A stretch of DNA of 63,996 nt, counting the filler, from Perkinsus olseni (Eukaryota), in the NCBI GenBank assembly GCA_013115125.1. It is 3 parts of 3 records of this genome, joined end to end, with 100 filler letters (N's around TTAATTAATTAA, not from the genome) between each part and the next. Parts side by side here need not be neighbours in the genome. Positions count along the whole stretch, not along the records: positions 1 to 22,649 come from JABANN010000534.1; 2 more parts are not named here. The stretch is one strand, 5' to 3'. The translations under genes and the position numbers were made by a program. Shown here in pieces: positions 1 to 63,996 of this stretch. The number at the start of each line of letters is the position of its first letter. Position 1 is the first letter of the stretch. The notes under the pieces are model-generated. The model was not told the DNA's origin. It saw only the letters and a list, made by a program, of their open reading frames with translations, and did not search any database.

Positions 1-193
1 TTTTAAAATTGCTAAAGTGTTTAAAGTGGATGAAAACTTTTTTAAAACAAACTTCGGTTTTCCAGGCCCTTTTGAATCAAACGAAAAAACATTTTATTTG
101 CTCGGGAAAAGGTGTAGTTCACGCTGCGTTCAGGCTCAAATTTGCACCTTTCGCGATTCTGGCTCTCGGCGTGAAAATCGAGAGAAACGAAGG

Positions 194-473
194 TGGATAA
201 GAAAGCATCTCACCGGTGGGTTCTTACGTCAAGTAATTTTCAATCTTTGGCTACTATAAGCGCTTTCAGGGCGGCACAGTCTCATATCAGCCTACTTCAA
301 GTCGGATATCCCAGGGGAAGCTCTGATCGATGATGACCCCATTGTTCCTCGTACGTCGGGACATCTGATTTGGGAGCTGCGGTGATCGAGTGGATAACTC
401 CTGTTCTTTCCCTGCTCCTTCTCAGTGCCCCTTGGCAAACCGGTCTTCGGGCGCCATGTCATCTTCACCAAAC
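194..473 (+). CDS. Partial multi-exon 5'(3')-deoxyribonucleotidase (NT5C/NT5M-like HAD) C-terminal fragment, possibly a pseudogene
   Basis: Manual splicing across two GT-AG introns gives WIRKHLTGRHSLISAYFKSDIPGEALIDDDPIVPLPLGKPVFGRHVIFTKP, resembling the NT5C pattern W..xH...K..V.gDlLIDD.P...w.HvlFt. Start and end not found. Confidence 0.45.
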
Positions 474-837
474 CGTAATAATAACAACAGCGCAGCATCG
501 TCTATGGTCGGCACTGTTGACTCAACAGCCACTCTGTGAGATGATCGTCAACTCAGGTACAATAAAGGTTTCCGAACTGCCGACCGAATCGACAATTGGT
601 TTGAGTCGCGTATCGAGGCAGAGATGTTCGTGCATAAGTTGTCGCGTGAAAAAGAAGGCCTTCCTGTCGTATACGAGACGTATGAAGAACACTGATCATG
701 TGTTGTCGCAAGCCCAAAAATTTCATGTTCTGGGATATCTTCGTAACAAACCGGAAATTAAGTAAAGTATCTTAAAGAAATGCCTACCAGAGCGTTGAAA
801 CTACAACGTAGAAGAACGTAGCGGTCATTGAGCCTAA

Positions 838-3302
838 GTTCACCTGGTGAACTTCACCAGGTGCTGGGTAGTCTTAAAGATGATGTTACAGTTGGCTGCT
901 GGGAAGCTGTTGTACTGTACAACTTGTACAGAGCGGCTGCAGCGCGTCCAGCTTCAACAGTAGCCAGTTAGGGCTACTATATTACTAGGAAATTCCTAGT
1001 AGGAATAGATGAGAGGCCATCCGACTATGAATAGTCTGCAGTCAGCCGAGGAAACTGTAACGCTGCTCCAACCTCTCCGCCACCCTCTCTTCCAACCTCG
1101 ATTGAACCTTCGGCATAACGATCCCCGCAATGGGTTTTTGGCCACCTCCGATTCTCGAATAGTGGAAGGTCACTTTTTCGATGAGTGTAAATTTTCACCT
1201 AACTCGAAGCCGAGGATGAGGGGAGATTTCCTTGAGGACCTATAGCTGAAGTCGATTCGGCCGCATCAGCCGGGGTTTTTCTCCGGCCTAGAGCAGCTCA
1301 CGTTAGAGTCTAACGTGAGCTGCTCTAGGCCGTTAGACCTGCTAACGGTAAGACGGCAGCGGACGAGCGGGCGCATTTGATGGACCCCAATCATGGGGTC
1401 TCGGCGAGACCGTCTCGCGTGTCACAAGCCGCTAGTAACGAGTCGCCCTCGAGATTTATTTCATTGAGTCCAGCGTGCTCCAAGCGTACTCACATAGCCC
1501 CGGGACGGAATGCAGCGAGTGAGAAACGTAACCGACCGACTAGGCTCACTAGCCTAGTAGACTCAGACTAGCGAGTGAGCCTGGCTCAGACTCAGAGTCT
1601 GCGACTCTAACCGATAGAAGAAATACTCCAGTAGCGACGACCCGGAGTCGCCGACCCGTCATTCGAGTGCACTTCTCAAGTCGGGACTCTCAACTTGAGA
1701 GGTCCGAAGTTTGGACTTCAAGCTTAACTAGAACAAGCATACTCAGTGGCATTGAGTCAGTGCGTCCTACTGTGAGTCCACAATGCGGACCTTATGTCTG
1801 GGAAGTGATTCGATCACGGACTCTGTATCGCTCAGACACTGAGTATAATTGGGCGCAGAGGTAGTTGTCGACTCAATGACGACACTGTTGCTTACACTTT
1901 CTTCGTCCGACTGGACTGAAGAACGCTCTTGGGAAGCGGTCGGCCCCTGTGAACGCGCAGAAGTTGGTACACAAAGCGCAAATGCTACGGCGGAATACAT
2001 AATTGGCAACTCTGCAGTGTTAGGAAATAGCTTTTGAGTGAAAGACTTTTACCCAAAGTTTCACGCCACCAGGCCCTTGAAGCAACACTTGCGACGTCAC
2101 GACCTCAAGTCGCGGACGTGTCAGTGACACGGTGTCACTCGCAGGCTACGAGTCGCAGCTAAAGAATCCCTAGCAGCACTTGAGCAGTAGGGATCACCTC
2201 TTGTAAGAAGACCAGCCGAGTTTCCCTGCCAAGACGCCCAGGACGGCCTGAGGAGAAGTGCGGATGACATACTGCGAAAGGCCAACGTCGTTGACTCAAC
2301 GTAACCTGCGCGCTAGATAGTTCTTGTGGAATTCTTCGGGCCGTAGCAGCAAAAAAAATTTATTGGAAGAGTGCGAACGCTCATGAAGCTGGGTTCCTGA
2401 ATCGGGTGAAGCTTTCACGCCCACCTTGGCCGCACTCCCGAGCTTCCGATACAATGGGAAGAAGCACTGGTCGAGAAGTTTAGTGTACCTACGTGGCCCA
2501 CTACTGCGTCATCCTAGCCGCAGGCTCTAACTCACTCTTGCGAGTTCATCTTCAGTGAAGATTCTTCACTCCTTGACTCTCACTGGAGTCCTGTGACAGG
2601 ACCGACGACCTTGCCTCGAAGGTTCGATAATATCGAAGTCCGATGATGCCAGCCCAAATCATGACGCCACGTCCTCCTTGTTGACGCTTGGACCGACTCG
2701 GACAAGCGGCACCGTCCATAATCCACCTATTCTTATTAGAGAATAAGATGATTACACAGGGTCCTACACATGGCCTTATAGGGCCCTCAGGAGCCTGTAA
2801 TCAACCATGCGGGCCTGTCAGGACGGGGTCCTGACAACTGTTGCTACTGTCCAACGTCCAACGTGCAACGTTGCTTTGAGCAACTTGCTTACAACATTTG
2901 TAGCGACTAGTTTCCGAATGGAAAGGTCATCGGGAATCTGAAAGGTTATATTCTGCCAGCCTCTGGTGGCCAACTTGTTCTCTTCAGAGTAGTCCTTTAT
3001 CCCTTTGCAGCTGCGGATCGAGGCCTTCAACTCTCTTTCGTACTCAGGTGAATGGTACAGGTCACAGTGTAGCGGTGGACGCTCCACAGAGAACTCTGAG
3101 AATGCATGATGATTTCCACAACTACGAACTTTAAGTGCGGGGCCTCACTCTGAGTTGTGATATCTGAGAACATGTGGTGCGCGTCGAGTTCGGCGTCGGT
3201 TCCGTGCATCTCAAGTTGAGATTCTCAACTGTACCATCCGTTCGAGGTAGATCTCTCGAATAGGGATCGGTCGGCGGTATCTTCGAAATTCGAAGTTCGA
3301 AT
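838..3302. mobile_element. Cluster of hAT-type transposon excision footprints (no element remaining)
   Basis: Exact 22-nt scars A-X-h'-rc(X)-a'-X-H at 838-859, 909-930, 985-1006, 2117-2138, 2548-2569, 3208-3229 and 3281-3302, plus a 24-bp-arm palindrome at 1284-1332. Confidence 0.75.
1284..1332. repeat. Perfect palindrome, 24-bp arms, 1-nt centre
   Basis: cggcctagagcagctcacgttaga G tctaacgtgagctgctctaggccg; cgttaga is repeated immediately after (1331-1337). Confidence 0.95.
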
Positions 3303-4167
3303 ACCATGGAGAGTGTTGTCATCCAGCCTGGATGACATTGTCATCATGATTCAGGCTGGGTGTTGCGTTAGTTCAATCATTCAGCTTGGAGTCAAGGATA
3401 CTACCCACGGTGGTACGTTGGTGCGCCAATTATCCGAGTTAGCTCAAGTCATGGTGGTCGACGCCACGCACAAACTACCCCAAGGGTTTATGAGCATGCT
3501 GTGAGGCCCGCACACGCCAGATCTTCTAACCGATTTCGCAAATCCTCTCTATCCTTGAAAGCAGTAGTCGACCTGATCGAAGAAGGTTTCGCGTGCTGCC
3601 TCGCCTGCTGCCTCGCCAGGGTGGCCATTTTGGAAAAGATATAAAACGTGACCTAGATTCATCCAAATACAAAGATGAAGCCTCTCCCCAATATCATATG
3701 TGTTCCATGGGGCAAGGCGCCTGCCTGTCGTTACATGAGTCACTAGCAGTAACGCCCTACAGTGACTCACTACAGTTGAGGTAGTGAGTGTGAGGACTGA
3801 ACTGTGACTACTGATAACTTCCGAATATATGATTTGTTTGTAGACAAACGTTAGATCCAGGTGATAGTCCTCACGAGAACTATATCATATATGTAATAGC
3901 AGGAGTTACTCCTGCTATATAGTATATAGATACTCCTGAGGAGTACGAAGTGATAATGCTTTAGTCACATCGTACTTGAACAAGAGATTTCCCTACAAAT
4001 AGCTTCACTTCCATAACACAACCGAGTACTTAGTGAGATACTTCATTCCAATCATGGAAGTTACTGAGCTTCATCTCAGAATCAACAAACATGTCGATCA
4101 TCTATGATAGCTTTACAAAAGTCATAACCACTCGGCAACACGCAGCTCTGTCTTATACAGTGCTACC

Positions 4168-5565
4168 TCAGGGGAGGATGGGGGTTACCGTAGTGTCACC
4201 AGCGGGTGGGCTGGTAACCACAGCAGATTCAGTAGTAGACTCCATCATAGGGCCTTCAGTAGTAGTAGACTCCATCATAGGGCCTTCAGTAGTAGTAGAC
4301 TCCATCATAGGTCCTTCAGTAGTAGTAGACTCCATCATAGGGCCTTCAGTAGTAGTAGACTCCATCATAGGGCCTTCAGTAGTAGTAGGCTGGATAGGTC
4401 CTTCCGTCTTAGGCGTATCCGGTTTAGTGGTATCACTGTGAGGGTACGGCGTAGTAGCGGTGAGGACGGAGTGATCGAAGCTGAGCTCAATCGTCGAATC
4501 ATCAACCCGGTAGGTGTCGTCGACGGTGTACATCGGGCCGTAGTCGCCGAAGACGCAAAAGCCGCCGCAGCCTCTCTCGATCTTTGCCGTAGTGGACTGC
4601 ATACCGCGTTGAACTCCCCTCCATTGAAGGATGAATGGAAGGCCGTGGGCGAGAGGCTTCACACGGTATCCCCGCATATAACCGGAATGCTTCCTCATGG
4701 CGAGGAGGACATCCCCTGAAGTTACCCTCACGGGATCTCTTCTCTCGGGGTGATCGGCGTAGTACCAAGTCTTGTACTTTCCGTCGAAGACAACACAGTG
4801 GAGCCTCTCATCGCCGAACTGATGCATCAAATACCACGCGCCATCGCCACCAGCGGACCCGAAGCACGGAACAGCTGTCTGACCCCACGGAAGATAAATG
4901 TTAGCCCGGGCCTTTGCCGTCAAAGTGACGTGACGATAATCCTCGTCGTGGCCATGATCGTATTGCTCCGGCCTTGGCGTGGTTGTCGTTGCCTCGTCCA
5001 TCGAGTGATTCCCACCGGCCATGTATGGTTCTACTGGAAGGGGACGGAAATAGTAGGCGCTGATGTAAACATTGCCGACACCGTTAAACATCTTCACCGT
5101 CGGGTTGTACCCGAACCAGTGGCCGAAGGAGCCTCCGTGGACATCAACACTGAGGTAACGGAAATCGTCTTTATTGACGTTGTATTCCTTCGTCTTGGCG
5201 TAAACTGTCACGTCGGTAGCAACGCTGCCGTACTCGTCCAAGTTGAAGTCACTGGAGTAAATACCAAATTTGGCAGTCTTGCGGGTATCGAAGAAGTCAC
5301 CCAGCATAATGTCAGTTATATCGCCGACGTCACCCAGGGCCCCCGACATTAAATCCGTGACCTCATGATGGACGCCGCCCATACCCTGATGGTATAGATG
5401 ATACAACATCTGCAGAGGGTTCAACAGATCGTGGCCGTGGTAATCATCGTCGCCGGTGGGAGGTTGAGGCATCTTCGTGGGCAGGATGGACTCTACGGAG
5501 GTGTTATGGTCCTCAGCAGCGGCCTGCCACAGACCAACGTAGAGAAGAGTAGAACGGAACATCAT
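4168..5565 (-). CDS. Intronless secreted protein of unknown function with C-terminal Thr-rich mucin-like repeats (465 aa)
   Basis: Long ORF with signal-peptide-like start MMFRSTLLYVGLWQAAA, an aromatic/Gly-rich core and a (TTTEGPMMES)x5 tail; no C-terminal TM. Confidence 0.8.
   Translation of the reverse strand: MMFRSTLLYVGLWQAAAEDHNTSVESILPTKMPQPPTGDDDYHGHDLLNPLQMLYHLYHQGMGGVHHEVTDLMSGALGDVGDITDIMLGDFFDTRKTAKFGIYSSDFNLDEYGSVATDVTVYAKTKEYNVNKDDFRYLSVDVHGGSFGHWFGYNPTVKMFNGVGNVYISAYYFRPLPVEPYMAGGNHSMDEATTTTPRPEQYDHGHDEDYRHVTLTAKARANIYLPWGQTAVPCFGSAGGDGAWYLMHQFGDERLHCVVFDGKYKTWYYADHPERRDPVRVTSGDVLLAMRKHSGYMRGYRVKPLAHGLPFILQWRGVQRGMQSTTAKIERGCGGFCVFGDYGPMYTVDDTYRVDDSTIELSFDHSVLTATTPYPHSDTTKPDTPKTEGPIQPTTTEGPMMESTTTEGPMMESTTTEGPMMESTTTEGPMMESTTTEGPMMESTTESAVVTSPPAGDTTVTPILP
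4228..4387. repeat. 30-bp coding tandem repeat, about 5 copies
   Basis: Unit ttcagtagtagtagactccatcatagggcc, near-identical copies. Confidence 0.95.
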
Positions 5566-5792
5566 GTGAAATATCTAAAAGCCACAAAGATTATGCACTT
5601 AAGTCGCAGAAATACAGTATGCCCTTCGCACAGAGTACGATTAGCGAGCCTCAGCCCATGAGGAAGCTGACTACAAATACTTGGGAGCAATCTTCAAGCT
5701 CTTTATTCCGGCGGTTTCGGATACTCGTATACTCGCTCGCCCCTTCAGCTTCGCACTCCCGCGAAACGCACGGTGGCCAGTCAGCCCTTCTC

Positions 5793-6424
5793 GGGCCTAT
5801 TTCAAAAGTCTCTTTAAAGAGGACTTCTTAAAGTTCTTCAGCGTGAAACGGTTGGATTTTTGTTAATCCGAGTTCAAAAGGCCGCCTTAATAACCTGAAG
5901 AAGGCTTCCTTTATCCATCTGCTTCCTACGGGCTAAGAAGCACTCCTTTAAGAACGCTTCATGAGGCAAAAATCACCCGATAAACCTCTCAAGAAGCTCA
6001 AGAAGCTTTAACTTGTTTCAAAAGGCGGTTTTTCTCGAGCCTTGCAGCTTAAGAAGCTTAACCTCCTCGAGAGGAGGTTATGGGGGGGATTTTTCGCTTC
6101 GCTACGCTCCCGACTTAGCGATAATTCCACAGTCACTTAAACTTGCTTCCTCCTTCGACCTTAAACCTTCTTTCCCAGTTCAAAGAAGTTCAACGCCTCC
6201 ATAAATTCACGCGGTTTCCAACGCGGGTTCGATTCCCAGCCAGGACACCCATTTTTTGATGAATTTTATGGCTTTAGAAGCTCAATAAGGCTTATTAAGG
6301 TATAAGGAGTCAGCCTTAAAGATGGAAAATCTCTTGAAACAGGCTGTGCTTCTTGAACAATTTCTTATAAGAGGTTCTTATACCTCAAGAAGTGCTTCTT
6401 TAGCGAGACTTTTGAAATAGGCCC
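5793..6424. mobile_element. Non-autonomous MITE, PIF/Harbinger (Tourist)-like
   Basis: Perfect 20-bp TIRs gggcctatttcaaaagtctc (5793-5812) / gagacttttgaaataggccc (6405-6424), extending imperfectly to ~37 bp. 3-bp TSD ctc at 5790-5792 and 6425-6427. AT-rich non-coding interior with aagaagct-type repeats. Confidence 0.85.
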
Positions 6425-6552
6425 CTCAGGTCGGAGCGAGCTGCATGTGGCCAGTGCGGCGCGAGCGGCTTGGCGACCGCCACGCTGGTGTTGGAAACTC
6501 CAAGCATGGTGGTCGCAGAGGCCATATTGGTGACTGATGCCATCAGTACCTC

Positions 6553-7030
6553 ATTTGATCTGTACAAGAGCATCGACTTGTGTCACATACACAAGTTGTG
6601 TGGTGTGGTAGATAAGTCTGTGGATGGGATACGTTTACGGAATAGGCGTGACGGTGCTCACGATGTACGATTGGAAAAACCCTCAAGGCCTGCCGACCGA
6701 CAAGTTCGCTCTCGGGGTGAGCTTACTAACTGTACCTCTCAAGTAAGGTTGGGCCACCGTTCGCAGGTACCCTTGTATGGCACGAACGCAGCTGGTGTGC
6801 AAATAACGTATTTTAAGCTTATTGACATGGGCGCTGACCCCAAGGGGAACGGATCTTTCGCGGGATACTCCTACGACTCTCAGCCGATGCTGCAAGAACA
6901 GGTCGACTTAGCCATCAACCAGAGCTTAGGCGGTCTCATGTGCTGGCACCTGGGGTCGGATCTTCCGCCCGAGGACACGCGTTCCCTCACCTACGCTATC
7001 AAGCAAAAGCTGAAACCCGGGCCTCGACGA
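6553..7030 (+). pseudogene. GH18 chitinase C-terminal remnant (or partial intron-containing gene)
   Basis: Motifs SIDLCH, VPLYG and YSYDSQPMLQEQVDLAINQSLGGLMCWHLGSD match the GH18 C-terminal pattern (YD....K....LGG.M.W.l..D). No DxDxE catalytic motif or N-terminus found upstream. Confidence 0.65.
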
Positions 7031-7264
7031 GACCCTCATCGCGAGGGAACTGCTCAAGGAGAGTACTCTTTACGTCATATCACACTTTTGTTCCGATTCT
7101 GTGAGTCTTGAAAGTAGTTTGTTGAATCGCTTATAGTCATATCAAGGCATCACCAACGTATTTCAACTGAAGTATTTGTTGTTAGGAACAGTCAACCTTA
7201 CTATTAGTATATGACAGAGCTGAGGCCTGAGAATGGTATTCTTAGTGCTGTCTTCCTTTGTCTT

Positions 7265-7342
7265 GCCGTTAGCTATGCGGTATACACAGTAGTAACTTAC
7301 TACTGTGTATACCGCATAGCTAACGGCTTACTACTAGTAAGC
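7265..7342. repeat. Perfect 31-bp-arm palindrome fused to an 8-bp-arm palindrome (two-sided hairpin footprint)
   Basis: gccgttagctatgcggtatacacagtagtaa C ttactactgtgtataccgcatagctaacggc (7265-7327) overlaps gcttacta C tagtaagc (7326-7342). Implied 8-bp target gtagtaag. Confidence 0.9.
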
Positions 7343-9852
7343 ATAAGTTAAGGTTTCCTGTGACACTGTTTGTCTTTGTGTTACGATCAGTGCCGGTGCT
7401 CTACATCTTGGTCACCAGAACTACGAAATGCATTATAACACTGAAAGAAAAAGTAAGCTATCTTCGCAATTCCATATTTTACCAAGCAGTAGATTACCAA
7501 TGGTGGTGTTTTCCAATATGGACTAAGTTGAGGCTGTGGCGAAGAGTGCCGTGGCCTGTATCACGTTCCTCGGTGATATCCCTCTCAGTGGATCGGTGAT
7601 CGATTGAGACGTTCCTTAATACACCGAGCAGTACACGGTACAGTTAGCCTCGTCTTCGTACTCAAAGGGCTCCGGCTTGAACTCTTCAGCTCAAAGAAGT
7701 TGTTCTCTTCGATCGTGGGGTACACTCCCTCGACCCGGCAGCCAGGTCCATAGCTAATGGCGCGGCTGGTCTAGTCGGTCGTCGTCCCAACTCTTAGCAC
7801 GTACTGTAGTCACCCCTCTTGAAGCCGCTTCCGGCTACGTTGACTAATCTGAGCTCTAGAGTCACCACCTGACAATACCCGACACGGACCCTACAATACG
7901 TTTCATGCAGCCATAGCTGTCTAGCGATATTCGTGCGCATCGTAGCGGTCAGGTGGTTGACTTCGTCAACTTAACGAAGTCGACATGGGACATTATGCAG
8001 TTAGAAGTCATCTCATGCGATCAATTGGTCCATAATAGTATCTTCGAACGTCACAGGAAAGTGCGACGACAGCCGCGCTCGGCGGAGCGGGATGGATCGC
8101 AATGGTATGGCTCGCGAACAGGAACCTCTAGTTTCAGCTCGGCAGCATTCGGGGACACCTAGTTCTGGTGACACGGAGAGGCATACGTGCTGCTGCTGCT
8201 GCTGAAACAGAGTGTACTACGCCCAGTGTAGTGTTCTGTTCGCCGTCCTCCCATGCTTCAGCCTCTTCGTATCCTGTCCCACTTTTCCTGAAAACATCGG
8301 TATTACTCGGCCACATCGATGCACATTCCGAAGCACCAAAACGTGACCGCTGGTGACGTGATGCCTCCTCAAGTCACCCTTCGAGGGACACTCCACTTCC
8401 AGATGACAATGCATGGATACCTGCCACTGGTAGGCTACGAGCATGAACCACTTGGAGCGGGTCTCCCTCTCCGCCCTTGGTCTCAACCAAGTGTCGAGGA
8501 ACAACACCGATCGGTACAGGCCGTCCACGCGTAGAAAAAGCAGTGATAGTGTGAAGTGTGACGTCACTGTCGAGTCGTCTGCTCTTCCATAGTGTCAGTC
8601 GCATATTTCTAGTACACATGATGGCGATACCTGGGTATAACTCTCTGGGTGCCACGAGCGTCTATAGATGAATCACTATGGCAACCCCTCATCATCATCG
8701 TAGGCACATACTACATTCTTTTCGCGGCCGAGTCCGGAGAAACTGCGAGACAGCTTTCACGTACAAATAGCCGAACGATCGATTCCTGTTTCGCTCAGCT
8801 AACAGCTGAATTGGCTGTTGAGCTTAATCAGCGCCGGAGTCTTCGTCTCGTCGCTCTGATGGCACACTATGCCTCGAAGTGGCCGTGCAGTCCAGCTCAC
8901 GGTGATGAAGTATACTGGTTAATTCGCCCACTGTCATGCATCCTCTGAGAAGGATCTTTGATACTAGTTAGTATCGATCAGCCGAGTTTCGTATACACAT
9001 GTCTCTCACCTCTCTTATTTGCGCAGCTCTCATCGGCAGTGTTACCGGCCAAGGCACGGTCGTGGGTATCAAACAGGAGAGAATACCATTTCAAAACGGA
9101 AGGACTGGAGCTACCTTCAGTTCCCCGATAGGTAAGTAATTGAGTGCTAATCATTTTGTTGACGTTCGGCTCCTGTTTCTAGGTACTCTGACGCACATTC
9201 AGACGCTCCAACTCAGACGCTCGGATCAAGACGTGTTTGACCGAGACGGGCTTCGCTTCGCTTCGATTGCCGTGGCTGACGATGGTTCAGAACTGCTCGC
9301 CGTCTCCAGTGACCAGAGAGGGTGAGTCCCAGCGGATGTCCTCGCTCGGAGAGGCTTGTGTGCCTGTGCGCTGCTCGTTATCAGAGGTTTCGTTACCCTG
9401 GCCATGCGACCGACTGCTGGCGATCAATATGATATAACTACCGCAAGAGCATATCCGCTGGTTGATCCTGATGGAAACCGCGTGAATGTGTCCTCCACGA
9501 TAAGTGAGCTACTCTCGACGTGGGCCTCTTCATCACGATAGAGCGGTTTTTCAGCTATATCGGTATACGATTGTTCGCGCGTTCCTGGCGATAAGCTGGG
9601 ACGCCGAACTCTCAGGGCATATTCAGTACGAGAGCTCGTGCCTTGGCCTCGCTTCCTCTCTACCGTTCCGACCAAGCGTTGGGTGACCCAACTTGGGTCA
9701 CCCTGCGGTCACCCGGGGCTGCTTCTGGCGGACCTGCCGAATGTGCAGCTGACCCGCGAAGGTAGCTTACCCCGCCGGACATCGATGCACATCGCTCGGG
9801 GGAATTTAATCCGCTGAGAATTTCGCATTGGTCGCGGACTCTTTTGAGTTAG

Positions 9853-11268
9853 ATGGCGGGGCTACTCCGACGTCTCTCATATTGTACTCGAGCGTACTAG
9901 TAGTACGGTACTATCTCAGGCATGGCGGTCAACGGTAGATATCGTCCCGGAGGCCGAGGAGATTTCACTGTCGCTTACCTGGCGAACCCCGTCTTTCCTC
10001 AGACTCTTGACGTTCGCAGGTGAGAGAAGAAGAGTATTGGGACAATTTATTGGATATATGATGTCAATTTTCTTCTTCCGGAATATATTCTATTTCGGCT
10101 CCAGCAAGGTGGTTCTCCTCTCATACCGCTGCATGATGGTCATTAGGTTCCGCAGAGGCGTCAGGACGAGAAGGAGCACTGCAGTGGACGTCACTGAGCT
10201 CAACCAGTGGTGTGGCTTTTATCTCGCGCCTCAGGCGACGATAGCTCACCTGGGTACTCTGAGAATGCAACTTGGAATTGTCTGTATCTATGCTTTCAGG
10301 GCCGTGTGGAGACTTGCTCGCAATCTGCCAGTGGTTCCCTGATGAGACCCCTGGCCCCAACCCAAGACGGGCTGCTGTACCGGTATGGGTATATACTGGA
10401 AATACTTTCTATACATTTTTTATTGAGGTAAAATGAACATTAACCTCATATGGAAAACTTCTTTCATTGCCGATCATCATCGCCCAAAGTTTTGGCATCC
10501 TTTTCCTCCGCAACCTAGAAATCATCTCAGTCCACAGCATTTGGTATGTTCTCAGAATGGCACTTACCAATTACCCTACGCGGTTCGACCCTGTCGTTTT
10601 CAGGCTACCTTTGCTTACAATCCTACCGGTGTGGCGGAGCTCAGCAATGGTGACATAATAATAGCCTCCGTTGTGTATAGTAACCCCACGAAACTAAGAA
10701 TCAGTTATATAACGTCTGATCAGCTGAATAAGGATATTGATGATAGGTTTAGAAGGATAAGCCCGCTGGTTATAGCCGATATAGATCAGGCTGATGGGTA
10801 AGGCCGGTGAGATCTGCTCATCTCGCGTATTTTGCTGGTCTTGCTGATTGATGGTATGTTGGTAGATTCGAAATTGGTGTCCAATCTGGGTTGGCTGTGC
10901 GAGAAGACCCTAGAAGTGGACGGATATTCGTCTACAGCATGAGTGACGACTCGTTTGTAAGGAGGGTCAACGATGATCTCTTGTCGAACACTCACAACTT
11001 GTACTTCCTACTTCTCAGACACCAGGGAGAACCTTGCTCACCACCTTTGAGTGGGAGCCTATTAGGAATCCACGATCGTAGGTATTCCCTACGCGACGTC
11101 GTCCACGCCGATGGCCTCCTCGGCGTGGCGTCTCGGTCTGATAGCTCCGAGCTGAAGTTGCCCGTAACAGCTATCCTTCGACCAATGGATGGGCTAGTAT
11201 TATGGGTTTTTGTATTATCTTCAGCACATTTCATTTCTACTCACTTTTCATCATCACAGCCGCTCTGA
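9853..11268 (+). pseudogene. Multi-exon 'esterase-like activity of phytase' (phytase-like beta-propeller) family gene, probably degraded
   Basis: Segments YNPTGVAELSNGDIII and NLGLAVREDPRSGRIFVYSMSDDSF resemble the family motifs PTD.A.L..GD.lv and NmEGlAV....G...l.l.SDDNF. GT-AG introns visible. A footprint lies at 9893-9914. Boundaries approximate. Confidence 0.4.
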
Positions 11269-12164
11269 GTGGTCCCCTCAGAACGGATCGCTTCATGCGA
11301 GAGTCACTTGGTGACTAACCTTTTCTCTGTAGCAGTCAGTGCTACAATTTTGGCCGAGGGCAGTTGTTCAGTTGTCGAGTTCATTTGGCAGTCGGTCCGG
11401 TCGGCGTACATAAACAGATAGTGACTCACTAGTCGTCTAACAGGGCCGATCCACTTCCCCGGGACGCACGGTTGTGCCCAAGCCGTTTTATCTTCCAAAT
11501 GCTGCCAAGATACCACATTCTCCGTACTTCGTTTGCCACATTAATCCGCAGCGGGAGAGCAGCGCAGCCGCTCCAGCAACGCTCGTCGAATCTCGCTGTG
11601 CCTCTCCGAGATTTACCAACGAGTTCAGTTTGTAATCAGTTTGAATCGGTTCTAAAATGTGCTTAAAGAAGAGGCGTTTCGATTGACTGCTCAGCAGTCC
11701 TCGGCAGACAGCAGTCGAGCGGTTACACGAGAAGCTGCTGAGGTTGATCGAGAGATCATATCTCGGCGTCAGGTCTCAGGCATAACGCCGCGGATACGAG
11801 TATTATACGGCCCACAAGAATGAGAGGACGGTTTGACGAAGATACGCATAAGTTCTACTCACGACCACTTTACGTTGAACTAGTTGAAGTCCCGAGGCCG
11901 GCCAAAAACTGACCGGCCATAACTGCCAAAAAATTAACGTTGCATAAGAATCGACTCAAAACTGCGTGATCTTTCCGTCCGATCTGGCCTGCTGTCCGAC
12001 TTCCTATGGTGTCATCACTTGAAAGAACGGCAACAGCGTGGCAGATGGCGGTCTACAACAGCACAATCACGAACATGAGGACAGCATGAGGGAGCAGCCG
12101 CGGCGGCGGTGCTCTCAACAGAAGGCACATTGAATGGTATGTGATGATCGTGATGATGATGCTT

Positions 12165-13316
12165 TCATGTACACTGAGGATGTGAGAAGGCTCTGAAGAT
12201 GTTACTGATGCTACTCGTCACGGCGCCGAACTTGTCCTGGAGGCGCCCCATCAAGTTCCTCACACCAGCCTTGAACCGTGCCTTGCCGCGTCTTTGAGTG
12301 ATAGCCAGCAGGCCTTGTACTGACTCTGAGTACGGTCGGGCTCCCTTCAGCAGGGTTTCAGGGTTCGAGTCCATCTCAGTGAAATAAGTGTGCATCATCG
12401 CCCCCATCATGACCAGCCTCCCAACGTTGAGCCCGTGACCTTTCACGAGATTCCTGATCTCATTCGACAGGCCGTCAATAATCTCAGCGATCAAAGCGAT
12501 CATCTTCGACAGGCCCAGCAGGGCGCTGGACACCAGTGGCGGTGCGAACTCAGCAGAAGCCCCGAGGACGGAGGCTCCCACTGTCGCGACCATCGCTCCA
12601 ACGGCAGTACCGCAGTCGAAGGACGATCTGGCGCAGCCGAGGCCACAGGTTTTTACTAATCCGTTGGTGTTCTGCGAACAATCTGTTGAGCATCGTGAGC
12701 GTATCAGGCTTGGCTCCATCCCAGCAGGGCAGGGTTTGTAGCACTTCCCCATCATCAGCGACTCCCCGTGAGAACAGGGTGGGTCGATCATTCGACCGAA
12801 GCTGCCGTCCATCGGGCACTTGCACCAGAACATACGGTGAGTCTTGCCGAAGTAATTCTGAAACTCATCTTTGCAGAATTCCCGGCAGTTTCTTTTGCAC
12901 TTCCAACCGAACCCGGGTCGATTTCCGCTCAGACCGGGGCCGTCGCACATGGCTTTCCTCTTTTCCCTTTTTTTCATCAGTTTTCGCCAACAGAACTTCG
13001 GGCTCGATCGAAAGGACTCCGTCCACTCTACGGATTTCTCACGGATCCTCCCAAGCTCACCTGTCTCCGCCAGAGAGGCGACCTCGTCCAGATCAGAGTC
13101 CCCGATTGGTCCCCACTTGTCCTCTGGCCAATACTCGCACATCAGCTCCATGACATCGCGGTCCTCGCCAGACACAGCGTCGAAGGACCCTTGGCGACCG
13201 CAGAGGCCGTCATCGCCTGAGGTTGAGTTGAAGACCGGGAAGAGGTCTTCAGGGTAGGCCAGGGCGGCGAGTAGGAGGGTGGTCGTGGTGGAAGATACGA
13301 TGGTGGTGATGGTCAT
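12165..13316 (-). CDS. Intronless secreted Cys-rich protein (CYKPCP...CGLGCA...C module)
   Basis: 412-aa ORF. Likely start MTITTIVSSTTTTLLLAALA (signal peptide), Cys-rich middle, amphipathic/hydrophobic helical C-terminal half. Confidence 0.75.
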   Translation of the reverse strand: MTITTIVSSTTTTLLLAALAYPEDLFPVFNSTSGDDGLCGRQGSFDAVSGEDRDVMELMCEYWPEDKWGPIGDSDLDEVASLAETGELGRIREKSVEWTESFRSSPKFCWRKLMKKREKRKAMCDGPGLSGNRPGFGWKCKRNCREFCKDEFQNYFGKTHRMFWCKCPMDGSFGRMIDPPCSHGESLMMGKCYKPCPAGMEPSLIRSRCSTDCSQNTNGLVKTCGLGCARSSFDCGTAVGAMVATVGASVLGASAEFAPPLVSSALLGLSKMIALIAEIIDGLSNEIRNLVKGHGLNVGRLVMMGAMMHTYFTEMDSNPETLLKGARPYSESVQGLLAITQRRGKARFKAGVRNLMGRLQDKFGAVTSSISNIFRAFSHPQCT

Positions 13317-14178
13317 AGTAGAAAAGGGGCCTGCTGACGACGGTGATGAAGATAAGGGAGAGTGCGTAACGCAATGAGCTCTCGGGGAAGATGAGGACGA
13401 CAATGGGAAGCGATAGTCTACCCAAATTCACCATGGACGTATCCAAGGTTGAACCTCGGAAGATTCCAAGTAACTCAAGTATCGATCACATGCTCTCAGA
13501 GAGGATACTCGACGAGCGATCTTCACACCAACTGCACCCCTCCCGAAGGGAGGGCGTGATCAAAACCCTCGACTGCCAGCCTTACAACAAAGGCAGTGAG
13601 AAGATTTTCATCATCGGCCGGCCTCCTTTTTCCCAGTGAAAACAAGACACGTCAGGCGAGGTAGAATATACGGTCCAGAAGTGAGCCCCTCATCATCAGG
13701 CTTGACAGTCGGATAAACGAACGGCGCCCGTAAGGGCAAACTTCCGAGAATGATCGAAGGGCGTCCGAACGGCAGAACCACTCGGATTCTTGCTAAATCT
13801 TGCGCACTTACGGTTTCCTCAACGCGGCAGCCGTCTTCGTGATGAGCACGGTTGCCCAACGACCAGTCCAAACCGTCGCCTAAGCTGCTGCTATCTTTAC
13901 CTCTACGATCTCTAATGCCGCCCAAAAATCTGTTTTCGTGACTCCCGTCAGCTTCACGATGACTTCCGTGTCGCTTCGCCCTGCGACCGTCGCTGAGGTT
14001 CGAGCGCCGTCCTCTTCCGTCGTGCTTTGCGTGCTCCCTTTCGACCATCGTCGACCCTCTACTACTACCGACCAGCTCATCGTCATTATCATCACCTTTG
14101 CCTGGGTTCAATGCTGTTTACCTTCACTTACAGGCTCCTGGGTGTTGTTGCCCCTTTTTCTTCTCCCCCACTTCTGTG

Positions 14179-16515
14179 ATGCTCTCCCGACTGCTTACTC
14201 GCGGCCCTCTACGAGCCACCGCAGCGACCATCGCCGCCCGTACCTGCCTTCCGGCTACGTCCCGTCTTCTGCACACCACCGCCCCTCGGTTGGCTGCCAA
14301 GGTCGTCAGCAACCCCGTCGCCCGCTTCTCGATCAAGCCCTTATTCTCGCAGGTATCCCCGGCGGAGGTGACCTCAATCCTCGAGGAACGCATTGCTGGT
14401 TTCAAAGACCATAAGGACGTCGATGAGGTTGGCCTGGTCCTGTCTGTAGCAGACGGCATCGCCCGTAAGCTCCTCGGCAACCACACCAGCTCGCCATTCG
14501 AAACCCTTCCCTTTGGCAGGTATCTATGGTCTTAACAACGTCCAGGCAGGCGAGATGGTTGAATTCTCCTGCGGACTAAAGGTACCAGTAGCAGCAGCAC
14601 TCGATGATGATTCTATTAATAATTGCTTGCTTTAGGGTATGGCCTTGAACTTGGAGACCGATAATGTCGGTGTTGTCGTTTTCGGTGAGGATCGTAACAT
14701 TCTTGAAGGAGATTCCGTCAAGCGTGAGTGCTGCTGCCGCTACTCCTGTCCTCCGACTGAGAGTGTCCCCATGCAGGTACGAAGGCTATCGTTGATGTCC
14801 CCGTCGGGAAGGAGCTCCTCGGCCGGGTTGTGGACGGCCTCGGGAACCCGATTGATGATATGGGACCGATCAACGCCAAGCAACGTAGGCCGGCCGACGC
14901 TAGGTTGGGACTCGAGCGAAGACTTTCTGTTCCTGTTTCAGGCAGCCGCGTCGAAGTGAAGGCGCCCGGCATCATCCCTCGTCAGTCTGTGAGCGAACCG
15001 ATGAGTACTGGCCTGAAGGCTGTCGACTCCCTCATTCCGATCGGCCGAGGGCAGCGTGAGCTCATCATTGGGGATCGCCAGACCGGCAAGACGGCCATTG
15101 CTGTTGATACGATACTCAACCAGAAGCAGGTCAATGAGAACCCCGACCCGACAAAACATCTGTGAGGCACACTCGAGGTCGAGACGCCGACCAAAGATTC
15201 CTTTCAGTTACTGCGTGTACGTCGCCATCGGCCAGAAGCGATCCACGGTCGCTCAGATCGTAGAAGTGTTAAGGAAGTTCGGGTAGGCCTTCCCTGGGGC
15301 GATTCGGGTTGTTGTTTTCACCATTCCTCGTCAGTTGCATGAGCTACTCGACGGTAGTGGCGGCGACGGCCTCTGACCCAGCCCCCCTGCAGTATCTGGC
15401 ACCCTACTCCGGTACGAGACGGCCGGGCGACCTCTCCTGGATTCGCTAGAGCGTCGCTGTTCAGGCTGCGCTATGGGCGAGTACTTCCGCGATAACGGCA
15501 TGCATTCTGTCATCGTGTACGATGATCTCTCCAAGCAAGCCGTGGCCTACCGTCAGATGTCTCTGCTGTTGAGGAGGCCTCCGGGACGCGAAGCTTATCC
15601 TGGTAGGTCGAACGAGAGCATCGAAGAGCATCACCACCGGGTCTGCTGGTAGGTGATGTCTTCTATTTGCATTCTCGTCTACTCGAGAGAGCCGCGAAGA
15701 TGAACGCACGCACCAAGAAGGGTGGCAGCCTGACGGCCTTGCCGATCATAGAGACCCAGGCTGGCGATGTGTCCGCCTTCATTCCGACCAACGTCATCTC
15801 CATCACTGACGGACAGATTTTCTTGGAGTCCGAGCTCTTCTACAAGTAGGTTACAATTTTGTGGCGCGCGAACTGTCGTACCTATTTTTTCAGGGGAATC
15901 CGCCCCGCAGTAAATGTGGGTTTGTCCGTGTCTCGAGTGGGGTCTGCGGCACAGACGAAGGCGATGAAGCAGGTGAGTCGTCTCTCGAGCTGGATGTAGC
16001 CGATCGTGCGCCATCAGGTTGCCGGTACCCTTAAATTGGAGTTGGCTCAGTATCGTGAGGTTGCTGCCTTCGCGCAGTTCGGTTCGGATCTGGACCAGAC
16101 GACGCAGCAGCAGCTCCTTAGGTGGCCTAGAGTCTTTAGTTTCAGGATCTACGCGACTTGTCGTTATCTTCAGAGGTGGCATCCTGACCGAGCTTCTGAA
16201 GCAGAAGCAGTACAGCCCGATGGCGACCGAGGTCGAGGTTGTCACCATCTACGCCGGCGTTCGGGGATACCTCGATAAGGTCGCTCAGAAGGAGATCCCG
16301 AGGTGGGCGGCGCAGGGGGAATTTCGTGGCGCAGCGGTCATCGTGATGGCAGGTTCGAAACCATGTGGCTTGAGCACGTCTCACAGAATCACCCCGACAT
16401 TCTGAAGGCGATCAGAGCGGAGCATCTCATCTCCGACACGACCGAGGAGAACCTGAAGAACGCCATGGACGAGTTCCTCACCATCAACGAGTTCGAGGCT
16501 CGTCATGCCCAGTAG
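14179..16515 (+). CDS. atpA: Mitochondrial F1 ATP synthase subunit alpha, nuclear-encoded, 13 introns
   Basis: Arg/Ala/Thr-rich presequence [12 protein letters not shown]; motifs [31 protein letters not shown] (Walker A), [41 protein letters not shown]. All introns GT-AG, ~45-55 nt. Confidence 0.97.
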
Positions 16516-16796
16516 AACAATTTCGTGGCGCGTGACGTTGGCAGAGGCGCATCACCCGAGACAAGAGGCTGAGCCTTCTCCTTTTTCTTCAACATTGTGA
16601 CGATTATCGTGTTGTAGCCACAGTCTGCTGTTGCTGGTGCTCTGAGTCCGTCGGTGGCTCGGCGGCACCCAGACAGCTTTGTTTTGGTTTCGGCATTCCA
16701 AGGGTTTGCGTATCTTTCGTGGGTTCATACCATCTGTATCAAGTTGAGTTTTTGTCTTTGTTTCTTCCGCCGTTTTCCTTCTACCTGCGGTCAGCA

Positions 16797-19130
16797 ATGG
16801 GAATCCAGTCACGGCGCCTCAGAGGTGTCCGACTGCAGCTGCTCGACTTCGAGACAGACGCCAAGCAGATCGAGAAATTAACGATCCTGGCCAACGATAA
16901 GTGCGGCACTAAGAAATGTGAGTTGGACGAGGAGTGGTAGCGGGCTCCGACGGAGGCTCGGCAGGGCGGTCGATGCTCTCGACATTACGGCGAGAAGCGG
17001 CTGAGGACCAGAGGGTTGTTGTGACGTTCGAGCAGAGCGCTAGGACGAGAACTATAGCGGGCTTCCTTTGGTAAGCCATTCGCCCGGGTTCGATCCCTGG
17101 TGGGGGTATTTTTCTTTATGTTGCTGTTCATTGTGGTAGGTTCTCTCTGAACTCCTCCAGAGAAGCGATAATTAGAGACACTTGGGTGTCGCCTCGGCGA
17201 AGACGTCAAGGGCTGGCGTCCGATATGGTCAGCTGGTTCGATGATGATCGCCTCCCTCCCCCTCACTATGCTGGTGTAGGTGCTCCATCTCGTAGTGTTC
17301 TTGGTCGGCTCCCCGGCCCTGTCCGTGCCTCGTCGCCGTCGCAGTAGCAGCAGTGGAGGGGTCGCCACCAGCGGTCGTGTTGGCAGCGCAGCGCCGATCA
17401 CCGGAGGCTTCCTGGCCAAGCCCGAGCTACTCTCCTTACAGAAGTTACTGGCGTACCCTCTGCAAGGCTCATCTACCTTCTGGGCGTCTCTGGGCTTTGT
17501 GCGAGATCCGACCCTTCCGGGCTGTCTCAAACTCGACCGGGAAGATCTTGTGAGTTGTGCGATGGATGGTATGGCGGTATCTCTGCCTGGCTCAGATACA
17601 CTTGATACAGACTCGAGCTTGACGATGTCGCGCGCCACGAAATTGATGACGAAGTCGTCACTGTACCCTATTATTACGGTGTCTCTCACTAACGAGGGAG
17701 GCAGCGGTGTAACATAGATGAGGTGCCCCTCCCCCTCCAGGGGGGGGGTGGCTACTCGATACATGTATAGTTGATAACGTTGTATATCTTAGCAGAAGCA
17801 GCAGATGAGCTGACCACAACGCTGGCGGCCTGTATGGTACTGATGATACCTCTTGTCGAGGACTTGCGTGGGGGGCAGGGTGGTTGTTGTTGATGCGTTA
17901 CTGTCAGCCATTCTGTCGTTTCGCCTTCCTTCTCGTCTTTCCTCGTCCCCTTCTGCTCCACGGCCCTAATTTCCTGCCATTCATCATGAGGACACCGACT
18001 AGCACAACGCCAAATACCGCAGCATCGACGACAGACTCGCCCTCGCCGCCGACGACACCCGTGGCCAAGCGTTCTGGACGGACTCGAGGAGCCAAGCGGA
18101 AGACTCCCTCTGCCGCTCATTCGACGGTTAGCAGCATCTGCAGCAGCAGTGGTCGGCGAGGCGGCTTCGAGCCCGCCAAGGCAGTTCCCGAGGTGAGCTC
18201 GATCTTCGCTGCAGCCGCGGCTTTGATGCCTTTGCGTGCAGGTGCTCGGCTCCGTTCGACTGCGGTCAGTTCACGCGAGAGTTCTGTCTTGGAGTGCCGA
18301 CTCGGACTTGCTCGTCTCTCTACAGCTCGGGTCCGATGATGGTCTGAGAAAATGTAAGCGGAAGTGGTTCCTGGAGGGTCCTTCGTGAGGGTATAATAAT
18401 AGGGACGAGAATGCTGACGATGATGCGGAGAGATGGCGGCTCACAGTCCGATCCTGACCACCGCGTTGTCGTCATATTCGACGCCAATGTCTCGATGGCG
18501 AAGGAGCCTCGAGTGTCCGGTTTCATGTGGTAGGCGAGGGGAGGCTGCCGTGGGATGGAGCGTCGTATCTCTGGTAGGTTTAGCAGCAACTCCCCTAGCG
18601 AGATTATGATCCGAGACACTTGGGTGGACCCTCAGCGACGTCGTCTCGGAATCGGCTCCCGGATGGTGGGCTCAACATCATGGCTGGTGTCGGCTAAACT
18701 GCGCTCGTCTAGGTGCAAATCTTCGCGACGACGATGGTGTCCTCCCTGACGGGGGACCACAGCAGCAACTCGAGCAGCGGCAGCAGCAGTAGTGTATCAA
18801 CTCGGGCCTCGACGAGTGGCGACGAGTATGCAGCAGAGTATCAACCTGTGGACTTTGACCCGAAGATCTTCCGAGTGTTGGCCCTCCCCGCTCCGGGCAG
18901 CACCACCTTCTGGGAGAGCAATCTCTTCTCTGGAGATGGTCAGTCAGGAGGCTTCCTGCAGCTCACCTGGGACGCTATGGTGAGTTGAATAGCCGGTTGA
19001 GGACGGCTGATGCTTCTGTTCAGGTACGATTGGCCCAGCCCGGAATGGACGCGCCAGAGACGCCGAGTCGGAAGGCGGCCAGGACGTCATTGACGGCCTC
19101 TTCATCAAGAGAAACAACAACGACGTGTAA
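16797..19130 (+). CDS. Multi-exon protein with two GNAT acetyltransferase-like domains (could be two tandem genes)
   Basis: Spliced motif A copies IRDTWVSPRRRRQGLAS and IRDTWVDPQRRRLGIGS, each followed by a motif-B-like segment (PLQGSSTFWASLGF; PAPGSTTFWESNLF). Ser/Thr low-complexity linker between them. Confidence 0.7.
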
Positions 19131-19825
19131 GTGATGTGGAACAGCGTTGAGGAAATGCAAGATTGCAAGATCTTTGGAGCACGATCTTGTTCCGTTTTGA
19201 GAGGTTTCCTGTTGCTGCTGTTGCTCTCGTCGATAGTAGCGGATCTTGGCTGCTTGTGTGTTGAATGATGATGATATTATTGGTATTCATCATAACGTAA
19301 TATTTGCTTCGCTCCGCCCAAAAGATTCGTTGCTGATATCGTCGTCGTTGCTGCTGTACTATTGTGAGCTTCCCGTTGCCACTCTCCCGCCTTCCCGTCG
19401 AGGAGGAGTTCTTGTACCATCAGAAACATAGTTGAATTGCTGCCATACTTGAAGCCAGTGGTGGGCGTCGGCGGCGGAATTCTGATCGCGGTGGCGGCTG
19501 CTCCTGGTCCGTGTCGCTGATCGATTCATCCACCAGAGTTCCACTCAGTCCGTACCATTACCAGCTCCACGCTCAGGCATTGAGTTAGTCACCCCCAGTC
19601 AATCGTAGTGGTCACTGGGTCCTGCGGATAGAGGGATATCCCACGATGCTGATGCTGCGCCGGCAGTCTTCGACAGCCCGCCAGTTGAGCCATCGTGGCG
19701 GGGGGTTGATTCGTCCATTGATGTGATGGAAGGCCTTACTATCTGCCCTCGTCGCAGCGTGTGGTCAGCCTCCGATTTCTCGCCGGCTGCCGAGCTCCCT
19801 CCCACTCAGGATTGTGCATTTTGAC

Positions 19826-21702
19826 ATGTCTGTTGGTCGGCCATCAGCCTTATCGTCGTCGGCTGCTACTCCCGGAAGCAGCAGCAGCAGCAGCAGTCGG
19901 GATCCTTTGAAGAATCCATTTCAACTGGCATCGCAAAGCACTGACGTAATATTAGGGGGTTAGCGCGCGGGTTCGTACCACTCCTTTCGTAGTTCAAGCC
20001 TGTCAGCGGCTCTAATGCCTCTGCTGGCGATGAATCACCGGACGGAGCAGGAAAGCGCAGTCCTCCGGTCGCTGCCGCCACCACCCGAACGTACCACAGC
20101 GTAGAGGAGTTCATGGGCGGGTAGTGGAAGCGGAAAGCGTCCTTTTCGACCTGTAGTGGATTTTTAGGACTGATTTCGGAGGGCCCTCGGTTGGGACACT
20201 TCTCTCCTCGTGGGAGGGGGCCGCTGCGGCACTGAATGAAGGGAAATTCAAAGTCGCTGTGAGGATGGCAGAGGCAGGCGGGGAGGTGAGATGCTGAGGG
20301 AGCGTCCGGAGCATAGAGGGGTTGGCTCTCAGAATTCGACTGGGGAAGAGCGGCAGTTGTGGGGCGCAGTGAAGGTGTTCTCGCTGATGATGTTGTCCGA
20401 TTGGACTTTGGTGAGTTATGGATGGTCTGATGGGCGGCAGTTATGATCATGACAGGCTGGGGAGGAGATCGCCGCCATGCAGGAAGTGATGGAAGGGGAT
20501 GATGCTGACCTTGACGAGGCCAAGTTTTGGATATCGTTGTAAGGGGGTCTGCTGTGGCAGGCCAAACCAGCGTTTCTCGAGGCCCGCGCTGCAGGGTGAA
20601 CTAAACTGATATGCAAACCAATTTTTATGGAATAACTTGCTTATTTTAGAGGGCTTATTGACCCTCTACGAGGAGTTTACTCATAGTGATAACGAAAATT
20701 GATTGGCAATGTTCGAAACGGTTCTATCGTTCAACGCTATGTTATGGGGGAGCGAAAATTTGGTTGCCGTCGACACTCTGACGTGTGCAGGTAAACCTCG
20801 CTATGATCGTCTGCAGGTACTCCGCGCTGCTGCCGTGTTGTGCCTCTCCTTCACCGACCGTAGAGGTGCTCACGAGAGCATTTGGCCAGCTGCTCCGGAT
20901 AGCGGCCGCCTCGCCATGGCAGGAAACAGTCCTTCTGAAATCAGAGGCCCTACTGGCGGCTCAGATGGGGGACTTGGACGAGGTTGGCAATCTCTACTCA
21001 CGGCGATGATGAATCCCTGGCCGACAGGTTACTCGGTTGTATCGGAGTTGCCTGTTGCCGAGGGCGGCGGATGGCGATCATCGCGATGGACTTTTGGTGG
21101 AGCTGACGAATCTTCTGCTGCGAGTTGGAGGTAAATCCGTAGCAGCATATTTTGAACTGAATCGTTGCCTTTCACTCACAGCTCTTCCGGAGGCGGAAGA
21201 TACTCTGGCGGAGATACGGTCTGAGGGCTGCTCAGAGCACGCGAGGGCGTTGATAGCGCTGGCCAAGGAGGAGTGGGTTGGGGGCGTCCAGTCTCAAATT
21301 CTGTCACATTCCCTCTGTCAGTTACGCCACAGCATTGAAGTCAATCCAGAGATGTGCTCGCCCGTCTCGGAACATGGAAGCCTGTCTTCAGTTCTACCTC
21401 GGTCACATCACCCCGGCAACCACGGTAAGGTTCGACCTCGGAGGGAGTAGTTCGAATTGGATCGGTTAAGATACTCGAGGAGATGGTCCGAGGCCAGACG
21501 GCCACTCTGGACAGTCTGGCAAATTTGAGTGTTTTGTACAACTTCAAGTCGGCGGCGGAAGGTTGGTCGTTGTTGTTATCAGTTCACATTTGTTATCGTC
21601 TCCTCTCCTTCAGCCTCCACCGCTGAGAAGACTCTCCTGTCGGTGGTGTCATCCACTGGGCTCAATGATCGATTTGAATTATCAGCATTGGAAAGTCTAT
21701 AG
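19826..21702 (+). CDS. Multi-exon helical-repeat (TPR-like) hypothetical protein
   Basis: Exon chain from MSVGRPSALSS via GT-AG introns; helical segments EALLAAQMGDLDE, CLQFYLGH and ILEEMVRG..LANLSVLYNF; ends ELSALESL*. Internal exon structure not fully resolved. Confidence 0.45.
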
Positions 21703-22506
21703 TTGTTTCTGTTCAATGAGGCCTTCAAGTTTGCTGAGTATGGTGGCAAAACATCGAGAAGAGTGCTACATCTCTAGCACGATCAACTTCCATAATCAAA
21801 TCCCTCTTGAACCAAGATACATCGGAAATGCTAGTCCAACTCGGGGGCCGGCGTTGGACGTAAAACCCCCACGCACACGTCGTGAAGGCGCTGTTTACAC
21901 ACGAGCAATCTCCGACTATGCACGGAGCACGCCTCCCTTCCACTGGAGGGCTCAGATGCCTATCATTCCTAAAACAAGTTATCAGCGCTGCACGATGGGG
22001 CAGTGAACATCATCACGGTCACCGGGCGATCGCGAAGGGGTGGAGTCTATCACGAGTACCACTTTGCTGCAGCGACTTCGCAGTGACCAGTGGTAAGTTT
22101 GTAGTACTGCGGTGTGGGTGTGTCGGTAACTGTACTTGCTTCTACTTCCTCCGCCTCACACCCACACAGGAGCACGCGTCTGAATCGCATCGATCAATTA
22201 CGATGCGAGGTTTTCTCCTTTCGGGATGATATTATCGTGTCGGCGTGGATTGAAGGGGTGGGTGATGATCGATAACTTCCCTATTCGTAATGATAGAGAA
22301 TTGACTGTAACACAATCCCTAGGGAGAACTTTCCGTTGTGACACGAAATGCACTGTTGTTGTTATCATTTTTAATGTGTAGGACAGTCGTAATGATGGGG
22401 AAGTTGCTGAGTAAAGCAACAGCATGAGTAATGATGATAATCTACCAAAATCTATTACCAACTCATCATCGTGCTAATGACGAAGAGTAATGATGAATAT
22501 TCTTTA

Positions 22507-22647
<141 letters not shown>

Positions 22648-22649
22648 GA

Positions 22650-22749
22650 NNNNNNNNNNNNNNNNNNNNNNNNNNNNNNNNNNNNNNNNNNNNTTAATTA
22701 ATTAANNNNNNNNNNNNNNNNNNNNNNNNNNNNNNNNNNNNNNNNNNNN
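22650..22749. other. Assembly gap with artificial six-frame stop linker
   Basis: 100-nt block of N containing ttaattaattaa at 22694-22705. Confidence 0.95.
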
Positions 22750-22754
22750 CCGTC

Positions 22755-23345
22755 ATGATTCATGTGTTGGTGCAGTTCACTGGTGTTTCCGTCGCCACCT
22801 TCTTTCAAACATCTATTTTTCTTAAAGCTCGCCTGGGAAGACCAGACATCATGGCCATAACAGTTCAGCTCGTTACGGTGGCTGCGAACGCCGTCGCTTG
22901 CTGTTTTATCGAACGGTCTGGTCGGCGGCCTTTACTACTTAGCAGCTGCCTCGGTATGATGGTTAGCCAACTAGTGATGGGTGCATATTTCTATATGGAC
23001 CGCAATGGAACTGCATCCAATCTGGCCTGGCTCTCTGTGGTGTCGGCTTATCTCTATCAAATCGCCTACGCTTTTGGTAGTGGCCCAGTTCGGTTTATGA
23101 TATCATCGGAGATCTTCCCTGACCAAATCCGTAGCTTCGCAGCAAGCATGTCAGGACTCTTCAACGGGGTGAGCTCGGGCGTGTGTCTCGTCACACTCGA
23201 ATATGCAATATCGGGTACGTCTATCGAGGCGGTCTTTTGGTTCTTCGCCTGCATCGCAGCGATGCTTTTCACTTTTGTCTATCTTATGGTCCCCGAAACC
23301 AAAGGAAAGAGCTTGGATGAGGTCCGCGCTCTCTTCGTACATTAG
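22755..23345 (+). CDS. Sugar porter (MFS) copy 1, 5' part lost in the gap
   Basis: ERSGRRPLL, GPVRF.ISSEIFP and VPETKGK motifs. Confidence 0.9.
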   Translation: MIHVLVQFTGVSVATFFQTSIFLKARLGRPDIMAITVQLVTVAANAVACCFIERSGRRPLLLSSCLGMMVSQLVMGAYFYMDRNGTASNLAWLSVVSAYLYQIAYAFGSGPVRFMISSEIFPDQIRSFAASMSGLFNGVSSGVCLVTLEYAISGTSIEAVFWFFACIAAMLFTFVYLMVPETKGKSLDEVRALFVH

Positions 23346-24150
23346 CCTCTGCCTTCTTTCGTGTAGTTTTAGTTATAATTTGATTTGTTGATTCTCCCAG
23401 CTGAGGCCCACGATTCTCGGATAAGCGGTGTTGTAGAGCTTGGCCTGGACATGTACTTTTATAGGGCTCAAGGAGTGCCGTTCTGCTAGACTTCATCTCA
23501 GTGGAACCAGTTTGGTTGGACGTTCCATTTTGGATCCGTGCGTTGGAGGGTGTCCCATAGCTTCTCACCTAACTTCCAGAGCAAGTTTTCGTAAGTGATT
23601 GATTGTTCGATTACGATATGGTGAGCGGACATAGTTGGTGGAGAGGCGTTTCATTAATGTATTGGTCGAGTTTCGTTCCGATATTCGTCGTCGGCTCCCC
23701 GCAGCAGCTTGCGAGGGAATTTTTCTGAGAGGTCAAAACCTCGGCATTGTGGTACTTAGACGGTTCAGAAGCAGCCCCAGGGGTGCTCGACCAGCCCAGC
23801 GCATCCCGCATGGGGAGATAGACTGCTACAAATAGCTGACTCTGTCCTAGATGGACAGCTGCGATCGGTCTTAAATTCGAACTCAAAGACGCAGACACAT
23901 GCTCACCACCTGGAAAACCATCGTTAGCGCTGCTCTACTTGATATGCCCGATGAGCAGCAATTCGATGCCGCGTTACACTGATTGTCATGCGGTTGTTCA
24001 CCGACCATTCGCACAATGGTGTCCCCATGGTGCACGCAGGCCCCAGGCAGTTCGAGACTTTTCTTCGAAAAACTCGTGCAACGTTTCTTCGCGCCACAAT
24101 CCCCAATCTCAATGCAATCGTGTTGCCCAAGTAATAGATACCTTTTATGA

Positions 24151-25689
24151 ATGGCAGAGCGCCTCGTGAAAAGACCCATCAGCCATCGACTCTCCACTAT
24201 CGTAGTAAAATACCTCGGTAAGGATGCATGTGCTGTCCTCTCTTGTTTTGCCTGCCTATTGGCTCCCATCATAGCAGGAGTTGGCCTTGGCTTCACAAGT
24301 CCAACGATAGACACTATGAGTAACACGGTGATATCGCCCACCACTGGTCAGCACATCCCCATAGGCTCCAGCTCTAACCTCTATGTATTCCATTCCTCTG
24401 CTATCTCTAGTTTCTTTAGTGCTGTCTTCACTCTTGGTGCATTGGTCGGGTCTTTGGCTGGTGGGCCTATTGCGGAGCCTATTGGTCGTCGCTACGCAAT
24501 GATGATATCCTCCCCCATCAGTACGATATCCTACCTTATCATAGCCCTGGCGAATAGTGCAGCTTCACTCGTGGTCTTTCGATTCATAGCTGGTGTGGGT
24601 ATGGGCATCGGCTCCTTCGTAACCGGTGTTTATATTAGTGAGATTGCTCCTACTCACCGTCGCGGTGTGCTTGGTGCAGGCAATCAACTCTGCTTTGCTT
24701 TGGGTGCTTGTGTGGTTTATGCCATTGGCATGGGAACTCGAACTGGTGCTGACTCGTCTGACCCTGCTGCAACTTCTACCACTTTCTGTGACTGGAGGGC
24801 TCTATCTTACTACTGCATGATACCGAGTGGGCTCTTGTTTTTTACCATGTTTCTGTCACCCGAAACCCCACGTTGGTTGGCTACGCGGGGTAGACTGGAT
24901 GAGGCAAAGAACTCTCTTGTCGCAGTCCGTGGTTTACCAATAGATGACAAGCAACTGGCCGCTGAAGTGAAGGTGCTGGCAGATGTTTCAGCGAGTCGTA
25001 GTGGTGAGAATGGCAGTAACAACATGCCATTCAAGGAAAGACTAAAGCTACTCTTTTCATGCAAACGTCAATGTATCATCGCCTGTGCTGTTCATTCTTT
25101 TGCTCAGTTTATAGGTCTCAATGCCCTTGCGTTCTATCAAACTAGTTTCTTCCAGCTTGCTGGACTGAGCAATGCTGATTTGATGTCTCTAACTGTGCAA
25201 CTCGTTACGGCTGTATCGAATCTTGTTGCATGCTTCTTGGTTGATCGTCTAGGCAGACGACCATTGCTTTTGTGGAGTGGCCTTGGTATGGCTGTAGGGC
25301 AGTTTCTATTGGGTTTATTCTTCTATTTAGATCGTGATGGTACAGCTACTAATCTATCATGGTTACCTGTATTAGCCTGTTATATTGTTCAAATAGCAAT
25401 GGCCACGGGAGTCGGTCCAATACGATGGATGCTCTCAGCCGAGCTCTTTCCCGATGAGGTCCGTGGTCTGGCATCTAGCATGGCTACGACTGTTAACTGG
25501 TTGTCAGCTTTCATACTAATCGAGTGCCTCAACCCCGCAGTGAACGGTACTTCCTTACAAGCCGTCTTTTGGTTCTTCTCTTGCGTTGGCGTTGCTCTTG
25601 CTGTATTTGTGTGGTTCTTTGTACCCGAGACGAAGGGGAAAACCTTGGAAGAAATACAGAAGATATTCGCCCGTTCCTCCACCCATTGA
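24151..25689 (+). CDS. Sugar porter (MFS, GLUT8/Tret1/ERD6-like) copy 2
   Basis: 12-TM pattern; GRR, YISEIAP..RG, PETPRWL, DRLGRR, PETKGK; intronless. Confidence 0.95.
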   Translation: MAERLVKRPISHRLSTIVVKYLGKDACAVLSCFACLLAPIIAGVGLGFTSPTIDTMSNTVISPTTGQHIPIGSSSNLYVFHSSAISSFFSAVFTLGALVGSLAGGPIAEPIGRRYAMMISSPISTISYLIIALANSAASLVVFRFIAGVGMGIGSFVTGVYISEIAPTHRRGVLGAGNQLCFALGACVVYAIGMGTRTGADSSDPAATSTTFCDWRALSYYCMIPSGLLFFTMFLSPETPRWLATRGRLDEAKNSLVAVRGLPIDDKQLAAEVKVLADVSASRSGENGSNNMPFKERLKLLFSCKRQCIIACAVHSFAQFIGLNALAFYQTSFFQLAGLSNADLMSLTVQLVTAVSNLVACFLVDRLGRRPLLLWSGLGMAVGQFLLGLFFYLDRDGTATNLSWLPVLACYIVQIAMATGVGPIRWMLSAELFPDEVRGLASSMATTVNWLSAFILIECLNPAVNGTSLQAVFWFFSCVGVALAVFVWFFVPETKGKTLEEIQKIFARSSTH

Positions 25690-26149
25690 TACTCTTTCGC
25701 GGCCTATAGCCGTATACGATTCTAACGACCTTAAGCCTCCGACCGAGTGTCTAGGTTTCTTTATGGCGAGCAACTGTTGAGTCAAAGCAGACGAGGATGA
25801 GGGGTATCGTTTCTTCCCAGATAGCATTTCCTCTTGAGTAGGACAAAGGATGACAGCTGGGATATACAGAAGTTATGTAGTAATGGGGGCTGGTCGTTGG
25901 TGATTGCTCTTCGTCTGCCAGATGCCTTTTAGAGAGAATTGGGAATGGTCATAGTGTTTTCGGTCATGGTAGTGGTAGTCGACAGTATTGGCATTGCTAA
26001 CTGGGGTTGCTTCATGCTTGTAATAGATCTAATCTCGCATCAAGTCTCGGTGCCCTCTGGCCCGTAGCGTTAGCGATTGGACCAGAGCCGTATCAATGCC
26101 GTCGGAACTCGATGGTCTTGGTTGCGCTATTGGATACTGTTGTAGTTGA

Positions 26150-27646
26150 ATGAGTGTTAACCCTTCAACCCATGGATCAGACGTCCGTGCCATACTCAGT
26201 GTTTTGGCGTGCCTCCTAGCGCCAATGACGATGGGAATAGGGTTGGGATTCACTGGCCCGACTATTGATACGATGCGTAATACAGTCGAAGACACTGATG
26301 GTGAAGGGACCATCGGCATTGGATCCAATTCTAACTTGTTTGTTTTCTCTTCCACAACTATATCGAGTCTATTTAGCGCTGCCCTAGTCCTAGGGGCCTT
26401 TATAGGATCTCTCATGGGTGGTCCTCTGGGGGAGCTCACAGGCAGGCGATTAGCGTTGTTAATTGCATCACCTATGAGCTCTATAGCCTACCTAGCTATA
26501 GCCTTATCATCGAGCCCTGCGGTATTAATAATAGCACGGTTTGTTGCAGGGCTCTCTCTGGGTCTAGCTTCTTTTGTTGCACCAGTTTATATAGGAGAGG
26601 TCTCTCCAACTCGGATTCGTGGAAGGCTCGGAGCTCTTTTCCAGCTATTCATAGCTGGAGGCATGCTCTACGTCTACGCGATGGGTCTGGCGTTCCGTAC
26701 GGACGCTGAATCGACTGACCCCCGTGCGACGTCTTCGACATTTTGTCAATGGAGGCGCGTTGCTTATATTTCCATGATACCTTCATTGCTGCTCTTCCTT
26801 GCGATGTACATGGCGTATCCTAGCCCTCGCTGGTTGGCAACGAAAGGTCGAATTGAAGAGGCGAAGGGAGCTCTATGTCGACTCCGTGGCTTGCCAACTT
26901 CTTCAAGAACTGAGGAAATCTTGGCTCTGGAGCGGGTAGCGGAGGGTCAGGCAGAGCCACGCGGCGTCGTGGAGAAGTTCAAGGTCATCATGGAATGCAA
27001 GCGACAAGCTGTGATAGCGGTGGTGATACACTTCCTAACCCAGCTGTCGGGTCTCAACGCTCTGGCCTTCTATCTAACATCAATATTTATGAAAGCAGGC
27101 CTATCGAATGCTGACCTGATGTCGCTCATAGTCCAGCTGGTCACCATGTTCACTACTCTGCCTGCAAGTTACCTTGTAGAGACTCTCGGCCGAAGAGTAT
27201 TGCTCCTGACTGGCTGTCTTATGATGGGTGTAGCTCAGTTCCTTAGTGCTTTGTTCTTCTACCTTGATCGTGATAGTGGGAGCTCCTCATCCTCAATGGG
27301 CTGGTTGGTCCTTTTGGGGGTGTATGCTTACCAGATATCCTTCGCTTGGGGCGTTGGCCCCATTAGATGGATACTAGTCGCTGAACTGTTCCCTTGTAGA
27401 GCCCGCGGGGTGGCAGCAAGCTTGGCCGCAACTGCCAATTGGATAAGTGCTTTCATCTTCATACTCGCCTTAGACCCTCTCGTGGAGGCTACGTCTTTAT
27501 ATGTCACATTCTGGTCTTTCGCGGTTGCCAGCTGGGCACTGGTGGTATTCGTATGGTTCATGGTACCCGAGACTAAAGGTAAGACTTTTGAAGAGATCCA
27601 GGAGCATTTTAAGACAAGGCAAACATCGTTAGAGCAATGTCAGTAA
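26150..27646 (+). CDS. Sugar porter (MFS) copy 3
   Basis: Same motifs, with PSPRWL variant. Confidence 0.95.
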   Translation: MSVNPSTHGSDVRAILSVLACLLAPMTMGIGLGFTGPTIDTMRNTVEDTDGEGTIGIGSNSNLFVFSSTTISSLFSAALVLGAFIGSLMGGPLGELTGRRLALLIASPMSSIAYLAIALSSSPAVLIIARFVAGLSLGLASFVAPVYIGEVSPTRIRGRLGALFQLFIAGGMLYVYAMGLAFRTDAESTDPRATSSTFCQWRRVAYISMIPSLLLFLAMYMAYPSPRWLATKGRIEEAKGALCRLRGLPTSSRTEEILALERVAEGQAEPRGVVEKFKVIMECKRQAVIAVVIHFLTQLSGLNALAFYLTSIFMKAGLSNADLMSLIVQLVTMFTTLPASYLVETLGRRVLLLTGCLMMGVAQFLSALFFYLDRDSGSSSSSMGWLVLLGVYAYQISFAWGVGPIRWILVAELFPCRARGVAASLAATANWISAFIFILALDPLVEATSLYVTFWSFAVASWALVVFVWFMVPETKGKTFEEIQEHFKTRQTSLEQCQ

Positions 27647-27771
27647 CAGTGCTTATAGTGCGTACCATTAGTTTTTTGCGCAATCGATTTTTTAACCTTT
27701 CGTAGACTCGAGTTGGAGAAGAGGGATTTGTCGTCCGTTCAGTCATCGTCCTGTCATCTTATGCCTTCACC

Positions 27772-29241
27772 ATGTACTATCGCTATCAAGGCTGTGACGA
27801 CATCGTTGCTATTGTGTGTGTGATTGGCTCACTATTAGCACCGTTCGTGGCTGGTATAGGACTTGGTTTCACCAGTCCCACTATCGATACTATGAGGAAT
27901 ACTGTCCTCACAACTCGAGGCCAACGGGTCGACATAGGCCTTGATTCGAATCTTTACGTTTTCAAAGACCAAGATTTTGTTGCTAGTGCCTTTAGTGCTG
28001 CCCTGACTGCCGGGGCGTGTCTTGGAGCTCTCATCGCCGGTCCTGTGGCTGACCAGATCGGAAGGCGATTGGCGTTGATGTTGAACTCACCTTTGGGTAT
28101 TGTCGCCTATCTCACCATTGGTCTCAGCAGCAATGTCTATCTCCTCATCGCAGGTAGGTTCATAGCAGGCCTACCGGTCGGGATGGGTCCATCAGTAGCA
28201 TCTGTCTACATCAGTGAGGTGGCACCTACAAGACTGAGGGGCGTCCTAGGAGCGTGTAACGAGATGGCCTCTGTACTCGGCATTACAGGGGTATATGCTG
28301 CTGGTTTGCTGTTCAGAACTGATGGAGGTAGTTCTGACCCATTAGCGAGTGATGATACATTCTGTGACTGGAGATTGACGTCCTTCGTCTGCATTGCCCC
28401 ATGCGCCCTCTTGGCTATCGCTATGTATTTTGCTTTGGAGTCCCCGAGGTGGTTGGCGTGTAAGAGGCACATGGTAGAGGCTCAGAACGTTCTGTGTCAG
28501 TTGCGGGGCTGCCGATCAGCAGGTGACCCTCGCATAGCATCTGAGATGCCTGAGCTTACTAATGCTGATCATGGCACCCGCTTTGTGGTCCGACTAAGGG
28601 AGTTGCTGAGCTGCCGGAAGCAGTTACTTGTCGCTATAGTCATTGAAGCACTCACTCAGCTCAGTGGTCTCGACGTCATAGCGTTCTATTTGGTAACAAT
28701 CTTCCAGGACGCTCACTTGAGTTCTCCTGATCTGATGGCAGTAACAGTACAGCTAGCTACTGCAATCGCCATAATTCCGGCGTGCTTGTTAGTGGAACGC
28801 TCAGGACGCCGTCCCCTCCTTTTGCTGAGCAGTATCGTTATGTGTCTCAATCTAGCGCTCATCGGTGCTTTCTTTTATGTCGGTAAAGAGTCCCTGGCTT
28901 GGTTATCCGTAGTCGGTGCGTATGGCTACAACTTGGGTTATGCATTTGGTGTTGGGCCAATTCGATGGCTCCTAGTAGCTGAGATATTCCCAGATCGTTG
29001 TAGGAGCCTTGCAGCTGGCCTAGCGACTATGGCCAGCTGGTTGACTCTGTTTATAATCATTCTCGTAGTGGATCGTGCCACCGAGGCCACTTCGCGTCAA
29101 GCTCTATTCTGGTTCTTCGCTGCTATCAGCGCCGTCATCACTGGGTTTGTCTGGTTGGCAGTGCCGGAAACGAAAGGAAGAAGCTTCGAGGAAATTAAAA
29201 GGTTGTTCTACCCCATTCCCACCATCAACAGTGTCGTTTGA
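27772..29241 (+). CDS. Sugar porter (MFS) copy 4
   Basis: Same motifs; ESPRWL, PETKGR. Confidence 0.95.
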   Translation: MYYRYQGCDDIVAIVCVIGSLLAPFVAGIGLGFTSPTIDTMRNTVLTTRGQRVDIGLDSNLYVFKDQDFVASAFSAALTAGACLGALIAGPVADQIGRRLALMLNSPLGIVAYLTIGLSSNVYLLIAGRFIAGLPVGMGPSVASVYISEVAPTRLRGVLGACNEMASVLGITGVYAAGLLFRTDGGSSDPLASDDTFCDWRLTSFVCIAPCALLAIAMYFALESPRWLACKRHMVEAQNVLCQLRGCRSAGDPRIASEMPELTNADHGTRFVVRLRELLSCRKQLLVAIVIEALTQLSGLDVIAFYLVTIFQDAHLSSPDLMAVTVQLATAIAIIPACLLVERSGRRPLLLLSSIVMCLNLALIGAFFYVGKESLAWLSVVGAYGYNLGYAFGVGPIRWLLVAEIFPDRCRSLAAGLATMASWLTLFIIILVVDRATEATSRQALFWFFAAISAVITGFVWLAVPETKGRSFEEIKRLFYPIPTINSVV

Positions 29242-29431
29242 CAATCATGAATATAATTTCTCATCGTCTCGTCGTGATAAGACGGTTGAACTAAGCTGTA
29301 TAGATCCCTCACGTAGTGGTTTGTAGCACGACATGTTGAGCTGGTTGGTTCCGGACACAAAGGCCGTGTTGTCAGGGAGCTAGGACTCCTGGCGTTGCTC
29401 CGATCGTTTTTCGTGTAGTATATATCTTTCT

Positions 29432-30904
29432 ATGTTCTCTTCTCCTGCTGCACTACTTCCTATATCGGGAGACTCCTTCGCTGTGTTCTGTGCGTGTGCA
29501 TCGATGTTGGGGCCACTGACCGTCGGTTTAGGTCTGGGCTTCACAGGCTCCACCATTGATACGATGCGCAACTCGGTCTTAGCCCCTGATGGTACTCGGA
29601 TAGACATCGGCCCGGAGTCTAATCTTCACGTATTCAACTCAACAACTGCGTCAAGCCTCTTCGGTGCTGCCCTCACCCTTGGTGCTCTCGTCGGTACACT
29701 TTCCGGAGGCCCCGTCGCCGAGGCTACTGGTCGTCGCCTCGCCTTGCTCATCACCTCCCCCCTCAGTGTTGGGGCATACCTCGCCATAGCCCTTGGACAC
29801 AGCCCTTATCTGCTTGTCGCTGCGCGATTGGTCGCCGGTTTCTCTATGGGCATCTGCTCGTTCGTATCATCCGTGTACATTAGTGAGGTCTCTCCGAATA
29901 AGCTACGCGGCTTCCTCGGTGCCTGCACTCAGCTGATGATGGCTGGTGGTATCACTCTTGTGTATGCTATTTGCCTGGGAGCGAGGACCAGTGCCGGGTC
30001 CCCCGATCCCTTGGCTACATCCTCAACCTTCTGCAACTGGCGACTAGTAGCCTTCATCTGCATCATCCCTCCCAGTTTATTGTTCTGCCTGATGTACTTC
30101 GCGGTTGAGTCTCCGAGATGGCTCGCCACTCGAGGCCGTACTGATGAAGCACGCGCTGTTCTTGTGCGCCTTAGAGGCGCTAGCGAGGACGACAAAAGTC
30201 TTATGGCCGAAATGGATGCCCTCGAGGCCATTGTAGCATCTCACGACAAGAAGGACGGCATCAAAGCCCGACTATCGGTGTTGTGGTCTTGTAAAAGGCA
30301 AGCGGTAATTGCGGTGGCTTTGAACGGCCTGACGCAGTTTACCGGGCTCAACGCTCTTGCATTCTATCAAACGACATTCTTCCTCGAGGCTGGGTTGAAG
30401 GACGCCGACGTTCTCGCCTTGACTGTTCAGCTCTCGACTGTCATAGCTAATGTCGTTGCTTGCTTCTTGATGGACCGTATGGGTAGGAGGCCCCTCCTGA
30501 TCAGTAGCAGTATCGGAATGTGTATAAGCCAGATAATGATAGCAACATTCTTCTACGAGGATCGCGATGGAGGAGATGAAGATCTAGGATGGTTAATCCT
30601 ACTGGGATCATATTGCTATCAGATTACCTACGCATGGGGTGTGGGACCTATCCGCTGGATGGTCGCGGCTGAGTTGTTCCCCGATGAAGCTCGAGGATTA
30701 GCATCAAGCCTCGCCACTACGTCCAATTGGTTCTGCGCTTTCCTTTTTATACTCTTCCTTGATACAGTCATCAACGCAACTTCACTGCAGGCAGTCTTCT
30801 ACTTCTTCGCCTGTGTAGCTGCGGCCATGACAGCCTTTGAGTGGTACATGGTACCAGAGACCAAGGGCAAGACGTTGGAAGAGATTCAGAGTATCTTCTC
30901 CTGA
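29432..30904 (+). CDS. Sugar porter (MFS) copy 5
   Basis: Same motifs. Confidence 0.95.
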   Translation: MFSSPAALLPISGDSFAVFCACASMLGPLTVGLGLGFTGSTIDTMRNSVLAPDGTRIDIGPESNLHVFNSTTASSLFGAALTLGALVGTLSGGPVAEATGRRLALLITSPLSVGAYLAIALGHSPYLLVAARLVAGFSMGICSFVSSVYISEVSPNKLRGFLGACTQLMMAGGITLVYAICLGARTSAGSPDPLATSSTFCNWRLVAFICIIPPSLLFCLMYFAVESPRWLATRGRTDEARAVLVRLRGASEDDKSLMAEMDALEAIVASHDKKDGIKARLSVLWSCKRQAVIAVALNGLTQFTGLNALAFYQTTFFLEAGLKDADVLALTVQLSTVIANVVACFLMDRMGRRPLLISSSIGMCISQIMIATFFYEDRDGGDEDLGWLILLGSYCYQITYAWGVGPIRWMVAAELFPDEARGLASSLATTSNWFCAFLFILFLDTVINATSLQAVFYFFACVAAAMTAFEWYMVPETKGKTLEEIQSIFS

Positions 30905-31776
30905 TTACGTTATGGGCTCCTACTAGTGATTGTACTCGCCTTGTGTTGTTCCTTCAGCTGCCATAGTAGCAGCAAAGCTCTAGTCCCATATATATTATTC
31001 TAGTCACATTCTAGTGTCGAACTCTTGTTTCCCGTTGCTGTGCAAATTGCCCTTCTGTTGTGTACTCAATAAGGCATATGGACGACTTATCGGTCTGACG
31101 AATGGAGTAACAATGCATGGATAACCATGCGGTATGAGTCAGGTGAATGATTTGGAGGAAGGGTTGGGCGGTACTCTTGCATCGTCTCGAGTGGATGTGC
31201 TCAGGACTGCCCCCGGTATCGTGTTGACGCATAGAAGATAATGGGAGAAGAATGTATAAACAATGCATGACAAAAGCTTTGCTTGACTTTTCTCCGTGAG
31301 TATCGCCGCGATACTTGGGTAGTGGTATACGTTAAAGCCGATAGGACGCGATACTATCGCGTCAGTCGAGGCAGCGTCTTGTCCCAAGACCCTTGTGCAT
31401 CGCATAGGACTTTCATACCATTTTAGTCCAGTCCCGTACATCATTCTGTGCTGGTCATCATGACCAGCACAGAATGACCAGGTCATGCCACTAGCCACTA
31501 CAGGGACGCCGTGACGTGGTGGGCGATCTTCATGCACGCAGGCACAGGGTCGCCATTCCCGCTCTGACGCGGCAGGGTATGTTTCTGTTCCGCCGCCCCT
31601 CCTCACGGGAATGCGAATGGTGCTGACTAAAACAATAGACGAACAATAGGTTGATACTTTGACAGTATACTGTTACGTCGCCAATGCCGCGGCAACCGAC
31701 CTGGCATTGCATGCGACTGCACTCTGAACCTCTCAAGAATCATCGTGTCCACACTGTCTTGTCAGTTCTATTAACA

Positions 31777-33242
31777 ATGGCGCATCAAGGTAGCCGGTTC
31801 AGTCCATCGGGGACATCCTTCGCGGTTCTGTGTGCATGTGCCTCCCTGCTTGGACCGTTAGCAGGCGGATTAGGACAAGGTTTCACAGGCCCCACCATTG
31901 ACACGATGCGCAACTCGGTCTTGGCCCCTGACGGTACTCGGATAGACATCGGCCCGGAGTCTAATCTTTACGTATTCACCTCGACAGCCACCTCGAGCTT
32001 TTTCGGTGCTGCCCTCACCCTTGGTGCTCTCGTCGGTACACTTTCCGGAGGCCCCGTCGCCGAGGCTACTGGTCGTCGCCTCGCCTTGCTCATCACCTCC
32101 CCCTCAGTGTTGGGGCATACCTCGCCATGGCCCTTGGACACAGCCCTTATCTACTTATCGCTGCGCGATTGGTCTCCGGTTTCTCTCTCGGCATCTGTAC
32201 TTTTGTTACCCCAGTGTATGTGAGTGAAGTGGCCCCAATGAGGTTGCGTGGCCTTCTCGGCACATGCACACAGATGATGCTCGTCATAGGTGTCTCAGTC
32301 GTGTATGCCATTGGTATGCTCACCAGGACTAGTGCCGGGTCATCCGATCCGTTGGCAACCCCTACGACTTTCTGCAACTGGCGACTACTCGCCTTCATTT
32401 GTATCATCCCTTCTGCTTTGTTGTTCTGTCTGATGTTCTTCGCGGTTGAGTCTCCGCGATGGCTCGCCACTCGAGGCCGCACTGATGAAGCACGCGCTGT
32501 TCTTGTTCGCATTCGGAGCAGCTCAGACGATATTTTGGCTGAGGCCACGGAGTTTGGAAGGAACGTAGATTCGGAGAGCGTTGCTAGAGCTGTTGGCATC
32601 GTTAGCCGCATTAAAACTTTATTATCCTGTAGGAAGCAAATGGTGATCTCTGTGGGTTTGAATGCCATGGCACAGCTGACCGGCCTCTACGCCTTAGTCT
32701 TTTATCAAACCACGATTTTTCTGCTGGCCGGTCTGAAGTATGCGGATGCGCTGTCTCTCACCGTTCAGTTATCCGCAATTGTGTCCAACGTCGCGGCCTC
32801 CTCCCTCATCGATCGAGTCCGTCGACGTCTGATCATCATCACAAGCAGTACTGGTATGTGTTTGAGCCTTTTGATGATAGCCACGGCCTTCTATGTTGAC
32901 CGGAATGACGGACACAGTGCTGCATGGCTCGCCGTTCTCGGATCATATTGCTATCATATTACCTATGCATGGGGTGTGGGGCCTATCCGCTGGATGGTCG
33001 CGGCTGAGTTGTTCCCCGATGAAGCTCGAGGATTAGCATCAAGCCTCGCCACTACATCCAATTGGCTCTGCGCTTTTCTTTTTATACTCTTCCTTGATAC
33101 AGTCATCAACGCAACTTCACTTCAGGCAGTTTTCTACTTCTTCGCCTGTGTAGCTGCGGCTATGAGAGCCTTTGAATGGTATTTGGTGCCAGAGACCAAG
33201 GGCAAGACGTTGGAAGAGATCCAGTCGTCGTTCAAAAACTAG
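31777..33242 (+). pseudogene. Sugar porter (MFS) copy 6 with a 1-nt frameshift (pseudogene or homopolymer sequencing error)
   Basis: Split into ORFs 31684-32223 and 32127-33242. The C-run at 32099-32103 has 5 C versus 6 C in copy 5. Confidence 0.8.
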
Positions 33243-33959
33243 GCGCCTCCGAGAGAGGTTCTTGTGATCACCTCGTTGCCTCCCATGGTTCAACTCAGGA
33301 CTGGAGGATGGCGCACTCCCAGTGATGCAATTCCAATGGTAGTGGTTATCTGCCCTGCCTACTCGGCCTCATAGTATTTATACAGTTAGCATCAGCAGTT
33401 TTGTGCTAATGAAGGAGACAAGTGAGACTAAGGTTATATTGAGAGAAAATTTATGAGAGCAAGATTCTTATCATTACTCCCGATCATTCACAATTGGTGG
33501 TACAAGGTTGCTCATAAGCAACCATCGCGTGTTGATGTTGCCTGCTATATATCATTAACGAGCTTCAACTCTTTCACCACCCGTATCGATATGTTGCGTA
33601 CTTTAGTCGAAGGCACCGGCCGATCGCGCTAGCTCATTGTGTGCTCCTGTCCCCCATCCGCAGCAGTGCAGTAAATGTCAGGGCGGTGCTGGAAACCTCA
33701 TGGCATGAGGCATTTTCCAGTAATCTCGAGGGCAGTGAGAGCTTAAAAGGATTCTGGACTAAACGGACGGAGTCTATAGCGGTGGATGGTGGAATACCTC
33801 CAAAATGAGCCGACGATGAGTCTGTATCGCGCCTGGGTGTTCGTCTTTCGTATTCCCTTCCGACTGGCCTATTATTGAAAGAGGGCGAAGATCATGCCGT
33901 CGACACCGAGGGGTTCAGATGAGTAGTTACTATCAGACGATTATCTCTTTTGGTTTCTC

Positions 33960-35441
33960 ATGTCATCCGTTTGGAGGAGGCTGTTAGGCCCCGACTGGCG
34001 TGGCGTGCTGGCCGTATTGGCTGTCCTGCCGGCGCCTTTCACAGTTGGTATCTCTACAGGTTTCACTGCGCCAACAATAGATACTATGCGGAACACCGTC
34101 CTCGATCCGAATGGTGCTCACGTCGAGATCGGTGCCGGCTCGAGATATTATGTGTTCGACGATTCGATGGATGCCAGTTTCTTCAGTGCTGCGCTCAGTC
34201 TGGGAGCTCTGGTGGGGACATTGTCCAGTGGTCCCATCGCTGAGTTCACTGGACGCCGATTAGCTCTATTGATAGCAGCACCCTTGGAGTTGGCGGCATA
34301 CTTGATGATTGCTCTCGGCAGTAACCCGCTTCTCTTGATCATTGCTCGAATAATCGCGGGACTATCGATGGGTGTTTGCTCATTCGTCTGCTCCGTTTAC
34401 ATTGGTGAGATGGCACCTACGAGATTTCGTGGTCTTTTCGGAGCGTGTACTCAACTGATGATGGGCCTCGGTATCCTGCTCATATATATCTTTGGCGCCG
34501 CATGTAGGACTCAAGCAGGCTCGACGGACCCCTTGGCCACCGGATCCACATTTTGCAATTGGAGGCTAGTAGCCTATCTTTGCCTCATACCAGGCGGGCT
34601 GCTCTTTACTACAATGTTTCTGGCTCCTGAGACACCTCGCTGGCTCGCTACTCGTGGCAAATTAGAAAGAGCCGAGGCTATTCTCCGCAAGGTGCGAGGT
34701 GTGGATGCCGGGGACCATAAGGAAGAATATATCGAGGAGGAGCTAAATGCGCTCAAGGCAGTGAGTGATGCCCGAGTGTCGACGAAATCGAAGTCCGATA
34801 TCCGAACTCGGTTCAGAGTGCTGCTATCGTGTCCCAAACAGCTCGTGATTTGCACCATGAACATGGCCTTCACACAGTTCTCCGGTATCAATGCTCTTAC
34901 ATTCTTCCAGACAACAATCTTCGAAATGGCTGGCCTCAAGGACGCAGACGTGCTCGCTATCACTGTTAGAGTAGTGAGTACTCTAGCCAACTTTCCAGCA
35001 CTCTATCTGGTTGATCGCCTTGGTAGACGACCTCTTATTATAAGCAGCGCGGCTGGTATGTGCTTGAGCCAGTTCTTAATGGGTCTGTTCTTCTACTTGG
35101 ATCGTGATGGTGATGCTCACAACATTGCTTGGCTTGCATTGCTGGCTTCTTATGGTTACCAATTTACCTACTCGTGGGGTGTTGGCCCGATCCGATGGAT
35201 GCTAGCGTCTGAGCTGTTCCCTGATGAAGCACGTGGGTTGGCATCTGCTGCTACTACGACTGTGAATTGGGTATGTGCCTTTATATTTATATTATTCTTG
35301 GACTCGGCTGTGCAGGCTACTTCAATGCAGGCAGCCTTTTGGTTCTTTTCCTGTGTGGGTGCGGTCATGGCTGTTTTCGAGTACTTCATGGTACCAGAAA
35401 CGAAAGGGAAGACACTTGAAGAAATTCAAAAGTTATTTTAG
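33960..35441 (+). CDS. Sugar porter (MFS) copy 7
   Basis: Same motifs; TQFSGIN. Confidence 0.95.
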   Translation: MSSVWRRLLGPDWRGVLAVLAVLPAPFTVGISTGFTAPTIDTMRNTVLDPNGAHVEIGAGSRYYVFDDSMDASFFSAALSLGALVGTLSSGPIAEFTGRRLALLIAAPLELAAYLMIALGSNPLLLIIARIIAGLSMGVCSFVCSVYIGEMAPTRFRGLFGACTQLMMGLGILLIYIFGAACRTQAGSTDPLATGSTFCNWRLVAYLCLIPGGLLFTTMFLAPETPRWLATRGKLERAEAILRKVRGVDAGDHKEEYIEEELNALKAVSDARVSTKSKSDIRTRFRVLLSCPKQLVICTMNMAFTQFSGINALTFFQTTIFEMAGLKDADVLAITVRVVSTLANFPALYLVDRLGRRPLIISSAAGMCLSQFLMGLFFYLDRDGDAHNIAWLALLASYGYQFTYSWGVGPIRWMLASELFPDEARGLASAATTTVNWVCAFIFILFLDSAVQATSMQAAFWFFSCVGAVMAVFEYFMVPETKGKTLEEIQKLF

Positions 35442-36073
35442 TTGCTCATTTGTACTTTAGTATCTCTCTTCACGTTCTCGTTTATACCACCACCTAACAT
35501 CATTACCTCGAAGGGAGCACTGTGCGTTGTGTGTATTTTAGTAGAGGGATGAGGTAGGCTCATTGATGACCTGCAACCTGCTACCTGGCTGCAGCGGTCG
35601 GCTGGTAGGTCTCCACGTGTTGTGTGCCGTGTCTCCAGCTCGGAGTGTATTCGTCGGGACGTAGAGGAGGTCATTAGAGAGTTACTGCGCTAAGAATTCT
35701 CGTCTGCCGCCTGCAGGAGGACTTTTAAAGCCGTGCTCTTTCAGTATTCTGATACCGTCGCGGCGTCGTTATGGGTTAGAACTGTCTGAAGGCAGGGCGA
35801 TTTTGAGTATGCTAGTAAATCTCTCTAGCGTGGTGCTTGTCTCTTCATTCATACGCCTACAGTTCATGGTGACTACAGCCTGAGCCGCGTGCTTGGCTTT
35901 CGGGTGATGTATCTAATGGGTTTGACAATTCGAGACTGGGGGGGATGGGGATTCCCAATGGAATTCGATGGCATCTTAGATTGGTTTAGAAGTTATTCAC
36001 AATCCCCACGGTTATCTGGACGGAGGAGGATGTGAAATTCGCCTTATTGCTACGCCTTCAGTTTATTTAGTTT

Positions 36074-37567
36074 ATGTTTTGGCAGAGATCCGAGAAGGCT
36101 GAGCGTCTCTCCGATCGAAGAGCCCTCTTAGCAGTAGCAGCTGTTCTACCCGCACCCCTCCTTGTTGGGCTTTGCTGTGGTTTTACTGCCCCCATGATCG
36201 ACACTATGCAGAACACTGTTGTCTCACCCGAAGGGGAGCACATCGAGCTCGGGGCTCACTCGGACCTCTATGTCTTCAGTTCAACGATGACTGCGAGCTT
36301 CTTTAGCGCCGCCCTCACCTTGGGTGCGCTCATAGCTTCTCTTTCTGGAGGGCCAATCTCTGAGCGCACTGGTCGCCGGCTTGCGTTATTGATTGCTGGC
36401 CCTCTCAATGTGATTTCCTTCCTCATCATCGCTCTTTGCAAGAATGTTGCTGCTCTCATTATAGCTCGGCTAATTGGTGGCTGGTCTATGGGCATATGTT
36501 CCTTTGTGTGTTCCGTCTACATCAGTGAAGTGTCTCCGACTAGACTGCGTGGTCTCTTGGGGAGCTGTACCCAGCTACTCATAGGTTTGGGCATCCTGCT
36601 CGTTTACGTCTTCGGCGCCGTGTGTCGTACAGATGGAGGGTCTACTGATCCACTGGCAACTTCCCGGACATTCTGCCGTTGGCGGTTGGTCTCGTACATC
36701 TGCCTCATACCAGGAGCAGTGTTGACTGTTGCCATGTTCTTCGCTCCTGAGACCCCGAGGTGGCTCGCTACTCGCGGCAAGCTGAAGCAAGCGGAAGAGA
36801 CTTTGTGTTTTATCCGAGGAGTTGACTCGGCTGACGACCCGAGGATAGCAGACGAGGTCGAAGCTCTTGAGAACATTCTGGGAGGCGAAGGGGAGAAAAG
36901 CGGAGGACCGTCTGACATGAAACATCGTTTCAAGATTCTCTCGAAGTGCCGCAGGCAATTTGCTATCGTGACGGTGACGAACCTCGGCACTCAGTTCTCC
37001 GGTACTAACGCGCAGACCTTCTACCAGGACACAATTTTCCAAGCTGCTGGTCTGAAGGATTCATCAGTCCTCGCTATAACAGTTCGAGTTTCAAGCACAG
37101 TAGCGACCATACCATGTATGTATCTCTTGGATCGTCTCGGTCGTCGGCCCCTCCTCATCAGCAGTTGGATCGGCATCGCTATCAGTCAGCTATTAATGGG
37201 CATCTTCTTCTACCTCGATCGGGATGGCGATGCTCAGAACCTCGGCTGGCTCGCTTTATTAGCAGCATACGGTTACCAGTTATCGTACTCTTGGGGTTCC
37301 GGTCCTATCCGATGGATGCTTCCTTCGGAGATATTCCCAGACGAAGCACGAGGGTTGGCGTCTGCCATTGCCACCACGTCCAATTGGGGTGGTGCCTTCT
37401 TCTTCGTTCTTTTCCTTGAGTCCTGTATCGAAGCAACCTCAATGCAAGCTGCATTTTTCTTCTTCTCCTGTGTGGCTGCTGCAGTGACCGTGTTTGAGTG
37501 GTACATGGTACCCGAGACTAAAGGTAAAACCTTCGAGGAAATTCAAAAGATGTTCGAATCAGCTTGA
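36074..37567 (+). CDS. Sugar porter (MFS) copy 8
   Basis: Same motifs; closest to copy 9. Confidence 0.95.
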   Translation: MFWQRSEKAERLSDRRALLAVAAVLPAPLLVGLCCGFTAPMIDTMQNTVVSPEGEHIELGAHSDLYVFSSTMTASFFSAALTLGALIASLSGGPISERTGRRLALLIAGPLNVISFLIIALCKNVAALIIARLIGGWSMGICSFVCSVYISEVSPTRLRGLLGSCTQLLIGLGILLVYVFGAVCRTDGGSTDPLATSRTFCRWRLVSYICLIPGAVLTVAMFFAPETPRWLATRGKLKQAEETLCFIRGVDSADDPRIADEVEALENILGGEGEKSGGPSDMKHRFKILSKCRRQFAIVTVTNLGTQFSGTNAQTFYQDTIFQAAGLKDSSVLAITVRVSSTVATIPCMYLLDRLGRRPLLISSWIGIAISQLLMGIFFYLDRDGDAQNLGWLALLAAYGYQLSYSWGSGPIRWMLPSEIFPDEARGLASAIATTSNWGGAFFFVLFLESCIEATSMQAAFFFFSCVAAAVTVFEWYMVPETKGKTFEEIQKMFESA

Positions 37568-38750
37568 TGACTGTGTGTTTAGTGTATCGCTCGGCTTCGT
37601 TTGCCTGGCCCAATTTTATTCTGCACTCTGTCTTCTGCAGTATCACGGGGAATTCCCGGTCATTCCTTTATATAATAGCCGAGAGGCAGAATCTTGAGTT
37701 GTTACACTATCGACGCGGCCAGCATGATAACTACCTCAGCGGGGCTCGTGACAAAAGGTTGCCAAGCAGGCCCTAGTGTATGCGATAACCCTCCGTCGTA
37801 GCTCTCTTCGCTGCGTCCACCGTGATGGCCTTACTGACGTCGCGAAGGAGAGAGGTGTATTCGCTTGGGAGCACGACGTTGGCCAGTAGCGAACTCTGCG
37901 TACATGGCTGCCAGCGAGAGCAATTAAGGTGGAAATTGTCGGGTTATTTCCCCGCGCGCTCGGCCTTTTTCTAATTTGATGCTGTTCGCCAAATCGATCT
38001 TGCTACGGCGTATTTTGGTACGGACGTTACTTCCCTGGCGGAATTGCTCACAGTAGAGCTTAGTTAGGCCTCAACAAGGTGTGGGTTCTCCATACTGCCA
38101 ACTCGCCCTTCCGTGGGGTTGACCCCATAGGATCGATGCTGCCGTCACAGCCTGCCCAGGATGCAGCACGGGCACTTGCTTGCTCGTTCCGCATCTGTCA
38201 ACCAAGTTCTTGTGGTACGAATCCCCAAGCTAGCCTCATCAATTCCGCAGCAGAACATTCCGGCCCGTCGAACAGCGTCAGCAGAGTACAATGATTGTCT
38301 CTTGGTGGCTATGGAAATTGTGTGCTTTGTCCCCCGTGAGGAGCTCACGCCAGGACGACAAATTGTCGTCGACAATAACCTGGTCAAAGAGGGCTACGCG
38401 GCAGTTATAGCTGTGGTTCCAGTAGGAGTAGCTCGAGTCGATGTCAAGGGCTTGCAGAACAGCATACACACGGGCTGAGCGGAGCATACAGATGTTCTCG
38501 AAATTTCCCACAATTCTCTACGGGAGATGCTGGGTTCCTCTTCCGTACATCGAGAGTGAGTGAGGCACCGGTTCGATTTTGAGATTATGGAGCTTGGAGC
38601 GGAGCTAACTCATAGTACTCGGTCAGGGTTTGTGTGCTGACGGAAGAACTTAGAGTCGACATGAAAAGATTCGGACTGCAAATTTCGGAGGGGATGTGGG
38701 ATGCTGGAATTTGTCACTGGCGTTACTTTTTGCTCCTCAGTTTCACTCGT

Positions 38751-40241
38751 ATGTTTTGGCAGAGAGCCGAGAAGGCTGAGCGCCTCTCCGATCGAGTAGC
38801 CCTCTTAGCAGTAGCAGCTGTTCTACCCGCACCCCTGTGTGTCGGTCTTTGCTGTGGGTTTACTGCCCCCATGATCGACACTATGCAGAACACTGTCACT
38901 TCGCCTGAAGGAGTACACATCGAGATCGGCGCTGGCTCAGATCTCTTTGTCTTCAGCTCTATGATGGAATCGAGCTTCTTCAGTGCGGCCCTTACTCTGG
39001 GCGCTCTCATTGGTACTCTTTCTGGAGGTCCCATTGCTGAGCGTACTGGGCGCCGTATCGCCCTTATAATCGCTGGTCCACTTAATGTTGTGGCCTTTCT
39101 TATCATCGCTCTCTGCAAGAATGTTGCTGCCCTGATCATAGCTCGGTTGATTGCCGGCTTCTCTATGGGCATATGTTCCTTTGTGTGCTCTGTCTACATC
39201 AGTGAGGTGTCTCCGACTAGACTGCGTGGTCTCTTGGGGAGCTGTACTCAGCTACTCATGGGCTTGGGCATCCTGCTTGTCTACATCTTGGGGGCCGTGT
39301 GTCGTACAGATGGAGGGTCTACTGATCCACTGGCAACTTCCCGGACATTCTGCCGTTGGCGGTTGGTCTCGTACATCTGCCTCATACCTGGAGCAGTGTT
39401 GACTGTTGCCATGTTCTTTGCTCCCGAGACCCCGAGGTGGCTCGCTACCCGTGGTAAACTAGAGAGAGCGGAGAACACGCTGTGCAGACTTCGAGGAGTG
39501 GAGCACGCTGATGACCCTAGGATAGCAGACGAGGTTAAAGCTCTGGAAGACATCGTCGAAAGTCAAGCAAAGAAGAGCGGAGGAGCATCCGACATGAAAC
39601 GGCGATTTGATATTCTATGGCATTGCCCGAAGCAAGTTGCCATCGTGACGATGACAAATGTCTTCACACAGTTCTCCGGCACCAACGCGCAGACCTTTTT
39701 TCAGGACACAATATTCCAAGCTGCTGGCCTGAAGGATTCATCAGTCCTCGCTATAACAGTTCGAGTTTCGAGTACAGTAGCGACCATACCATGTATGTAT
39801 CTCTTGGATCGTCTCGGTCGTCGGCCCCTTCTCATCAGTAGTTGCATGGGTATCTCTATCAGTCAACTTCTGATGGGTATATTCTTCTACCTCGATCGGG
39901 ATGGTGATGCTCAGAACCTCGGCTGGCTCGCTTTATTAGCAGCATACGGTTACCAGTTATCGTATTCTTGGGGTTCCGGTCCTATCCGATGGATGCTGGC
40001 ATCAGAGATCTTTCCAGACGAAGCACGAGGGTTGGCCTCTGCCATAGCCACCACGTCCAATTGGACTGGTGCATTCTTCTTCGTTCTTTTCCTTGAGTCC
40101 TGTATCGAGGCAACCTCAATGCAAGCTGCGTTTTTCTTCTTCTCTTGTGTGGCTGCTCTTATGACGATTTTCGAGTGGTACATGGTACCCGAGACTAAAG
40201 GTAAAACCTTCGAGGAAATCCAACAGATGTTCGACAATTGA
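38751..40241 (+). CDS. Sugar porter (MFS) copy 9
   Basis: Start at MFWQR chosen by homology to copy 8. Confidence 0.95.
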   Translation: MFWQRAEKAERLSDRVALLAVAAVLPAPLCVGLCCGFTAPMIDTMQNTVTSPEGVHIEIGAGSDLFVFSSMMESSFFSAALTLGALIGTLSGGPIAERTGRRIALIIAGPLNVVAFLIIALCKNVAALIIARLIAGFSMGICSFVCSVYISEVSPTRLRGLLGSCTQLLMGLGILLVYILGAVCRTDGGSTDPLATSRTFCRWRLVSYICLIPGAVLTVAMFFAPETPRWLATRGKLERAENTLCRLRGVEHADDPRIADEVKALEDIVESQAKKSGGASDMKRRFDILWHCPKQVAIVTMTNVFTQFSGTNAQTFFQDTIFQAAGLKDSSVLAITVRVSSTVATIPCMYLLDRLGRRPLLISSCMGISISQLLMGIFFYLDRDGDAQNLGWLALLAAYGYQLSYSWGSGPIRWMLASEIFPDEARGLASAIATTSNWTGAFFFVLFLESCIEATSMQAAFFFFSCVAALMTIFEWYMVPETKGKTFEEIQQMFDN

Positions 40242-41195
40242 GTGTTTAGTATTTTGATTGGCTTCACTTGCCTGGCTTGTTTCTATTCTGGTATGTATAT
40301 TCTGCCATGAGGTGATTCTCCCTCATCATACATCTACGTTCTAGCTTTGTGTACTACAAGGCTACTATACTATATAACAACTGACTCTTCTATGGTACAC
40401 GTTGTATTGCCATTTTGGGTTGCTAAGTGAATGAGTTGGGCAAACCAGAGAGTGGGCAGAGGGATTTGGAATGTAGGCTGTAATGACAAATTGCAACACG
40501 CAAGAATGTGGCCACTATGCCACGTGGCAGCAGCAGCCACCGCTGTTGGAATTAGGCAGCAATTATTGCTTCGATTGCTCAACTTTTCCGGTCCTTGTGC
40601 CCCCATTTCTGCATAACATGCAGTGCATGTTGTATTCATTCAGTTTCGGACTGTTATGGATCTTGAACCAAGATCGCCCTCCCTCATGAAATTCATTCTT
40701 GTATTTTACTGAGACTCACTACTCGCGGGTCAGGTAACCGAAGAGATCTGAATTACTTGCACGCTGACATGTATTCTACGAGCCCCTTCATCCATCCTTG
40801 TTGGCGGGGCGAGTCAAGCGACCCGATCTCGCGATGCACACAACATCAGCTAGTGCGCTCAGTGGCTGTATGTGGGGAACTGATACATATTCATCTCATC
40901 GTTCAGTGCTTTGCGTTTGGTGCTCATGTCGGGGTTTGGCTTCCGGAGGCTAGCGAATGCTACTCTAACTGCCGATCGTATTGGGAAATAGACGGAGGCA
41001 GTCCTGAGATTTCCCTCTTTTGCGAGGCAAATTATCTGGGCTCGAGCTGGAGGGCGTCTCGAATCGAGACTCGATGATTCTGCTCGAGTGGTCCTAGGAA
41101 GTACATACTTTTTCGAGTGTCGCTCTGACGCGATAGCTGTGCGAGCTTCCTAGTCGAAGCATCCGAGGAGGAAGTGATTCTCTCACGATACTGCG

Positions 41196-42845
41196 CTAAG
41201 ACAGCGATCCAGCCCGTAACGCAAACCGGCAGTCACTCAAGAAACTCCTGTGGATGTGCCGTCTCCTTCTCGCGACAGCCTCAGAGCCTTCGATCGCGCT
41301 TGCCGCGATAACTGGGCCGATACCATCCTGAATTCCGATGAGAGAGATTAACCGATCGTAGAAAGGAAGGTGTCGTACGTGTTGAGCGCCCAAAAGAGGT
41401 GTGGAGGGAGAGTCCCCGGCTGCAGTAACAACGACTCGTCCTGAACAACCAATGACGTTGTTGTGGCCGAGCCGAAGAGACCGTCGGATTAGCTGACAAT
41501 GAGCTACCTTATCTAATGGACCGCCAGCAGCATCGGAAGCTTTTCGCTCTCCAGTTTGGATGGCCTCATCCACGCCGGTGAGAGACATGAACTTCACAAC
41601 TTCAGCGAGATGATGGTCGTGAAGTTTGCTAATCCGTCGACCAAGCCTTTGGACATCATCAGCACTCGGAGGGGCCATCCAGTCTGACGTATGCCGCACA
41701 TAGCTATACACTACACAACGATTGCTCACCTCTCCCTGCATCCGCTGGCTCGGAGTTTGTCGCTGCTCCCTCGGCACTCGAAGGCGATCCCGTCGATACC
41801 TATAAAGCATCTTCCAGAAGAAAGCTGGCTCCTCTTTCAGCTGACCTTCAATTTTTTCTTCTTATTCCTTCCGTCCCCCTCATTGATTTCAGAAAATAAG
41901 TCATTACCAGAATCCTGCGCCCGCTTGGATTTTCCAGTCCCCGTGGTTTTGCTCTTCTTCCGTCGCTTCTCGTCCACGCCTGATCATTAACCTCATCAAC
42001 CCTCGGAAGGCCACATTTCCAGTACCATCTTTTTTCGCCTTGCTGCCCTTTTTCTTCGCTCCGCTGGATTTTTCCTCATTTTCAACTTCCTCTTTCTCGG
42101 ATGAAGTAGAGGGAGTCACCACACTTGTCGGGCTGCTGCCATCCTTCACCAACTCCGGGACCATCTTGTGAATCCATGTATCCTTCCGCGTGCGGCACGT
42201 AGCACGCATACGCATAGCACCATGAGCGATATCACTACTGACATCGTTGAACCTAATAAGAGCCGATCACGAGCAGCCACTAGGAATCTCCAACTCCCTA
42301 CGTAAGGCAGTTCTGCCAGATCTGCTCGAGGTCGTTAAAGAACTCCAAGACGCTCGTGTACCGCCTATAAGACGCGAATGAAATCATACAGGCTGCTGCT
42401 GATGATAATGAGACCGATCGAAGTGCCCGTCATCACTACCCACATTCCTTGGCTGTGACGGCCTGAGGATGTTTCTTAAATTTCTTGGACTTCACGGTGA
42501 GAAGTAGCCGAGCCTCTACCGTACCTGTCACTACCGTACAATCAGTGTCCACGGCAGACAGCCCTACCAAGATCCCTCGGTCGTTTGATCATTTTGGGAT
42601 AGTCGTGCAAGCCCAGCTCCTTCCACTCCACGGGCGCCTTGAAGTCCTCTGCGTCCGGGGACCCACGGAGCGATTCAATAACCTACAGGAGTTTGCTGGG
42701 TCGATTACCGTAAACCAGCCACCACCTCGAACAGCCCAGCGACGATACTCTGAGTGATCTTCGTCGCCGCCAAAACCTGATCCTCAGTCCGGAAAGCAGC
42801 CCGCATAAGTGACCATAAAACCAACCCGACTGTGACCACGTCCAT
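41196..42845 (-). CDS. Multi-exon bromodomain + ET-domain (BET/GTE-like) protein
   Basis: Spliced exons FKAPVEWKELGLHDYPKMIKRPRDL and YTSVLEFFNDLEQIWQNCLT/FNDVSSDIAHGAMRM form a bromodomain; DVQRLGRRISKLHDHHLAEVVKFM is ET-like. Ends approximate. Confidence 0.8.
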
Positions 42846-42938
42846 GCCCTTTTACGAGGACAGCCCGTCAAGTCCACTCCAACCAGAAACCCTCGAAATC
42901 GTACAGAAAAAGGTGTCAAAGCGCATACGGAGATGATC

Positions 42939-43589
42939 TCATTGCTGATACGCACCCGGAGCGCCACCGATGGCGGGGTTGCCGGTCGCCATGAACCACA
43001 GTAGGGCTGCCAGGACCAACGCACGTGGGCCCATCATCAGAGCGAGGAAGGCAAGCAGGATTATCTGAGGACATCAACTTCGCGGTAGAAGCAGACGGTA
43101 GAAGTAGTACGTATAACAGCGGTACATCCAAGCTTGGACGACCGAGCATGGCTGGGACTGAGGAAGGATTAATGACTCGGCAGAGGAGTCTGGTAGTATT
43201 ACTCGTCACAATTCTTCCTTCTATTCCGAGTAAACGTTCTGCCTGCGCTCGGACTCCAGGCTGAGCCCCTCCTCCACCACTACCCCTAAAACATGTATCC
43301 TATGATCGCCGTGCCTCAGCCTTAGACACTATTACTGAGGATTGCCGCTACTGTATTGATATGCACTACTGCCGCTGGTGTTGCTAGTATGGTCAGTCGG
43401 ACCGCCAGGAGTTGATGACGACCATTCCGCCGACGACCGGAAACTGTCGCCACCTGACAGTAGTCCTTTGCGCTAGAGTGTAATGATCGTGAGACTACCG
43501 TTGGTCTTTTGTGGATGCTGTTGCCTCTTCCTTGCCGCCGCCCTAGGATCGGAGTCCGGTACAATTTCCCCGTCAATGATCAGAACCAT
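42939..43589 (-). CDS. Small membrane protein, FAM241/DUF4605-like (multi-exon)
   Basis: MVLIIDGEIVPDSDPRA start, Gly/Ser linker, and last exon IILLAFLALMMGPRALVLAALLWFMA...YQQ*. Confidence 0.65.
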
Positions 43590-43697
43590 CGTAAAAAATC
43601 TACAACTGAATCGGTATAGGAGGTGACCGACTAAACCCAAGCCCATTGTGATCTGCGAAGTAACTAGATAACTAGCATCAGTGGTCGTAGTGTACAC

Positions 43698-44027
43698 TTA
43701 GGCGGCGAAGGAGCTCTCAGTGGGACAAGTCTCCTTGGGATGCTTGGATTCAAAATGCTGGGTAAGTACTTTATAGTTCGTCATTTGTAACTGTCATGGG
43801 ACGATGTATGCATACTGGTCCAAGGACCAGTTCGAGAGTCATTACCTTGCATTGGGGGCAAGTCATCTTGAGGGCTGCTTTTTGACCGGCCAATTGGCTA
43901 CCTAACAGAATCCTAGCTCCAGCCATGCAGGATACGGAAGAGGTTGGATATCACCCTTATGACTATCCTTAGCCTTTTTCAAAGCATTCTTCCTTTGGGA
44001 CTCAGCCTTCTGCTGACCGCGGGCCAT
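43698..44027 (-). CDS. ZNF706: ZNF706-like small 4F5/SERF + C2H2 zinc-finger protein, 2 introns
   Basis: Spliced MARGQQKAESQRKNALKKAKDSHKGSQLAGQKAALKMTCPQCKLQMTNYKVLTQHFESKHPKETCPTESSFAA*. Confidence 0.88.
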
Positions 44028-44099
44028 GACTAGGTAATGAGCTAGAATGTAACTACATCGCAACAGAATCCCCACACCCCCGTACACTCGACCAACTCT

Positions 44100-45100
44100 G
44101 AACCACACATTTACGTCAAGGACAAGTTCTCCCATGATAACAAAGTGGCGGGGGGCAAGAAGCCACATGAGGACATCAGGCGAACCTGAGTGGCGGCAGC
44201 TGAGGGCTCCCCGAATAAGGGACAGCGTTGCACACAATCTCATAGCCGAGGGTGGCTCAACCCCACACGATATTACATCTTCTTCCCGCCCAGGAATACT
44301 CCCAAATAGGTCTCATGGACGCGTCGTGATGGTCTGACAAGAAAAAGGGTTTTCGACTCGCCGTAGGAAGAGGACCCCACCGGAACTCGCCCGCTGCAGC
44401 AGGCGCTGGCGTCCAACCGTCACTACTGGCACGTCGCTGTCGATCCTCGAAGCTTCGGGCGAGTGACAGCTGCCGTTTAGTGATGTGGGTCAGATCCGTA
44501 GGAGGCCTGAAAGGGGAGGGGTGCCCTCGGACGATCTGCCAACACCCTCACTTCCATAGTCTGTGCGGTATCGCTCCGGCGTCATGTATCGGGCCCAAGG
44601 TACGATAAGCAACATGTGGCAGGGAGTTGCAAAGGGACTGAGAGATGATTTCATATGAAGCCAGGATCGACCTAAGATTCCCCATACTGCGGAGTATCCG
44701 GCAGGAGGGCAGTGTGCTGATACACGACCCACGCTCCCTGATGACGGGCTCCTGGGAGAGAAGCATCCAACGAGCCTCAGCTGATGTCGCAACGTCTCCC
44801 TTCTACTTGTTTAATGCTGCTGATGCATCGGTAGTTGATAACATCACCAGTTGGGGCATCGAAACTCGACCACTACTGCCCGTGTATGGCCCTCGACTGC
44901 CGCTTCTACCTGGGGTTAGGATAGCGCCCTGAACATGACCTATTCTATATCCTTCACGCTCAACCTTAAGATTCGCATATTAGTGCCGGTCCTCAGTTAA
45001 ACTCAGTCAGTCGCAGCAGTACCTCGTGGATGGCCCCTCGAAGTCCTCCGTTATTTCGTTCTCTCAGGAACCCTAGCCGGGAATCGATCGTCGCCGCCAT
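44100..45100 (-). CDS. Probable multi-exon hypothetical gene
   Basis: Start-like MAATIDSRLGFLRERI near 45100, coding-like composition and GT-AG boundaries; no recognisable family. Confidence 0.25.
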
Positions 45101-45382
45101 AACACAACCTAATCCGTATCTCTCATGCTTCGACTAAAAGATAAACCCTCCCAACGCAACAGCGCAATGATACACAAACACGCTTCATTGCATGCACATG
45201 GTGCAACTGATCCATACCACTCCTTTCGTTACTCATCTAGCTGTGAACCCCTTGCGTAGCTCCGCACTAAGTTCGGCCAATGAGCCTGGGTTGTGCGGCA
45301 GGAACAACGTACAGGGTGTTCCAATTCGATATGCAAATCACTAAAATCAGTCTAATTCATGCCATATTGCGTGTTTGAAGCT

Positions 45383-45482
45383 NNNNNNNNNNNNNNNNNN
45401 NNNNNNNNNNNNNNNNNNNNNNNNNNTTAATTAATTAANNNNNNNNNNNNNNNNNNNNNNNNNNNNNNNNNNNNNNNNNNNN
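45383..45482. other. Assembly gap with artificial six-frame stop linker
   Basis: 100-nt block of N with ttaattaattaa at 45427-45438. Confidence 0.95.
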
Positions 45483-45654
45483 TCTTGTCCTTGAGGTCAG
45501 CGGGACACAGGAAGAGATGGTCCAAGGGAGCTGAGATCGGGTTTTGCTCGGCGTAGACCCGAATGAAGGGGTGCGCAGTAGAAGGGGGAGCAGCGGTAGC
45601 GACGAGGGTCGTGAGCGTGAAACCAGCCGAAAGCAGCGACAAAAGAGACGCCAT
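45483..45654 (-). CDS. LicD/fukutin-like paralog 3, 5' fragment cut by the gap
   Basis: Signal peptide then HPFIRVYAE...AP...LFLCP, homologous to the N-termini of the two neighbours. Confidence 0.8.
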
Positions 45655-45818
45655 GATAAAACTAATACCAAAACAATCGCCTCGTTATGAACAATACAAT
45701 GACAATGATGAAGGGAAACTAATGGCATGCACGTGTGAAATGAATTCATCCCCCATCGTCAACGGACGACACAATGTTTGTCCCCTTTCAAGACTAGCAG
45801 CTCCAGTGTGAATCAAGC

Positions 45819-46182
45819 CTACACATTCCTCGGGGGACTGCGTACTTGACGATAAGAAGCGAATGGAGTGGTAGGAGCTGACGAGATTCCCGTCAATAAC
45901 GTACTTTTAAAAACAAAGAAATACACGAGGGCAATGCCGAAAATAGACAGGCATGCTACGAATGATACTGAAATGGTTGAGATGAATCGCTCAGCTTGCA
46001 GTTCTTGCAGCTCCGGCAGGGCAGTGGTCTCAGCCCGCAGAACAGGCGACTTAACGGTTTCAACCAGGGCACTTCTACTGGTGACAATAGTGTCGGCGCT
46101 GAGCTTGTCGGACGACTTCACAGCGTCGAGGTCGTCGGACAAAAAGATACCATCAGTGGTCGAACCATTGTCTGTAGTGATC

Positions 46183-46230
<48 letters not shown>

Positions 46231-47147
46231 GAGTTTGCTTCACCAATGACCAGCTGATAGGAACCGTACTTGTAGTTGCGAGGAATCTCCTTGAGATTGA
46301 TGAGACGTGCGCTCGTTGACCCGAAATGTGACCTCAGAGCAGCTTCAGGGTTGGCGGGCACTTTCACGTTGACGCCATTCAAGGTGTCCCAGCGCATAGG
46401 AAGAACGTCCTCGAGAAGACCGCACTGGTCGCTGAGGGAAGAGCGACAGACCGCGACGGCGGTGGCTGAGGAGTTACCGGGAAGGGGGCACCGCTGGCAA
46501 GGGGCTGATGGGTCGGTGGACTGTAGCATTTGGAAGACGTCAGCGTGGCAAGAGACGCCGCGGTATTTGTGCATGACACGTATCTCGGTGGTGTTGCATC
46601 CGGCCCATTCATCAGGATCCAGTTCGGACCCGACGCCGTACTTGATGCCAGCCACACGATAGTAAGAGTCGGTGGGTAGGTGGTCCTTGAGGAGGGCTGC
46701 CATGTTCTGATGCTGCTGAGTGGCATGCTTCTGGAAGGCTTGTCGACAATGGCTCTGCATGATGGTGAGGTCGGCGTCGACATCCCATGGTATGTGGCCT
46801 TTATCGTGTCGTTGCCAACCCAATAACGTACCGTCTATAATACTAGCGTCGATGCCCAACATATCCAATGCATGAGTAGTGGCATTAGTAACCTCCGTCA
46901 GACATTTTAAAAAGTCTCCTCTCTTGTCAACTTCCATAAGCTCATCATAGTCCATACAAAGTGTACCATCAATAGTCACCTCCTCCGACGGCCATGATGA
47001 CAGATCAATACCATCTGTTACATTCATCGGGCATAGGAATAGATTCTCTGACGGGGCATGGTCCACTTCTCCTTCAGGAAAAACCCGAATAAACCTCTCA
47101 GCTTCGACCATAACGGCCATGACCACCATACACCCACGTAACAACAT
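45819..47147 (-). CDS. LicD/fukutin-family nucleotidyltransferase-fold protein with signal peptide, poly-Asp tract and C-terminal TM
   Basis: DGTLLGWQRHDKGHIPWDVDAD motif, HADVF, and VKVPANPEAALRSHFG; intronless. Confidence 0.9.
46183..46229. repeat. (ATC)n microsatellite encoding poly-Asp
   Basis: About 15 tandem units. Confidence 0.95.
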
Positions 47148-47473
47148 ACCGAGAGCGATGGCGAAATGTGAGAGATACTAAAAGAAACCTAATAACAGCA
47201 AAAACCGAATCCGGAGCGCTCCCTAGGGACGGAGGCCGCAGACCTTGTGGGCCTGACGACACCACCGTTGACAAAGAGACCCAAGTGACACTCATGCAAG
47301 GTCGAAGACGGTAGTTGCCAGACTACCAAGATACCCTGCCCGGTTCCAACTCAACTTCTCGGAGATCGACAAAGTCAATAAAAAAGGGAATGGTGAAGCC
47401 AGCTTGTGGGCGAGAGTCAGATCGTCGATCGACGTACTCATGGTTCATTCCCCAATAAGGCCAAATTCTGACC

Positions 47474-63996: not shown

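Follow-up and report, generated by a model that had tools for sequence, protein, structure and literature searches.

Uniform 22-nucleotide scars in a Perkinsus-like genome, probably left by the excision of hAT-like transposons

The 64-kb stretch of DNA analysed here (hereafter, the window) carries 22-nt sequences of one recurring form, which are probably the donor-site scars of hAT-kind cut-and-paste DNA transposons in a Perkinsus-like genome. Each comprises an 8-mer target to which 14 bases have been added. We regard the scars as genuine, as products of hAT-like excision, and as an unusually uniform repair outcome. They bear the hallmarks of hAT elements that a preliminary description of this DNA had proposed: an 8-bp unit, complement-centred palindromes on both sides, and a bias toward nTnnnnAn targets. 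That description placed the scars in a field at 838–9914. They do occur there, but they are not confined to it: additional exact copies at 1397, 38355, 63017, and 63606 mean that the feature reaches further.

The strongest evidence lies in the regularity of the form. An exact search of the window for U[1-7]+revcomp(U)+U[2-8], where U is the unit, returned 12 matches at k=8, a single match at k=7 (41057), and none at k=5, k=6, or k=9–19; the 14 matches at k=4 are uninformative. Twelve of the 13 exact scars therefore have the 8-bp unit of a hAT target-site duplication. When the window was shuffled 30 times with dinucleotides preserved, the 30 versions together gave no match for k=7, 8, or 9 and three for the k=6 pattern, so that both the excess over shuffled sequence and the sharp peak at 8 that had been anticipated are borne out. 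Among X-n-rc(X)-n-X cores only the spacing 6-1-6-1-6 is represented, with 13 matches, and no 6-mer core with any other combination of spacers from 0 to 3 was found in the window. Of the possible footprint forms, the full 8-nt product alone is enriched (12 observed versus 0.0 per shuffle), short P-nucleotide footprints being at chance in the window: (1,1) 0 versus 1.0, and (2,1) 1 versus 0.4 per shuffle.

The symmetry of the scars is equally constrained. On both sides, the base at the palindrome centre complements the end base of the target in all 12 exact scars and in five complex scars. Odd palindromes with an arm of at least 6 number 67 in the window, while even palindromes with such arms number 12, a chance level, two of them being artificial TTAATTAATTAA contig linkers (N44-TTAATTAATTAA-N44 at 22650–22749 and 45383–45482, where the pieces of the window are joined). 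With even palindromes at chance, the hairpins would always have carried a one-base offset. The targets, too, follow a preference: T at position 2 or A at position 7 is present at 16 of 24 half-sites of exact scars (p=2e-5), with both in five of the 12 and neither in one, and at 21 of 36 half-sites once complex scars are included. The earlier counts of 8/11 for T2 and 8/11 for A7 are correct for the 11 targets then known. This matches the 8-bp target preference of Hermes, 5'-nTnnnnAn-3' (PMC10368747). Beyond this weak bias, the target sequences have nothing in common.

The eight exact 22-mers first described are all in place (window coordinates throughout, with no strand assigned): 838–859 (target GTTCACCA), 909–930 (GTTGTACA), 985–1006 (CTAGGAAT), 2117–2138 (CGTGTCAC), 2548–2569 (ATCTTCAC), 3208–3229 (ATCTCAAC), 3281–3302 (CTTCGAAT), and 9678–9699 (GTTGGGTC). 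To these we add 1397–1418 (GGTCTCGC), 38355–38376 (ACGACAAT; upstream of a hexose-transporter ORF), 63017–63038 (AGGGATAC), and 63606–63627 (ATAGGAAC), as well as the sole exact 7-mer scar at 41057–41075, with unit TCTCGAT. One-mismatch scars lie at 1587–1608, 1742–1763, 2138–2159 (adjoining the 2117 scar, with one base in common), 2870–2891, 63148–63169, and 63782–63803, and, by consensus scoring, at 2581–2602 and 40609–40630. The one-mismatch scar already noted at 9893–9914 (target CGTACTAT) is likewise present, its mismatch being the first centre. Mismatch-tolerant consensus scoring yields 11(+1), 9, 13, and 20 copies with 0, 1, 2, and 3 mismatches, against 0, 0, 0.4, and 4.5 per shuffle, or some 20–35 mutated copies in the window. 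Such a decay series indicates excision events of many ages.

Six variants in the window depart from the 22-nt form through long arms or filler. The two long-arm versions noted earlier are confirmed: at 1284–1339 (target CGTTAGAC) an odd palindrome has its centre at 1308 and an arm of 24, on the left only, as if the left flank had been unfolded by ~24 nt and joined to the right target copy, and at 7265–7342 (target GTAGTAAG) an odd palindrome centred at 7296 has an arm of 31, as if a left hairpin unfolded by 31 nt and a right one by 8 nt had been joined. A third, at 31441–31487 (target TGGTCATG), has arms of 18 and 6 with four shared bases at the junction. The complex scar at 3896–3945 (target CAGGAGTA) combines a left arm of 11, ~12 nt of filler, and a right arm of 7, and that at 31299–31363 (target GTATCGCG), between two hexose-transporter genes, has arms of 8 and 9 around ~30 nt of filler. 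The weakest candidate, a short-arm scar at 6577–6602 (target CTTGTGTG), has arms of 3 and 6. Five variants (3900, 6577, 7289, 31300, and 31452) each hold a pair of separate palindromes centred as predicted. The long arm is the left one in all four long-arm variants (1284, 3900, 7289, and 31452), which at n=4 is not significant. Possible templates for the filler of the 31300 and 3900 scars, and for 2570–2640, were sought in the window, but only chance 8–10-mers emerged.

A two-hairpin model of hAT excision could account for the constant form, and the long-arm and filler variants agree with it. Insertion would first duplicate the 8-bp target AXH. At excision, the transposase would nick one base into each flank and seal both as hairpins, AX-H'-rc(X)-A' on the left and H'-rc(X)-A-XH on the right; the nick made by Hermes is reportedly offset by one base, a result said to come from Zhou and colleagues in 2004. 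The subsequent route of host repair is purely one that we infer. Opening by the host would take place 8 nt or more from each hairpin tip, unlike the tip-adjacent opening in plants, and would leave a pair of 3' tails ending in the 8-mers H'rc(X)A' and AXH, which would pair with each other perfectly. Annealing through this inverted 8-bp duplication, followed by fill-in and ligation, would give exactly AX-H'-rc(X)-A'-XH, and tails that joined elsewhere would give the long-arm and filler variants. A bolder proposal, tentative and in our judgement somewhat more apt to fail than to hold, is that the perkinsid repairs transposase-made hairpin breaks near-deterministically, by far-from-tip unfolding and annealing through the inverted 8-bp duplication, so that every imprecise hAT excision leaves the same self-identifying 22-nt barcode. 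Among the papers listed by a literature search on end joining or Ku70, none concerned Perkinsus, and a P. marinus CRISPR paper held nothing specific on end joining.

The elements themselves are harder to discern. A search of the 64-kb window for TIR elements with 7–9-bp duplications found none with an 8-bp duplication and two unconvincing matches with 7- and 9-bp duplications; a relaxed search of the window gave no match, and none of the 30 window ORFs scanned against Pfam held a transposase domain. The earlier statement that no transposon is left is only partly true, because positions 1–117 (+ strand) hold the end of a high-copy repeat, truncated where the contig begins and a candidate for the source element. 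Its depth is ~25x in the bin, and there are many loose ends at 117/118 among those listed. One contig from runs X1 and X2 connects the repeat end (position 118) to 3207, one base from the scar at 3208, and thus beside its 8-mer rather than at it. The hAT element terminus is YARNG, a consensus that the terminus of the repeat does not fit. The repeat end (bases 98–117) has no second copy in the window and no match in JGI metagenome contigs. We found no report of hAT elements in Perkinsus in the literature; Merlin and Tc1-like elements do appear in literature listings for Perkinsus. Introners of Amoebophrya were considered and set aside as unrelated, being intron-sized elements with 3–5-nt repeats.

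Among the closest known systems are the footprints of Ac/Ds, a hAT element, in plants, budding yeast, and Candida albicans. They share the 8-bp duplicated target, the use of microhomology, and palindromic additions of P nucleotides whose centre complements the base adjoining the element (PMC5873905). Palindrome arms of up to 20 nt are reported in yeast (PMC5873905), and in Candida 128 revertants yielded 28 footprint types, with the longest P insertions being 3 nt. Unlike these heterogeneous and mostly short footprints, the Perkinsus scars are one dominant product, a complete inverted 8-mer; they are natural and fixed, with dozens in 64 kb, and short forms are not detectably enriched. Hermes and hobo, also hAT elements, share the 8-bp target and the nTnnnnAn preference (PMC10368747), and form flank hairpins (PMC5499845) of the kind that the scars suggest for Perkinsus. 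Unlike in those systems, there is no Hermes-like element, TIR, or transposase in the Perkinsus window. RAG and Transib hairpins are not known to carry the one-base offset, and Transib duplications are 5 bp. The Perkinsus scars differ in both respects, with odd palindromes and a unit of 8, and a search of the window for the Transib/RAG-type footprint, a 5-bp duplication with even palindromes, gave no match at k=5 and even palindromes at chance. The likeness to V(D)J coding joints is that a sealed hairpin flank, opened off-centre, leaves palindromic additions (PMC5499845).

Excision by another superfamily that forms flank hairpins and duplicates 8 bp, whether MULE-like or some undescribed relative within the hAT/MULE/P/Kolobok/Dada group, is unlikely, although it fares best among the alternatives. 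MULE duplications are 8–10 bp, usually 9, with long TIRs and mostly precise excision. A unit of 8 would be allowed, but the MULE-typical spread of 8–10 is not seen, and the sharp peak at 8 together with the target bias fits hAT better. To our knowledge, no nTnnnnAn preference is known for the MULE Muta1; this bias and complement-centred palindromes are documented for hAT. Muta1 does make flank hairpins and 8- or 9-bp duplications, but its excision is >90% precise, unlike that recorded by the Perkinsus scars (PMC5499845). Dada elements, distant hAT relatives, are known from Perkinsus marinus (PMC3706591), but with duplications of 6–7 bp, not 8. In favour of another superfamily, the sole repeat end seen, at 1–117, has no hAT-like terminus.

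It is very improbable that the scars arose independently of transposons through template switching of the quasi-palindrome kind, in which a replication or repair polymerase copies a short stretch, moves over to the complementary strand, and then returns. Strand-switch events can yield forward-reverse-forward triplets, and no transposon sits at any scar in the window, but nothing in such a process fixes the unit at 8 or the offsets at one base, nor is a preference for T2 and A7 expected of it. The variants with two palindromes and filler fit two independent hairpin ends instead.

The distribution of the scars bears on their origin. Thirteen of 21 fall within 2.5 kb, or 3.9% of the window (p=6e-14), a clustering that, if hAT-kind elements were responsible, may reflect their tendency to reinsert nearby. 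Such clustering, with no element left at any scar, might also suggest a domesticated or targeted hAT-like nuclease that makes breaks without a mobile element, and hairpin-making domesticated hAT transposases such as Kat1 do exist (Kat1 appears among the references of PMC10368747). We nevertheless consider this highly doubtful: a scar needs two 8-mer copies before hairpins form, so that an element must first have inserted and duplicated the target, and the sites are of many ages, in unrelated intergenic locations, and without a shared sequence beyond the weak target bias. Excision of hAT-kind elements would leave scars to accumulate at neutral sites, in intergenic or gene-poor DNA. ORFs of at least 150 aa hold just two of the 21 scars though they cover 43% of the window, and survival where scars are neutral is a simpler reading than the hit-and-run mutator sparing housekeeping blocks that had been suggested. 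Nor is there a sign of the erased genes then envisaged, since no long frame reappeared when each of the 12 exact scars was reduced to one 8-mer; the stop-free stretches across the reverted sites reached 408 nt at most.

The window also holds an array of hexose-transporter genes and a strand skew. Its proteins match Perkinsus spp., with 73% identity to P. chesapeaki and 80% to one contig, and these matches rule out the kinetoplastid affinity that the array and skew might have suggested.

Independent reads back the scars. Contigs built independently from runs X1 and X2, of two studies, equal 90–2483, 2461–4062, and 7298–10801 with 0 differences, thereby reproducing the scars there letter for letter. 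An X7/X8 contig, ~4–5% divergent, covers 768–1548 with only 10 gap letters, so that the scars of that interval are common to the divergent X7/X8. A second X7/X8 contig has 26 letters in place of 1308–1392, with the 8-mer present just once, and so represents an allele without the 1284 scar; at the 2548 scar, an alternative X1/X2 contig connects 2554 to 2639. Although the window was stitched together into a pseudomolecule, with linkers of the form N44-TTAATTAATTAA-N44, an assembly, amplification, or sequencing artefact is scarcely credible given the identity of contigs from two studies, the presence of several scars in a divergent strain, and the decay series of mutated copies.

Cut-and-paste excision normally leaves marks so small and so varied that they cannot be recognised in genome sequence, and it is therefore mainly through experiments that excision rates and local hopping rates are known. 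The Perkinsus mark, by contrast, is long (14 bases are added), keeps to one form, and cannot statistically be mistaken. A plain pattern search could count and date past excisions genome-wide and map element hops, and the scars would speak indirectly for the presence of hAT-type elements in Perkinsus. They could also report on how hairpin-capped breaks are repaired by the host in Perkinsozoa, the sister group to dinoflagellates, in which DNA repair is little studied. Should repair prove near-deterministic, the genome would be a datable fossil record of normally invisible excisions, in which trails of hops over short distances would already be visible, 13 of 21 scars lying within 2.5 kb and some adjoining one another, together with repeated hits on the same few bases. 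It would also point to a host without tip-proximal, Artemis-like hairpin opening, or without classical end joining.

Twelve exact scars on 8-mer targets are present in the window (at 838, 909, 985, 1397, 2117, 2548, 3208, 3281, 9678, 38355, 63017 and 63606), the pattern being U[1-7] followed by the reverse complement of U and then U[2-8]. The whole window holds only one exact 7-mer scar (41057) and none on units of 5, 6 or 9–19, and 30 dinucleotide-preserving shuffles gave no match for units of 7, 8 or 9; a unit length peaked at 8 and a frequency above that of shuffled sequence are both borne out. With X a 6-mer, the core X-n-rc(X)-n-X has 13 matches, all with one-base spacers and none at the other spacer combinations from 0 to 3 tried. 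Counting palindromes with arms of at least 6 gives 67 odd and 12 even ones; the latter figure is about chance level and includes two contig linkers. When each 22-mer is scored against the consensus that fits it best, with 20 shuffles as control, there are 11 scars without mismatch, plus that at 9678, which a low-complexity filter had dropped and which was added back to this class (mean per shuffle 0), 9 with one mismatch (mean 0), 13 with two (0.4) and 20 with three (4.5). These classes form a decay series, from which the window is estimated to hold roughly 35–50 true scars.

All eight exact sites of the preliminary description are present, as is its one-mismatch site at 9893, and its two long-arm sites, variants with longer palindrome arms, appear as odd palindromes at 1308 (arm 24) and 7296 (arm 31). 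What does not hold is the confinement of the field to 838–9914: four exact sites had been overlooked, three of them far beyond that range. The observation stands, in an extended form. The starts of adjacent exact scars in 838–985 and 3208–3281 lie 71, 76 and 73 nt apart, distances that may be chance.

The scars are no artefact, as contigs from two studies and from divergent runs attest. Contigs of the sequencing runs X1 and X2, which belong to two studies and were assembled independently, match 90–2483, 2461–4062 and 7298–10801 with zero differences; one matching run may be the window's own sample, and it is the second study, together with the divergent runs, that gives independent support. 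In the latter, X7 and X8, about one-fifth of sampled words are present at a few percent divergence, and one contig covers 768–1548, where it differs by 29 substitutions but just 10 gap letters and must therefore carry the scars at 838, 909, 985 and 1397 too. A second X7/X8 contig links 1307 to 1393 via 26 other letters and keeps a single 8-mer, CGTTAGAC; this is an allele without the long-arm scar of 1284–1339.

We infer a derivation of the 22-mer from two hairpins. With the target written A-X-H (A and H single bases, X six), the scar reads A X H' rc(X) A' X H. An element would lie between two AXH copies, each flank being hairpin-sealed after a nick one base inside it; the left hairpin strand would read S-A-X-H'-rc(X)-A'-rc(S) and the right rc(R)-H'-rc(X)-A-X-H-R. 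Hermes, as Zhou et al. reportedly described in 2004, nicks one base into the flank. Opening of each hairpin at least 8 bases past its tip on the 3' side would leave 3' tails ending H'rc(X)A' and AXH that can pair without mismatch over 8 bases, and their annealing, followed by filling and sealing, would give exactly the observed 22-mer. The derivation would account for the constant unit of 8, for a single dominant product and for palindrome centres that are both complements of the target end bases. The long-arm and filler variants fit the same scheme: at 7265–7342 the left flank would have unfolded over 31 nt and the right over 8, the joint sharing one base; at 31441–31487, where the arms are 18 and 6, the two sides have four bases in common where they meet; both palindromes are kept around about 12 nt of filler at 3896–3945 and about 30 nt at 31299–31363; and at 1284–1339 only the left flank would be unfolded. 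When all P-nucleotide lengths are tabulated against shuffles, the full 8-nt product alone is enriched (12 versus 0.0 per shuffle). Short P-nucleotide forms, such as Ac typically leaves in plants, are as frequent in the window as chance predicts.

The duplicated target of 8 bp, the palindrome centring and the target bias together point to the hAT superfamily. Each scar palindrome has at its centre the complement of the base that would adjoin the element, as in the Ac/Ds footprints described from plants, budding yeast and Candida, which in yeast have arms of up to 20 nt (PMC5873905). T occupies position 2 in 8 of the 12 exact scars and A position 7 in 8 of 12, matching the 5'-nTnnnnAn-3' preference given for Hermes (PMC10368747); 16 of 24 half-sites agree (p=2e-5), or 21 of 36 once six complex scars, those with longer arms or filler, are included. 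MULEs also hairpin their flanks and can make 8–9-bp duplications, but for the MULE Muta1 excision is precise in >90% of events (PMC5499845). From Perkinsus, Dada elements are reported in P. marinus (PMC3706591), and Merlin and Tc1-like elements turn up only in literature listings; in the literature covered we found no published report of hAT elements or such scars, and supplementary files might list repeat families. The reading as excision of hAT type is well supported by this anatomy (8 bp, centring, nTnnnnAn), though not by a transposase: none of the 30 window ORFs scanned has a transposase domain. Transib/RAG-type events would leave 5-bp units and even palindromes, but no 5-bp units occur and even palindromes are only about as frequent as chance.

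That no transposon is left holds insofar as the 64-kb window contains no TIR element with an 8-bp duplication, but positions 1–117 form one end of a high-copy repeat, rich in AT and containing short repeats of its own, in a depth bin about 25 times the neighbouring single-copy depth. Among the contig ends listed, many part ways after 117/118; upstream of about position 80 the other copies differ, the base that follows the repeat end is T in most copies, and the terminus has no hAT-like look. One contig from X1 and X2, at single-haplotype depth, links this repeat end to 3207, immediately left of scar 3208; a further alternative contig connects 2554, where scar 2548 has its first centre, with 2639; and scars 2117 and 2138 adjoin with one base in common. 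These junctions and abutting scars suggest that the same few bases may have been struck repeatedly. Separately, a MITE-like element of 633 bp occupies 5794–6426; its 20-bp terminal inverted repeats, GGGCCTATTTCAAAAGTCTC, are perfect, it is flanked by a 3-bp repeat, CTC, and its read depth is about 6–10 times single copy. It resembles PIF/Harbinger or Tourist elements and has no connection with the 8-bp scars. Adjoining it on its right, 6416–7111 (+) weakly matches the C terminus of glycosyl hydrolase family 18; with E=0.003 the match falls short of the family cut-off, and the stretch may be a gene remnant or last exon.

The window is a stitched pseudomolecule, in which artificial linkers (N44-TTAATTAATTAA-N44) at 22650–22749 and 45383–45482 part three contigs, so adjacency across them is not biological. 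A tandem array of at least seven sugar-transporter genes (22755–40241, +; Pfam Sugar_tr, E ~1e-92) includes one that the contig start truncates; the genes are mutually 60–93% identical in their 3' parts, and two spacers contain scars. The transporter at 26150–27646 shares 73% identity with a protein of Perkinsus chesapeaki and 80% with a contig-derived protein; its further named matches are in P. olseni and P. marinus, and the organism is accordingly a Perkinsus-like perkinsozoan. The ORF scan also gave two LicD-family ORFs and one S1-domain ORF. A signal-recognition-particle RNA at 62489–62768 (-) barely reaches the Rfam Plant_SRP threshold (105.5 bits against 105); the 1.1 kb that follow this RNA along the plus strand hold four scars. 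No tRNA genes were found in the window. The 465-aa ORF at 4168–5565 (-) contains seven 30-nt tandem repeats (4201–4421) and has no Pfam match; weak language-model look-alikes (score 0.85) including aerolysin/ETX_MTX2-type pore-forming proteins are only a lead. The stretch 8999–11400 has the look of a gene of several exons, with GT-AG introns and, at 8999, a start resembling a signal peptide; parts of it stand at 2–4 times depth, which suggests a gene family, and scars 9678 and 9893 would fall in an intron or decayed part of it.

Scars with no more than one mismatch, 21 in all, are strongly clustered: 13 lie within 838–3302, or 3.9% of the window (p=6e-14), and four more within 63017–63803. A further group of three scars occurs at 31.3–31.5 kb, between transporter genes. 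Only two of the 21 fall inside ORFs of at least 150 aa, though such ORFs make up 43% of the window (p=0.001), and both share one 168-aa ORF without a family match. Collapsing the 12 exact scars to single 8-mers regains no long frame, and the proposal of a mutator that erased genes here is therefore unsupported, as is the evolutionary gloss placed on the scars; survival in neutral DNA together with short-range reinsertion explains the pattern more simply. What is unusual about the scars is their uniform full-length product and their abundance, which make transposon excision, normally invisible, countable.
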